Shown: positions 1-64,000 of the stretch, one piece after another | Position numbering within the stretch: position 1 is the stretch's first letter | Layout of the letters: each line of letters begins with the position of its first letter | Assembly (NCBI RefSeq): GCF_004010195.1 | Contig: NC_057718.1 | Span: 48,920,290-48,984,289 of the forward strand | Length of the DNA: 64,000 nt | Reading direction: 5' to 3' | Origin: Chiloscyllium plagiosum | Lineage: Eukaryota | Made by a program: the position numbers and the translations under genes | The notes under the pieces: generated by a model | What the model was told of the DNA's origin: nothing | What the model saw: the letters and a program-made list of their open reading frames with translations, nothing else | Databases searched by the model: none

Positions 1-775
1 GTTTAATGCGGACAAGTGTGAGGTGATTCACTTTGGTCGGAGTAACTGGAATGCAAAGTACTGGGCTAATGGTAAGATTCTTGGTAGTGTAGATAAGCAG
101 AGAGATCTCGGTGTCCAGGTACACAGATCGTTGAAAGTTGCTATCCAGGTTGACAGGGTTGTTAAGAAGGCATACAGTGTTTTAGCTTTTATTAATAGAG
201 GGATCGAGTTCTGGAACCATGAGGTTATGTTACAGCTGTCCAAAACGCTAGTGCGGCTGCACTTGGTGTATTGTGTACAGTTCTGGTCACCGCATTATAA
301 GAAGGATGTGGAAGCTTTGGAAAGGGTGCAGAGGAGATTTACTAGGATGTTGCCTGGTATGGAGGGAAGGTCTTACGAGGAAAGGCTGAGGGACTTGAGG
401 CTGTTTTCATTAGAGAGAAGAAAATTGAGAGGTGACTTAATAGAGACATATAAGATAATCAGAGGGTTAGATAGGGTGGACAGGGAGAGCCTTTTTCCAA
501 GAATGATGACGGCGAGCATGAGGGGGCATAGCTTTAAATTGAGGGGTGATAGAAATGTCAGAGCTAGTTTCTTTACTCAGAGAATAGTAAGGGTATAGAA
601 TGCTTTGCCTGCAATGGTAGTAGATTCGCCAACTTTAAATACATTTAAGTTGTCATTGGACAAGCATATGGACATACATGGAGGTAGGTTAGATGGGCTT
701 CAGATTGGTATGACAGGTCGGCACAACATCGAGGGCCGAAGGGCCTGTACTGCGCTGTAATGTTCTATGTTCTAT
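1..775 (+). mobile_element. CR1-clade LINE, 3' part of ORF2 plus 3' UTR
   Basis: ORF 23..598 has the CR1 C-terminal motifs RDLGVQV, YCVQFWSP, LERVQRRFTRMLPG and LFSLERRKLRGDLIE. It ends in a TGTTCTATGTTCTAT tail. Confidence 0.93.
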
Positions 776-1000
776 CTACATTGCAGTAACTCATCAAAGC
801 TCTTTCAACAGTTCTTTCCAAATCTGCAGCTTCTACCACCTAGGAGGATATTGGCAGCAAATGCATGGAAATACTGTTACTTGCATCAGTTCTCCTCCAA
901 GCCATATGCCACCATGATTTGGATTTGCATCCTTATTTCTTCACTGTTGCTGGATCACCATGAAATGTAGAGATTCGGAAAGACAGCTCACCACCACCAT
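776..1000 (+). mobile_element. Degenerate LINE 3' fragment (CR1/L2 superclade)
   Basis: Resembles a common shark LINE 3' region (ctaccacctagga..ggcagcaaatgcatgg..ctccaagcca). Recognised from memory only. Confidence 0.5.
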
Positions 1001-1950
1001 CAGTTTACCATCACAAGCCTATGTGATAACCCCCCCATTACTATTTACTGTCTATCTGATAGTGGGAATTCACCTCAAAGAGCATCTGCCCTCTGGTGTC
1101 AGTATTAACTACTGCCTGAATGGAAAACTCTTTAACCTCAGTTTCCTCAGTGCCAAAACAAAATCGTCCACTGCAGACAAATTTGATCTGCGGTTTTCCA
1201 TGTTGATCATAAAGTCATTGTTCTCTCTGAATCAGGTTTACAAATTACACTTGCGTTTTTTTCAAGAAATACAAACTGCTCTTCAACATTGTCAAAACAA
1301 AACTCATACCAACCCCACTCCTGGTCAGTCAAATATTCCATTCCCATATATGTTGATGGAAAGGCTCTGGAATATGTTAAGCATTTCCCATATCTCGGTA
1401 AATCATTTCTTTCAAAAGGCCACAGTTGGTAAGGAGATCCAACAGCAGGTCATCGGCATGAGTTCAGCATTCCACAGTCTCGTGTGCAGAGTCATTGATG
1501 TACTGCTGGGGTGTAGTGAGATTTAGGATCTGGATCAGCGACATATAAGAGTGTCAGAGAATTTCCATTAGCACAGCCTCAACCTCATTCTTCAACTTTA
1601 ATAGGAGATTCATTGAAAAAGTGCTAGTGTCCCTTTTCAAGTTAGTTCCACAAGCATTCAGACAGAACTCCTGAAAATTTATTTTTTTGGTGGTCAATTT
1701 GGATGTTTGGAAACTTCTTGCCCACCTTGTCCTGTTTTTTTTCCAACTCTAAATGGCCAGTGTGCTGGGGAAGGACAAAGAAAACCCTTCGAAATTATTC
1801 TGAAGGTGTCCTTGAAATGTGGCAACTGACAGTGAATAATTTGGAGGATTTTCCTATTAATTGTTCAAAGTGGTGACAACTTGTCCACCAAACTGATTGT
1901 GCTTTGAATCACAATGTCTTAACGATAAGGCTGAATAACAACAATGAGTG
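1000..1950 (+). mobile_element. Decayed RTE-clade LINE RT fragment
   Basis: GVSINYCLNGKLFNLSFLSAKTK resembles the RTE motif YR.DGKLFNL..L.AKTK. A downstream GQRK-type segment lies near 1773. Confidence 0.75.
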
Positions 1951-2161
1951 GACATTATCCTCAAATCAAGAGACAACCTCAACAATAACTTAAAACATAA
2001 ATAAACTTCTTAACAGAATTTTAATATAATTTAGAATTTATATACATCAACAATGTTCCTTTATACAAAACAATTACACGCCCCTTTGGTTATGGTTTAT
2101 ATCTTCATAGTCAACCTGGTCTATTGCATTTAACACTATCTACAATAGCTACAACAAGATA

Positions 2162-2175
2162 GCCATCTAGTGGCA
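2162..2175 (-). promoter_or_regulatory. Candidate CTCF site
   Basis: Minus strand reads CTGCCACTAGATGGC, matching the CCASYAGRKGGC core. Motif match only. Confidence 0.35.
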
Positions 2176-3529
2176 GTAAAAGACAACTACAATTTAACAG
2201 AATCAAACAAGTCTCTGAATGATGAATTCATACGCAGCTACTAACACTTAATAACTCTAGCAACAGCAAGGAAATAATATTTTTTTATAATTTGTTTATG
2301 CAAAAGAAGGCTTTGATAATACATTGTGATGATATTTTTACTTCATTATGTTCATGAATGCTTCTGTCAATGCTTATTTTCAACAATAAGTTAGAATGTA
2401 AGAAAATAGGAGCTGGAGTAATCCATTTTGGTCCTTTCATCTGTTCTGCCACTTAATTATAGGATGGCTAGTTATAGGATGATCTTGTATGTTAACTATG
2501 TTTTTCTACACTATCTCCAATTCCTTTGATTCTCTTAGTGTCCAAAAATCCAAAAAATGTCAATGTTTTCACCTTATCTATGGTGTTTTAATTCGTTTCA
2601 CTGCTGATTGTTATTACTAGCAAAGGATCTGAATGTTATTATATTCCACAGTAGAAATTCATACAGAAAGATGAAAGGCTATGATTTTATCAGTGCTTGC
2701 TAAGCAAACATTTCTTCAGTTATTGGGATATTTTAGAGTTAAGATGCAGATCACATCATTTGAGGTAATAGTTCTTGAAAAGACATGTGAACATATGAAT
2801 TATGACTTTGAGCAGGCTTCTCAATGCTTCAAGCTTGCTCCCTCATTCAATAAAATTATGGTTGATCTGATTCTTTCATACTCACACTGAAAATGATAAC
2901 CTTTGATAACAGTGTAATAAAAAAAAAGATTTTTAACAGATTCCTATTTGAACCCAAAAATGATCTGCTTATTGTAAAACAAAGCTTATTTCTAAAATGA
3001 AGTAGCAAAATTGATTACCAACGACTGGTTAATAGTCCAGAATTAGAAATATAATGCACTTTTAATCCCAAAACAAATATATACATATAGTACAAAATAC
3101 AAAACAACTCTGCAGAGATCACATTTCAGAAAAGGCAAAACTAAAATATATCTTTATTAGCTAAAAGTCTGACAAATAAAACATAATATTTGATGACTTC
3201 TCACATTCCACCATGTTTCTTGCCGATGAAATAAAATAGCTGACAGTCAAAGAATGATGGAAGAGTTTCCAAGACATCTTCAGCTCAAATGGAAATCAGA
3301 CTGGTTCCAAGTCTTTGGAAAGCAGTTCAACACTTTCAGGCTTTACAAAATAGCTAAGATACCAAGATGTGGTGATTCTCAAATGCTTCACCCAAGGGAC
3401 AATTTCAGGAGGGAGAGCTTTGCTGTTTATGCAAGTTTTAGTGGGTTTTCTCTCCAAAACCAGAAAAGATTGCCAGGCAACCACCAACTCATGGCTCATT
3501 ATCTCTTCTAAGCAGGTTTTCCATTATTT

Positions 3530-3702
3530 AAATGCAATAAGTTCTAACTCTTAACTCCTTAAAAGATTTACTTAGCTGTTTTCACAAAGTCATCAGGTGG
3601 CTTACAGCCAAATCAAATTGTTGACCCCATTCCCTGGTAAACTCTGTCTAATCCAGAAAGTGTACAAACAACTTGATATCTTCCAGTCTATAATCACCCA
3701 GT
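3530..3702 (-). pseudogene. Candidate terminal exon of unidentified minus-strand gene (RLGDYRLEDIKLFVHFLD*TEFTREWGQQFDLAVSHLMTL*KQLSKSFKELRVRTYCI*)
   Basis: Acceptor ctatatttatag. Phase 2 matches the 4373-4434 candidate. Protein-like frame with two internal stops. Confidence 0.4.
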
Positions 3703-4372
3703 CTATAAATATAGATATGTAATTTTAGAATAGCCATAATATTATTTATGCGTATACTTAAGTTAATTCATAGACAACCTTTTGTGTAGAAACGTTCAAT
3801 AAAAGATAGCCTTGCATTTATGTGGTGCCTCTTGTGCACTTTAGGGTGACCCCAAATGCTTGCAGCTGTTGGAATGTGGACCATGGAAAAAGTGTTCATG
3901 TTTTTGTTCTACTCTGAGATTTCCTAACAACATGGAATAAAACAGATGTAAGAATAAAAAGCATTACATAAAGATGGAAGCCCAATTTTTTTCTGCACTC
4001 CCTGACCTTGGTTCCCTTCCAAATGACATTTGAGTCTTTGGCTTTCTTTCAGACCTGCTGTATGGAGCTGTCATTTTGCCACATTGTAAGTAATCATAGA
4101 GATTCTTGCATGTGCAGTCTATGAGGATAACTGACTAAAATGAAATAAAATCATTTCCAGTGGATGCTAAGTAATCCCACTCCGAAAGACAGATTCATCT
4201 TTGGGGAATTTGCTGTAAATGTAGTAAAAGTGTTCAATTGTTAAAGAGGTTTTAGATACAGTCACTTTCACTTCAGTGAAAACTATTAATTGAACACAGA
4301 TTCAAACAGCCAAAATCACCATTTACTGTGTCTATTTTATTTAATATAATTGAATAGGATATTTGTTTTGAC

Positions 4373-4434
4373 CTTGTTGCTCATTGTCAGTTCAGCTCCG
4401 ACAGAAACTATACGAATTTGATGAGTTTTTCAAG
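4373..4434 (-). pseudogene. Candidate exon (LEKLIKFV*FLSELN*Q*ATR)
   Basis: Strong acceptor ctttcttatttttttattttattag and weak donor AAG|gtcaaa. In frame with 5622-5673. First stop at 4408-4410. Confidence 0.5.
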
Positions 4435-4913
4435 CTAATAAAATAAAAAAATAAGAAAGTTGTGGAATTATATAGCACTTTTCATGACCGCCAAATGTCT
4501 CAAAGCACTTTCTACTGCCAATGAACGACATTTTTGAAGTGTAGCCATTATTGTAATATATAAAATACAGCAGCCAATTTTACACATGGCAAGGTCTCAC
4601 AAACCAAAATGTGATAATTTATTATATTTTCTATATATTGGGCACCAGTTTAGCATCTCATCTAAGAGACAGCATTAGTTGGTATCAAGTGATACCAATT
4701 AATACACAATACAAACACATAGAATATACTTAGAAATTATTCCACCACAGACTCCTATTACAACTTTGGCTCAATAGCTAAAGGCAACATCTAGTGAGAA
4801 CTGAAAGGGTAGAGCAGGGCAGTTTTTGTTCCACGCTGTTACAGCACAGTAACAACAAGCCTTAACAAATCACCCTCACCGTCATTGGATTCTCAACATA
4901 GTTCTCAACATTA

Positions 4914-5229
4914 TTAGATTAGATTAGATTAGATTACATACAGTGTGGAAACAGGCCCTTCGGCCCAACAAGTCCACACCGCCCCGCCGAAGCGCAACCC
5001 ACCCATACCCCTACCCCTTACCTAACACAACGGGCAATTTAGCCTGGCCAATTCTCCTGACCTGCACATCTTTGGACTGTGGGAGGAAACCGGAGCACCC
5101 GGAGGAAACCCACGCAGACACGGGGAGAACGTGCAAACTCCACACAGTCAGTCGCCTGAGTCGGGAATTGAACCCGGGTCTCTGGCGCTGTGAGGCAGCA
5201 GTGCTAACCACTGGGCCACCGTGCCGCCC
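4914..5229 (-). mobile_element. HE1-type tRNA-derived V-SINE, full length
   Basis: Minus strand GGGCGGCACGGTGGCCCAGTGG (A box) and GGTTCAATTCC (B box), central TGTGTGGAGTTTGCAC domain, CR1-like tail and (AATCT)n end. Confidence 0.92.
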
Positions 5230-5621
5230 AGTGTTGCCTAATTGTTCCTTTATGATCTTGGACATCAAGTTTATAACAACCAAACATTACCAATTTATTA
5301 TTAATTATGTAACTTCAGCAGGTCACAAATAAACAACAAGGTAATCTAATTAATATCTACAATCTAAGCCCAATCATCTTTGACCATAAATGCCCACTCA
5401 CACACCAAAAGTGGTAAGGGATAAATTGAAAGAAGATTAAATAATTGTAATTTTCTGGTTTAATAAACAGTTTCAAATGATGGCTATTGGGCTTTTCTGA
5501 AATCCTTGGACAAAGATGTGTTCATAAACATGTAGAACTGGATATGTTGCTTGAAATTCAAAGTCACTGGTTAATGCAAACTGTTTCAGCAGAATGTGAG
5601 AAAAATATACTTATTACTTAC

Positions 5622-5673
5622 AGATTGGGATTCTTTTTCAAGAACATTCAACAATTCTATAACTGGAGAGACA
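5622..5673 (-). CDS. Candidate 52-bp internal exon (VSPVIELLNVLEKESQS)
   Basis: Acceptor ttctgtttgttttacacactttctag, canonical donor gtaagt, open frame phase 2 to 0. Confidence 0.55.
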
Positions 5674-5814
5674 CTAGAAAGTGTGTAAAACAAACAGAAT
5701 AGTCTTTCGAATCTTCCAAAAATGCACTGTCTCTTGTAAGAACCCTGTTATATCCACTTTTGTCTTTGTTTTCTCTTTTCAATTAACATCCTCTGTAGTT
5801 GGCTGGCTAGCACA

Positions 5815-6120
5815 GGTTCTCCTTTGATTGACTCACCTTTGGAATTCAGCTCTTTTGTCCATACTTGACCTAAGGCTGTAATGAGGTTGGGAGCTGAGTG
5901 GCCCTGGCAGAATCTAAACTGGGTGTAACTGAGCAGGTCATTGCTGAATTGGTGCTGCCTTGATAGCACTATTGACGACACTTTCCATTACTTTACTGAT
6001 GCTGGAGAATAGACTGGTGAGGTGGTAATTGGCCAGATTGAATTTGTCCTGCTTTTTGTGTGCAGGACATACCTGGGCAGGTTTCCACATTCTGGGTAGA
6101 TGCCAATGTTTTAGGGAAGT
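5815..6120 (-). mobile_element. LINE RT fragment (CR1/L2 superclade)
   Basis: QFRFCQGHSAPNLITAL..WTKELNSKGE resembles the RT QFGFR..HS segment. Confidence 0.7.
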
Positions 6121-6559
6121 GCATGTGTCTTGTCTAACTGGCAGCCATTATTCATTCACCCTCATTCACCCTGGAGGAGGCTGCTAATCTGATTCTGACT
6201 CAGGACTCAGGAGTATTATTAGACCTCATGGCTGTTTACCTCCACTGCAATGAGAAAAATAAAAGAAAAATACTGATGGTCCCTCCAACATATCTAGCTT
6301 AACTGATTTTATCTGTTAACATCACCTCCAATACCTCATAAATTAGGGACAGGAAAAATCTGCCACAGCTTCTGCTCTCAATCCACTCAGGACTCAGGAA
6401 TGGGCAGGGTTTTGGGCAGAAATACATTTTTGAGGCAGATTGCCAATTTATGAGCTTAAGACATAAATCAGTCCATACACTTTGGAGGAGGGCAGGCAGG
6501 CCCATACACCAATGTCAACAGCATCCTGTGTCTCCAGTACCAGCAGTCTTCAATCCAGG

Positions 6560-6800
6560 AAGGGATGCAAGAAGCAGGGGGATGGTATATGCAAGGTACA
6601 GCACGGCCCTATGGTTCAACAAGGTTCCCATCCAGGTAGTCAAGGAATGGCAAGAGTTGTTGTTCCCACTAAAAGGGTGAGACTGTTGCGCCTGACTCAG
6701 GAAAGCTGGAGAGTGGTTACAGCAGAGGTAAACAATCATGAGGGTCAATAGTTTGCGTCCCAGGTTGGAAGTAGATCAGTGCACGGCCAAGGCTGAGTCT
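6560..6800 (+). mobile_element. Degenerate Myb/SANT-like ORF, Harbinger-type DNA transposon relic
   Basis: Frameshifted peptides WFNKVPIQVVKEWQELLFP, QESWRVVTAEVN and DQCTAK follow the Myb/SANT pattern F..(V)..LF..W..VA..V..QC.KK. Confidence 0.5.
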
Positions 6801-8299
6801 GAATAAGGATCAGCTCAGTGTGGTTGTCTGGTGGACAACACACTTATAGAGTAACAAGCCATCATTTTGGACATGAGCGCTATACAGCACAACAGTTTTG
6901 GAGGGGGGGGGGGATGGTAGGGCGAAAGGGGTAGGCCTATAGAGTCCTCTACAAATGTCCCTCAGAGTCTAACAGACAAGGACGTGCCATTGCACTGGGT
7001 GGGAGTAGGTGATGTAGCCGGCCACTGCAGTCTCCTTCTGAACAAGAGGTCCTTAGCCCAGTGTTCCAAATGCTTTTGGTGTACAGTAAATGAATATGGC
7101 GGAGGATTTTGTGAAAGGACCCCCTTTGCTTGCTGGAGCCCTCCCAGCCCCACGTACCTAGCTGGCAGACTGTCAGGACTATTAAGCTCGGCAGTTTGCC
7201 TCCATCACCACTAGAGTACTGCGAAGTACATTGGAAAATGCACTTAGGCACAGCAGGGTAGCACAGGTTCAAACCTTTGGTGTTCATGTTTTTGGTGGAT
7301 TGGCTGTGTCTCTGGTTTAATATTCATGTGTGAGGATTTGCTCTACTGTTTTTATAGAGAGACGGTATTGAGGGAAATGGTGAATTTATGAACAGACATG
7401 CCAAAATCAGTCAAGAGGTATAGGCTTATACAATGAAAAGGGGTGCTTCCTTTTTTAAAAGTGTGTGTTCATATTCTAAACTCTATCCAAGTCATGCCTG
7501 AGTGACTGATAGTGTTTATCTCCTGAAGCAACAAGTATGCGTACTGCTTTATATGTAGAATGATATAATGGTTAGAAGGATGTTTTTAAACTCTCTGCAG
7601 CCGGTGTAGTTGAATCGATTTAACTCTAATGGAATTCAAGAATCAAAGATCTCAGGATTATAAAACCGACGTGTTTAACTTGATGGAACGCCTTTTGTAT
7701 TTCTATTAAGGAAAGAATAGAATGTGTGCTTCAGAATGATGTCCTTTAATCTTGTTGCAGGCTGGCAGCTAGTGAAACAATACTCTTGGTAAAGCAGGAC
7801 TGTGTTTTTTCGAAGCATGTGCTCAATGCATCAATATTCACCTCTTCTGTGGAGCTGAGGGTTGCTGATTTAATGCAAATAATTAAGGAATAGTGAACAA
7901 TAGTCATTTGCAAACAGTGGCTGGTACAAAGGATAACACCTTCTCTCCTGAGGCGAGGTGTCATGGTGGGCCTGAAATGCAGAAGAGACTTCCACTTGGA
8001 GATGGCTCATGTTTGTTTTTGCACAATAATACTCTTATTACATCTATGTGCATGAGTAAAATATCAAATTCTGCTGGTGGGCAGGAAGGACCTTCTGGAC
8101 TTTCTGTGTTCCTATTTCTGGGTGCCATATTTCTGAGCAGCAAATCAATGTTTGGAATATGGGACAATTGAAGTCATATACGTCCTTACCACATCCCCCA
8201 CCCAACTCTGGAGGTGTCAGAGTAGAGTGACCAGCCCCTTGGATTAGCACAAGCAAAAGGCCACCTTATTCCTTGGGAGTAATTACAAGTGGCTATCCC

Positions 8300-8970
8300 G
8301 CCTAATGAAGGCAGGAGAGGTGGACGTGGCTGAAACAGTCAATGAGCTACCGGGACACATGGCAGGATGCAATACTGCAAGGGGACAAATGATCTCTTGC
8401 TATCTGTCAAAGCACGTTCCACTATCTACTAAATCATTCATGACCCTGTAACTATATCCTACCATTGCCATTGTACAGAACGGTCACACACAACAGACAC
8501 TGTGACAGACATCTTTGTCACATGCCTCAGTCTACTTAGAAACTCTTACTTTATTGCACTATTCCATGTTGGACTTAGTGATATAACGTTGCACACCTCT
8601 GCCATGCTTCACTTCAAACAGAAAGGGGCACTGCAGAATACAACAGCTTATACAATATCAGCTCACTGACTCTTCCTCACAACCAGGTGAACTGACATGT
8701 CACATACCTTCTCACTAAAGGACTGAATGGATAAAGGTGTCATGTGAAAAGGTTGCTTGAGAATTGAAACCACACGGCAAATATCATACACACATCATAT
8801 GAAGCTTCATTGAAATTCAGACACTTCACCTCTTTTACCAGATGATGCAACTACCTCAACTATGCTGGCCAAGATACCGGGCGCCATCCCTGAACTGCAG
8901 CTGCTGACCATGTGTGAGGAGTCCGTTATTCGACTGGCATCAGAAAATGGAGAGTGTGCCTGAACACAAG
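8300..8970 (+). mobile_element. Possible second Harbinger Myb/SANT relic
   Basis: VAETVN near 8327. After an acceptor near 8841, GAIPELQLLTMCEESVIRLA resembles the GGG..L..LT..EE segment that follows such domains. Confidence 0.35.
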
Positions 8971-9474
8971 GAAAGATGGGATTGACCAGCCATTTGATAG
9001 GAAAACCTCTGAGCAGCTTCTCACATCTGCTCATCAAGCACCAGAGCTTAATGCAACCTTTAGTAAGGACAGTGCACCATGATGCCAACTTGGGTTAATG
9101 TTTACCTATGTCGCCTCTAGATCACAACTACTGAACTGTCAAGGACGATTAAGAGCCCCATCTCTCAGATCTCTGCCTCCCTCCCAGACCCAACCAGAAG
9201 AACTCTGAGGACAAGCAACTGGGAATTTCTCAGAAGGCTCACTCAACCCAAAACTTTAACTCTCCACAGATGAGTTTTTGCACCAATTTCTGTTTTTATT
9301 TCTGTTTTAACTAAGAATCTGTCATATATGCTTGAACTGGAATCACATAGATCGTCTTGGGAAAACATTTGTGAGACAAATAATTCAACAACTTCCATGA
9401 GTTTTGCTGGTGTTACCTTACAAATCACCACATATTTCTGTTCTTACTGCTTGAACTTATTGTCATAAATATTA

Positions 9475-9802
9475 CAGGTACACAATCCTTTATCCGAAAT
9501 TCTGAAATCCGAAAAGCTCCAAAATCTGAAGTTCCTTTTGTGAAGTTTTTTCTGTATTGCAAATTTGGTATGCAAACAGGTGACCTAACATCACACCCAC
9601 TTGACCCATATCACTCAGATGCGATGTGGCCCAGCACTGGCAGGCTGTGTCTCAATGCTCATACTAGTCACACCATGGGTCTGCTGTTCGGTAAGATTTT
9701 TTAATTTTACTGTGGAAATGTCATTTATTCTGAAATCCAAAAAATTCCAAAATTCGAAAAACAACTGGCCCCAAGGATTTTGGATGAAGGATTGTGTACC
9801 TG
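9475..9802. mobile_element. MITE, Tc1/mariner (pogo/Tigger-like)
   Basis: 21-bp TIRs caggtacacaatcctttatcc and ggatgaaggattgtgtacctg (20/21 match). Left flank TA, right flank TC. No coding capacity. Confidence 0.85.
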
Positions 9803-10634
9803 TCTAATTTTAGAGCTGGTAAGATAATTATTTATTAACATGCAGGACAATATGTTACCAGATGATGGCACTATAATACAGAAACAAGGCTTTCATACTG
9901 GACACTGCAGTGTTGAGGATCTGTTCATTGACAGCAACTGCAGAAAGGTTATGGTATGGAAGAAGTCTAAAGGAAGCTATCTAGCCAAACTCATCTTCTA
10001 ACTCTTTGTCTTGTAGGATACAGCTCTTCAAGTGCATATTCAAGCATATTTTTAACATACTTGTGTGATGAACGTTTCTTCCTCTACCACCATGTAAGGC
10101 AGTACATTTTTTCTTATCACTCATTTTATTCGTTCTGCCAATTACTTTAAAGTTATGCCCCGTCAGTTTTTGAATTGTGTAAGAGAAATAGACGCTTCTT
10201 ATTCACTCTATCATGGTTCCTCTAATTTTATGCACCCCATAAAATCCTACTCTATTAACCCCCTCTATTTGAAATAAAACAGCTGCAGCCTGCATAAGCC
10301 TTCCTTATAGCTCAAATATTTAAACTGTGGCAACATATACATCGACTTGCATCCTACCTAGTACTTATACAGCTCTTGCAAAATTGAGGACTAAATTACA
10401 AATAGCTTGTTACTTTAGGGCCCATAATTTTAAGATTTTTCTGTTTTTTGCTTATGAGAAAATAATGCAAACAATTACACCTTCTAAAATGAAATGAGCA
10501 ATTTTAACCAAGTGTACTGGATAGAAATTGGGCAATGAGGAATTTAGTTATTTTGATGAGGTCTCAAACAGATGATTGTCTGGCTCTAAGCTCTATTTCT
10601 TGTCCAGCAAGTTATGTTAAAGTTGACCATAAGT

Positions 10635-12110
10635 AACACGGCAGACAAGCAGGAGGCTGGAAGAACACAGCAAGCCAGGCAGCATCAGGAGGTGGAGAAG
10701 TTAATGTTTTGGATATAACCCTTCTTCAGGACTCGGGGGTGGAGGCGATGGGAGTAGATAAAGGGGAGGTAGAGGAGGGTTTGGGTGGAGGGGTGGTGAG
10801 GCAAGGAGAACACAGGCGGAGGGTACAACCTGGTTGGATTATGGGAGGAATTAATCCGATTGGTAGCTGGAAGGAAACTTTTCTCATTCCTGAGAAGGGC
10901 TTATGCCCGAAACGTCGATTCTCCTGTTCCCTGGATGCTGCCTGACCTGCTGCGCTTTTCCAGCAACACATTTCCAGCTCTGATCTCCAGCATCTGCAGA
11001 CCTCACTTTCTCCTCCAGCTGGAAGGAAGGGTCAGTCAGAAGAATGGAAGGGAGGGGGAGGAGGAGGGGCTGGGAAGGGAGTTGGGGGATGAGAAGGAAG
11101 GTTATTTGAAATTGAAGAACTCAATGTTGAGTCCTCTGGGCTTCCCAGGCAGAAGATGAGGTATTGCTCCTCCAATTTGCGGTCTGATTCACTGTGACAA
11201 TGGAGGAGACTGAGGATGATCATGTCAGAAAGGGAGTGGGAAGAGGAATTAAAATGGGCGTTTACTGGGAGATCCGGTCAGCCCTTGTGGGCCCGGCTGA
11301 GATGCGCAGTGAAATATGCCCTTAGTTTACATTTGGTCTCATTAATGTCGAGAAGACCACATTGGGAGCATCAGATATAGTAATCTAGGTTGGAAGAGAG
11401 GCAGGTGAACCTCTGTCTCATCTGGAAGGACTGTTGGAACTCTGGATGGAGGTGAAGGATGTGGTGTATCGGCAGGTTTTGCATCTTTTCTGATTGCAGG
11501 GGAAGATACCTGGGGTTTTGGGGGTAAGGGGGTGGTTTGTGGAGAGAGTGGTGGGAACTAAGGATTGGCCAAAGGGAACAGTCCTTGTGTAAGGAAGAGA
11601 GAGGTGGGGAGGGGAAGTTGTTCTTGGTGGTGGGGTCTAGTTGGAGTTGGCAGAAGTGGTTGAGGATGATACATTGGACATGGAGACTGGTGAGGTGGAA
11701 GGTGAGGACAAGAAGGAACCCTGTCTTTCTTACATTTAGAGGGAGGGTTTAGAGCAGTGAATGGATGTGGTGCAATGGAGGGCTGTCTGGTTGACAGAGA
11801 GGGGTAAAGCATGTTGTTCAAAATAGGTGGACATCTGGGACGCTTGGGAGTGGAATATCTCCTTATCCGAGCAAATGCAACAGAGATGGAGGAATTGGAA
11901 AAATAGGATGGAGCTCTTGCAGGACACTGGGTGGGAGGAGGTGTAGTCCAGGTAGTTATGGGATTCTCTGGATTTATAGTAAATGTCCATCCATCAAGCC
12001 TGAAACATTGACTTCTCCAACTCCTGATGCTGTCTGGCTTGCTGTGTCCTTCCAGCATCCTGCTTGTCCACTTTGGATTCCAGCATCTGCAGTCTTTTTG
12101 TCTTTAACAT
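10635..12110 (-). mobile_element. Penelope-like element, 5'-truncated, with inverted terminal copy at 11995-12105
   Basis: DIYYK..SHNYLDYTSSHP..CKSSI..QFL (RT thumb) and RKLEEQYLIFCLG (GIY-YIG end). 10640-10712 is the reverse complement of about 12000-12070. Confidence 0.85.
10877..11016 (+). mobile_element. 140-bp Penelope terminal fragment nested in the element above
   Basis: 12-bp TSD agctggaaggaa at 10865-10876 and 11017-11028. Contains gaagggcttatgcccgaaacgtcg. Confidence 0.85.
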
Positions 12111-12189
12111 ATATATCACCGTTCTGATGACTCCAAGAAACATGCAATGGAACCATTTTTACTTTGATGTGTAGTTGATGCATAAAGGC

Positions 12190-12515
12190 CTTGACCATAA
12201 AAGTCAAGGCTAACATTCTGATGCCGTACTGTGGGCGTGCTGCACTGTTGAAGGCACTGCCTTTTGGGAGTGACTTTAAATCACGAAACTGTCTGCCCTC
12301 TCAGCTAGAAATATATTGTCCTGTAGTACAATGTTGAAGGACTGGGGAGTTACTCCTGGAAAGGTGTCTAATATTTATCCTTCAATCAACATCAGAATTT
12401 GCTCTGCACACATTCGTTGTTGTGCTTCTTACATTACACCAGAATGTCTATGACTGTAAAATGCTTTGGATAGTCTGTGGACAAGGATATGCTACATTAA
12501 TGCAAATTCTTCTTC
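12190..12515 (+). mobile_element. Degenerate DeuSINE-like element (SacSINE1/AmnSINE1 type)
   Basis: gtactgtgggcgtgctgcactgttgaagg..gtctgccctctcag..aatatttatccttcaatcaacatc resembles the Deu domain. It ends in an L2-like tail, aatgcaaattcttctt. Confidence 0.6.
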
Positions 12516-12582
12516 CCTTTAATGAAAGGTTTGCAAGACCCAGGTAATAAAACTCTCACCACTCCATTGCTCTATGTCCAGG

Positions 12583-13045
12583 TTTGATGATGCTGCTCCT
12601 TTAACAAGGTTATGCTGTCCTTGGTATTTTTTTCACAGAGGTCATAAAAGCAGCGATTCCAAAAGGTCTAGGTTTGAAGGGTTGTAGGGTCAATTTGATT
12701 ATAGCTAACAGATATTGCCTCAGGCAAAAGACTTCCAAATTTAAAAAAAAACTTGTACAATGAAAGGAGAGTGGCCAGTTCTCCCAGCTCAGCTTTGCTT
12801 TGGTTTGGCTTTAGCAGCCTGGCTGTTCACGAGAAGCAGTAGGTGAGTTGTGAAGCTGCTGGACCCAAAGAAGCAGGTCCATGCTGATCCTCCCCCTCTC
12901 TGACATTGCTCCTGTGAGAACCTGTGTTGGATTTTTCCTTTTTGTTGCAAAGGGGTGTTTATGGGGATTGTTGCAAGTATTTAGAACAGTGTCATTAAAT
13001 TGGGATAATCAGTTGGGTTTACAGATGAGTTAAGTTATTCATACC
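12583..13045 (+). mobile_element. Truncated LTR-like fragment
   Basis: Start (tgatgatgctgctcctttaacaagg) and ggtgtttatggggatt segment resemble the LTR at 18319-18938 but are clearly diverged. Confidence 0.5.
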
Positions 13046-13257
13046 ATTAAACTGAAAACATTTAAAAAGCACATTAAAGGATGGGGGTAAATTAATTCAA
13101 TCCAGTCAAGTGCCCACTTTACATTCTTTCCCCAATAATGATCTTCAATATCAAATGCATTAGCTCTAATAAATATCTTTCATTAGTGCAACATCATCAT
13201 TTAGAATTCATTACTATCCTTCAAACAAATTCTGATTTTGCATTTGTGAAAAGTTAC

Positions 13258-13309
13258 TTGGAAAGGTTGTTCTTGCACTTTTGATGATGAAAATTAGTTG
13301 AAACTTGCC
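13258..13309 (-). CDS. Weak candidate exon (RQVSTNFHHQKCKNNLS)
   Basis: atttag acceptor and gtaact donor. Phase 1 to 2 bridges the 19699-19781 and 5622-5673 candidates. Confidence 0.25.
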
Positions 13310-14115
13310 CTAAATTGCATATGGATGAGGACGTGTGAATGAGCACAAAATCCCTAATGCCATGCCCAGAAATATCACTCAACGAGGAACAAGTAGGTGG
13401 CATAATATCATGTCTGTTTCAGAGGGTATTTGTATTGTACTCCTGCCAACAATATAACTGAAGCACCAATTTCATTGTAGAAATTACCAAAATAGAAGTC
13501 AAAATAACCCTCCCTTAACGACAGAGTAATTATTTGTGTAGACATAAGCAGCATTGTCTTCAGTTCTACAACTTGAGAAAAATATCGAAGCCAACCTTTT
13601 TCGCACAGTGAGTGCTAATAATCTGGAATGAACAGCATGAAAGGCTGGTGATGGCAGAATCAATTATTATTTCCAAAGGGGAATTGGGTATGCACCTATT
13701 GGGAGAAATAAAAATCCTCAGGTGGTAAGGGGAAAGGAGATCTCATTGATGATAGAAAGATAGTTTACCACAGGGTAAAAAGGAAACTCATGAGGGGGAA
13801 AGAGAAGTAAAAACAGCTCAGGTGTTATCACTACAATGAAGTAGGCCATATGAAGTCGCAGTGTTGGGTGGTTTAAAAAAAGCACTGAGAAGATGGATGT
13901 GGGAAAACAGGATAAGCCAGTGAGTTTCATTGAAGTAGTAAAGGAAAGCACAGAGGAAGCGAAAACGCTGCAACGCAATGTACAACCTGGTCAGGAATTG
14001 GTTGAGAAGAAAGTGCCAGATCTCTGTAAAGAATTCACTTGCGAGACCAAGGTTTACTCATATATGCCAGGGGAAGGAGATAAAGAAGTTATAAGTTTCA
14101 GAGACACAAGAGCAT

Positions 14116-14169
14116 CCAGGACCACACCCTCGACTCAGTTCTCCAGCATCTGCAGTCCTCACTTTTTCC
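14116..14169 (+). mobile_element. 54-bp Penelope terminal fragment inserted at the Gypsy protease motif
   Basis: Near-TSD gagacacaagagcat (14101-14115) and gagatacaggagcat (14170-14184). Insert ctccagcatctgcagtcctcacttt matches about 10985-11010. Confidence 0.75.
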
Positions 14170-17100
14170 GAGATACAGGAGCATGTCAATTTTTGAACAT
14201 GAGGGATGAGGAGATATGTAGTTCACAAAGACTACTGCGAGAAAGGGTTGAATTTGTTATGAGAAGAGTGGTGTTCCATTATATAAAGTAGTGGATTGGA
14301 AGAGAAATTCTTGTTTTCAGGAATCCAATTTATCTTTGGTAATAATATAGCTGGATCACAGGTGGGTGTGATGCCTCCTGAGGTTGAAAAGCCAGTGGAA
14401 AATCAGGCGGCTCAGGTATTACAGGAAGTATATCCTGGATTTTTCCTGACTCTCTGGTAATAAGGCCAAAAAGTCAGAGGTTGAAACAGGTGGAGAAATC
14501 AAAGAGTAAGGATTAGGAAGTTGAAGTTCATTTGTCAGAGACTATGTTTGATCAAATGGTTGAGAAAAATACAAGAACAGTTGGAGGACAAAGTGGATAT
14601 TTTTAGTTCAGAGGAGTTAACTGAATTACAACAGAAAGATGAAAAACTAAAGCAGTTGAATAAAAAAGCGTACACAGAAGTAGAATCTGAGTGTATCCCA
14701 GAATGTTACTATTTTAAAATATGACGTCTTGATGAGGAAATGGAGACGATCCCATATTAAAATGGATGAGAAATGGGCAGAAGTTCATCAAGTTGAATTA
14801 CCAGTGGGTTATAGAAAGGAGGTGTTACTGGTAGCACATGCTTATCAGTCGGAGGTCATTTGGGTGTTTGTTCAAGTCAAAATACAAAAACATTTTTCGT
14901 GGCCTAGAGTGCATGATGATGATTGCTGGATATGTCATACACGTCAGGTATTTGGAAAATCACAAGCTGCGATAAAACTGACACCCTTAATAACCATTAA
15001 TGCATTTGAAGCACCTATTACAAGGGTCATAATTGTTTGGGTGGGATCCCTTCCTAAAACAAGAAAATGGGAATCAGTATTAGTTGAACGTAATGGATGC
15101 CTCAGATTTCCACGGGCTATTACATTACACAGTATCACAGCTAAAAGATTGTAGAAGAGTTGTTCAAATTTTTCACTAGATATGGACTACCCACAGAGAT
15201 ACAATCAGATAAAGGGTCAAATTTTACATCAAAATTATTCAAGAAGTTACGGATAGTTTAGGAATAAAACAATTCAAATCCACTGCATTCCATCCAGAAT
15301 CGCAGGGAGCATTAGAACAGTGACATCAAACTTTAAAGACTATGTTAAGGGTTTATATTCAAGACTATCCAGAGAATTGGAATAAAGAAATTCCATTTGT
15401 ACTATTTGCAATTATGGACGCACCAAATGAATCTATGAACTCCAGTCCATTTTAATTAGTGTTTGGGCATGAGGTGAGAGGGCCACTGAAAATAATTAAG
15501 GAAAAATTGGTGAGTCAGAATTCAGAGACTACACATTTGAACTTTGAACAAATTTTAAGGAAAGATGAATAGAGTGGGTGAGTTGGCTAGACAGCATTTA
15601 AAGGTAGCACAGCATATGATCAAACAAGAAACCAACAAGACAATGAAAATTCACAATTTTGATCGTGGAAATAAAGTATCAGTGTTCCTTCCATGGGTAG
15701 GTGAACCTTTTAAAACAAGATTTAGTGAGCCTTACCAAATCAAAAGTAAATTGACTGAGGTGAATTATTTGCTAAAAAAGCCAGATAGAAAGAGGCTTCA
15801 TTCGCATGACACTTCAGAGTGTGTCATGCGAATATGCTCCGAAGGGAATTTGATAAGGAAGGAAAGTAAAAGAAGAATGTATTACTTGTTACAATACAGA
15901 GTGAAGAACCAAGTTTAAATGATTCTGAACTGGACATTCCTCGAATTAAACTGGACAATGAAGAAGTTCTTAAAAATTAGGATAAATTACTGAGTTAACT
16001 TCTAGAGAAAATTGAAATGACTTGAAAGAATTATTACAATCACATGGGGAGATATGTGGCAATTAGCTGGGAAGTGCTAATCTAATTAAGCATGATTTAG
16101 ATATAGGAAATACTGTTGCAATTAAGCCACGTTCTTGTAGACTTAACCCTCTAAAGTTGGTACAGGTTCAAGAAGAGATTGGATGCATGCTCAAGGACAA
16201 CATAATTGAAGCAACTGGAGCTCACCCAAAATAATGGTGACAAAGCCAAATGGTAACCCATGATTATCTGTGGACTATCGTAAAGTCAATGCAGTTACAA
16301 AATCTAATTTGTATCCAATTCTACTTTTGGAAGTCTGTATTGAGAAAGTGGGTCAGGCAACTTATATTTCTAAGTTGGACGTGGTCAAAGGATACTGGAA
16401 AGTACCTTTATCTGAATGAGTGAAGACAATTTTGGCTTTCCTGACATTGAATGGACTGTGTCAATTTAAAGGAATGCCATTTGGAGTGAAAAATGTGCCA
16501 GCCACATTTCAAAGTCTAACCAATAAAGTTATTTCTGGATTATCCAATTATGTGGTGTACATTGATGACCTGATGATTTTTAGTTATGCATGAAAGGAGC
16601 ATTTATTGGAATTGTTTGATTGTCTTCGGGAGCAGGCCTGGTGATAAACCTGGCTACGAGTGAGTTTGCAAAAGCCCAAGTTATATTCCTGGGCCATATC
16701 ATTTTGCATGGACAGATGGTCCCATGGGATGTGAAAACAAAGGCTATTGGGAAGTTTCCCATACAGATGAAATGAGAGGTGTTATGAATCCTGGGATTGA
16801 GTGTTTTTTACCAGAAGAAGCTTATACCAAATTGATGCAGTGTGATTACTCTACTGACTGACTTTTTGAACAAGTGCAGAAAATTTCGATGGAAGGAAGA
16901 CTGTGAGAAGACATTTAACAGCCTAAAAGCTGTGTTAACCTCTACCCTAGTGTTAGCCACATCTAATTACACAAAACCATTCAAGGTGGCTATCGATGCG
17001 AATGATGTGGGTATCAGTGCTGCACTCTTGTAAGAAGATGAGAAAAAGATAGAAAGATCAATTGGATATTTTTCTAGAGAATTGAATAATCATCAACAGA

Positions 17101-17503
17101 AATATTCTATGATTGAGAAGGAGATCTTGAGCTTAATATTGTTATTACAACACTGTAGACAACTGTCTATACTGATCATAACCTCTTAAAGTTTTAGGAG
17201 AAATTTAAGGACAAAAATTCCAGACTGTTTATTATTGCAGCCATTCAATTTTAAAATTATACACATACTCAAGATGGGAGAACATGACTGCCAGTGCACT
17301 GTCATGACTTTGTACACCACACAATTGGATAATCCAGAAATAACTTTATTGATTAGCCTTTGAAATGTGGCTGACACATTTTTTGCAACAAATGTCATGA
17401 CTTTAAATTGATATAGTCAATTCAATGTCGTGAATTCCAAAATTGCCTTTTCTCTTTCAGATAAAGGTACCGAATAAGTCCAAATTAGAAATATAAGTTG
17501 CTT

Positions 17504-17937
17504 GAACATAGAACATAGAACAATACAGCACAGAACAGGCCCTTCGGCCCACGATGTTGTGCCGAACATTTATCCTAGCTTAAGCACCCATCCATGTACC
17601 TATCCAACTGCCGCTTAAAGGTCACCAATGATTCTGACTCTGCCACTCCCACAGGCAGTGCATTCCATGCCCAATGAGAAAAGGCCTAGCACTCTCAACC
17701 TATCCTCGTACGACCTATTCTCCATTCCAGGCAACATCCTGGTAAATCTTCTCAGCACCCTCTCCAAAGCTTCCACATCTTTCCTTAAGTGAGGCAACCA
17801 GAACTGCACACAGTACTCCAAATGTGGCCTTACCAAGGTCCTGTACAGCTGCAACATCACTTCACGACTCTTGAATTCAATTCCTCTGTTAATGAACGCT
17901 AATACACCATAGGCCTTCTTACAAGCTCTATCCACCT
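17504..17937 (-). mobile_element. CR1 LINE 3' fragment nested in the Gypsy region
   Basis: ORF 17615..17935 has LVRPHLEYCVQFW. The tail reads (aacatag)n on the plus strand. Confidence 0.92.
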
Positions 17938-18318
17938 CACCTTCTCAATACAGTCTTCCAAAAGTGGAATAGGATACAAATCAGATTTTGTAACTGCATT
18001 GACTTTACGATAATCCACACATAATCATTGGTTACCAACTGGTTTTGACCCCATTGTTATGGGTAAGTTCCAGTTGCTACAATTATGTTGTCCTTGAGCA
18101 TGCATTCAATTTTTTCTTGATGAAGAAAGATGAAAGTGTTTGGTGACAGAAAAGAAATAGCTGAAATAGACTGTAGTAGTTAATGTTTGCTTGCTTAAAG
18201 TCAATGTAATGTATATATTTTGTAGTGTACTAATAGAGTAAGGCTAAGGATTTCTAAATATGAAGCCATCTTTGTACTTTGATGGTTTTTTGTTTTAATG
18301 CGGGAGGTTGGGGGAAGG

Positions 18319-18938
18319 TGTGACAATACTGTGGCTTTAAGAGGTGTGTTTTGTCCAAGTTTCTTTGGAGGAAGATTAGGAGACAAGCACTGAGCAGTCT
18401 ATGAGAAGATAAAATTGTGAAGCCTTGGATATTGTTTTGAAACTTGGAACAACAGAAACAGGCTGAGTTGGTGTGGTCATGCTGCCCCCCACCAGACCCG
18501 GGGATTTTTAGGTTTTTCGTTTCTCCAGCAGCAGTTGCTGTTAGGGTCTTGATGAAGTGAACGCTATTTTCCCCTTTCTCAATTACAGCCGAAAGCTGAG
18601 GGGGTTCGCTTCCTGGGGGCTGCTAGATTGTGTGTGAGACAAACCTGTTTTCTGGATTTGCGTTTTGCCAAGGGTGTATTTATGGGACATTACTATAGTG
18701 GAACAATTAATTAATAATATTGTTGTTATTATTGTTAAGTTTTTCAATAGAGTTGTTATTCCAAGTTCTTCTTTCCTTTGTTGTATTTTAACTATCGTAT
18801 TTGAAGAAATTGCATTTTGCTTAATGTGGAATAGGCGGACCAATCTAATTAGATCTGGAACACTTTAAAATAAAACAAATGCTAGGGTCTAGGCTACCTT
18901 CTTAATATATTTTGAGCGGGGCTGGTCTAGTCCATAAC
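18319..18938 (+). mobile_element. 3' LTR of the Gypsy element
   Basis: Begins TGTGACA directly after the PPT and ends ccataac. Both ends match the solo LTR at 42640-43286. Confidence 0.8.
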
Positions 18939-19149
18939 TAAGGCCCAATATCTTATCAAACCAACCCAATTAATTACCCCCACCATCCATTGCATCCCTC
19001 ATGTCCGATTTCTGCCCAATTGTGCCATGCAATTTCCCACAACAACTCACTACTTAGTGGCTATCTGCCAAAAGATCGCCATCCCTTACACTTGTGCCAT
19101 CGTTACAATGCGGTGGTGCACCCAGATAAGCATTATCATTCTAAATCTG

Positions 19150-19337
19150 CCCTACTCATGGAAAGCGACTGACCAAGATGGAAACCCCGGTCATACATTC
19201 AGATCCTGTGTGGATCAGTTGATGAGCATCTTTAACCTCTCCTTTACTACGTTCTGAAATCACCACCTCCTTCAAAAAGACCACCATCGTCACAGTGCCA
19301 AACAAATATCGTGCAGCGTGCCTCAATGACTATCGCA
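19150..19337 (+). mobile_element. Rex1/Babar-type LINE fragment
   Basis: CVDQL..IFNLS and FKKTTIVTVP..CLNDYR motifs. Confidence 0.7.
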
Positions 19338-19698
19338 ACAAAGCAGTCTCAGAGTTTTGAAACAAATTTGAGAGCTTTGAAGCCTCAGTCAAGGTAGAAG
19401 GTGTCCCACCTGCACAGATGACGTTGAATGTGAGATTGACATGTTTATGGAAAAAAAACACTTCAATCCTCAGAAAAGGATTATTAGGAAGTTCAAAATC
19501 TCCAAATAACTTATAAAAAACTAGCTGGAGAGGTGAAGATGGGGTGGAGGTGGAAGAGAGATATCATTAATACCAAAGTAGATCATGTTAGTATTTATTG
19601 TGCAGAAATTGTTGATCTGCCTGGATGGAAGGTGGGTACAAGAGAAACTAATCAACAAGCCGTGTCAGCACTGAGCACCTTTTTAACCAAAACATAAC

Positions 19699-19781
19699 GG
19701 ACCAACATGTTGAGCTCCTGATGGACATGGAACATTAGAATAAGCTTGAACAGATCAAACCTCAACACAAATTGTCACTTT
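19699..19781 (-). pseudogene. Weak candidate exon (K*QFVLRFDLFKLILMFHVHQELNMLV)
   Basis: Acceptor gtttttgtttagtag, weak donor gttatg, one internal TGA. Confidence 0.25.
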
Positions 19782-19883
19782 CTACTAAACAAAAACTATT
19801 TCTCAGTAGTTTTAGCAATCAAGCAACACAATGTCACCTTGCTAATCTGAAATCAAGAAGCTTGGAAAAACTTACAAAACCTT

Positions 19884-20128
19884 GGGTGGCACAGTGGCTC
19901 AGTGGTTAGCACTGGTGCCTCACAGCACCAGGATCCCTGGTTCAGTTCTAGCTACAGGTGACTGTCTGTATGGAGTTTGCACATTCTCCCTGTGTCTGTG
20001 TGGGTTTCCTCCCAAAGTCCAAAGATATGCAGGTCAGGTAGTTTGCCCATAGTGTTAGGTGCATTCGTTGGGAGGGTGGGTTGGTTTGGGCTGAAGGGCC
20101 TGTTTCCACACTGGAGGGAATCTAATCT
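19884..20128 (+). mobile_element. HE1-type SINE
   Basis: gggtggcacagtggctcagtggttagcact head, ggagtttgcacattctccc core, aatctaatct tail. Confidence 0.88.
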
Positions 20129-20214
20129 TATACTCAGACAACCAGTGGTCTGACTTAATTAACACAATTTATAAAATAGTGAGAGATATTGATTGAATTA
20201 ATGGTAGTATTTTT

Positions 20215-20528
20215 TTCTCCTAGGTTGGGAGATTTCAAGATTAGGGGGCACATTTTTAAGGTGAAAGGAGAGAGATTTAAAAAAGACATAAGAGGCAAAT
20301 GTTTTACATAGAGGGTGGTTTGCATGTAGAGTGAACTTCCTGAGGAAGTGGTCAGTCCACATACAATTACAACATTTAAAAGACATTTGGATAGATACAT
20401 GAATAGGGAAGGCTTGGAGGGAGACGGGCCAGGAGCAGGCAGGTAGGACTAGTTTAGTTTGGGATTATGTTTGGCATGGACTGGTTGGATCGAAGGGTCT
20501 GTTTCCGTGCTGTATGACTCTATGACTC
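20215..20528 (+). mobile_element. CR1 LINE 3' end
   Basis: tttaaggtgaaaggagagagattt..catttggatagatacatg..tatgactctatgactc tail. Confidence 0.88.
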
Positions 20529-20534
20529 CATAAC

Positions 20535-20662
20535 AGAGAGACATATCAATGGAAGAAAAATCTTCTCTGTTCTAGAAATGTTCAGATTGTGGTGAACAAT
20601 AAGCTGAAGAAAGCGTTCTGCTACAGTTAATGAATGTTGACCTAGTCTTTCAAAATGAAAAC
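20535..20662 (-). CDS. Candidate exon (GFHFERLGQHSLTVAERFLQLIVHHNLNISRTEKIFLPLICLS)
   Basis: Strong acceptor ctctgttctctctttttag and an open phase-1 frame. The donor is uncertain (gttatg, with a CR1 tail 6 bp away). Confidence 0.5.
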
Positions 20663-20865
20663 CTAAAAAGAGAGAACAGAGAGTTTGTTTACGTTTTATT
20701 GACATCGATTCCCTGTGAAATGAACCTGCACATCTACAACAAATAATACACATCTATCAATGAAGACAGACAGCACAATACCAAGTGAAGCCACACAGCA
20801 AGTTGTGATAATTGCATAAGGAATAAATCTATTCATGCTGTATGTTTAACAAACTGTTGTCTAAC

Positions 20866-20928
20866 CATGTAGAGACAATGTATCTGTGTGCACCCTTCTA
20901 CATGTTACCAGAAAAGCATTCCCCTTCA
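20866..20928 (-). CDS. Candidate 63-bp exon (VKGNAFLVTCRRVHTDTLSLH)
   Basis: Strong acceptor ttcttctatttttcttctag, donor G|gttaga, symmetric phase 1-1, open. Confidence 0.5.
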
Positions 20929-21624
20929 CTAGAAGAAAAATAGAAGAATTTGTGCATTTGCATTGATTCCAGACCAGACAGAGAATATATCTTTAAGATA
21001 ATGGCAGACACCATGACATGCGATATCCTTGTATAAAGGTGCCTGCTCACCTTCAGTCAGTCAGTCAGTCATTCTGTCAGTGTGGTGGAGTGAGTGCGGT
21101 GTGTTCAGTCAGTCAGTTATGTTGTCTATAGTAACCATCTTTAAGGACAGGAGCAGGCTATGTATAAATGTTATGATTCTAGGAAATGGTACTACTGAAT
21201 AAGTCGGATCCCAGAAGAAATTTTGGCTTGATAGATCATATGCATATATACAATTTTCTTTTAATTTTAGTTAATGAGGTGGTCTTTAACTGAAACATAG
21301 TCATGTGAGGTTATACGCTTTCTTTATTAACAGAACAGAAGGATATTATTCAAAAGATGAGAAAAGCAAGCTATCGAGAATTTAAATGTAATTTTAAAAA
21401 ATGCTAAAACATGCAGAAAAACAAAATTTTAGACTACTTTCCAACATTCACACTTTACAGTAATTCAAAAAACCAGTAAGAGAATCAAGGGTTATGAGGA
21501 AAAAACATCAAAGTAAAATCAAGAATCATTGAATCATTGAATCAGGGAGCAGAGTCAACGATCTGATTTATCTACTGCTGCTCTTACATTTTATAGTTTA
21601 AAACAAATTTTTACATTCTACTTG

Positions 21625-23043
21625 AAGATACTATTCAAGGAAGGTGGTAAGGAAAAACCAGGGAACTATAGACTGGTGAGCCTGACATCAGTGGTGGGCA
21701 AGTTGTTGGAGCTGAGGGACTGGAATTTCATATATTTGGAAAAGCAAGGACTGATTAAGGACAGTCAACATGGCTTTGTGCATGGGAAATTATGTCTTAT
21801 GAATTTGACTGAAATTCTTTGAAGAAGGAACAAAGGTTGATGAGGACAGAGCTGTGAATGTGATCTATATAGACTTTAGTAAGGTGTTCAATAAGGTTTG
21901 TCATGGTAGACTGATTAGCAAGGTTAGATAACACAGAATACAGGGAGAACTAGCTATTTGCATACAGAACTGGCTCGAAGGGAGAAAACAGAGGGTGGTG
22001 ATGGAGGGTTGCTTTTCAGACTGGAGGTCTGTGATCAATGGTGTGCCACAGGGATTAGTGCTGGATCCACTGCTTTTCATCATTTATATAAATGATTTAG
22101 ATGCGAACATAAGAAGTATGGTTAGTAAGTTTGCAGATGACACCAAAATTAGAGATGTAGTGGACAACGAAGAAGGTTACCTCAGAGTACAATAGAACCT
22201 TGAACACATGGGCCAATGGGCTGAGGTGTGGCAGATGTATTTCAATTTATATAAATGTGAGGAGCTGCATTTTGTAAAGGCAAATCAGGGCAGGACTTAT
22301 ACACTTGGTGGTAAGGTCCTGGAAAGGCTCTTTGCTGAACAAAGAGACCTTGGAGTGCAGGTTCATAGTTCCTTGAAAGTGGAGTCGTGGGTAGATAACT
22401 AGGGAAGATGGTGTTTAATATGTTTGTCTTTATTGGTGAGTGCATTGAGTATAGGAGTTGGGAGGTAATATTGTGGTTGTACAGGACATTGGTTAGGCCA
22501 CTATTGGAATACTGCGTGCAATTCTGGTCTCCCTGCTATAAGAAGGATGTTGTGAAACTTGAAAAGGTTCAGAGAAGATTGACAAGGATGTTGCCAGGGT
22601 TGGAGAATTTGAGCTATTGGGAGAGGCTGAATAGGCTGGGGCTGTTTTCTCTGGAGATTTGGAGGCTGAGGGGTGACCTTATTGAGAGTTATAAAATCAT
22701 GAGCGGCATGGATAGAGTAAATAGACAAGGTCTTTTCCCTGGAGTGAGGGAGTCCAAAACTGGGGGATATAGGTTTAAGAGGAGAAGGGAAAGATTTAAA
22801 AGGGACTGAAGGGGCAACTTTTTCATGCAGAGCATGATGTGTGAATGGAATGATCTTCCAGAGGATGTGGTGGACACTGGTACAATTACAACATTTAAAG
22901 GCATTTGGATGGGTATATGAATAGGAAGCATTTAGATGGATAGTGCTGGCAAATGGGACTAGATTTACTTAGGATATCTGGTCAGCATGGACAATTGGAG
23001 CGAAAGGTCTGCTTCTGTGCTGTGATTCTCTATAATTCTATGA
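21625..23043 (+). mobile_element. CR1 LINE, about 1.4 kb of ORF2 RT and 3' end, decayed
   Basis: PGNYRLVSLTSVVGK, SQHGF, GVPQG..INDLD, KFADDTK and EYCVQFWSP motifs, followed by an attctat tail. Confidence 0.93.
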
Positions 23044-23963
23044 TTTCACTTCATTGATTCTCCACAGTTTCTGCCCTGTGGACTGTAGAGTCTTCTTACT
23101 TGAGTACTGAGAGATCAAGAGGTTAGCTTTTCTCAGCTTCTATTAACCTGCAGGTTTCTCGCCAAATACTATGAGTTTGGGAATTGTACAAAACCAACTT
23201 TTCCACTGAGATAACTTATTTCCTTACTTGGTCTGAAAAATCTCCTTTATTGGAGAGAGACTATATTCGTTTCTTAAATCTCTTCTAAGCAGCCCTGAAA
23301 ACACTTAATTGTCTAAACTGAAACTAATCCTGAATTGTTTTACACTAAAAACATATTAATAGATAGAATGCTTACTCTACCTGTAATAAATCACCACATC
23401 AAAGACATGTTTCCATTATTTCTTTAGGATTACCCTGCTACCTAATGCATGCAGGTTTAGGACACTGATCCAGAACATCTAGTCTTTAAAAACAACTCTT
23501 CACAGAAGTAACTATGCCAGTATTTTAGAGTCCACACTTTAAAAATGATGTTAACAGATTTGTAAACCACATTTATTTCATCATAACATGTCTGAAGTAT
23601 CAAAACAGTGTAAATAGTGTTGTTAAGAACTTCAACAAACCTGTCTCAACAAAAACACAGTTTTGGTAGTGTATAAGCGAACATACAAGTCAAGACTCAG
23701 GCCATATCAGACTGGTGGTGGTATATGACCCATAAAACTACACCAGGAAGGTGCCTCAGCATCTTGTACCAAGAAGTCTCAAGGATTAATTATTTTCTCA
23801 GCAGTACCAATGACTAAATCCTGCTTTGCGATGAAAATTTACTCAAAGTCTGTCTACATAAACGGCCCTTCTTATATCCGCCATAACATACTGCGTGCAC
23901 AGGCTCAGAAACGGTCAACCCCATGAAGAATCTTTTATAAGCAGATTTCAAAATCCACAATAC

Positions 23964-24068
23964 CTGTGCCAGTGCTTGGGAAGAGCTGAGCACATGACAA
24001 TGTGTCATCAAGAAGTTTTCTTTCTTAAGTGCTTTTTCTTTCAGCAGTGTCTAAATACTGTGAAGGAT
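23964..24068 (-). pseudogene. Candidate 105-bp exon with in-frame TAA (YPSQYLDTAERKST*ERKLLDDTLSCAQLFPSTGT)
   Basis: Strong acceptor ctcttctctttcgttcccttcctctag, donor CAG|gtattg, phase 1-1. TAA at 24025-24027. Confidence 0.5.
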
Positions 24069-24294
24069 CTAGAGGAAGGGAACGAAAGAGAAGAGTTGAC
24101 ATGACACTGAGAGGCTGCACATTAGTAGGTGACTGTCTTCAGACTGCAACCTGAAGTTGTAGGTTTGCTTAATAGTTGCTGAAGTTGATAAAGTAATGCC
24201 ACACACTCACCCGAGATAAACGTCCCTGCTGCTCAGACTTTGCCTGATCACTAATTTCCGGGGTTTCTTTTTGCTTTGCTTGGATAAGACTTAC

Positions 24295-24351
24295 AATAAT
24301 GGATAATCATCCTCTGTTTTAGCTCTCCTTTTCTTGATATGTTATCTTGTC
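24295..24351 (-). CDS. Candidate 57-bp exon (QDNISRKGELKQRMIIHY)
   Basis: Acceptor tccttctcttactacag and donor gtaagt. Only the phase 1-1 frame is open. Confidence 0.55.
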
Positions 24352-25082
24352 CTGTAGTAAGAGAAGGATAATGTTAGTGAATGGCCATTGAGAAAAGTAA
24401 GTTATATATATATATGCTGAGAAGCATTCATGATTTTGCAAGGGGTAAAATGTGGGAAAAGAACTTTGGTGTGTGGTATGAAAATAGAAAAGGAAGACGT
24501 AATCATGTTTGGAATGAGACAGTAAGGTGATGTAATGCTGTAATGATTGTATCGTGAAGGATATTAGGATGGGAAAGAATTGCTCAGAGAAATGGGTAAG
24601 AGAGTGAATGCATTATTTCAAGGCATTGAAGAGAGATATGAAAGGATAAACAACTGGACTCATCCCTGCTGTACTTGTGAAATGATTGAACCTCTCTCAG
24701 CATTGAAGTCAAATCCTGGGATGGTGCTCATTGCACTCACCCTGTGGCTCGTTTCTGTCCCTGCCTGTCGAATAATTGTTCTGTATGGTTTTGGATGGGT
24801 ATATTGTATCTGTATTCTTTCCCTAATATCCTCCACCAGGACATACAGGGAAACAATAGATTCCTTGGAGTAACCCTTTGACGTATCACACAGGTTCCTC
24901 TTCTCACAGCAGCCTGACAACTAAAGTTTGAAGCATTGCGGCTGAGCCTGTTGGAAATTCGGGACAGGCAGCCTGTAACCCAACAATTCATACTAAAATG
25001 AAGTTGGGAACTAGTACTACTGGGCCATACACTCATTATTCCAGGAGTTGAGGGATTTCTATTTTTCCATTTGATCCTCTCC

Positions 25083-25372
25083 TAGAATCCCTACAAGTGT
25101 GGAAGCAAGCCATTCAGACCATTGAGTCCACAGTGACCGTCTGAAGAGCATCCCACTCAGATCCACCCCATCGCTGTAACTCTGTATTTACCATGACTGA
25201 TTCACTATGGCTAATCCAATGAACCTGCATATCTTTGGACTGTGGGAGGAAACCGGAATCAACCAGAGGAAACTTACATACATATGGGGAGAATGTGCAA
25301 ATTCCATACAGATATTCGCCCAAGGGTGGAATTGAACCTGGATCCCTGGTGCTGTGAATGCCATCCCCGATC
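25083..25372 (-). mobile_element. HE1-type SINE, diverged
   Basis: catatctttggactgtgggaggaaacc and ggaattgaacctgg motifs shared with 4914-5229. Confidence 0.85.
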
Positions 25373-25701
25373 GTTGCATTTCGTTTGAATGCATAGATGC
25401 TGAATGGAACAAATGTGGTTTGGCAGGAAGTGAATGAAGATAAAGTCAGGTAAATTGCAGGTCACTTCCATACCACCTCACAATATCCAATGTGGCAACC
25501 ATGTCCTTCAATCAGTTCAGTTTATAAGTGATATAATGTGATATTATCCCATTGGAGAGTGATTTTACCTGATGTGGCTAAGCTGATGTTATCTCTCGTA
25601 ACGTAAGGAACTGGGCATGAATATCATCATATTGAGTATCAGATTTTTACAGCTAACTATTATACACGAAGATTAGGTCATAATTGAGCATCATACTTCC
25701 A

Positions 25702-26344
25702 GTACAAAGTTAAAAATCACACAACACCAGGTTATAGTCCAACAGGTTTAATTGGAAGCATTAGCTTTCGGAGTACTGCTCCTTCATCAGGTGATTGTGG
25801 AGTACACAACTGTAAGACACAGAATTTATAGCAAAAGTTTACAGTGTCATGTAACTGAAATTATACATTGAAAAATATCTTGATTGTTTGTTAAGCCTGT
25901 CATCTGCTAAGAATGACCACGTTAGTTTCACTTCTTTCAAATGTAAATCACAAACTCTTTTTTAAAAGTTACATTCTCAGGTTAACTTTAACAATTGGTG
26001 TCAGCCCAGATAATGTGTTGAAGGTGTTAGCTCTCTGTCTGCTGCTGTCTGTGCCATAATGTTTAGCCTGATTCTAATCTAAAAAATGAATTAACAGAAT
26101 TTTAATGGATTCATGCAGTTTTTGAGCAAAGTGCAATGTGACTCTGCAAGTACAAATTCACCCTACAAACGTATATGTGTATGTGTGCGTGTGTGTGCGC
26201 ATGTTTGTTTGTGTGTGTGTGGGTTCGGAGCTCGTGAATGTCTGTGATAGAGAGTGTATATGTGTGAGTGGAAAAGGGTCTAAGTCTGTGAGAGGGTGCA
26301 TGTGTGAGTGTGAGAGTGTGTGTGTCTGTAGGTGTATGTGTGAA

Positions 26345-26375
<31 letters not shown>

Positions 26376-28962
26376 CTGTCTGTGTGTGTGTAGTGCAATG
26401 GGGTCACCTGTAGTGTGACATGAACCCAAGGTCCTGGTTGAGGCCCTCCCTATGGTTACCGAACTTAACTATCAGCCTCCGCTCAGCCACTTTTCGTGGC
26501 TGCCTGTCCCGAAGTCCGCCTTGGAGGATGGTCATCCGCAGGTCCAAGGTCAAATGTCCTGGACTGCTGAAGTGTTCTGCAACTGGGAGGGAACACTCTT
26601 GTCTGTTGATTGTTGTGCAGTGCCCATTCATCCGTTGCCATAGCCTCTGCTCGGTTTCCCCAATGTACCATGCCTCAGGACATCCTTGCCTGCAGCATAT
26701 GAGATAGACAACATTGGCTGAGTTCCATGAGTACCTGCCACATACATGGTGGGAGGTGTCCCCACGTGTAATGGTTGTATCTGTGTTCACTCTCTGACAC
26801 GTCTTGCAGTGCCTACCGTGTCACAGTTATATGGAGTTGTCCTGAAAGCCGGGCAGTTTGCTACAAACAATGATCTGTTTGAGATTTGATGGTTGTTTAA
26901 AGGCGAGCAGTAGAGGTGTGGGGAAGGTCTTGGTGAGGTGCTCATACTCATTGATAATGTGTTGCAGGTCACGAAGAACATGGCGTAGCTTTTCAGCTCC
27001 AGGGAAGTACTGGACAATGAAGGGTACAGCATGTATCTGTCTCCTGAAGAGGTCATTACAGTTCCTTGCTGTGGCACGTCAGAACTGGCGGTTGATGAGT
27101 TGGGCATGAGGGCATCCCTGAGTATTTCCAGGTGCCCGTCACGTTCCTCCTCATCTGAAGAGATTCTGTGCATGCATAGGGCTTGTCCATAGGGGATGGC
27201 TGTTTTAATAATTTTTGGTTGGAAGCTGGAGAAGTGTAGCATTGTGAGGTTATCTGTGGTAGAGTATGGTGCTGAGGTGTCCATCCTTGATGGAGATGCA
27301 TGTGTCCAAGAATGAGACAGATGGTAGAGAGTAGTCCATGGTGAGTTTGATGGTGGGATGAAACTTGTTGATATCACTGTGTAGTTTTATCAGTCATCGC
27401 CATGGGTCCAGAGGAAGAAAATGTTGTCAATGTACCTGGTGTATAGTGTTGGTTGGATGTCCTGCATATCTGCAGGACAGCTCTCAAATTGTTCGAACCT
27501 GCGCATGAAGATATTGGTGTATTGGGGTGCAAATTTGGTCGCCATGGCGGTTCCATGTGTCTGGATGAAGAACTGGTTGTCAAAGGTAAAGATGTGATCG
27601 AGGGTAGAGGGGATGAGTTGTGGGACGGTATTCAAAGATTGGCAGTTATTGGTGTTGAGTACTGAGGCTGTTGACGCGATGCCATCATTGTGTGGATGCT
27701 GGTGTAGAGTGCTGAAATGTCCATTGTGATGAGGAATGTTCCCGGTTTGATTGGTCCATGGGTGTTGAGTTTCTGTAAGAAATCCGTAGTGTCGCGACAG
27801 AAGCTGGAGGTCCCCTGTACAATGAGTTTCAGGATGCCTTTGAAATAGCCAGAGAGGTTCTCACACAGCGTCCCATTGCCTGATACAATGGGACATCTTG
27901 GTGTATTGGCTTATTTATCTTTGGAAGGCAGTAGAAGTCACCTACGCGAGAAGTACGTGGGATGAGGGTGTGTGGGGAACTCTGAAGGACTCGATCCAAA
28001 GTCCTGATCAGTGTGTTTAGTTCACGGGTGTGCTGTTTGGTCAGATCAGCCAGTAGTTGCCTGTAGTGTTCCTGGTTGTTCAATTGTTGGTACACTTCCC
28101 TTCAGTAATCTGTTCTATTCTGAATGACGATGGCTCCTCCTTTATCTGCTGAGTTGATGACAGTGTTGTGATTGGTTTTGAGAGCATGGATGGCGTTGTG
28201 TTGTGAATGAATGATGTTTTTCTCTACATTGTGGGTACGGCTGATAAATCTGGCATTTATATATTTCCTATGGTCTGAGCATACAGCGGCCCTCCAGTGA
28301 GGTCCAAGTTGACTCCTTCTTTGGTTGCTTCTCTGCAGACCCCTGTGATGACTGTTCCGGTTTGTCAGTGGGTTCGTTGGGATCATGCTGGCACCTTGAA
28401 AGAATTCCCAGAGTCTCATTCATCTGATGAATTCCTCAGTGTCTGCTGCAAGAACCAAGTGGTCCATTTTGGTGGTGGGGCAGAAATTGAGACCCCTGCT
28501 CGGGACTTCAATCTCTTCCGATCGAAGGGTGTGGTTCAGTAAGTTGACAATTGACTTCCCTGCAGTGATAATGTTATCTACTGTGGTGCCAGGGTGCACT
28601 TCGCTACTACTGGTGAAAATACCAAGTTTCTGCAGTTTTTTGTTCTTGGTGTGCATGTCCATGGTTTAGTTTTGTCGCCTTTGGTTTAGCAATGTTGTGT
28701 AATCGTACTGTTGTTTCCTGAGCGCAGGCTGAGAGTGTGGACTCCATCTGAATTTCAAGGTTGTGACATCAACTGTAGCTTTAGTGCATGAGATGATTGA
28801 AGAGTTTGCGAGAGGTGCAGTGGCAAAGTCTCTCTGTGTAGTCTGTGTTGTAGGTCACTTGAGCAGGTTTGTGATCCATAATCCTTTTGGGATCTTTCCT
28901 GCTTGCCTGCATTTCTGTAGAAACTTGATGTCTGTGTCGATATGTACGATCTACTTGGAGAT
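25702..28962 (-). mobile_element. Penelope-like element, near full length, decayed
   Basis: SIVNLLNHTL..RGLNFCPT, SADKGGAIVI, GDFYCLPKI, QTHGTAMATKFAP..YTRYIDN (RT) and NVVYLICC..WYIGETEQRL..R (GIY-YIG). Internal (TG)n at 26170-26392. Confidence 0.92.
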
Positions 28963-29128
28963 CAACTCATCAACTCAACATCATCAACTCAAAATCAACT
29001 CAACTCATCAACCGCCAGTTCTGATCTGTAATCAGAAAGGAACTGTAATGACCCCCTCAGGACATCCTGGTGTATTGGCTTGACATGCTGCAACTGTCAG
29101 GGTACTCTTTGTTGTCCAGTACTTCCCA

Positions 29129-30647
29129 GGACAAGCCCTACGTGTGCACCGGATCTGTTCTGATGAGGAGGAACGGGACGGGCACCTGGAAGTACTCAGG
29201 GATGCCCTCATAAGAACAGAGTACGATGCCCAACTCATCAAACGCCAGTTCCGACGTGCCACAGCAAGGAACCGTAATGACCTCCTCAGGAGACAGACAC
29301 GTGCTGTAACCGACAGGGTACCCTTCATTGTCCAGTACTTCCCAGGAGCTAAAAAACTATGTCATGTTCTTCATGACCTGCAACACATTATCAATGAGGA
29401 TGAGCACCTCACCAAGACCTTCCCCACACCTCCACTGCTCGCCTTTAAACAACCATCAAATCTGAAACAGATCATTGTTCATAGCAAACTGCCCGGCTTT
29501 CAGGACAACTCCATATAACTGTGTCACATAGATACAACCATTACGCGTGGGGACACCACCCACCATGTATGTGGCAGGTACTCCTGGAACTCAGCCAATG
29601 TTGTCTATCTCATACGCTGCAGGTAAGGATGTCCTGAGGCACGGTATATTGGTGAAACCAAGCAGAGGCTATGACAACAGATGAAGGGGCACCACACAAC
29701 AATCAACAGACAGGAGTGTTCCCTCCCAGTTGCAGAACACTTCAGCGGTCCAGGACGTTCGACCTTGGACCTTCGGGTGATTATTCTCCAAGGCGGACTT
29801 CGGGTCAGGCAGCAGCAAAAAGTGGCCGAGCAGAGGCTGATAGCTAGGTTCGGTACCCATAGGGAGGGCCTCAACCAGAACCTTGGGTTCATGTCACACT
29901 ACAGGTGACCCCATTGCACTATACACACACACACAGACAGACACTCACACGCGAACACACAGGTACTTCTATACACAGACACACACATAGAAGCTAACAC
30001 ACACTCCCACAGACACACACACTCCCACACTCATACATGCACCCTCTCATAAACTTAGACCTCTTTACACTCACACACAAACATACACACTCTCTGTCAC
30101 AGACACTCACATGCCCCCATCCCCACACACTCAAACACACGCATGCGCACATACACATATACATTTGTGGAGTGAATTTATACTTGCAGAGTTACATCGC
30201 ACTTTGCTCAAAAACTGCATGAATCCATTCTGTTAGTTCATTTTTTTTAGATTAGAATCAGTCTAAACATTATGGCACAGACAGCAGCAGACAGGGGCTA
30301 ACACCTTCAATACATTATCTGGGCTGACACCAATTGTTAAAGTTAACCAGAGAATGTAACTTTTAAAAAAGGTTTTGTGATTTACATTTGAAAGAAGTGA
30401 AACTAACGTGGTCATTCTTAACAGATGACAGGCTTAACAAACAATCAAGGTATTTTTCAATGTATAATTTCAGTTACATCATACTGAAAACTTTTGCTAT
30501 AAATTCTGTGTCTTATAATTGTGTACTCCACAACCACTTGTTGAAGGAGCAGCGCTCTGAAAGCTAGTGCTTCCAATTAAACCTGTTTGATTATAACCTG
30601 ATTTCTAACTTTGTACACCCCAGTCCAACACCAGCATCTCCAAATCA
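29129..30647 (+). mobile_element. Inverted second copy of the same Penelope 3' portion
   Basis: Colinear reverse complement of 25702-27187 (HRICSDEEERDGHL, GIY-YIG, (CA)n, terminal repeat). Confidence 0.92.
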
Positions 30648-33600
30648 CAGTAGCATTTTACATTTCAAGTGATCCAGGGTGATCCAAATTGGTGAGTGAG
30701 ACCTTTATGTCTTCAGGCTACATCATATGATACAATGATGATATGCTTAATATGTCTTTTAAATGTCCACTCAACAATGACTGTGAGGCATAAATCAAAA
30801 AGATACTACTGTGTGACTCTTGGCATTAGGGTAATCTTCTACCTCTACATTTAAAAAGGAGGGGTTCTGATTCATCGAGTGAACATGTAATGGTGAGTGG
30901 CAACCAGCTGAGGTTTTCCTTAACTTTGTTTGATTTGAAATCATGAGATCCACTTGTGGGAGTCCAGAATTAAGCCCACCACTGGCTTTCTATGTCTGCT
31001 GAGCCTATCTTGTTTTTTGGATACCCAGGCATAGTACTTGCTCAGTTGGAAACATTGGCTAAGGTACAAAATTAGGTGAGGGTCTTTCTTCAATAATCTG
31101 CAGGACAGCTCTCAAAGCATAGTCACCATTATGGAGCAGTAAGGAGGATTGTGTAACTTAAATTGAGTTTGGATTGCTCAAGTATTGTTCTCATTTGAAG
31201 TCTTGCTGATACTGATTGATTTATCTCAGATTAATTTTATCTGGAATTGACATCAGCATTATGAGCCCACAACTCATTATGTGATGGCAAGCTCTATTCT
31301 ATCTAGGGTGTTAATAAATCAGGTATATTTTCAGTAACTATCTAGCAGCTTTAATGACCACCTTTTGTTGGATCAGCATAATTTTGTGAGACGTCAGCAG
31401 ATTGGGTTTCTGGTGTCACAATCACAACACAACAACATGTGGTAATGAGCTTTTGGAAAATGAGAACAGACATTTGTTGCCTCCCCTAATTGTGTGCTGA
31501 TTTAATTTCATGAAAATAGTGCTTTACACCTTAACATCTCAAATGCATTTTTACCACAACAACACAGAAAGTCAGAAATTTGGCAATTTTGGACCTTCCA
31601 TTTGAGCTCATGTGTACCAGCAGTCAATCATGTTCAAGGTTAGGACATTCACTAACATGGACTGCAGGCTGCCAGTTTTCATCAGTTAAGATCATGGCTA
31701 ACTGTTGTCACCTTCCTTTATGTTCTACTTGCCTGTAGCAGCAGAATTAAGAATTAGACTTACAATATTTGTTACATTATTAAAAAATATAAAGAATAGC
31801 TGATACCGTGGTTGGTATTGAGCAATTCTCATCATGACTGTTGCCACATTGGAACCATTATTACTAATCAAACTGTGTTCCAGTAAAGCACAGGAAAATT
31901 TGGTTCAAATTCTATTCTTGGCTGACACTATCATACAGGCTTACCCCAGATGGCAAGCTCTTGATCTCAGCCAAGCTCTCAGGTGCAGCCCTGATCGGAG
32001 GCAATGTGTTCAACCAATAGAATGGAAGGACAGGCAGAGATCCTACTTTGATTCACACTTTTATATTTACTGCCAACTTGGATACTGAGCTGTCCTACAA
32101 TGCACATGCAGTGCATACAGATGCTATGTTCATACATGCATATGCAGGTACTGACTTTGTGACAGCAGCACCTAAGGATGTACATCCCTTGGTTATAAGA
32201 AACAGTCAGTAAATTCAGTCAAGTATTATGGTTACTCAAGTCAACTGTCTTACTGTTAAAAAAGCACTTGAGAAACAGCATGGAAAGGTATACAACAATA
32301 GGCCAGGGTTCTCATGAGACACACTTTAGAATTAAACTAGTGCAAAACAAAGCTCCATTTTCCCAGAATAGTATCATTGTAATACTACAACAGTGCACAG
32401 TGAACAAAACCTGGATAGGACAGTAATACGAAGGACAGGTTATAAGTCTTTTGGCAATTTTACTGAACTATTCAGACAGCCAGTTTAAATAAAAAGTGGA
32501 CAAAATGCATGGTAGAATGTGAAAGATATTAACGGATTAATGTGAAAGGTGAGGCAGGGGGAAGGTGGCAATGGGGTGAAAAGGTTAACATTATTCTGAA
32601 CAAAATGAAAATACAATTTAAAACTGTATACCTCTCAAGCTTTGCACTTCATCGAATTTAATCCTAAAGGAGGGGATACCACAGCCCTGAAACATAGTTT
32701 TCTTTTAGAATGATATTTATTTCTGGAGAATTACGATAAATGTTACTCAGTGGCAAGTGCCCCAATTGGCTCCAGTTTGAGTAATAGCAGCTAATGCATC
32801 AAAGTCCATTAGTAGCTGAAAAATAGTCTTATATGGCATGAAATTTATGTTCTGGCACAGGGAACATTTCAGGCAGGTTCAATGCAGACTTGGCCAAAGC
32901 AAGCCCTTTAAAAAACAAAAATGAAATGACCTTTCCTTTTCTGGTGCAACTGTGAAAAGGGATTAAAGTGAAACATAAAACTGTGGAAAATAGCTGCAAT
33001 GTGTCTGAGCAGGCAGTGAAGTGATGTGGTAAATTTACAGGATGGCTTTCTGTCGTACTCTAGAGAGGGCAAGCCCGCTTCTGATATTTAGTTAATCATT
33101 AAAATATCCGATTTTTTGGAGCGAGAAATCAGAAAGAAATTCTCCCAGAAACAGCCCTGACTTATCCTCAGCTCTCAGCCGAGATGTCACTCAGCTCAGT
33201 ATTTTTTTTAAATAGGTGGAATAAAGCAGTACTAGTTTGACTGAGATTTACATCTGACCAATGCATTATTCATAAAATCTATTTGCTGCTGCTCATGACG
33301 TTTCCCAAAAAAAGAGTTATGTGTGACCCAACTGGTGCCCATTTGCTTCAAGCATCATCTCACTTTGCAGTCAAACAATGAAAATGTCCATCAGTGCTGC
33401 TTATTAATAGGGTGGTCAGATGCCAGCATTTGTGGCAAAAAAGTCAACTGTCATTTCCAAACATTCCAGGCACAGGCAGTACACCTGAACAAGGCATGAG
33501 AAGCAAGTTTATGAATCGTGTATTGTTCATTGCTTAATGTTCAACTATGTGTGTCCGGTAACAGATCCATACTCTGAGCTTGATTGCTTAAGCCTGGGTG

Positions 33601-35400
33601 TGGAATCAGAGAAAAGAAAAAAAAATCACAGACATTGTGAGAAGCTAGAGTCAGGATCAGCAAAAATGCAGACATTTTGTGATTGCACAGCTTTTTAAAG
33701 CTCTTGTAAATAAACCTATTGGACATATAGAAACTAAAGCCCTCTCTGTATTGCTCTGAGATAAATCAACATATATAATATACAATAAATGGAACCTCGA
33801 AAATATTTTTACATCCCAATGAGCAGAATGCATGTTGATTCTAAGGGATGGAACATATTCAGTCATAGAGCTGGTTAACACATAAGTTAATAAAACTACT
33901 TCAGGCTGCTCACAAAAACTGTGGAGTGAAGTTTTTAAAATTTTGTTATGTCACAGACTTTTGTCACAGAATCTCCTCTTAGTCCACAAATATATTTCCA
34001 ACTGCTGCCAGCACCCCCATGTTGCTCTCCCACTCTTTAACCTGGAGAATGTGAGTCAGATTCATGGAAAAACTGCCAGATTGTCTGTCTCCGCCCCACC
34101 TCCTGGTCAACGATCTGCCTGTTATTTCAGATCAGGCAGTGAACTATCAATTCCATGCACATAAAGCATGGCAATTAATGTGGCTCAAGCCCCGTAACAC
34201 TGAACAGAAAGCACAAACCACGATCCAGCCAATTTAATTCTGTCATTTTTAACATTTTGCTTAACTCAAACTGAACTTTGCAGACAGTCTGTTGGTAAAA
34301 GTGGCAGCAGTTTTAGATTTCAACCAGATAGCCACTTCCTTCATGGTTTCTATTTGTCATTTCATTTTCACACATGCCCTAGCTTCATCAAAGTGCTGCC
34401 AGTCCCAAAGCACTTGAATTCGTTTGAAGATCTGTTCCATTAAGGAGAACAATGAGATCAGAATATCCATGCATCCCAGAATTACAATTTCCCATTCTGC
34501 ATAATAATATGGATGAGAAAGAGTGCAGCAGAGGCAGATGACTTTGAACATGAGAAGCCATGGGTGGTATATTATTTGCGTTAATTTACCCTTTGCTTTT
34601 TATGTATTGTCATAAGCAAATGTACCCATAGCTAATTGCGGCTCATCTTCCCAGGAGCAAGATTGGTGCAGGAGTCATTGTAAATGCCCCATCGATAGAC
34701 ATCTAGGGCTGCTCCCGTGCCAGACTTCTCTCCTGAACCTGCTGCAATGTTTCAATAAAACACAAAACAACATCTCATTTTCAGCTTAGGCACTTTAAAG
34801 CCACAAGGTCTCAAATTTGAATTCAATAACTTCAGAAACTGCATTATAACTGTTCTCCATTTTTCTTACATTCTCTCTGCCTCTCCATTCCCTCAGCCTT
34901 GTCTTGCTTGTAATGTTAAACATTGCACTTAATAGAGGCTCACTTCTCACTGCTTCATATCTAATCTTCAATCCTTATTTCTTTCTCTGCTATTAGCAAT
35001 CCTTTGTCTTTTGCATTGGCTCTGTCAACAAGTATTTAAAAATTACTGTTTCCAACTCCTTTCAGGAATGTAGAGTCATACTGAACCTGAAGTGTTGTTT
35101 CTGTTTCTCTCTCCATAGAGGCTGCCAGATGAGTTTCTCCAGCATTCTGTGTATTTATTATTGAAAACTTTATTGTGATTACCACATAAACAGAATCCCA
35201 AACATTTGCCGTCATACTTGGTTGTGATCTCAGACTGTGATGTGGTAAACAGGTTCACAAAAAGCTCGTTCAAAATCCCATTTCAGGAAAGTTTTAAAGA
35301 CTACCTCAAATACAGATGAATGCTCCAAATGATGGAGTTGAGTGGAAGGAGGCTGAAACTGGCTACACCAGGACCTCAGGTCAGGCCTATATTGAAGCAG

Positions 35401-35911
35401 CAGCCAAATTTTCACCATGACAGTTTTTTATTTCCATTGACATGGAAAACATTACCAAGACTTTTGACTTTAAAGCAGGTAAAGCAACACCAAGATGAGA
35501 AATAAAAAAGACAAACTGTGGATGCTGGAACTCTGCAACAAAAACAGAAATTGCAGAGAAATCGAGTACCATTTTGACTCCAATTTTGCCTCATCAAAAC
35601 TGGAAAAATAGGAGAGCCAGCAAGACTAGGAAGGCCAGCAAGACTAGGAAGGCCAGCAAGACTAGGATGGTCAGCAAGACTAGGAAGGCCAGCAAGACTA
35701 GGAAGGCCAGCAAGACTAGGATGGTCAGCAAGACTAGGATGGTCAGCAAGACTAGGATGGTCAGCAAGACTAGGAAGGCCAGCAAGACTAGGATGGTCAG
35801 CAAGACTAGGATGGTCAGCAAGACTAGGAAGTGCATATCCACAAAAAGGTTTGAACTACTATTTCATCAACTTCACTGGAAAGAATTTCAGGCATGGTGA
35901 AAAAATGTCTG
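35401..35911. mobile_element. Possible MITE enclosing the minisatellite
   Basis: Inverted repeat cagccaaattttcaccatg and catggtgaaaaaatgtctg (16/19 match). Confidence 0.4.
35616..35831. repeat. 18-bp minisatellite, 12 copies
   Basis: Unit gYcagcaagactaggaWg in perfect tandem, with two variant junctions (aaggcc and atggtc). Confidence 0.97.
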
Positions 35912-35996
35912 CCAATTCAGTCCAAACTCATTTCATGTAACTGAGGTGAACTTCACCTCCCAGTACTCAGAGTCAGGAGCTTGTCAGACCTGAAGC

Positions 35997-36270
35997 AGGC
36001 CCTCCTGTGGCACAGTGGTAGTGTCCCCACCCCTGGACTGAGAGACTTGCCTTCAAGTCAAACCTGCTCCAGAGGTGTGTAACAACATCTCTGAACAGGT
36101 TGATAAGATAAATGGGTTATTAGCTTTTTTTTAATTTGAAAAACACAAAGTGAGTGCTGTTGTGGTGCAGTAGTATTGTCCTTAATTCTAAGCTAGGAGG
36201 CCTGAGTTCATGTTCCACCTGCTCCAGAAATGTGCAATAACATCACTGGACATATTGGTTGATTAAAAAT
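35997..36270 (+). mobile_element. Two tandem tRNA-like SINE heads
   Basis: gtggcacagtggtagtgtcc..ttcaagt..acctgctccaga..aacatc, repeated in diverged form at about 36160-36270. Confidence 0.6.
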
Positions 36271-37927
36271 ATCTGAAAGCCCCTCTTCCAACTCATCATT
36301 GATTAAGCCCCATCTCCCTCTTCCCACCTCTCCCTTTGTTCTTAACAAGCTTTGCATGTAAATTAATCAAATCAGCACAAGGGATTTGCCAAGTGGTGGC
36401 TAGTAGATGAAAAACATACCCCAGATGATTTGTGGATGTGTAAGAATGCTCCTGGATATAAAAGTAAATGGAAGGCATGAAGACAGCGTAAGACTGAAGG
36501 AGGTTGCAGAAATCAGGTGGGACAAAGCTATGAATAGATTCATGAAGAGGCATTGAAGAAGAATTTAGAGCTCAAATAAATTGAACAGCAAAGAGCCAAT
36601 GTGGTTGTGAAGGACATAAATGATAGAATATGATGTGAGAGATGGAATCCTGGATAAAGTGCGGTCTGCACAAACAGGAGGCAAAAGATCAGCTTATGAG
36701 ACCTGGAGTGCAACCACACCATCAGTTATACATTACTATTATGGGCTGTAATTGCCTCCCACCTAGCCTGCTCCATCCTGAATCTCTTGACCATCACCTG
36801 GGCAGTCTGATCTCATCTCCCATCCAGGTTTGGCAAGTTATTTCTGGAGTTACATAAATGCTTATCCAAAAATTGCCAGTACAATAATTTGCTGTGGTCA
36901 GCCGTCAACACAATTATGTGCATACAATGTCTACTATATCAGGATTGTACCCAAATTTGGGCATGATTTAACATCTAGGGTTTTATGGACCGCTGTCACT
37001 GACAGGAGATGTATAACGCTTTTTCTAATTAATACTTCCAGAGATTAATTAATTAATAATGTTAATTAATCCTCATTTTCATTGTAACTATACATAACTT
37101 CGTGTTTCCAATAACTGAATTAGTGTTACATTTCTTTAATCTGTCATTTTATTCTTTGGTAGGTTCTTATCCCGTGAGGTCTCGAATATGCAGATGTTCT
37201 ATTTCACCAGATTCCTGATTTTCTTAAATAAAACTGTGAGACAATTTATGTTCAGCTCTTGCCTCAGAGTTTTGATCTGAGTAATGCCTTCTGGTATTGG
37301 CATGTCTCAGATCTTGTTAAATTTAATCATGTTATGGTCTCTGTTGCCCAGTAGTGATGCTAATTCGGCTCTCAATATGCCACATGGGTGACTTCCTAGT
37401 ATGTAGGTTAACTCCTGCAGCATTCTTTTTGCACTGAATCAGAAAATTGTCAGCACTGCAAGTTCTAGATCATTTGAATAGTTTCATTTTGCATTTGATT
37501 TGTTGAAATTTGAGATTAGAATGATATTTCTGCTTACCAGCAATTTCACTATCTCTGCACAGAGTAACTTCTCTTACTTATCATTTTAATGCATTAGAAG
37601 TGTCCTTCATCCCTCTATATTCCTTGAACTTCTCCAGTGGGATTATCTCATTAATCATAGGCATCAATGGGTCTAATCATTTTGCTTCCTTATCCATAAT
37701 TACAGATATTATTACAAATGAAAATAAACATGTTCTTTTGATGTTAGGGTTTGGTTTTGTGGTTTACATTATTTTATCTGGGTATACAAGGCGGGTCCTC
37801 TGAATATCTGATAGGCAAGAGATTGAAATCCCCAGCATCTTAGAAACATAACAACATCTTTAATCTTGATAAAGACAGTGACACATTGCAGAAGCTTTTA
37901 GCCTTACACTCCAAACTCAGGTCCCAG

Positions 37928-38260
37928 ATCATAGAATCCTTATAGTGTGGAAGGCGGCCATTGGGCCCATCAAGCACACACTGACCCTCTGAGGAGCATC
38001 TTATCCAGACCCACAACCATGCATTTCCCATGGTTAATCCATCAAGCCTACACATGCCTGGACACTATGAGCAATTTAGCATGGCCCATCATTTAACCAG
38101 CACATCTTTGGACTGTGGGAGAGAACCTGAGGACCCGGAAGAAACCCACACGGACTTGAGTAGAACATGCAACCTCCACAGAGACAGTCATCCTGTGCTG
38201 GAATTGAACCCAAGTCCTTAGCGCTGTGAGGCAGCAGTGCTGACCACTACACCACCATGC
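37928..38260 (-). mobile_element. HE1-type SINE
   Basis: Same core and gcgctgtgaggcagcagtgct head as 4914-5229. Confidence 0.88.
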
Positions 38261-40599
38261 CAAAGTAATTGTGCTAACAGAGTGTACAACCCAAATATTC
38301 TGCTCTGTATCTTATGAGAAATAAACTTGTTTGGCAAAACAAAGCAAGCGCACACAGTACTCCAACAGCTGATTGGTTTGACTGTAGGTTCCATACTTTC
38401 AGTATCAGTCAGCAAGGGCGATACAGAACATCATTGCTAGTGCATTCACGTTTGTGGTTTCAGGGCAGATTTTCAATTTAAAACAAGTATGTCCTCAACC
38501 CTCTCTTCAGCTAGCAATAGTTTTGATAAACTGATCAGACAGGTATATTGAGAAATTCCTTCATCAAACTTTTAGGTTTTTAACAAATATTCCATCAACT
38601 TAGCCATTATTCTTCAACTACCATTGTGATGTTGCTACTGTGAATTTCCTCAAATGGGAGAGGATATTATAATTGTTGGAAATCTAGGGCATATGTACAA
38701 TAAAGCAGAATTTGTCATCAAAAATAATGAGTAAGAATGTACTGTGCAAATTCAGAATTTTCCTTTTTTTTAAATGAATACACTTTGGCATGTCCACTTC
38801 CTCAAACTGGCAGCTGGGACTGTGGAAAATTCTGACCTACATATCCCCTGCCCAAATTACTGTCAATGTTAAGAGCATAACATGGCAGGAAATATGCTCT
38901 ATGCAGTGGGTTAACTTAAGAACACTGGTTCCTATCAGTTAGTTTCCACTATCACATTTTGCTTCAGTGACCTGCTTTAAATTTGTCCAAGTACTTACAT
39001 TGTGGGCATCAAAATATTTGGATATAGGAAAGTTATGACAAAGAGGAGGCCACTTGGTCTATGTACCTATGTCAATAGCAGAGAAGGTATCTGCCTTTAT
39101 TATTTACATTGCTGTAAGTTACAGTACCTTAGCTGTGTAATCAAGTCATTTCTTTTAGCTTGTTTTAAATCTATGCACCCTGGTCATTGACCGCTTTGTT
39201 CAGGTGAACACCTTCCTCTTGCACTCCATCTAAAGCTGCTCATTATTCTATATACCATAATTTGTGGGTGAGTTACTTTGCTCATTTCAGAAATCAACAG
39301 ATTTTTGCATACAAAAGGAATCAAGGGTCATGGAAGTAGTACAAGGAAGTGTTTCTGAGGTAGATAAGTCAGCCACGATGGCATAACAAGTTTTAGCGAG
39401 TGAAGGACCTGTTCCTATTTTGCATGTTTGTGCATTCAACATGGCAACCAAATGTCATAGCTGACTAGTCTTGCAACACTGTTGGAGCAGCAGTTTGGCT
39501 TAGCAGTGATATTTTGACAGGATGGTTTCCTAAGTGTACTAACAAGTTCAAAGATGTAATAAAGCATTATGGTAATCGAGATAAGACAAATTCTCAACTC
39601 TGCATCCATTAGAGTTGAAATGGAACTGGTTTCAGCGGCAGCTGTAGGAAAATGCAAAAACCACATAGGTGAGCCTGGGAAAACAAATCATTTTGATAGC
39701 AAATTAATTATTTGTTTAACTGGATCTACTTGACTTGAGTCTACCAGACCTTTTACAATTCTGCTTGAGATAAAGGAATTGCCAGCTGAGAGTCCTGACA
39801 TCAATCAAAATCTTTTTACTTTCTTTAATAAACTTTTCAAAGAAGCCATCACAGTGCTGAAATTCAGAATGAACTTGTTTTACAACGCACCCATTCCAAC
39901 ATATTGCAGAATTTTGTGTTTTGTCTGAAGCTTGGGGAAATATCCAGTTGCACTATGTTAACTTCTCCAGGTGTTCCAAAGTATGGTCCAGATGAATCAC
40001 TTTTGGTTTAACAAATGCACTTTTAGTTAAATTTATGGACAAATTGGCTCTTTGTAACTCTTTGTTCAAATTGTGTATTTGTTCTTCCCAAGTTTGGCTG
40101 CACACAACCAAATCCTTCTATGTCCTTGTTGGTTAGTCATCAGAAAGTTTCAGTTACATTATTTCTTCCAAAAGGCATGACATTACATTGCCAAAATCTA
40201 TCTGCTTTTACAAAAGCTATTAATCAATAGGACTTTTGCTGAAAAACACATATTGTTGAAGCTTTTCATCTTGGAGTCATTAGGACAATTCACAGAAAAT
40301 TAATTCAACTGGAAAATATTATTTATACTGCATGAAAGGCTGATTGGTTGGCAAGTGAAATCTGATTGGTTGAGGTAATGCTGTGGAGAATGCACCAATT
40401 AATGATAATTGACAAATTAGCAGCCAGGCTTTTACAAATCTTAAACAGACAGGTTGACTCTGATTGGTCAAGGCATTATCCTGAGAAATAAATCAGTGTT
40501 GAGCTGCAAGACACAGTGCGTGCATGTGTTTTTTCTGTCTGTAAAGAACAGGGTGCTGTGTATTGATATTTGTAGCTTCCATTATTTACAACTTAAGAC

Positions 40600-41465
40600 A
40601 TCCACTTCAGACTTCTATTTATTGACTTTAGTTTTGCCTTCAACACCATAATTTCAAAAAAAACTCATCTCCAAACTCCAAGACCTAGGGGTCTGTTCCC
40701 TCCTCTGTAACTGGATTCTCGACTTCTTAACCCAAAGACCGCAATCAGTAAGGATGGCAACACCTCCTCCCCAATAATCTTCAACACTGGTGCCCTACAA
40801 GGCTACTTACTCAGTCCCTTACTATACTCCTTATATACTCATGACTGCATGGCCTAAATCAGCTGTAAATCCATTTACAAATTTGCGGAAGACACAAATG
40901 GGTCGAATCTCAAACAACGGCAAGACAGAATACAGAAAAGAGATAGAAAGCTTAGTGCCAATGTGTAAAAATGACAATCTATTCCTCAAAGTCATCGAAA
41001 TGCAGGAACAGGTCATCAACCTTCATGAAGTGAAGTGGAGGACATGCCCCTGTTTGTATCAATGGTTCTGAGATGGAAATGGCCAAGAGCTTCAAGTTCC
41101 ACGAAGTAAATATCACTAACAATCTGTCCTGATCCAGCCACGTCAATTCTACGGTCAAGAAAGCACACCAACTCCTCTACTTCTTCAGAAGGCTAAGGAA
41201 ATTTGGCATGTTCGCAATAATGTTTGCCAATTTTTATAGATGCACCATAAAAAGCATCCTATCTGGATGCATCACAGCTTGGTATGGCAACTGCTCTGCC
41301 CAAAACTGCAAGAAATTACAGAGGGTTGTAAACTCAGCCCTGTACATCATGAAAACCAGCCTTACTTCCATTGACTCCGTTAACACTTCCTACTATCCCA
41401 GAAAAGCAAGCAACATAACCAAAGACCCTTCCCACTCTGGTTATAGTCTCTTCCACCCTCTTGTG
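40600..41465 (+). mobile_element. Rex1/Babar-type LINE RT 3' region
   Basis: [22 protein letters not shown] and FYRCTIKSILSGCITAWYGNCSAQ motifs. Confidence 0.85.
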
Positions 41466-41856
41466 ACTCCCATGGACATCCTACACTGGTGCCCATGGGA
41501 GTCCGGCTGAGCTCTGGCTGTTTCTATTTTGCACAAACATTGCAGCAAGTGTTTCTTCCAAGTGCCTATATGTGTCACATCGGAATGCTATCATGAATTT
41601 TTCAAGGTAGTCTTAGTTGCATTTGTTGGTTCTTGTTGAACTATGGTATCTTTATCAAGACAGTATGATCTGTAAATAACAAGCATATTTTAAGAAGGCC
41701 TAAAAATTCATAGTGATAGTGAATAATCAGCTTGATACATAATGACTATGCATGTTTGAATGCAATTGCCTCACACTGAACTCTGATGAAAAGTTCTATC
41801 AGGTGATTTTTTTACGAGCCCATTTTTTAATTGTATAATTGTATAATTTTTAATCA

Positions 41857-42168
41857 GGCGGCACGGTGTGGCACAGTGATTAGCACTGCTGCCTCACAGT
41901 GTCAGAGACCTGGGTTCAATTCCCGCCTCGGGCAACTGTCTGTGCGGAGTTTGCACATTCTCCCCGTGTCTGCGTGGGTTTCCTCCGGGTGCTCCAGTTT
42001 CTCTCACAGTCCAAAGATGTACAGGTTAGGTGAATTGGCCATGCTAAATTGCCTGTAGTGTTAGGTGAAGGGGTAAATGTAGGGGAATGGGTCTGGGTGG
42101 GTTGTCCTTCGGAGGGTCGGTGTGGATTTGTTGGGCCGAAGAGCCTGTTTCACACGGTAAGTAATCTA
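41857..42168 (+). mobile_element. HE1-type SINE, full length
   Basis: ggcggcacggtgtggcacagtg head, ggttcaattcc B box, gtaatctaa tail. Confidence 0.92.
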
Positions 42169-42639
42169 AACTACTCATAAATGGAAATCACAAAATGTAA
42201 TTTTGAAAATTCATCCTTAAAAATTCTGAAATTTGTTTAAATATAAAGATTATACTGCTTTCTGTTTGAATTTCTTGAGCCCCTGAAGAACATAGATGCA
42301 CCACTAACTCCACGGCATGCCATTAGGAGCTCAAACACATCTCCTGATAGGCAGCCTGGCAGTTCCTCTAAGGGATAATTTGTGTTGCTCAGACTGATAT
42401 GAACAAACCCTTCCCATCAAGGAATATGAATGTGCACCCATGTTGAGACACCTTTATATCACACCGCAGTTCCTTCACTGTCCCATGAAGAACTGGAGAC
42501 TACCAAACAGAGAATCATGTTTTGCTTTTAAGTGAATGATTCCAAACATCCAATTTAAAAATGAACTCACATAATGTTTGAATAGTATGAATTTTATAGC
42601 TTTCCATTCTATCAAAAATGTAAGTGATTATATATATAA

Positions 42640-43286
42640 TGTTATGGACTACACCATACTCCCTCAAAATATATTTAGAAGATAGCCTAAATCTTAACTT
42701 TTTATTTTGAAGACAAGTGCCAGGGGTTATGTTATGGATGCAATTTGATTGATTGAGCTACCAGTCTTGAAGCAAAAGACATTTTATTCATACACTTAGT
42801 TAAAATACAACAGAAGAAAGAAAAAATTGTAATAATATAACTCAATTGAAAAATTTAACAGAATACTAACTACTAAACAATAACTGTTCCAAAATAGCAA
42901 CATCCCATAAACACACCTTTGTGGCAAAGACAAATTCAATAAAATGAATTGTCTCACATGTAATTCTCCAGTCCGGGTGGAAAAACATCAAGAGAAAACT
43001 TTGAGAGAGAGAGTAACAGGAAGTGATGTATTGTAGTTTTCAAAACCAGCTTCAAGGCCCCAGCAACAGCTACTGAAAAATTAAAACTAAACGTCCTGGT
43101 TCGCTGGGAGCTTGACCCCACCCATTCAGGCTTCTTCTATTATTCCAACTTTTTTTAAAGCCCCAAAGGCCTCACCAACTGTTTACTTTATAGGGTCTGT
43201 GTAGATCATTTGACACTCTGTCTCAAGCTTTCTTTATAAAAAACACTAGGACAAAATACAACCCTTAAAGCTGTAGTTCTGTCACA
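42640..43286 (-). mobile_element. Solo LTR related to 18319-18938
   Basis: TGTTA..TCACA termini. Both ends match the reverse complement of the Gypsy 3' LTR. Flanks ataa and ttaa may be a 4-bp TSD with one mismatch. Confidence 0.8.
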
Positions 43287-43289
43287 TTA

Positions 43290-44310
43290 ATGTTCCTCAT
43301 GGGAGGTTAGTGGGCAAAATTAAAACACATGGAATTGGGTAACATATTGGCATGGATTGAGAATTAGTTGACAGACACGGAACACAGAGTGTTACTGAGT
43401 GGGTCCTTCTTTGAGTCGCTAGTTGTGACTAGTAAGGTAATACTTCAGCCCCAGCTATTCACAATAATAATGAATAATCTGGACGAGGGAACCAAATGCA
43501 ACATTTCCAAATTTGCTAAAGGCACAAAACTGTTGTGAAGAGTTAGCAAGGAGCTTTCAAGGTAATTCAGACAAAATGTGAGTGAGCAAATATATGGCAA
43601 ATGCACATCATGGGTAAATGTGAAAATCAAGCAGGCAGAGTATTATTTAAATGGTGATATATTAAGAAATGTGGACACAGAAGGGAATCTGTGTTCCTTG
43701 TATACCAGTCAATGGAATTAGGTGCAGGAAGCAGCTAAAAAGGTAAACCTTATAATTGTTTTCACTACAAAAAGATTTGAGGACAGAAGTAGGGATGTCT
43801 TACTGCAGTTATGCAGGGCTTTGGTAAGACCACACCTAGAAAACTGCATGCATTTTTGGTCTCCCTGCCTAAGATGGGATATATTTACCATAGAGGAGAG
43901 GTTCACTGAGCTGATACTGAAGATGGTAGTTGTCCTACAAAGATTAATTCATTAGAAGGATGAAAGGAACCTGATTGAAATGTATACAATTCTAATAGAC
44001 CTGGAAAGACTAAATGCAGTGAAAACATTTGTTTTCAGGGACTTTTCACAATCTCAGGACACAGGATGGGCCATTTAAGATTAAAATGAGAAAAGATATC
44101 TTCACTGTAAGAATAGTGATTCTATGGAATTCAATACCAGAGCAGTCAATGGAAGCCAAGTTATTGAATATATCCAATGAATAAGTAGATACAGTTTTCG
44201 ATTTAAAGGGGAGAAAGTGGGAACAAGGTACAATGATAGAGGATTAGACATGATCGTAGTGAATAGCAAGGACTGAAAACTTACTCCTGCTCATGGTTTC
44301 TATATTTCTA
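43290..44310 (+). mobile_element. Old CR1 LINE fragment
   Basis: LLQLCRALVRPHLENCMHFWSP, a KFA motif and a tttctatatttcta tail. Confidence 0.85.
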
Positions 44311-45588
44311 GATTTACTTTTACCAAACATGCAACAATTCAGAATAACAGTATCTTTTAAAACCTGTTAAAATTATATCTTAAAATCAAATTTCCTGACT
44401 TGTAGTGGACTTAAAATATACTGGTAGAAAATTTTACCCAGGTTGGGAACAGAATTACTTGAGATTTTTTCTGAAATTTCTATAAACCTGTGAACATTAA
44501 TGATGGTATTATGTCCAAATATTAGAAACTTTTCCTTATGTCAGAAAAGAGAACTGCAACAAATAGGTCACTTGTGAACTGTATGTTGATTGAAGCTTGC
44601 AGAATTTTATAATCACAATGTCAAAGTACTATGTTTATTGTAGAATGTTTATCTCTTAAGTATGTAGTTTTGCAGTCACACACATCACGCATGCTTAAAG
44701 AACTGATTGATATATCTTGTCATACATTTGCAAATAATCATTTACTCTTGTAAAAGGATTAATTAACTTGCATTCTTCATGACATATTGAAGTCTAGTCA
44801 GCCTTATTGGTAGTTCAAGTCCAAAACTACCCATCATTGCAAATAACAAGGGAGTTCTGTGTGATTTATGGTAATTAACAACTTCACTGCTGTTCATACA
44901 GTTGTATATACTGGCAGATTAGTTCTTTATCACTATATTGATTCAACAGATGTCTAAATGCTCTCCAACTTGGTTTTGACACTGAGATGTTCTGTTTCCA
45001 TGTTCTGTATTGTGCTTTTTGCAATGGCATCATTCAGTGTCTTTTAAAATGGCCATCCTAGTGTTAAATCACAGTTTACATACTCAAACGTAATGCCTTA
45101 AGTTATTGCTGAACAAAACATTGCAGGATTGTTTTGACCTTGCGTGATAGCACGAAATTGTGATTGAGTCAGTAGCCTGATCTACAACTCTCATTTTTTA
45201 TGTCTGCAATAAAAGTTAGGAGAGATATAAAATGGGCTGCTGATTCACTATCATCTGTTTTACACTAATGGACAAAGTCAGATCTGCCCCTAATGAGTGG
45301 AAGTTTAAGACAGACCTATGACAGTACTTGGTAAAAACAATGACTGCGGATGCTGAAAACCAGAGTCTATATTAGACTGGTGCTGGAAAAGCACAGCAGG
45401 TCAGGCAGCATCTGAGGATCAGTAAAATCGACGTTTCGGGCAAAAGCCCTTCATCAGAATACAGGCAGAATGCCTGAAAGGTGGAGAGATAAGTAAGAGA
45501 AGGATGGGGTTGGGGAGAAAGTAGCATAGAGTACAATAGTTGAGTGGGGGAGGGGATGAAGGTGATAGGTCAGGGGGGACGGTGGAGT

Positions 45589-45697
45589 NNNNNNNNNNNN
45601 NNNNNNNNNNNNNNNNNNNNNNNNNNNNNNNNNNNNNNNNNNNNNNNNNNNNNNNNNNNNNNNNNNNNNNNNNNNNNNNNNNNNNNNNNNNNNNNNN
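45589..45697. other. Assembly gap (109 N)
   Basis: Run of n. Confidence 1.
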
Positions 45698-46619
45698 GCG
45701 GTGAAGGAGGCCCAGGACCTCCATGTCCTCGGCAGAGTGGGAGGGGGAGTTGAAATGTTGGGCCACGGGGCGGTGTGGTTGATTGGTGCGGGTGTCCGAG
45801 AGATGTTCCCTAAAGCACTCTACTAGGACGCGTCCAGTCTCCCCAGTGTAGAGGAGACCGCATCGGGAACAACGGATACAATAAATGATATTGGTGGATG
45901 TGCAGGTAAAACGTTGATGGATGTGGAAGGCTCCTTTAGGGCCTTGGATGGAGGTGAGGGAGGAGGTGTGGGCGCAGATTTTGTAATTCCTGCGGTAGCA
46001 GGGGAAGGTGCCAGGATGAGGGTGCATTGTAGGGGGGTGTGGACCTGACCAGGTTGTCACGGAGGGAATGGTCTTTGCGGAAAGGGAAAGGGGTGGGGAG
46101 GGAAATATATCCCTGGTGATGGGGTCCATTTGGAGGTGGTGGAAATGTCAGTGGATGATTGGTTTATGCGAAGGTTGGTAGGGTAGAAGGTGAGCACCAG
46201 GGGCATTCTGTCCTTGTTACAGTTGGAGGGGTGAGGTCTGAGGGCAGAGGTGCGGGATGTGGATGAGATGCGTTGGAGGGCATCTTTAACCACATGGGAA
46301 GGGAAATTGCAGTCTCTAAAGAAGGAGGCCATCTGGTGTGTTCTGTGGTGGAACTGGTCCTCCTGGGAGCAGATACGGCGGAGGCGGAGGAATTGGGAAT
46401 ATGGGATGGCATTTTTGCAGGAGGTAGGGTGGGAAGAGATATAAGCCAGGTAGCTGTGGGAGTCGGGTTTGTAAAAAATGTCGGTGTCAAGTCGGTCGTC
46501 ATTAATGGAGATGGAGAGGGCCAGGAAGGGGAGGGAGATGTCAGAGATGGTCCAGGTAAATTTAAGGTCAGGGTGGAATGTGCTAGTGAAGTTAATGAAT
46601 TACTCAACCTCCTCGCGGG

Positions 46620-46669
46620 NNNNNNNNNNNNNNNNNNNNNNNNNNNNNNNNNNNNNNNNNNNNNNNNNN
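46620..46669. other. Assembly gap (50 N)
   Basis: Run of n. Confidence 1.
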
Positions 46670-49009
46670 TCGAACGTATGTGGGGAGTTCCTGGACTAGG
46701 GGGGATAGGACAGTGTTGAGGTAGGTAGAAATGAGTTCAGTGGAGCAGGAGCATGCTGAGACAATGAGTCGGCCAGGATGGTCAGACTTGTAGATCTTGG
46801 GAAGGAGGTAGAACCGGGCAGAGCGGGCTTCCCGGACTATGAGGTTGGAAGCAGTGGGTGGGAGATCTCCTGATGTGATGAGGTTCTGTATGGTTCTGGG
46901 AGATGATGGTTTAGTGGTGGGGGGTGGGGTCATGGTCGAGGGGGCGGTAGGAAGAGGTGTCCTTGAGTTGGCTTTTGGCTTCAGCGGTGTAGAGGTCAGT
47001 GCGCCAGACTACCACTGTGCCCCCTTTATCTGCTGGCTTGATGGTGAAGTTGGGATTGGACCAAAGGGATTGGAGTGCTGTGTGTTGTGAGGTTGAAAGG
47101 TTGGAGTGGGGGAATGGGGTAGATAGGTTGAGGCGGTTAATGTCCCGGCGACAGTTGGAAATGAAGAGGTCGAGGGCAGGTAATAGGCCAGCATGGGGTG
47201 TCCAGGTGGATGCAGTGTGTTGGAGGTAGGCAAAGGGGTCCTCAGAAGGTGGGCAGGAGTCCTGATTGTGAAAGTAAGCTCGGAGGCGGAGGCGGCGGAA
47301 GAAGTGTTCGACCTCACGGCGTGTATTAATTTCATTGATGCGTGGGCGGAGGCGGATGAAGGTGAGTCCTTTGCTGAGGACTGATTGTTTGTCCTCAGTG
47401 AGGGGGAGGTCAGGGGGAATGGTGAAAACACCTTCCACCGACACTCTCATTCGTTTGGCTGAACTGGTCCTCACCCTTAAGGATTTCTCCTTCGAATCCT
47501 CCCACTTCCTCCAGACCAAAGGGGTAGCCATTGGCACCTGGATGGTCCCCAGCTATGCCTGTCTCTTTGTTGGCTACGTAGAACAGTCCATCTTCCGTAA
47601 TTACACTGGCACCACTCCCCACCTCTTCCTCCGCTACATTGATGACCGCATTGGCGCCAACTCGTGGTCCCGCAAGGAAGTTGAGCAATTCATTAACTTC
47701 ACCAACACATTCCACCCTGACCTTAAATTTACCTGGACCATCTCTGACACCTCCCTCCCCTTCCTGGACCTCTCCATCTCCATTCATGATGACCGACTTG
47801 ACACCAACATTTTTTTACAAACCCACCGACTTCCACAGCTTCCTGGATTACACCAGACGCATGGAGGAAGAACGCCTCATCTTCTGGCTCGGAGCACTTC
47901 AACCCCAGGGCATCAATGTGGACTTCGACAGTTTCCTCATTTCCCCTTCCCCCACCTCACCCCAGTTCTAAACTTCCAGCTCAGCAGTGTCCCCATGATG
48001 TGTCCTACCTGCCTATCTTCTTTTCCACCTATCCACTCCACCCACCCCCCTGACCTATCACCTTCATCCCCTCCCCCACTCAACTATTGTACTCTATGCT
48101 ACTTTCTCCCCAACCCCACCCTCCTCTCATTTATCTCTCCACCTTTCAGGCACTCTGCCTGTATTCCTGATGAAGGGCTTTTGCCTGAAACGTCGATTTT
48201 ACTGCTCTATGACAGTACTTGTTTTGTATTGTTCATTAAGGTTCTGTGATAGATTAGCTTACTCAGGGATCTTTGTATTCTCCAATTCTGAGAATTTGCC
48301 TATCCTAATTTTGGCAGCCACACCTTCAGCTGCTTTGGCCTGAAGCTCTGGAATTACCATGCCAGCTCTCTCTCTCTGCCTCGGTAGCTTTCTCTCCCCC
48401 AATAATATCTGAAATGACTTAGGTCCTTCACCAAGTTTTAGACCATCGAGCCTAATATCTTCTTTTTGGCTCAATGTCAAAGTTTGTGTTATAAACCCTC
48501 CTGTGAGTGTCTTAGGAAGATTTGCTATGTTAGAAGTACCATATAATTACAAATTGTTGTAATTCATTTCTGATATTTGCAATATTTATGGAAAGACATT
48601 TATAGAAATAGCATAAGTAATTTCAGTAACTCCCCATCACCTTTTCAAAGACAACACAGGGTGGGCAATAAATGCTGGCTCAGCGAGTGATGCCCACATC
48701 CACCAATAGTTGCATAAAAAGGAATAACAATGCATAGATTCCCCTGGGAGGAAATTAATCATTCATATGACAGTGCCATCCAGGCCATATGGTGTCTTTA
48801 TTCTGTGTTGCATTTGTTGGTCTCAACTAGAGCAGCATTAAGAGCATTGTAATCAATCTCAATTTCTGGTATAGGAATATACAAAATGAAAATGGCTAGG
48901 TCCCATTTCTGATTATTTTCTTGTGGCCAAGTTAGAAACAGAATATGGGGTCAGATGATCAGATCAGAGGACAGGCTGAATTGATTGTAATGTACCCATG
49001 GTTGAGTAT

Positions 49010-49737
49010 TAGAGTCCTGGAGTCAAAGCGATGTACAGCACGGAAACAGACCCTTCGGTCCAACTCGTCTATGCTGACCAGATATCCCAACCCAATCTAG
49101 TCCCACCTGCCAGCACCTGGCCCACATCCCTCCAAATCCCTCCTATTCATGTACCCATCCAGATGCCTTTTAAATGTTACAATTGTACTAGCCTCCATCA
49201 TTTCGTCTGGCAGCTCATTCCATTCACGTACCGCCCTCTCACCCTAAACCTATGCCCTCTAGTTCTGGACTCCCTCACCCCAGGGAAAAGACTTTGCCTA
49301 TTTATCCTATCCATGTCCATCATGATTTTGTAAACCTCTATAAGGTCACCCCTCAGCCTCTGATGCTCCAGGGAAAACAGCCATAGCCTATTTAACCTCT
49401 GTCTTTAGCTCAAATCCTCCAACCCTGGCAACCCCCTTGTAAATCTTTTCTGAACGCTTTCAAGTTTCACAACATCTTTCCGATAGGAAGGAGACCAGAA
49501 TTGCATGCAATATTCCAACAGTGGCCTAACCAATGTCCTGTATAGCCGCAACATGACATCCCAACTCCTTTACTCAATACTCTGACCAAAAAGAAAAGCA
49601 TACCAAACGTCTTCTTCACTATCCTATCTATCTGCAATTCCACTTTCAAGGAGCTATGAACCTGCACTCCAAGGTCTCTTTGTTCAGCAACACTCCCTAA
49701 GACCTTACCATTAAGTGTATAAGTCCTGCTAAGATAT
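49010..49737 (-). mobile_element. CR1 LINE 3' fragment
   Basis: RTYTLNGKVLGSVAEQRDLGVQVHSSLKV. Similar to 22290-23040. Confidence 0.92.
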
Positions 49738-50874
49738 TTAATGCCTTCTGTAACACAGCAATGACCACCTGCATGAAATAACAGCCAATGACTGGGCTCC
49801 AAGTAGACTTAATACTTTCAGGAAAAGAGAGGTGAAACTGGACTTCCATTTGTTGTTATGTCTTCTTTTGTACCACATTTTATTTTCAAATAGGAGATGG
49901 GACTATGCTATTGTGTTCAAATGTTTGTAGTGTGAAGGAATCTGTGGTGAAATGTGCACAAAGTGAATTCCAATATTTAATTACATAATAATACGAAAAT
50001 GGGAAAAGAATCACATTTAAAGCATATGCCTAATGATGAATATATAATCAGAAACCAACAGAGATAGAAATTGGCATGATGTGTTTGAAACAGCTATTTC
50101 AATAGCCACTTAATGGGGTACATGTAATTATTTAATAAAATTATTTGCAAAAGTCAGTTATTATTGTGTTGGGAAAACATTTTCCATGGTTTTGTGGATC
50201 AGGTACAAGTTTTTTACTTGATGCTTGGTTGTATTTGTTTTGAATGCAAACTGTTAATGATTATCAGTTTTGATATATATTAGTGAACTGTTTTTAACAA
50301 ATGAATATAAATTGCTTTATCTATTTAACAGAGAGACACTTATTTCCTAAGTTAATGAGCGCCCAGTGGAAACATAGCAACTATTAATATCCTATGATAG
50401 CTTCAATAGAAGATCAGTTGAAACCCCAGAGAAATGACTATTTTCTCTGAAAATTCTGTGTATCCCCTGCCAAGGTTATAGTGGGAGACTGTTAGTAGCA
50501 TCACAGAGTTTCAGGAATAGATCCTCCCGTTTGTGTTGATGTGAGTATAAAGCCATTACCCTCTCCTTCAATGGAGCAACAGACGTCCTCAACACACGAA
50601 AGAAACTGTCAACCCAATGGAGTAAATAAGCTCCATGGTTCACCTTAAAGAGTATAATTGAGGGTACTGCTGTCTGACGTCATTGCTCATAGCTGAAGTT
50701 CAGATACCAGAATGTTTGTTTGGATCGATGCAATCATGTGCAAATGTCCTTCCTGGCTGTCTGTAGTTAAGTGACCTATGCCTATCGCTTACTGCAGGCA
50801 GCCACCTTACAGGTAGTTACAATGAGGGAAATGTGCAAATGGCACTGTACTTATTGAATTCGTAAGTCAATAAG

Positions 50875-51260
50875 AAATGACAGGAAAAGTGGAGAGAGCA
50901 GTTAGTAAAGCATGCAATATCCTCAGTTTTATTAATACTAGCATGGAACTCAAGAGCAAGAAGATAATGCTGAACTTGTATAAGACATTATTTCGGTCTC
51001 AGTTGGAATGTTGTGTCCAGTTCTGGATGACACACTTAAGGAAGGACGTGAACACATAGGAGAGAATCAGAAGAAGTTCCAGGGATGAGGAAAAGAGGAC
51101 AGATTGGAGACATTGGGACTGTTTCTCTTGGAAAGGAGAAGCTAAGAGGAGATTTGAGTAAAGGTTTCAAAATCATTGGAGTTCCAGACACAGTATACTG
51201 TATAGGGAAAAACAATTCCTATTTATAAAAGAATTAAGAGTGATGGGCAAAGGTTTGAAG
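50875..51260 (+). mobile_element. Old CR1 fragment
   Basis: MLNLYKTLFRSQLECCVQFW. Confidence 0.8.
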
Positions 51261-51829
51261 TGTAATGGTCCAAGCTGCTGTTACCGCTGGACAAATATGA
51301 TACCTGAATGAAATCTGCCTTGAAAAATCATAGGCTCTTTCGTTATATTTAGAATGATAATAATTCAGTAAAACATAGTCACACAAAGCTGCAGATTTAC
51401 GTTAAGAATTAAGCAGAAGTTTATTAGACAAAATAAAATCAAATAAAATAAGATAAACTGAGCTATCTAAATATAAAAACGCAGTTTGAAAGATCTTAAA
51501 ATATACAGCAAAACAAAGTTTCATCTATTCCCCAACATCATCATGTTATAGGTATTTAAATCCAGATAAATTTATGCTTCTATATCAAACCATAACTATT
51601 TCTCTTCAGTTTATTGTTCTGTCAACTGCAAAGTCATCAGCTCAGTACCACATCCTGGATTATTTCACAGTTCAACTGAAACTTTCAAGAGAAAATGAGA
51701 TGATTATTTGATTAGAAACACTGTGCAAGATTACAAGGAAAAGGGAGGAGAAAATCAATGAGTAATAATGCTCCCATTTACATTAGCGACCCTCTGACAC
51801 TTTACATCAGTTTCGGAATTTCCAATTTG

Positions 51830-53570
51830 TGTGTTCAAGTTGCCTTCTCTTTACCATGGAAGTGCAATCCCTTTACACACCCATTCCTGTCAGGGTGGTC
51901 TCAGGTCTGTTCGCTCAGTCCTGGAAAATCTCTTGAAATGTCCTCATCCACCACCATCCTCCTCTTCCTGGCTGAACTTGACCTCACTCTCTGAACAACT
52001 TCTCTTTTAATTGCGCTCACTTTCTTCAGGTCAAAGAGATGCCATGAGCACTCAGATGGGCCCCAGTTATACCTGTCTGTTTGTGGGGGATGTGCAACAT
52101 TCCTTGTTCCAGTCCTATTCTGGCTCCCACCCATAATTCTTTCTCTGCTATATTGATGATATCATCGGTGCTGCCTCCCTCTCTGGTTCAGTATTGGAAA
52201 CATTTGTTAATTTTGATTTCAATTTCCACCTTGCTCTAACCTTCACCTGGCCCATCTTTGACTTCCTCCTTCCTGTCCTCAATATCTCTGTTTTCATTTC
52301 AGAGGAAAGGCTGGCCACCAATATCCACTACAAACCCACTGACTCCCACTGTTATCTTGACTATACGTCCTTGCAACTACTTCCTGTAAAGATTCTAATC
52401 CATTCTCCCAGTTCCTCCATCTCCATCACATCTGTTCTGATGTTGCTAATTTTGACAAGGAGGCCTCTGAAATGTCCACCTTCTTCTTTAAGCGAGGATT
52501 TCCTAGCATCGTCGTTGACCAGACCCACAGCCAGATTAGTCCCATCTCTCGTACTTCAGTCCTCACCTCCTCTCTTCTGTCCCACAACAGTGATAGGGTT
52601 ACCCTTGTCCTCACCTACCATCCCATCAACAGCTACATCCAGAGGATCATTAGCTGCCATTTCTGCCATCTCCAGAGAAATGCCACCACCAAACACATAT
52701 TCCTCTCCCCACCATTGTCAGCCTTCCACAAGGACTGTTCCCTCTAGGACACCCTGGTCCATTCCTCCTTCAGTCCCAACACTCCCCCCAAAGCCTCAGA
52801 GTATCTTCCCCTGCAACCACAGAAGATGATAACACCTGCCCATCTAACTCCTCCCTCCTCAGTATCCAAGAACCCAAGCACACCTCCTGGGGTGAAGCAG
52901 CACTTTACCTGCACTTCACTCAATCTAGTCTACTGCATACACTGATTACAATGTGGTCTTCTCTATATTGGAGACTGGGTCACCGCTTCGCATAACAAAT
53001 ATGTTCTGTCCGCAAAAGAGATCCCTAGCTTCCAGGTGCCTGCCATTTTAACACATCACCATGGTCCCTGGCCAACATCTCTGTCTCAGGCTTGCTGCAG
53101 TGCTCCAGTGAAGCTCAGTGCAAGCTGGAGGAACAGCACCTCAGTTTCTGTTTGTGAACACGACAGCTTTCTGGATTCAATATCAAGTTCAACAATTTTG
53201 GGGGTTGAGGCACCTTCTCCAATATCCGTACCTCAACTCTCACACACAAAGGCTTGTTATCACAGGGTCTGCTCTTACACATAACCCATCGTTAGCCAGT
53301 AATAGTCCCCATTAGCATCTGTTCATTCTCCCAGACTGACCTTTATCCACTCTTTTGTCTGTCCAAGTGTGCTTTTGTTTCTTCGGGCTCTATCTCCACT
53401 ATTGTTCACTCCTTACCCTTTCCTGCCACCCGATCTTCTGCATAAAAACAACTATTTCCAAGCTACAATCAGTTCTAAAGAAGGGTCACTTGAACTGAAA
53501 CATTAATTCTGATTTCTCTCTACAGATGCTGCCAGGCCTGCTGAGCTTTTTCAGCAATTTCTTATGTTGA
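51830..53570 (+). mobile_element. Decayed Penelope-like element
   Basis: YIDD near 52149, TNIHYKPTDSHCYLDY, VLTYHP, GIY-YIG remnants and a terminal repeat (gaagggtcac..gaaac..cagatgctgcc). Confidence 0.88.
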
Positions 53571-54079
53571 GTCATTTGGAGAGCCAGTGCAGTTAAGATG
53601 GCCCAAACGGCTCCTTCTGTGCTGTAACAATTCTGGGATCTTGTACCAGTGTATTGCTTTGTGAACTTTCAGGATGGATATGTAAAGCTCTTTCGGAAAA
53701 CTCCTTGCCCCTTGCTCTTTCTCCGCTACATTTCCCAATTATACTCTTTTAAAGAGATTATACCTGTGCAGTAATGTTTAGGAATTAGTAATTTGACTTC
53801 TGGTGAGTAAAAGTTACTTCTGCACCTGCCAGAACATCCCCTGGAGACTACTGAATCTTCAGACTATAAGGGAAAGATTCAAAAAGGAAAAATTATACCA
53901 ATAAAACAGCCAACAACTAGCCTATATTTATGTTCCTTTTAAATGGCCTTGATGTGGGCAGTTAGGGACATGTTGGTAGGTGGATGCAGTGAGGGATGTT
54001 CTTCAGTCACTCAGTACTTTTTTAGCTGTATAATGAATAAAGTGTGCTGCCTTTATTCTGGATAGATGAATGACAATGA

Positions 54080-54745
54080 GAAGAGGACTGAAGGTGTTAT
54101 ATCAGAATGCATGCAGTATAAGGAATAAGGTAAATGAACTTGTGGCGCAGATTGTAATTGGCAAGTATGATGTGGTGGGCATCACAGAGACATGGCTGCC
54201 AGGGGATCAGGATTGGGAGCTGAATATTCAAGTACATACATCTTATTGAAAAGCTAAGCAGATGGGCAGAGGGGGTAAGGTTGCCTTATTAGTAGTAAAT
54301 GAAACTAAATCAATAGCAAGAAATGAAGTAGGATCAGATGTTGTAGAATCTCTGTGGGTAGAATTGAGGAACCACAAAGGTAAAAAAAATATAGTTAGAG
54401 TTATGCACAGGCCTTCAAACAGTAGTCAGGAGCTGGGGCGCAAGAGACTGGGACCAGAGGGCATAGCCTTAGATTAAAGTGAAGACCTTTTATAACAGAG
54501 GTAAGGAGAAACTTCTTCAGCCAGAGAGTGGTGAATCTATGGAATTCATTGCCAATGAAGGCTATGGAGGCCAGGTCACTGAGTATATTTAAGACTGAGA
54601 TAGGTAGGTTCTTGAGTATCAAGAGAATCAAGGGTTTTGGGGAGAAAGCAGGAGAATTGGGTTGAGGAGTTTATCAACCATGATTGAATGGCGAAGCAGA
54701 CCCGATGGGCTGAATGGCCTAATTTCTGCTCCTATGTCTTGTAGC
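54080..54745 (+). mobile_element. CR1 with APE endonuclease start fused to 3' end (large internal deletion near 54445)
   Basis: NACSIRNK..YDVVGITETWL, GGKVALLV and ESLWVEL motifs, then directly aaacttcttcagccagagagtggtgaatctatgg (3' end). Confidence 0.8.
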
Positions 54746-57429
54746 CTAATGGCCTTGAACTCCAAAATCTACAGCAATGGCATCAATCAGCACTGCCAGC
54801 CAGTTGATTTTATGTTCTGATTGTTCGACAATGATGCTAAATGGTGAAGCAGGCATGAAGGGTTGAATGGCCTATTCCTTTTCATAATTTCTGTTTTCCT
54901 ACATATTTCTCGCTAACTTTAACACCTTTAGCAACATGGTGTCTGATGTACTTCACATCAAAGGTATGTGCTTGCACACTGCAGATATCATGTTGGAACT
55001 GTAGACATTTGTAGCTACTCAAGTTTCTGAGCCTCGTATCTGCTCATCAATTCACCTTTCAATGTCTTTCCATTTGGGTGTATACTCCTATCCAAGTTTT
55101 ATCCCCAAATGTATTAGCTCACAATTAACCACATTTAAATATGAATACTATCTGTATGTCTCCTCTGTTCAGTGGTCTATGGACAATGAAGTCCTCATGT
55201 GGTTATCAGACCTCTCAACAATTGGTGTTCAATGAGAATTTCACAAAAGTATATTCTAATATTTGTGAAAAAAATTGGAAATGCACTACATTTCAGGTGT
55301 TAGGAAAATTGGTTGGGTTTTTATAGGACCCCAAGCCAGTGAGCAATATTATTTATTGCCCCTGAATGTGTTATAAAATCACATTATGATAAATTGGTTA
55401 AATCAACATAGCCAACACTAGCTTGTGAGTATTGCAGTCAAATTATTAGACAATAGACTTGCGTGCTCAAAGTCAAGGGCACATAGTGCTATGTTGTGTG
55501 ACTGTGGCAAACTAACATCATCTACTGCCAGGATAATTTGTTAAAAACATTGTTTAGCTTGGTTTAGATTATGATGTCCACAATTAATTTGGTTAAAAGA
55601 TAAACAATCACAAAAAAGTGATCATTTTATATAATTAAAACTTCATGGTATATTTGTTCTTTGCAGTCAGATGTTTCCTGAGGATTACATTTACAGAAAT
55701 AACTACCTCAATCCTCCATAGATTAAACATTTCATTTATTTCCTCCTTCAATTTTCTTACCTCTTTCTGTTTTAGTTAAAGACCATGTGCTAGAGAAGTG
55801 GCTGAAATCTAATAGATATATGACAGAGATATTAATTGTTTTGCTTTGGCATTTACCAGAGAGTTAGAGCAGATAGACATGTTATTGAATAATGAGGTGA
55901 GTAATGTGATATGTGAATTTAAAATAAAGGAATGTATTGAACAAACTAAACAAATTAAAAGAGCATAAGATCCTATTTCAGAAGGATTGCATCCACTTTA
56001 ATTTAAATAATTTAGAAAAGAACTAACAGGGACATTACTATTCCTTTAAAAGAATTCACCAAAGGATGCAGTGCCAGAGAAATGGCTGGAAGTTAATATG
56101 TTTTATAAATTTAAGAATGGGACAGAAATTAGGATCATATCATGGCTACAATACAGAAAGAGGCCAATCATCCCATCATGTTTGTGCCGGTCCTCTGAAG
56201 GGCCTATTCACCTCGTGCTCCTTCCCTTCCTATTCAAAGTAGGCCTTCACAATTTTCTTCTGCGGATAATGATTTAATTCCCTTTTTGAAACACTTCAGT
56301 TGAAACTGCTTCCACCACAATCTCAGACAGTGCATTCTAAACCCTAAACGCTCGCTGCTTGAAATGATTTTCCTTACGTCGTCAAGACTTAATTTACCGA
56401 TTCCATTAAATCTGTGCCCTCTAGCTGTTCTATCTTTCTTCTTCAGAATGTCTTACAGCCATTCAGTGACCTTCCTGACTCTGTCACCATGGAGGCACCA
56501 TACCATCCTAATGGTTGCAGGAATGTATATCTGTTCCTTTTACGATAGAATCTTTTTTCTTCTATTCCTTTTTTCTCCCCTCTTGTGCAACTTAGTCACT
56601 TCTAGTGCCACAGACTTGGCTTCTGACACATTCTGCTGAGAAACCATCTCCTCTAGCAGTCTCAAAAGTGGAAAATCTGTTAGAGAGAAAGAGAGAGAAA
56701 GAGACAGACCCTGCATACTTGCCTGATCTTACTTACCAAGGCCACCACTTGTCTTGCATTGGGTCCTGATCCCACTTGATGAGTTTTCTTTCCCCATGAG
56801 GTCACTCTTGGATATTTTCAAAATTCACCCCTCTTGTAATTTCATAAACCAATGGTGAATGAGATTTTAACCCAAACATGAACAGGAAATTGTAGACCAG
56901 TCAGCTTAGTAGCAGTGAAAAGAAAATTAATGGACTCTTTACAAAAAAAGAGAGACTACAACAGCTGGAAATAAGAAATATAGCAGTACTGTAGATATTG
57001 TTGTGAAGATATGTTATCTAAAATATTACTTTATAATATCATTGTCTGGATATATTGGTTCATAAATTTATAATGTTATCAGCTAGAAATGTATGTATCT
57101 TGAGCTTTTTGAAGAGAATACTTTTCAAAGAAAAAGACGCTGGCTACTGCAGCAAAAATGCTGCATTTGTGATGAATACTCACTGCTTGAATGATGCCAC
57201 TGAAACTGTAATGTTTTCAGACAGAGATGGAGGGTTGTTTTTTAGACTGGAGGCCTATGACCAGTGGTGTTTCATAGGGATCGGTGCTGGGTTCACTGTT
57301 GTTTGTCAATTATATAAATGATTTGGATAAGAATTTAAGAGGCATGGTTGGTAAGTTTGCAGATAACACCAGACTTAGTGGTATAGTGGTATAGTTAACC
57401 AAGTAGGTTATCTAAGAATTGCTTGTGTA

Positions 57430-59460
57430 TCATAGAGTCATACAGCACAGAAACAGACTCTTCAGTCCAACTCGTTCATACAGAGCATGTTTCCCAAACT
57501 AAGCTCGTTCCACTTGCCTGCATTTGGCCCATATTCTGTAAACCTTTCCAATTCATGTAGTTGTTCAAATTTCTTTTAAATGTTGTTACTGTACTGGCAT
57601 CTACCACTTCCTCTGATAGTTTATTCCACATATGTACCATTTTTTGTGCAAAAAAGTTGCCCCTTAGGTCCCTTTTAAGACTTTCTCCTCTCACCTTAAA
57701 ATTTTGCCCTCTACTTTTGAACTCCCTACCCTAGGAAAAAGACCTTTGCAATTCACTTTATCTATGCCCCTTATGATTTTATAAATGTTTTTAAGGTCAC
57801 CCTTCAACCTCCTATGCTCCAATGAAAGAACTCCCAGCCTATCCAGCCTCTCCTTATAATTCAAATCTTCCAATCCCAGTAACATCATTGTAAATCTTTT
57901 CTATACCCTCTCCAATTTAATAATATCCTTCCTATTGCTGATGACCAAAACTGTACATGTTACTCCAAAAGTGGCCTCACCAACATCCTTACAACTGCAA
58001 CATAATGTCCCAACTCCTACACTCAATGGTCTGAGCAGTGAAGGCAAGTGGGCCAAATGCCCTCTTTACCACCCTGTCACCCTATAATGCAACTTTAAAA
58101 GAACTTTGTAACCGAACCTTTAGGTCTCTGTGGTTGACAACACTCCCCACGGCCCTACTATTAATTATGTAAGTGCAGCCCTTTTACATCACATCAAAAT
58201 GCAACACCTTGCATTTATCCAAATTAAACTCCATCTGCCACTCCTCAGCCCTTGGCCCAATTAATCAAGATCCCTTTGCAATCTTAGATAACCTACTGAT
58301 TATCTATAACACTATACTAGTAATTTTGGTGTTATCTGCAAACTTATCAACAAGCCAATTTTGTAATCAATTGACAAGCTCTCCCTGAATCTCATGTGAT
58401 CTAACCTTACTAACTAGTGCATTACGCGGAACCTTGACAAAGGCCTTACTAAAGCCCATACAGACAACGTTTACTGCACTGACCTAATCTATCTTCTTGG
58501 TCACATCCTCAGAAAACTCAATCAAATGTGTGATTTCCCACTCACAAAGCCATGCTGGCTACCCATAATCAGTCCTTGCCACTTCAAATGCATGTAAACC
58601 CTGTCTCTCAGAATCTTCTCCAATAACTTACTCACCACTGCTGTCAGATTTATCAGTCTAAAGTTCCCAGGCTTGACTTTGCAGCCTTTCTTAAAAAACA
58701 TTAGCCACTTTCCAGTCTTTTAGAACTTCAACCGTGGCCCCTCAATTTCTTCCCACAAGTAGCTTCTCACAATGTCCTGGGATAGACTTGATCTGGTCCT
58801 GGAGATTTATGTTTTTTTAAGTCCTCCAAACCTCTTCTTCTGTAATGTAGACTGTTTTCAAGATGTCAATATTCATTTCACTGATTTCCCTAGCCTCCAT
58901 GTCTTTCTCCACTGTGAATAATAAAGCAAAATATTTGTTTACTATCATTCCTATCTCCTGTGATTCCACAAATTGATGATCAGGTTGATCTTTAAGGGGC
59001 CCTAGTCTCTTCCTAGTAGCCCTTTTGTTCTTAATGTACTTGTAGAATCTTGTTGGATTATCCTTAACCTTGCCCACCAAAGCTATCCCATATCCCGTTT
59101 TTGCCCTCCTGATTTCCCTCTTAACAATGTCCCTACACCCCTTTTAGTCTTCAAGAGATTCATTTGAATCCATTAATCTATACCTGACCTATGTCTCCTT
59201 CTTATTCTTGATCAAAGTCCCAATTTCTAATCATCCACTGTTCCTACCAGCCTTACCTTACACTTTAACATGAAATATGCTGCCTCTAAACTCTCATTAT
59301 CTTACATTTGAAAGCCTCCCAGTGATCATGCCAGTCATCCCTTTACCTGCGAAGAGTTTACCTCAATCAACTTTGTGAAGCACCTGTCTTGTACCATCAA
59401 ATTGGCCTTAATCCAATTTGGAACTTTAATTTTAATATAAGGCCTATCCTTTCCGATTTG
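57430..59460 (-). mobile_element. CR1 LINE, about 2 kb, decayed
   Basis: KDNPTRFYKYIKNKR, YKERLDRLGVLSLEHRRLKGDL and RGNFFAQ. The tail reads catagagtcat on plus at 57430. Confidence 0.9.
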
Positions 59461-60079
59461 TTAAAAATCAATTGTGAACATACTCAAGCAGAAACTCTCT
59501 AAGAGAAACAAACTTCTATTCTCTCTCCCTTTCTCAGAAACCCCTTTTTATTAAAATCTGTGAGTTTAAAACCTACTGGAACACATTGTTTCTACAAATG
59601 GAGAGAGAAATCTGAATCTAAACCACTGTCTATAGAAAAACAAAATTTAACCAGCCATAACTGACAAGAGAGAAATCCCAGCATCAATAACTTGCATGAA
59701 AAGTGGCTTTGGTTCCAGATCAGCATTTAAATGATCAATTATTTATCTTTTCACTTTGCTTGGACAAAGTTCTTCTGAGATAATACTCTGCAGAATTGTG
59801 CATTCCTTTCAGGCCTGGAAGGGGTTGGTGGTAAATATTATTTTCGGGAAAGGTAATTTGATGTTTGTACACTTTAAGCATGTTGTCAATATTTCTTGCA
59901 ATTGTTTTGTGGAGTTTTTTGCAATATCTGCCAGTGGAAGGAATCTGACAGGTTGGTTTCTGAGACTGAGTCATATACAATCTAGTACATATGATTGACA
60001 ATATCACCTCTCTTTTAAGTTCAAGATTTGTTGCAGTCAGTGGAGATTTCGCTTCAAGGAAAATAATCCTTCCTAATTC

Positions 60080-61040
60080 GGTTGTAGAAACAATTGACAT
60101 GGATTCCAAAAAGAGAAACCTTGCTTTACTAACCTTATTGATTTTTGTCTTGCAACAATAACACTGAGGATGGACAATAGAATGCAGTAGCTTTAATTTG
60201 GATTTTTGAAACGTCTTTGATAAGATGCCCCATAACATATTAATAGCTATGATTAGAGAATTTGGAGTCAGGGAACAAGTAGCAAAATGGATTTCTAGTT
60301 GGTTTGAAGGTAGAAAGCAAAAAACAAGTAAAGAGTAGTTATTCAGAGTGACAGAAGGTGAAAGGTGGTGTTCCATAAGGATTAGTGTCAGGACCACTGC
60401 TTTTCAGAATTTATATGAACAATTCAGACTTTGTAAACACAAATACAGTTTCTAAAATTTGTAGATAAGTCCAAATTGACAGTAAATAGTCAAGACTGAG
60501 GATGATCATAACAAATTATAGGAGGTCCCTGCTATAGGAAGGATGTTCTGAAACATGAAGTGTTTCAGAAAAGATTTACAAAGATGTTGCCAGGGTTGGA
60601 GGGTTTGAGCTTCATAGAGAGAGGCTGAACATGCTGGGCCTGTTTTCCCTGGAGCTTTGGAGGCTGAGAGGGTGACCTTATAAATTCAAGAAGGCGGTGA
60701 TTAGGGTAAAGAGTCAAGGTTGTTTCCCCAGGGTGGGGGAGTCCAGAACTAGAGGGCATAGGTTTAAAATGAGAGGGGGAAGATTTAAAAGGGACCTAAG
60801 GGGCATTTCTTTTCACTCAGAGGGTGGTGTGTGCATGAAATGAGCTGCTAGTGGAGGTGGTGGAAGTTGATATAATTATAACATTTAAAGAACATTTGGA
60901 TGGGTATATGAATAGGAAATGTTTAGAGGAATATGAACCAAGTGCTGGCAAATGGGACTAGATGAATGGAGAATATCTAGTTGGCATAGATGAGTTGGAC
61001 TGAAGGGTCTATTTCCATACTCTACATTTCTGTGACTCAA
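60080..61040 (+). mobile_element. CR1 fragments (RT middle and 3' end)
   Basis: gtctttgataagatgccccat, ggtgttccataagga, aagatttacaaagatgttgccagg and tttctgtgactc tail. Confidence 0.85.
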
Positions 61041-61399
61041 TGACATTAATAAGTTTACAGAATGGATTAAATAATTGGCCAATCAGGGTCAATGTAAGGA
61101 AATGTAACAATTTTTGGTTGGCTGTCCCTCAATTCAAAGTTCCTCGATTCCTCTACTGTGTGATGTGAGTTTCTGCTATGGGCCTTGATGAGACTGAACA
61201 GGCTGATTCTCAACACACAGATCAGCGAGATATTCAAGAGAGAGTGGGATCTAGCTGCAAGAGTTTCTTCCTTTATGTTCCTTTTGTGTTGCCACTTTGC
61301 CTCATTATTAAGATGATTTGACTCAAAGTATGATGCATTTTAATGTATAAGGGGATTCAATTTTGAAAGGTTGTAAGCAAGGGATTCCAATCAATAAAG

Positions 61400-62430
61400 T
61401 TAATGCTGCTGTTCTTCAAACAGAGTGTCTTGGAAGCATTTTCTTTGTCCTCCCCTGAACATTGGCCATAAAAGAATCGAGAAATAAGGATTTGGCAGGG
61501 ACAGTGCTCTTTGAAATCTAAGCAGAGGATTTGATGTGCCTGTCCTGAAAATCTGTGAATTTGGCTTCAAGTAAGTTACTAGCACAGGTTCAATGGTCCT
61601 CCCACTGAATTGGTGCGGTGGGGGTATCACTGATGGAATTTCTCTTGTGCCCTGAGGTGTTGCTGATACTCAGTTCAGGTTTCTGTGCAGTACAGATGTG
61701 TGATGTTGACAACTGCTTTGAACATGACAATTTTTATTGTCTTACAGAGGTCTTTGTTTTCAAACACAAATAGAAATTGCCAGAAATGTCAGCAGGTGTG
61801 CTAGCATCTGTGGAGAGAAAACAGAGTTAACGTTTCGGGTCCAGTGACCCTTCCTCAGAATAATTCTATGGTTTCATGTATGTTTATGATGGTCAGTTTA
61901 GATTTGGCATGGAGCCAAATAAGGTTAATGTGACTTCCACCTGGATAGTGTTTAATAGTGCCACCAGAGAGCAGTTGATGTTTGATGAGGTGAATAGCCA
62001 ACATGATTTTGAAGATTTTGAAGCAGTCTATTTCAAATCTGCCACTCAAGACAGTTGCAGTCATATCATCTGGAATCATCTGGATAGAGATTTCATGGAT
62101 ATCCTAATTTTTGTAGAACTTTCCACAGAGTTTTGTGATCTACCTGACCAATGTATTTAACTCAATAAGCGATTGTCAGGAATTATTCATGTTGCTATTC
62201 TTTACATTTTTCTCTCCATTTGTTTAGCAATAAAGATGATGTTGGAGGTTCCCCTGGTGAGCATGAATTCACACTCTGAGTGGTGTTTCCCCATTATTTT
62301 GTTTAAGTACAGGGACAATCTCATTAGGTGGAGACCAACGTCACTACGAAAACCCATTCATCTGTCTGCCAATGCACTCATTAGGAAGTCACAGGGGAGG
62401 GTGGCAGGTTTCTCAATGAATCACTAGTCT
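61400..62430 (-). mobile_element. Decayed RTE-clade LINE
   Basis: DDMTATVLSG, LIKHQLLSG, VFENKDL..FKAVV..LY and GGQRKCFQDTL motifs. Confidence 0.75.
61770..61862 (-). mobile_element. Short Penelope terminal fragment with intact hammerhead core, inside the RTE
   Basis: Minus strand ttCTGAGGAa-GGGTC-actg-GACCC-GAAA-cgttaac. Confidence 0.75.
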
Positions 62431-63609
62431 CTACATTGGAGTTCCAAGTTACCAGAAGCTGTCAGCCATTCTGGATTCTGAAATCCAGTTCCAGACCTGC
62501 TCCTCAGGAGATCCAGTGGCAAGAAGGGAAGTACAGTCACCCTAGGAGTCAAAATAAATTGTTGGGATGGCTTTTGGAGGCCATGGGTTGGGATGGGTGG
62601 GTAGCAAGTTAAGGAGGTTACCTCTGGGCTATCTCAGCCATAAGATACTTATTGCAGTGTTTAGTTTCCCCCAAGGATCAACCCACCCAATTATTTTCCC
62701 TTCGCATCCACTGGAAGGTGGAAAGCCACCCTCACAATCTCTGGGAAGAATGCTCAGCCATGGAATGGAGGTGATTCACGGGAGAGAATGTGTATCAAAA
62801 TATTCCTAGTGATGGACAAGTGGGAATGCCTCAATAGATTGATTCATATCTCTCTTTAAGGATAGTTCCAATTATCCATTCCTGAAGTTCTTTGTTCCTA
62901 AATCTACAGGACAAGTTCATGAAGTCTTGATGTGAGCAAGCTGAAGTACCATCAGACCATAGGCTTTGATGTATTTGCTGCTTCACGACTCTCCCATCCA
63001 TGCTAGTTCATCCCTGGATTCTACCACAGGATACTGGCAATCCCCTGGAGAGTATTAGCTGCAACTATGTACCTACATTTGAGAAATTGTTGAGATTTTT
63101 TTATCCCAGCATCGAAGGTTGACATTTTGTCATCTTTACGAAGACAAGCTCCATTCTTTTGAGCAAAGGAGATTTTGTCCTTTTGACCTTGCTCTATAGA
63201 TGGCGCTGGTGTCTTCCAAAATGCATCACATATCACGATGGGTTAGCATAATATCAGGTTTCTGAGGTTTTCTCTTCCCACCACATATCCTTTATCTTCT
63301 GCATTTGTATTTCACTATCAGACTTGAACTATTGGAACTCTGTCTTGCTGATTTGTGACCCTTGATTATTCTGCAATATTCATTTTAGATCCAGGAGGTC
63401 ACATGCTAAACCATGGTTTTTATTGAAGTTAGTCTTTGTGGGAACAATGCTTGAAGCCCAAGGTCTGGACACAGAAGTGAAGTACAGATGACTTAATTTG
63501 ATCTGACTGTTCTGGAATTGAATGGGATGTGTGAAAATTTTCCTGATTAGTTGCAAGATATGCTTGGAACTCCTCTCTGTAGTCAGACTGATACAGGGCT
63601 AAGTTGAAT

Positions 63610-64000
63610 GGCAAGCAAGTGGGTGAGGGGATAGGATGATGGGTCAGTGGTTGATGAGGTGTGGTAGAAAGTGGATGAGGAATCAAGTGGCTGTTTGGTA
63701 AGAGATAAGTTCTAGGCAGGTGGATGAGGGGATAGGGTAGCAAGTAAGTTCCTGAGGCCGTTGTCTGTAAAATGGGTAAGGGGACAATATTCCAGTTGGG
63801 TGGATGCAGGTCCAAGGTGTCAGGTGGGTGGGTGAGAGGATTATGTGGCAGATAAGTGAGTGGGGGGAAGTAGGATAAGGTGTGAGATTGATAGTTGAGG
63901 TACTGAGACAGATGGATAAGGTGGTCACTGCTGGGTGTGGGGCTAGGTTAAGATGGCAGGTGGGTGGCGATGGGTACAGTGCCAGGTGGGTCACGGCAAG
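63610..64000. repeat. G/T-rich low-complexity tract
   Basis: Recurrent GGGTG/GGATG motifs. The minus-strand Pro/His-rich ORFs look compositional. Confidence 0.55.

Follow-up and report, generated by a model that had tools for sequence, protein, structure and literature searches.

A probable intron-keeping pseudogene on the minus strand of a 64,000-nucleotide stretch of the Chiloscyllium plagiosum genome

Exon-like pieces and an interrupted fourth exon

The window, the whole stretch of 64,000 nucleotides that was analysed (contig NC_057718.1, positions 48,920,290 to 48,984,289), carries on its minus strand nine exon-like pieces (Table 1), separated by introns that span 94 nt to 7.6 kb. The original prediction had read these as one hidden multi-exon gene or unprocessed pseudogene: all nine of its segments start after AG and eight end before GT, the ninth being terminal, and the peptides and stops are as it gave them. 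The spliced model comprises 393 codons with nine stops and one or two frameshifts, and a single frame passes through all nine exons; over 264 codons that frame meets seven stops, where the other two meet 21 and 19. At the 5' end, exon 1 holds an in-frame ATG at 24310 but may not be the true first exon, and a stronger alternative donor would lengthen it to 141 nt with more stops. No convincing exon was found upstream, between 24.4 and 64 kb of the window. The donors of exons 2 and 3 are each the best within 200 nt, and the GC content of the exons is not clearly higher than that of their flanks.

Table 1. Features of the locus (positions within the window)
Feature	Position	Strand	Remarks
Exon 1 (of those visible)	24295..24351	-	57 nt, phase 1-1; acceptor top 0.1%, GTAAGT donor
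Exon 2	23964..24068	-	105 nt, phase 1-1, one in-frame TAA; acceptor top 0.15%
Exon 3	20866..20928	-	63 nt, phase 1-1, open; acceptor top 0.25%
Exon 4, 5' part	20533..20662	-	130 nt, open; best acceptor on strand
LINE 3' tail in exon 4 (presumed label), 5'-truncated	20164..20532	+	369 nt; 68-80% identity to four other window copies
Exon 4, middle island between inserts	20127..20163	-	37 nt, open in exon-4 frame
SINE copy in exon 4	19881..20126	+	246 nt; 15-19% mismatch to two other copies
Exon 4, last 5 nt	19876..19880	-	then GTAAGT donor at 19875, phase 2
Candidate exon 5	19699..19781	-	83 nt, phase 2-1; weak splice sites, one TGA
Candidate exon 6	13258..13309	-	52 nt, phase 1-2; weakest of the nine, peptide does not look like protein
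Exon 7	5622..5673	-	52 nt, phase 2-0, open, GTAAGT donor
Exon 8	4373..4434	-	62 nt, phase 0-2; three stops in chain frame
Terminal exon, coding part	3161..3702	-	about 50 codons (2 stops), frameshift near 3555-3550, 129 codons (2 stops)
AATAAA poly(A)-signal-like hexamer	3153..3158	-	two bases after TAG; T/GT-rich stretch next

Two of the original boundaries had to be moved. Firstly, exon 4 had been ended at 20535, where the GT borders a LINE insertion and scores very poorly as a donor, and its junction to 19781 had been judged inconsistent in phase; that clash is gone because the two retroposon inserts in exon 4 are now skipped, whereupon the exon reaches the 19875 donor in the phase that exon 5 needs. 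GTAAGT has ten occurrences on the strand, and the chance of meeting one within 10 nt is about 0.002 (about 0.017 for GTAAG or GTGAG). We take the longer insert to be a LINE and the shorter to be an HE1-type SINE. The LINE junction is ambiguous, with three of five short direct repeats preserving the frame and the longest failing to do so, and the SINE is flanked by a 3-nt direct repeat, the only one of 3 nt or more at its junction. Secondly, the last exon, formerly closed at 3530, continues after the frameshift to a TAG at 3163-3161. The chance of an AATAAA within 10 nt of the stop is about 0.007, and glutamate makes up 10.1% of the tail against 3.6% in the null (P 0.005). Neither the Glu-rich tail nor the stop adjacent to AATAAA was among the features from which the chain had first been picked.

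Splice-site strength and coding signals

The strong acceptors with pyrimidine tracts that had drawn attention to the locus are real at its 5' end, where, out of 4052 AGs on the minus strand, those at 24351, 24068, 20928 and 20662 are among the best 0.02-0.25%, but those at 19781, 13309, 5673 and 3702 are ordinary (top 5-36%), with 4434 in the top 1.6%. Four of the top six non-repeat acceptors fall within 2.3 kb of unique DNA (P 0.014); the clustering weakens to P 0.056 for the top eight, 0.14 for the top ten and 0.097 when the whole window is taken. Four more strong acceptors, at 56676, 45473, 61807 and 15053, were left out of account as parts of repeat-derived DNA. In the three exons that combine a strong acceptor with a usable donor, the best-scoring donor gives lengths of 141, 105 and 63 nt, all multiples of three, as happens for none of the eight other top-12 acceptors.

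Coding signals of the chain are modest. Compared with 1500 best-frame null draws of matching lengths, its codon-position bias, or 3-base periodicity, has P 0.008, the G1-G2 statistic P 0.007 and the helical periodicity, or helical moment, P 0.02, and a glutamate content of 7.8%, an excess noticed post hoc, exceeds the null mean of 3.7% and was equalled in 0 of 1500 draws. These P values are optimistic, given that the chain was assembled by eye and that seven different statistics were computed. General protein-likeness was not significant (P 0.25), nor was stop depletion with freely chosen frames (9 against 11.1 +- 2.8, P 0.30) or enrichment of TGA among the stops (5 of 9 against a 40% background), and the first block of exons alone passed none of seven tests.

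Homology and family searches

Searches of annotated proteins, made without a positive control and with single exons of 42-129 residues as queries, returned no homologue in Pfam, PDB, three word-index searches or 1.84 billion representatives. Seven exon peptides gave one chance Pfam match (E 0.18) and two tail peptides none; PDB sequences yielded 0, 0 and one match at E 0.42. The word-index searches, which covered longer proteins up to 2000 residues, produced 1, 147 and 1 candidates, none of which scored. The one phmmer match of the tail among the 1.84 billion representatives, a repetitive 1291-residue sequence, was rejected at a pairwise E of 0.43. ESM Atlas clusters retrieved with exon 4a are unnamed and short (top score 0.86) and constitute no evidence, a metagenome scan with the tail confirmed 0 of 122 stretches, and single-sequence AlphaFold modelling of the tail gave a pLDDT of 37. 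Four of 16 listed sequencing runs, all from one study, contain 0.51-0.76 of the words, and no RNA run is listed as containing them. Literature searches turned up nothing pointing to the locus, though absence from print is not demonstrable for a locus that lacks a gene name.

Several resemblances were noted by eye. Single exons compared with the Pfam library gave no match up to E 1 to Spectrin repeat, RGS, STING or DED, which stay by-eye leads. To our eye, exons 3-4 and 8-9 resemble cyclin-box helices; an HMM built from 13 cyclins found no domain of the A/B type (PF00134, PF02984), and local alignment scores lay at the shuffle mean with degraded controls well above it, divergent cyclin-fold families being outside the profile. 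A motif resemblance to the TBC (Rab-GAP) domain, PF00566, likewise seen by eye, came with scores of about 0 bits, an hhalign probability of 0.1% and no Pfam match; a profile match with the IxxDxxR and YxQG motifs was not obtained, the N-terminal half being unmatched and YxQG absent, in a test of low power with only two to three seed sequences. TBC is nevertheless the one weak lead: a weak alignment joins the tail to the C-terminal part of two giant-virus TBC proteins (pairwise P 0.03-0.05), and its score against the TBC HMM was reached in 73 of 2000 shuffles.

A probable dead gene and rival readings

Taken together, the nine pieces are probably an old unprocessed pseudogene that has kept its introns, so that the pseudogene half of the original prediction fits. 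The relic resembles vertebrate unprocessed pseudogenes, unitary or duplicated, in its retained introns, its nonsense and frameshift changes and its retroposon inside a former exon; the case for a retained exon-intron structure is strong at exons 1-4 and 7 and weak at exons 5-6. A processed pseudogene was rejected since the pieces are separated by introns. The parent was most likely a host gene whose nine or more exons spread over 21 kb and whose product, mostly helical, had about 390 residues or more, and all pieces would derive from one message. In the order of decay that we infer, an ancestral gene would have encoded a Leu/Glu/Lys-rich, Gly/Pro-poor, largely alpha-helical protein; its function would have been lost, with neutral decay then adding nine nonsense changes and at least one frameshift, and the LINE tail and SINE would have landed in exon 4, moving its donor about 615 nt away. 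No full-length protein would now be made, as any message would meet a stop at codon 33. Composition invites the guess that the former product was a cytoplasmic scaffold of the helical-bundle or solenoid kind and not an enzyme.

We estimate the divergence of the inserts at about 12-14% per lineage, and simulated decay at 0.15-0.2 substitutions per site produces 6-7 stops (5-95% range 2-11), compatible with nine. The nine stops, the frameshift and the two inserts were read from the assembly. Frameshifts agree less well: gap rates in the inserts predict 4-14, whereas one or two are seen (P 0.25, 0.015 and 0.0001 for three rates), too few for the age of the inserts. This shortfall speaks for only part of the chain being real, with exons 1-4, exons 7-9 or both as remnants and exons 5-6 as chance fillers, in which case the blocks could be two relics, or true exons with mutated AG/GT could be missing. 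The weak sites and poor peptides of exons 5-6, the uneven load of stops (one in 114 codons in the first block, five in 86 in exons 7-9a) and an alternative phase-compatible candidate at 19524-19410 point the same way; against this, the recovered exon-4 donor matches the phase of exon 5 across a 94-nt intron and no second start or end is evident, and we regard such a partial origin as unlikely.

Less probable still is a spliced non-coding RNA or NMD substrate, possibly from a dead gene, that is still transcribed from strong exons 1-4 and whose splice signals selection on the RNA would preserve. The acceptors of these exons are unusually well kept for 12-14% decay and the poly(A)-like signal is intact, but the chain has coding-type signals, none of 4227 Rfam families was matched at gathering score in the window, and non-repeat DNA upstream holds no CpG-island-like promoter. 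Similarly improbable is that no gene ever existed, the AG/GT pairs and pyrimidine tracts belonging to intergenic or intronic DNA and having been joined post hoc. Blank homology searches and unremarkable stop depletion would suit such a reading, as would the failure of the generic exon-chain test to beat chance: in about one shuffle in three a three-exon chain scores as well or better (56 of 150 and 48 of 150 block shuffles reached the window's best, which was not the proposed one). However, three features came to light only once the chain had been chosen, and each fits the gene model: the GTAAGT beyond the SINE, the open Glu-rich tail and the AATAAA next to the stop. An intact, expressed protein gene with stops that are assembly errors is very unlikely because of nine stops, a frameshift and two inserts in an exon; in its favour, hardly any stop interrupts exons 1-4a and the window is draft with N gaps, but nine stops over four exons and two old retroposon copies in exon 4 are not plausible base-calling errors.

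A pseudogene of this sort is an ordinary kind of object, dead genes being common, and may be either a single-copy gene that was lost or a duplicate that died. It gains importance only from an interesting parent, as a new lineage-specific gene loss or as the marker of an undescribed family. The refined exon map, with exon 4 split by inserts and a last exon of 180 codons, allows a tblastn test in a single step, and the LINE tail and SINE in exon 4 are datable presence/absence markers for the time of gene death. It is conceivable, though doubtful, that the relic leads to a protein family without a recognisable member in current collections: an old gene for a helical protein in cartilaginous fishes (or jawed vertebrates) that has died in this lineage but persists, intact and unannotated, in other sharks, rays or chimaeras. 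Were that so, the family would be signalled for the first time by this relic.

Proposed exon structure, inserts and 3' end

All nine minus-strand segments of the original prediction were confirmed in their coordinates, peptides and stops, with AG before nine of nine and GT after eight, and its chain is amended in two places (see the table). Firstly, the donor assumed after 20535 ranks in the lowest fifth by score and coincides with a repeat edge: comparison with copies elsewhere in the window places a repeat tail and a second repeat, which we take to be a LINE and an HE1-type SINE, inside exon 4, separated by a 37-nt island that is open in the exon 4 frame. An excerpt of PMC2911107 reports HE1 SINEs in elasmobranchs. 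Five bases past the SINE, at 19875, lies a GTAAGT donor; the hexamer occurs 10 times on the strand, and its chance occurrence within 10 nt is about 0.002. The phase clash described between 20535 and 19781 holds for the 20535 donor and vanishes with the one at 19875, because the latter supplies the phase 2 required by the exon at 19781, and the corrected phases run 1-1-1-1-2-1-2-0-2. The SINE has one flanking direct repeat (3 nt), whilst the LINE junction is ambiguous, with the frame kept by three of five candidate direct repeats and broken by the longest (5 nt). Secondly, the last exon does not stop at 3530 but runs on past a frameshift: some 50 codons are followed by the shift and then by a tail of 129 codons with two stops, ending in a TAG with AATAAA two bases beyond it and then a T/GT-rich stretch.

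Features of the locus, of the rest of the window and of TBC-related contigs
Feature	Coordinates	Strand	Remarks
Exon 1	24295..24351	minus	
Exon 2	23964..24068	minus	
Exon 3	20866..20928	minus	
Exon 4	20662 to donor at 19875	minus	contains both inserts
LINE 3' tail	20532-20164		in exon 4
SINE	20126-19881		in exon 4
Exon 5	19699..19781 (candidate)	minus	
Exon 6	13258..13309 (candidate)	minus	
Exon 7	5622..5673	minus	
Exon 8	4373..4434	minus	
Exon 9	3702 to TAG 3163-3161 (coding part)	minus	
Exon-like segment	19524-19410	minus	115 nt, phase 0-1, good acceptor and donor; could also link the 20535 donor to the 13309 exon; peptide resembles translated T-rich DNA
Exon-like pair	8959-8830, 8301-8190 (~8190-8960)	minus	scores well; DNA looks like an old transposon relic; with a SINE piece, the window's top-scoring three-exon chain
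Possible 3' segment	1764-1726	minus	1.4 kb past proposed last exon; second-best minus-strand acceptor, good donor 39 nt on, AATAAA at 1683; may represent an alternative 3' exon or belong to a different gene, or may be fortuitous
Decayed LTR element (presumably gypsy-like)	~13400-18950		carries a reverse-transcriptase piece duplicated in inverted orientation (16168-16561 and 17311-18120) and nested, presumed LINE tail
Retroelement copies (presumably Penelope/GIY-YIG-like)	25702-30616; 45344-48249		in pairs, inverted or tandem; second cluster crosses N gaps
Minisatellite	35616-35831		18-nt unit, 12 copies, 94% match, several frames open
TBC Rab-GAP proteins	L133:2-988; L137:434-1420	minus; plus	giant-virus (GVMAG) contigs; catalytic motifs; 31% identity to each other
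TBC-like motif stretch	L162:716-1624	minus	contig filed as Acidobacteriota MAG; probably eukaryotic contamination

Coding and splicing signals

Seven statistics computed on 384 codons against 1500 best-frame nulls include three-base periodicity (P = 0.008), G excess at position 1 over 2 (P = 0.007), glutamate at 7.8% versus 3.7% (reached by 0/1500 nulls), low Gly+Pro (P = 0.015) and helical moment (P = 0.02). The P values err on the optimistic side: seven statistics were tried, and the majority of the pieces had been picked by eye. More weight falls on the tail and on the recovered donor at 19875, neither of which the original prediction had chosen. General protein-likeness of the chain was not significant (P = 0.25), nor, under free frame choice, was the stop deficit (P = 0.30) of seven in 264 codons against 21 and 19 in the other frames. 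The coding signal comes mainly from exons 7-9; exons 1-4 up to the inserts passed none of the seven tests. It is conceivable, if unlikely, that the chain is genuine only in part. A spliced non-coding RNA that would persist on the strong 5' exons is less probable again; a search of sequencing runs listed no RNA run carrying the sequence, which speaks neither for nor against expression.

Among 4052 minus-strand AGs ranked with a simple splice-site matrix, acceptors 20662, 24351, 24068 and 20928 fall in the top 0.02-0.25% and 4434 in the top 1.6%; those at 19781, 13309, 5673 and 3702 are ordinary. In the 34 kb of DNA outside repeats, the first four make up four of the six best acceptors, and these four lie within 2.3 kb of unique sequence; the P value for this is 0.014, rising to 0.056 and 0.14 when the cut-off is widened. 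When in-frame chains of three exons were compared, higher-scoring ones turned up elsewhere in the window, and the window's best was equalled in 56/150 and 48/150 block shuffles; splice sites and phase alone thus do not prove a gene. A chance assembly of exon-like pieces has about the same small probability as the non-coding RNA.

Decay and age

Two other copies of the SINE diverge from it by 15% and 19%, and from each other by 10%; for the LINE tail, four copies diverge by 25-28%. These values suggest roughly 12-14% divergence per lineage. At 0.15-0.2 substitutions per site, simulations of neutral decay yield 6-7 stops (range 2-11), with which the nine in the full model of 393 codons, as assembled, are compatible. 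An intact gene with assembly errors is scarcely credible. Gap rates in the inserts predict 4-14 frameshifts in 1180 nt against one or two visible (P from 0.25 to 0.0001), and the shortfall may reflect hidden shifts in exons 5, 6 and 8, a partly wrong chain, or decay younger than the inserts suggest. An excerpt of PMC10587355 puts the epaulette shark mutation rate at 7e-10 per base per generation, which marks the lesion as old but gives no usable date.

Relatives and nature of the locus

Single-exon queries matched nothing in Pfam, the PDB or three word-index searches of proteins up to 2000 residues, and nothing in the Atlas (exon 4 up to the inserts) or a metagenome scan (the tail); phmmer with the tail against 1.84 billion representatives returned a spurious repeat protein as its sole match. 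AlphaFold run without an alignment gave pLDDT 37. Resemblances noted by eye were tested where seeds were obtainable. An HMM of 13 cyclins (14 full-length from 118 loci minus one near-duplicate; three Pfam-checked) found no domain, with alignment scores equal to shuffles, and against two to three TBC seed proteins the tail aligned only marginally (73/2000 shuffles, 0.3 bits; hhalign 0.1%).

We favour, with some confidence, an unprocessed pseudogene, most likely non-functional, whose product would have been a helical protein of scaffold type, probably located in the cytoplasm. Other cartilaginous fishes might, though we think this somewhat doubtful, retain an intact, unannotated orthologue that still matches no family.
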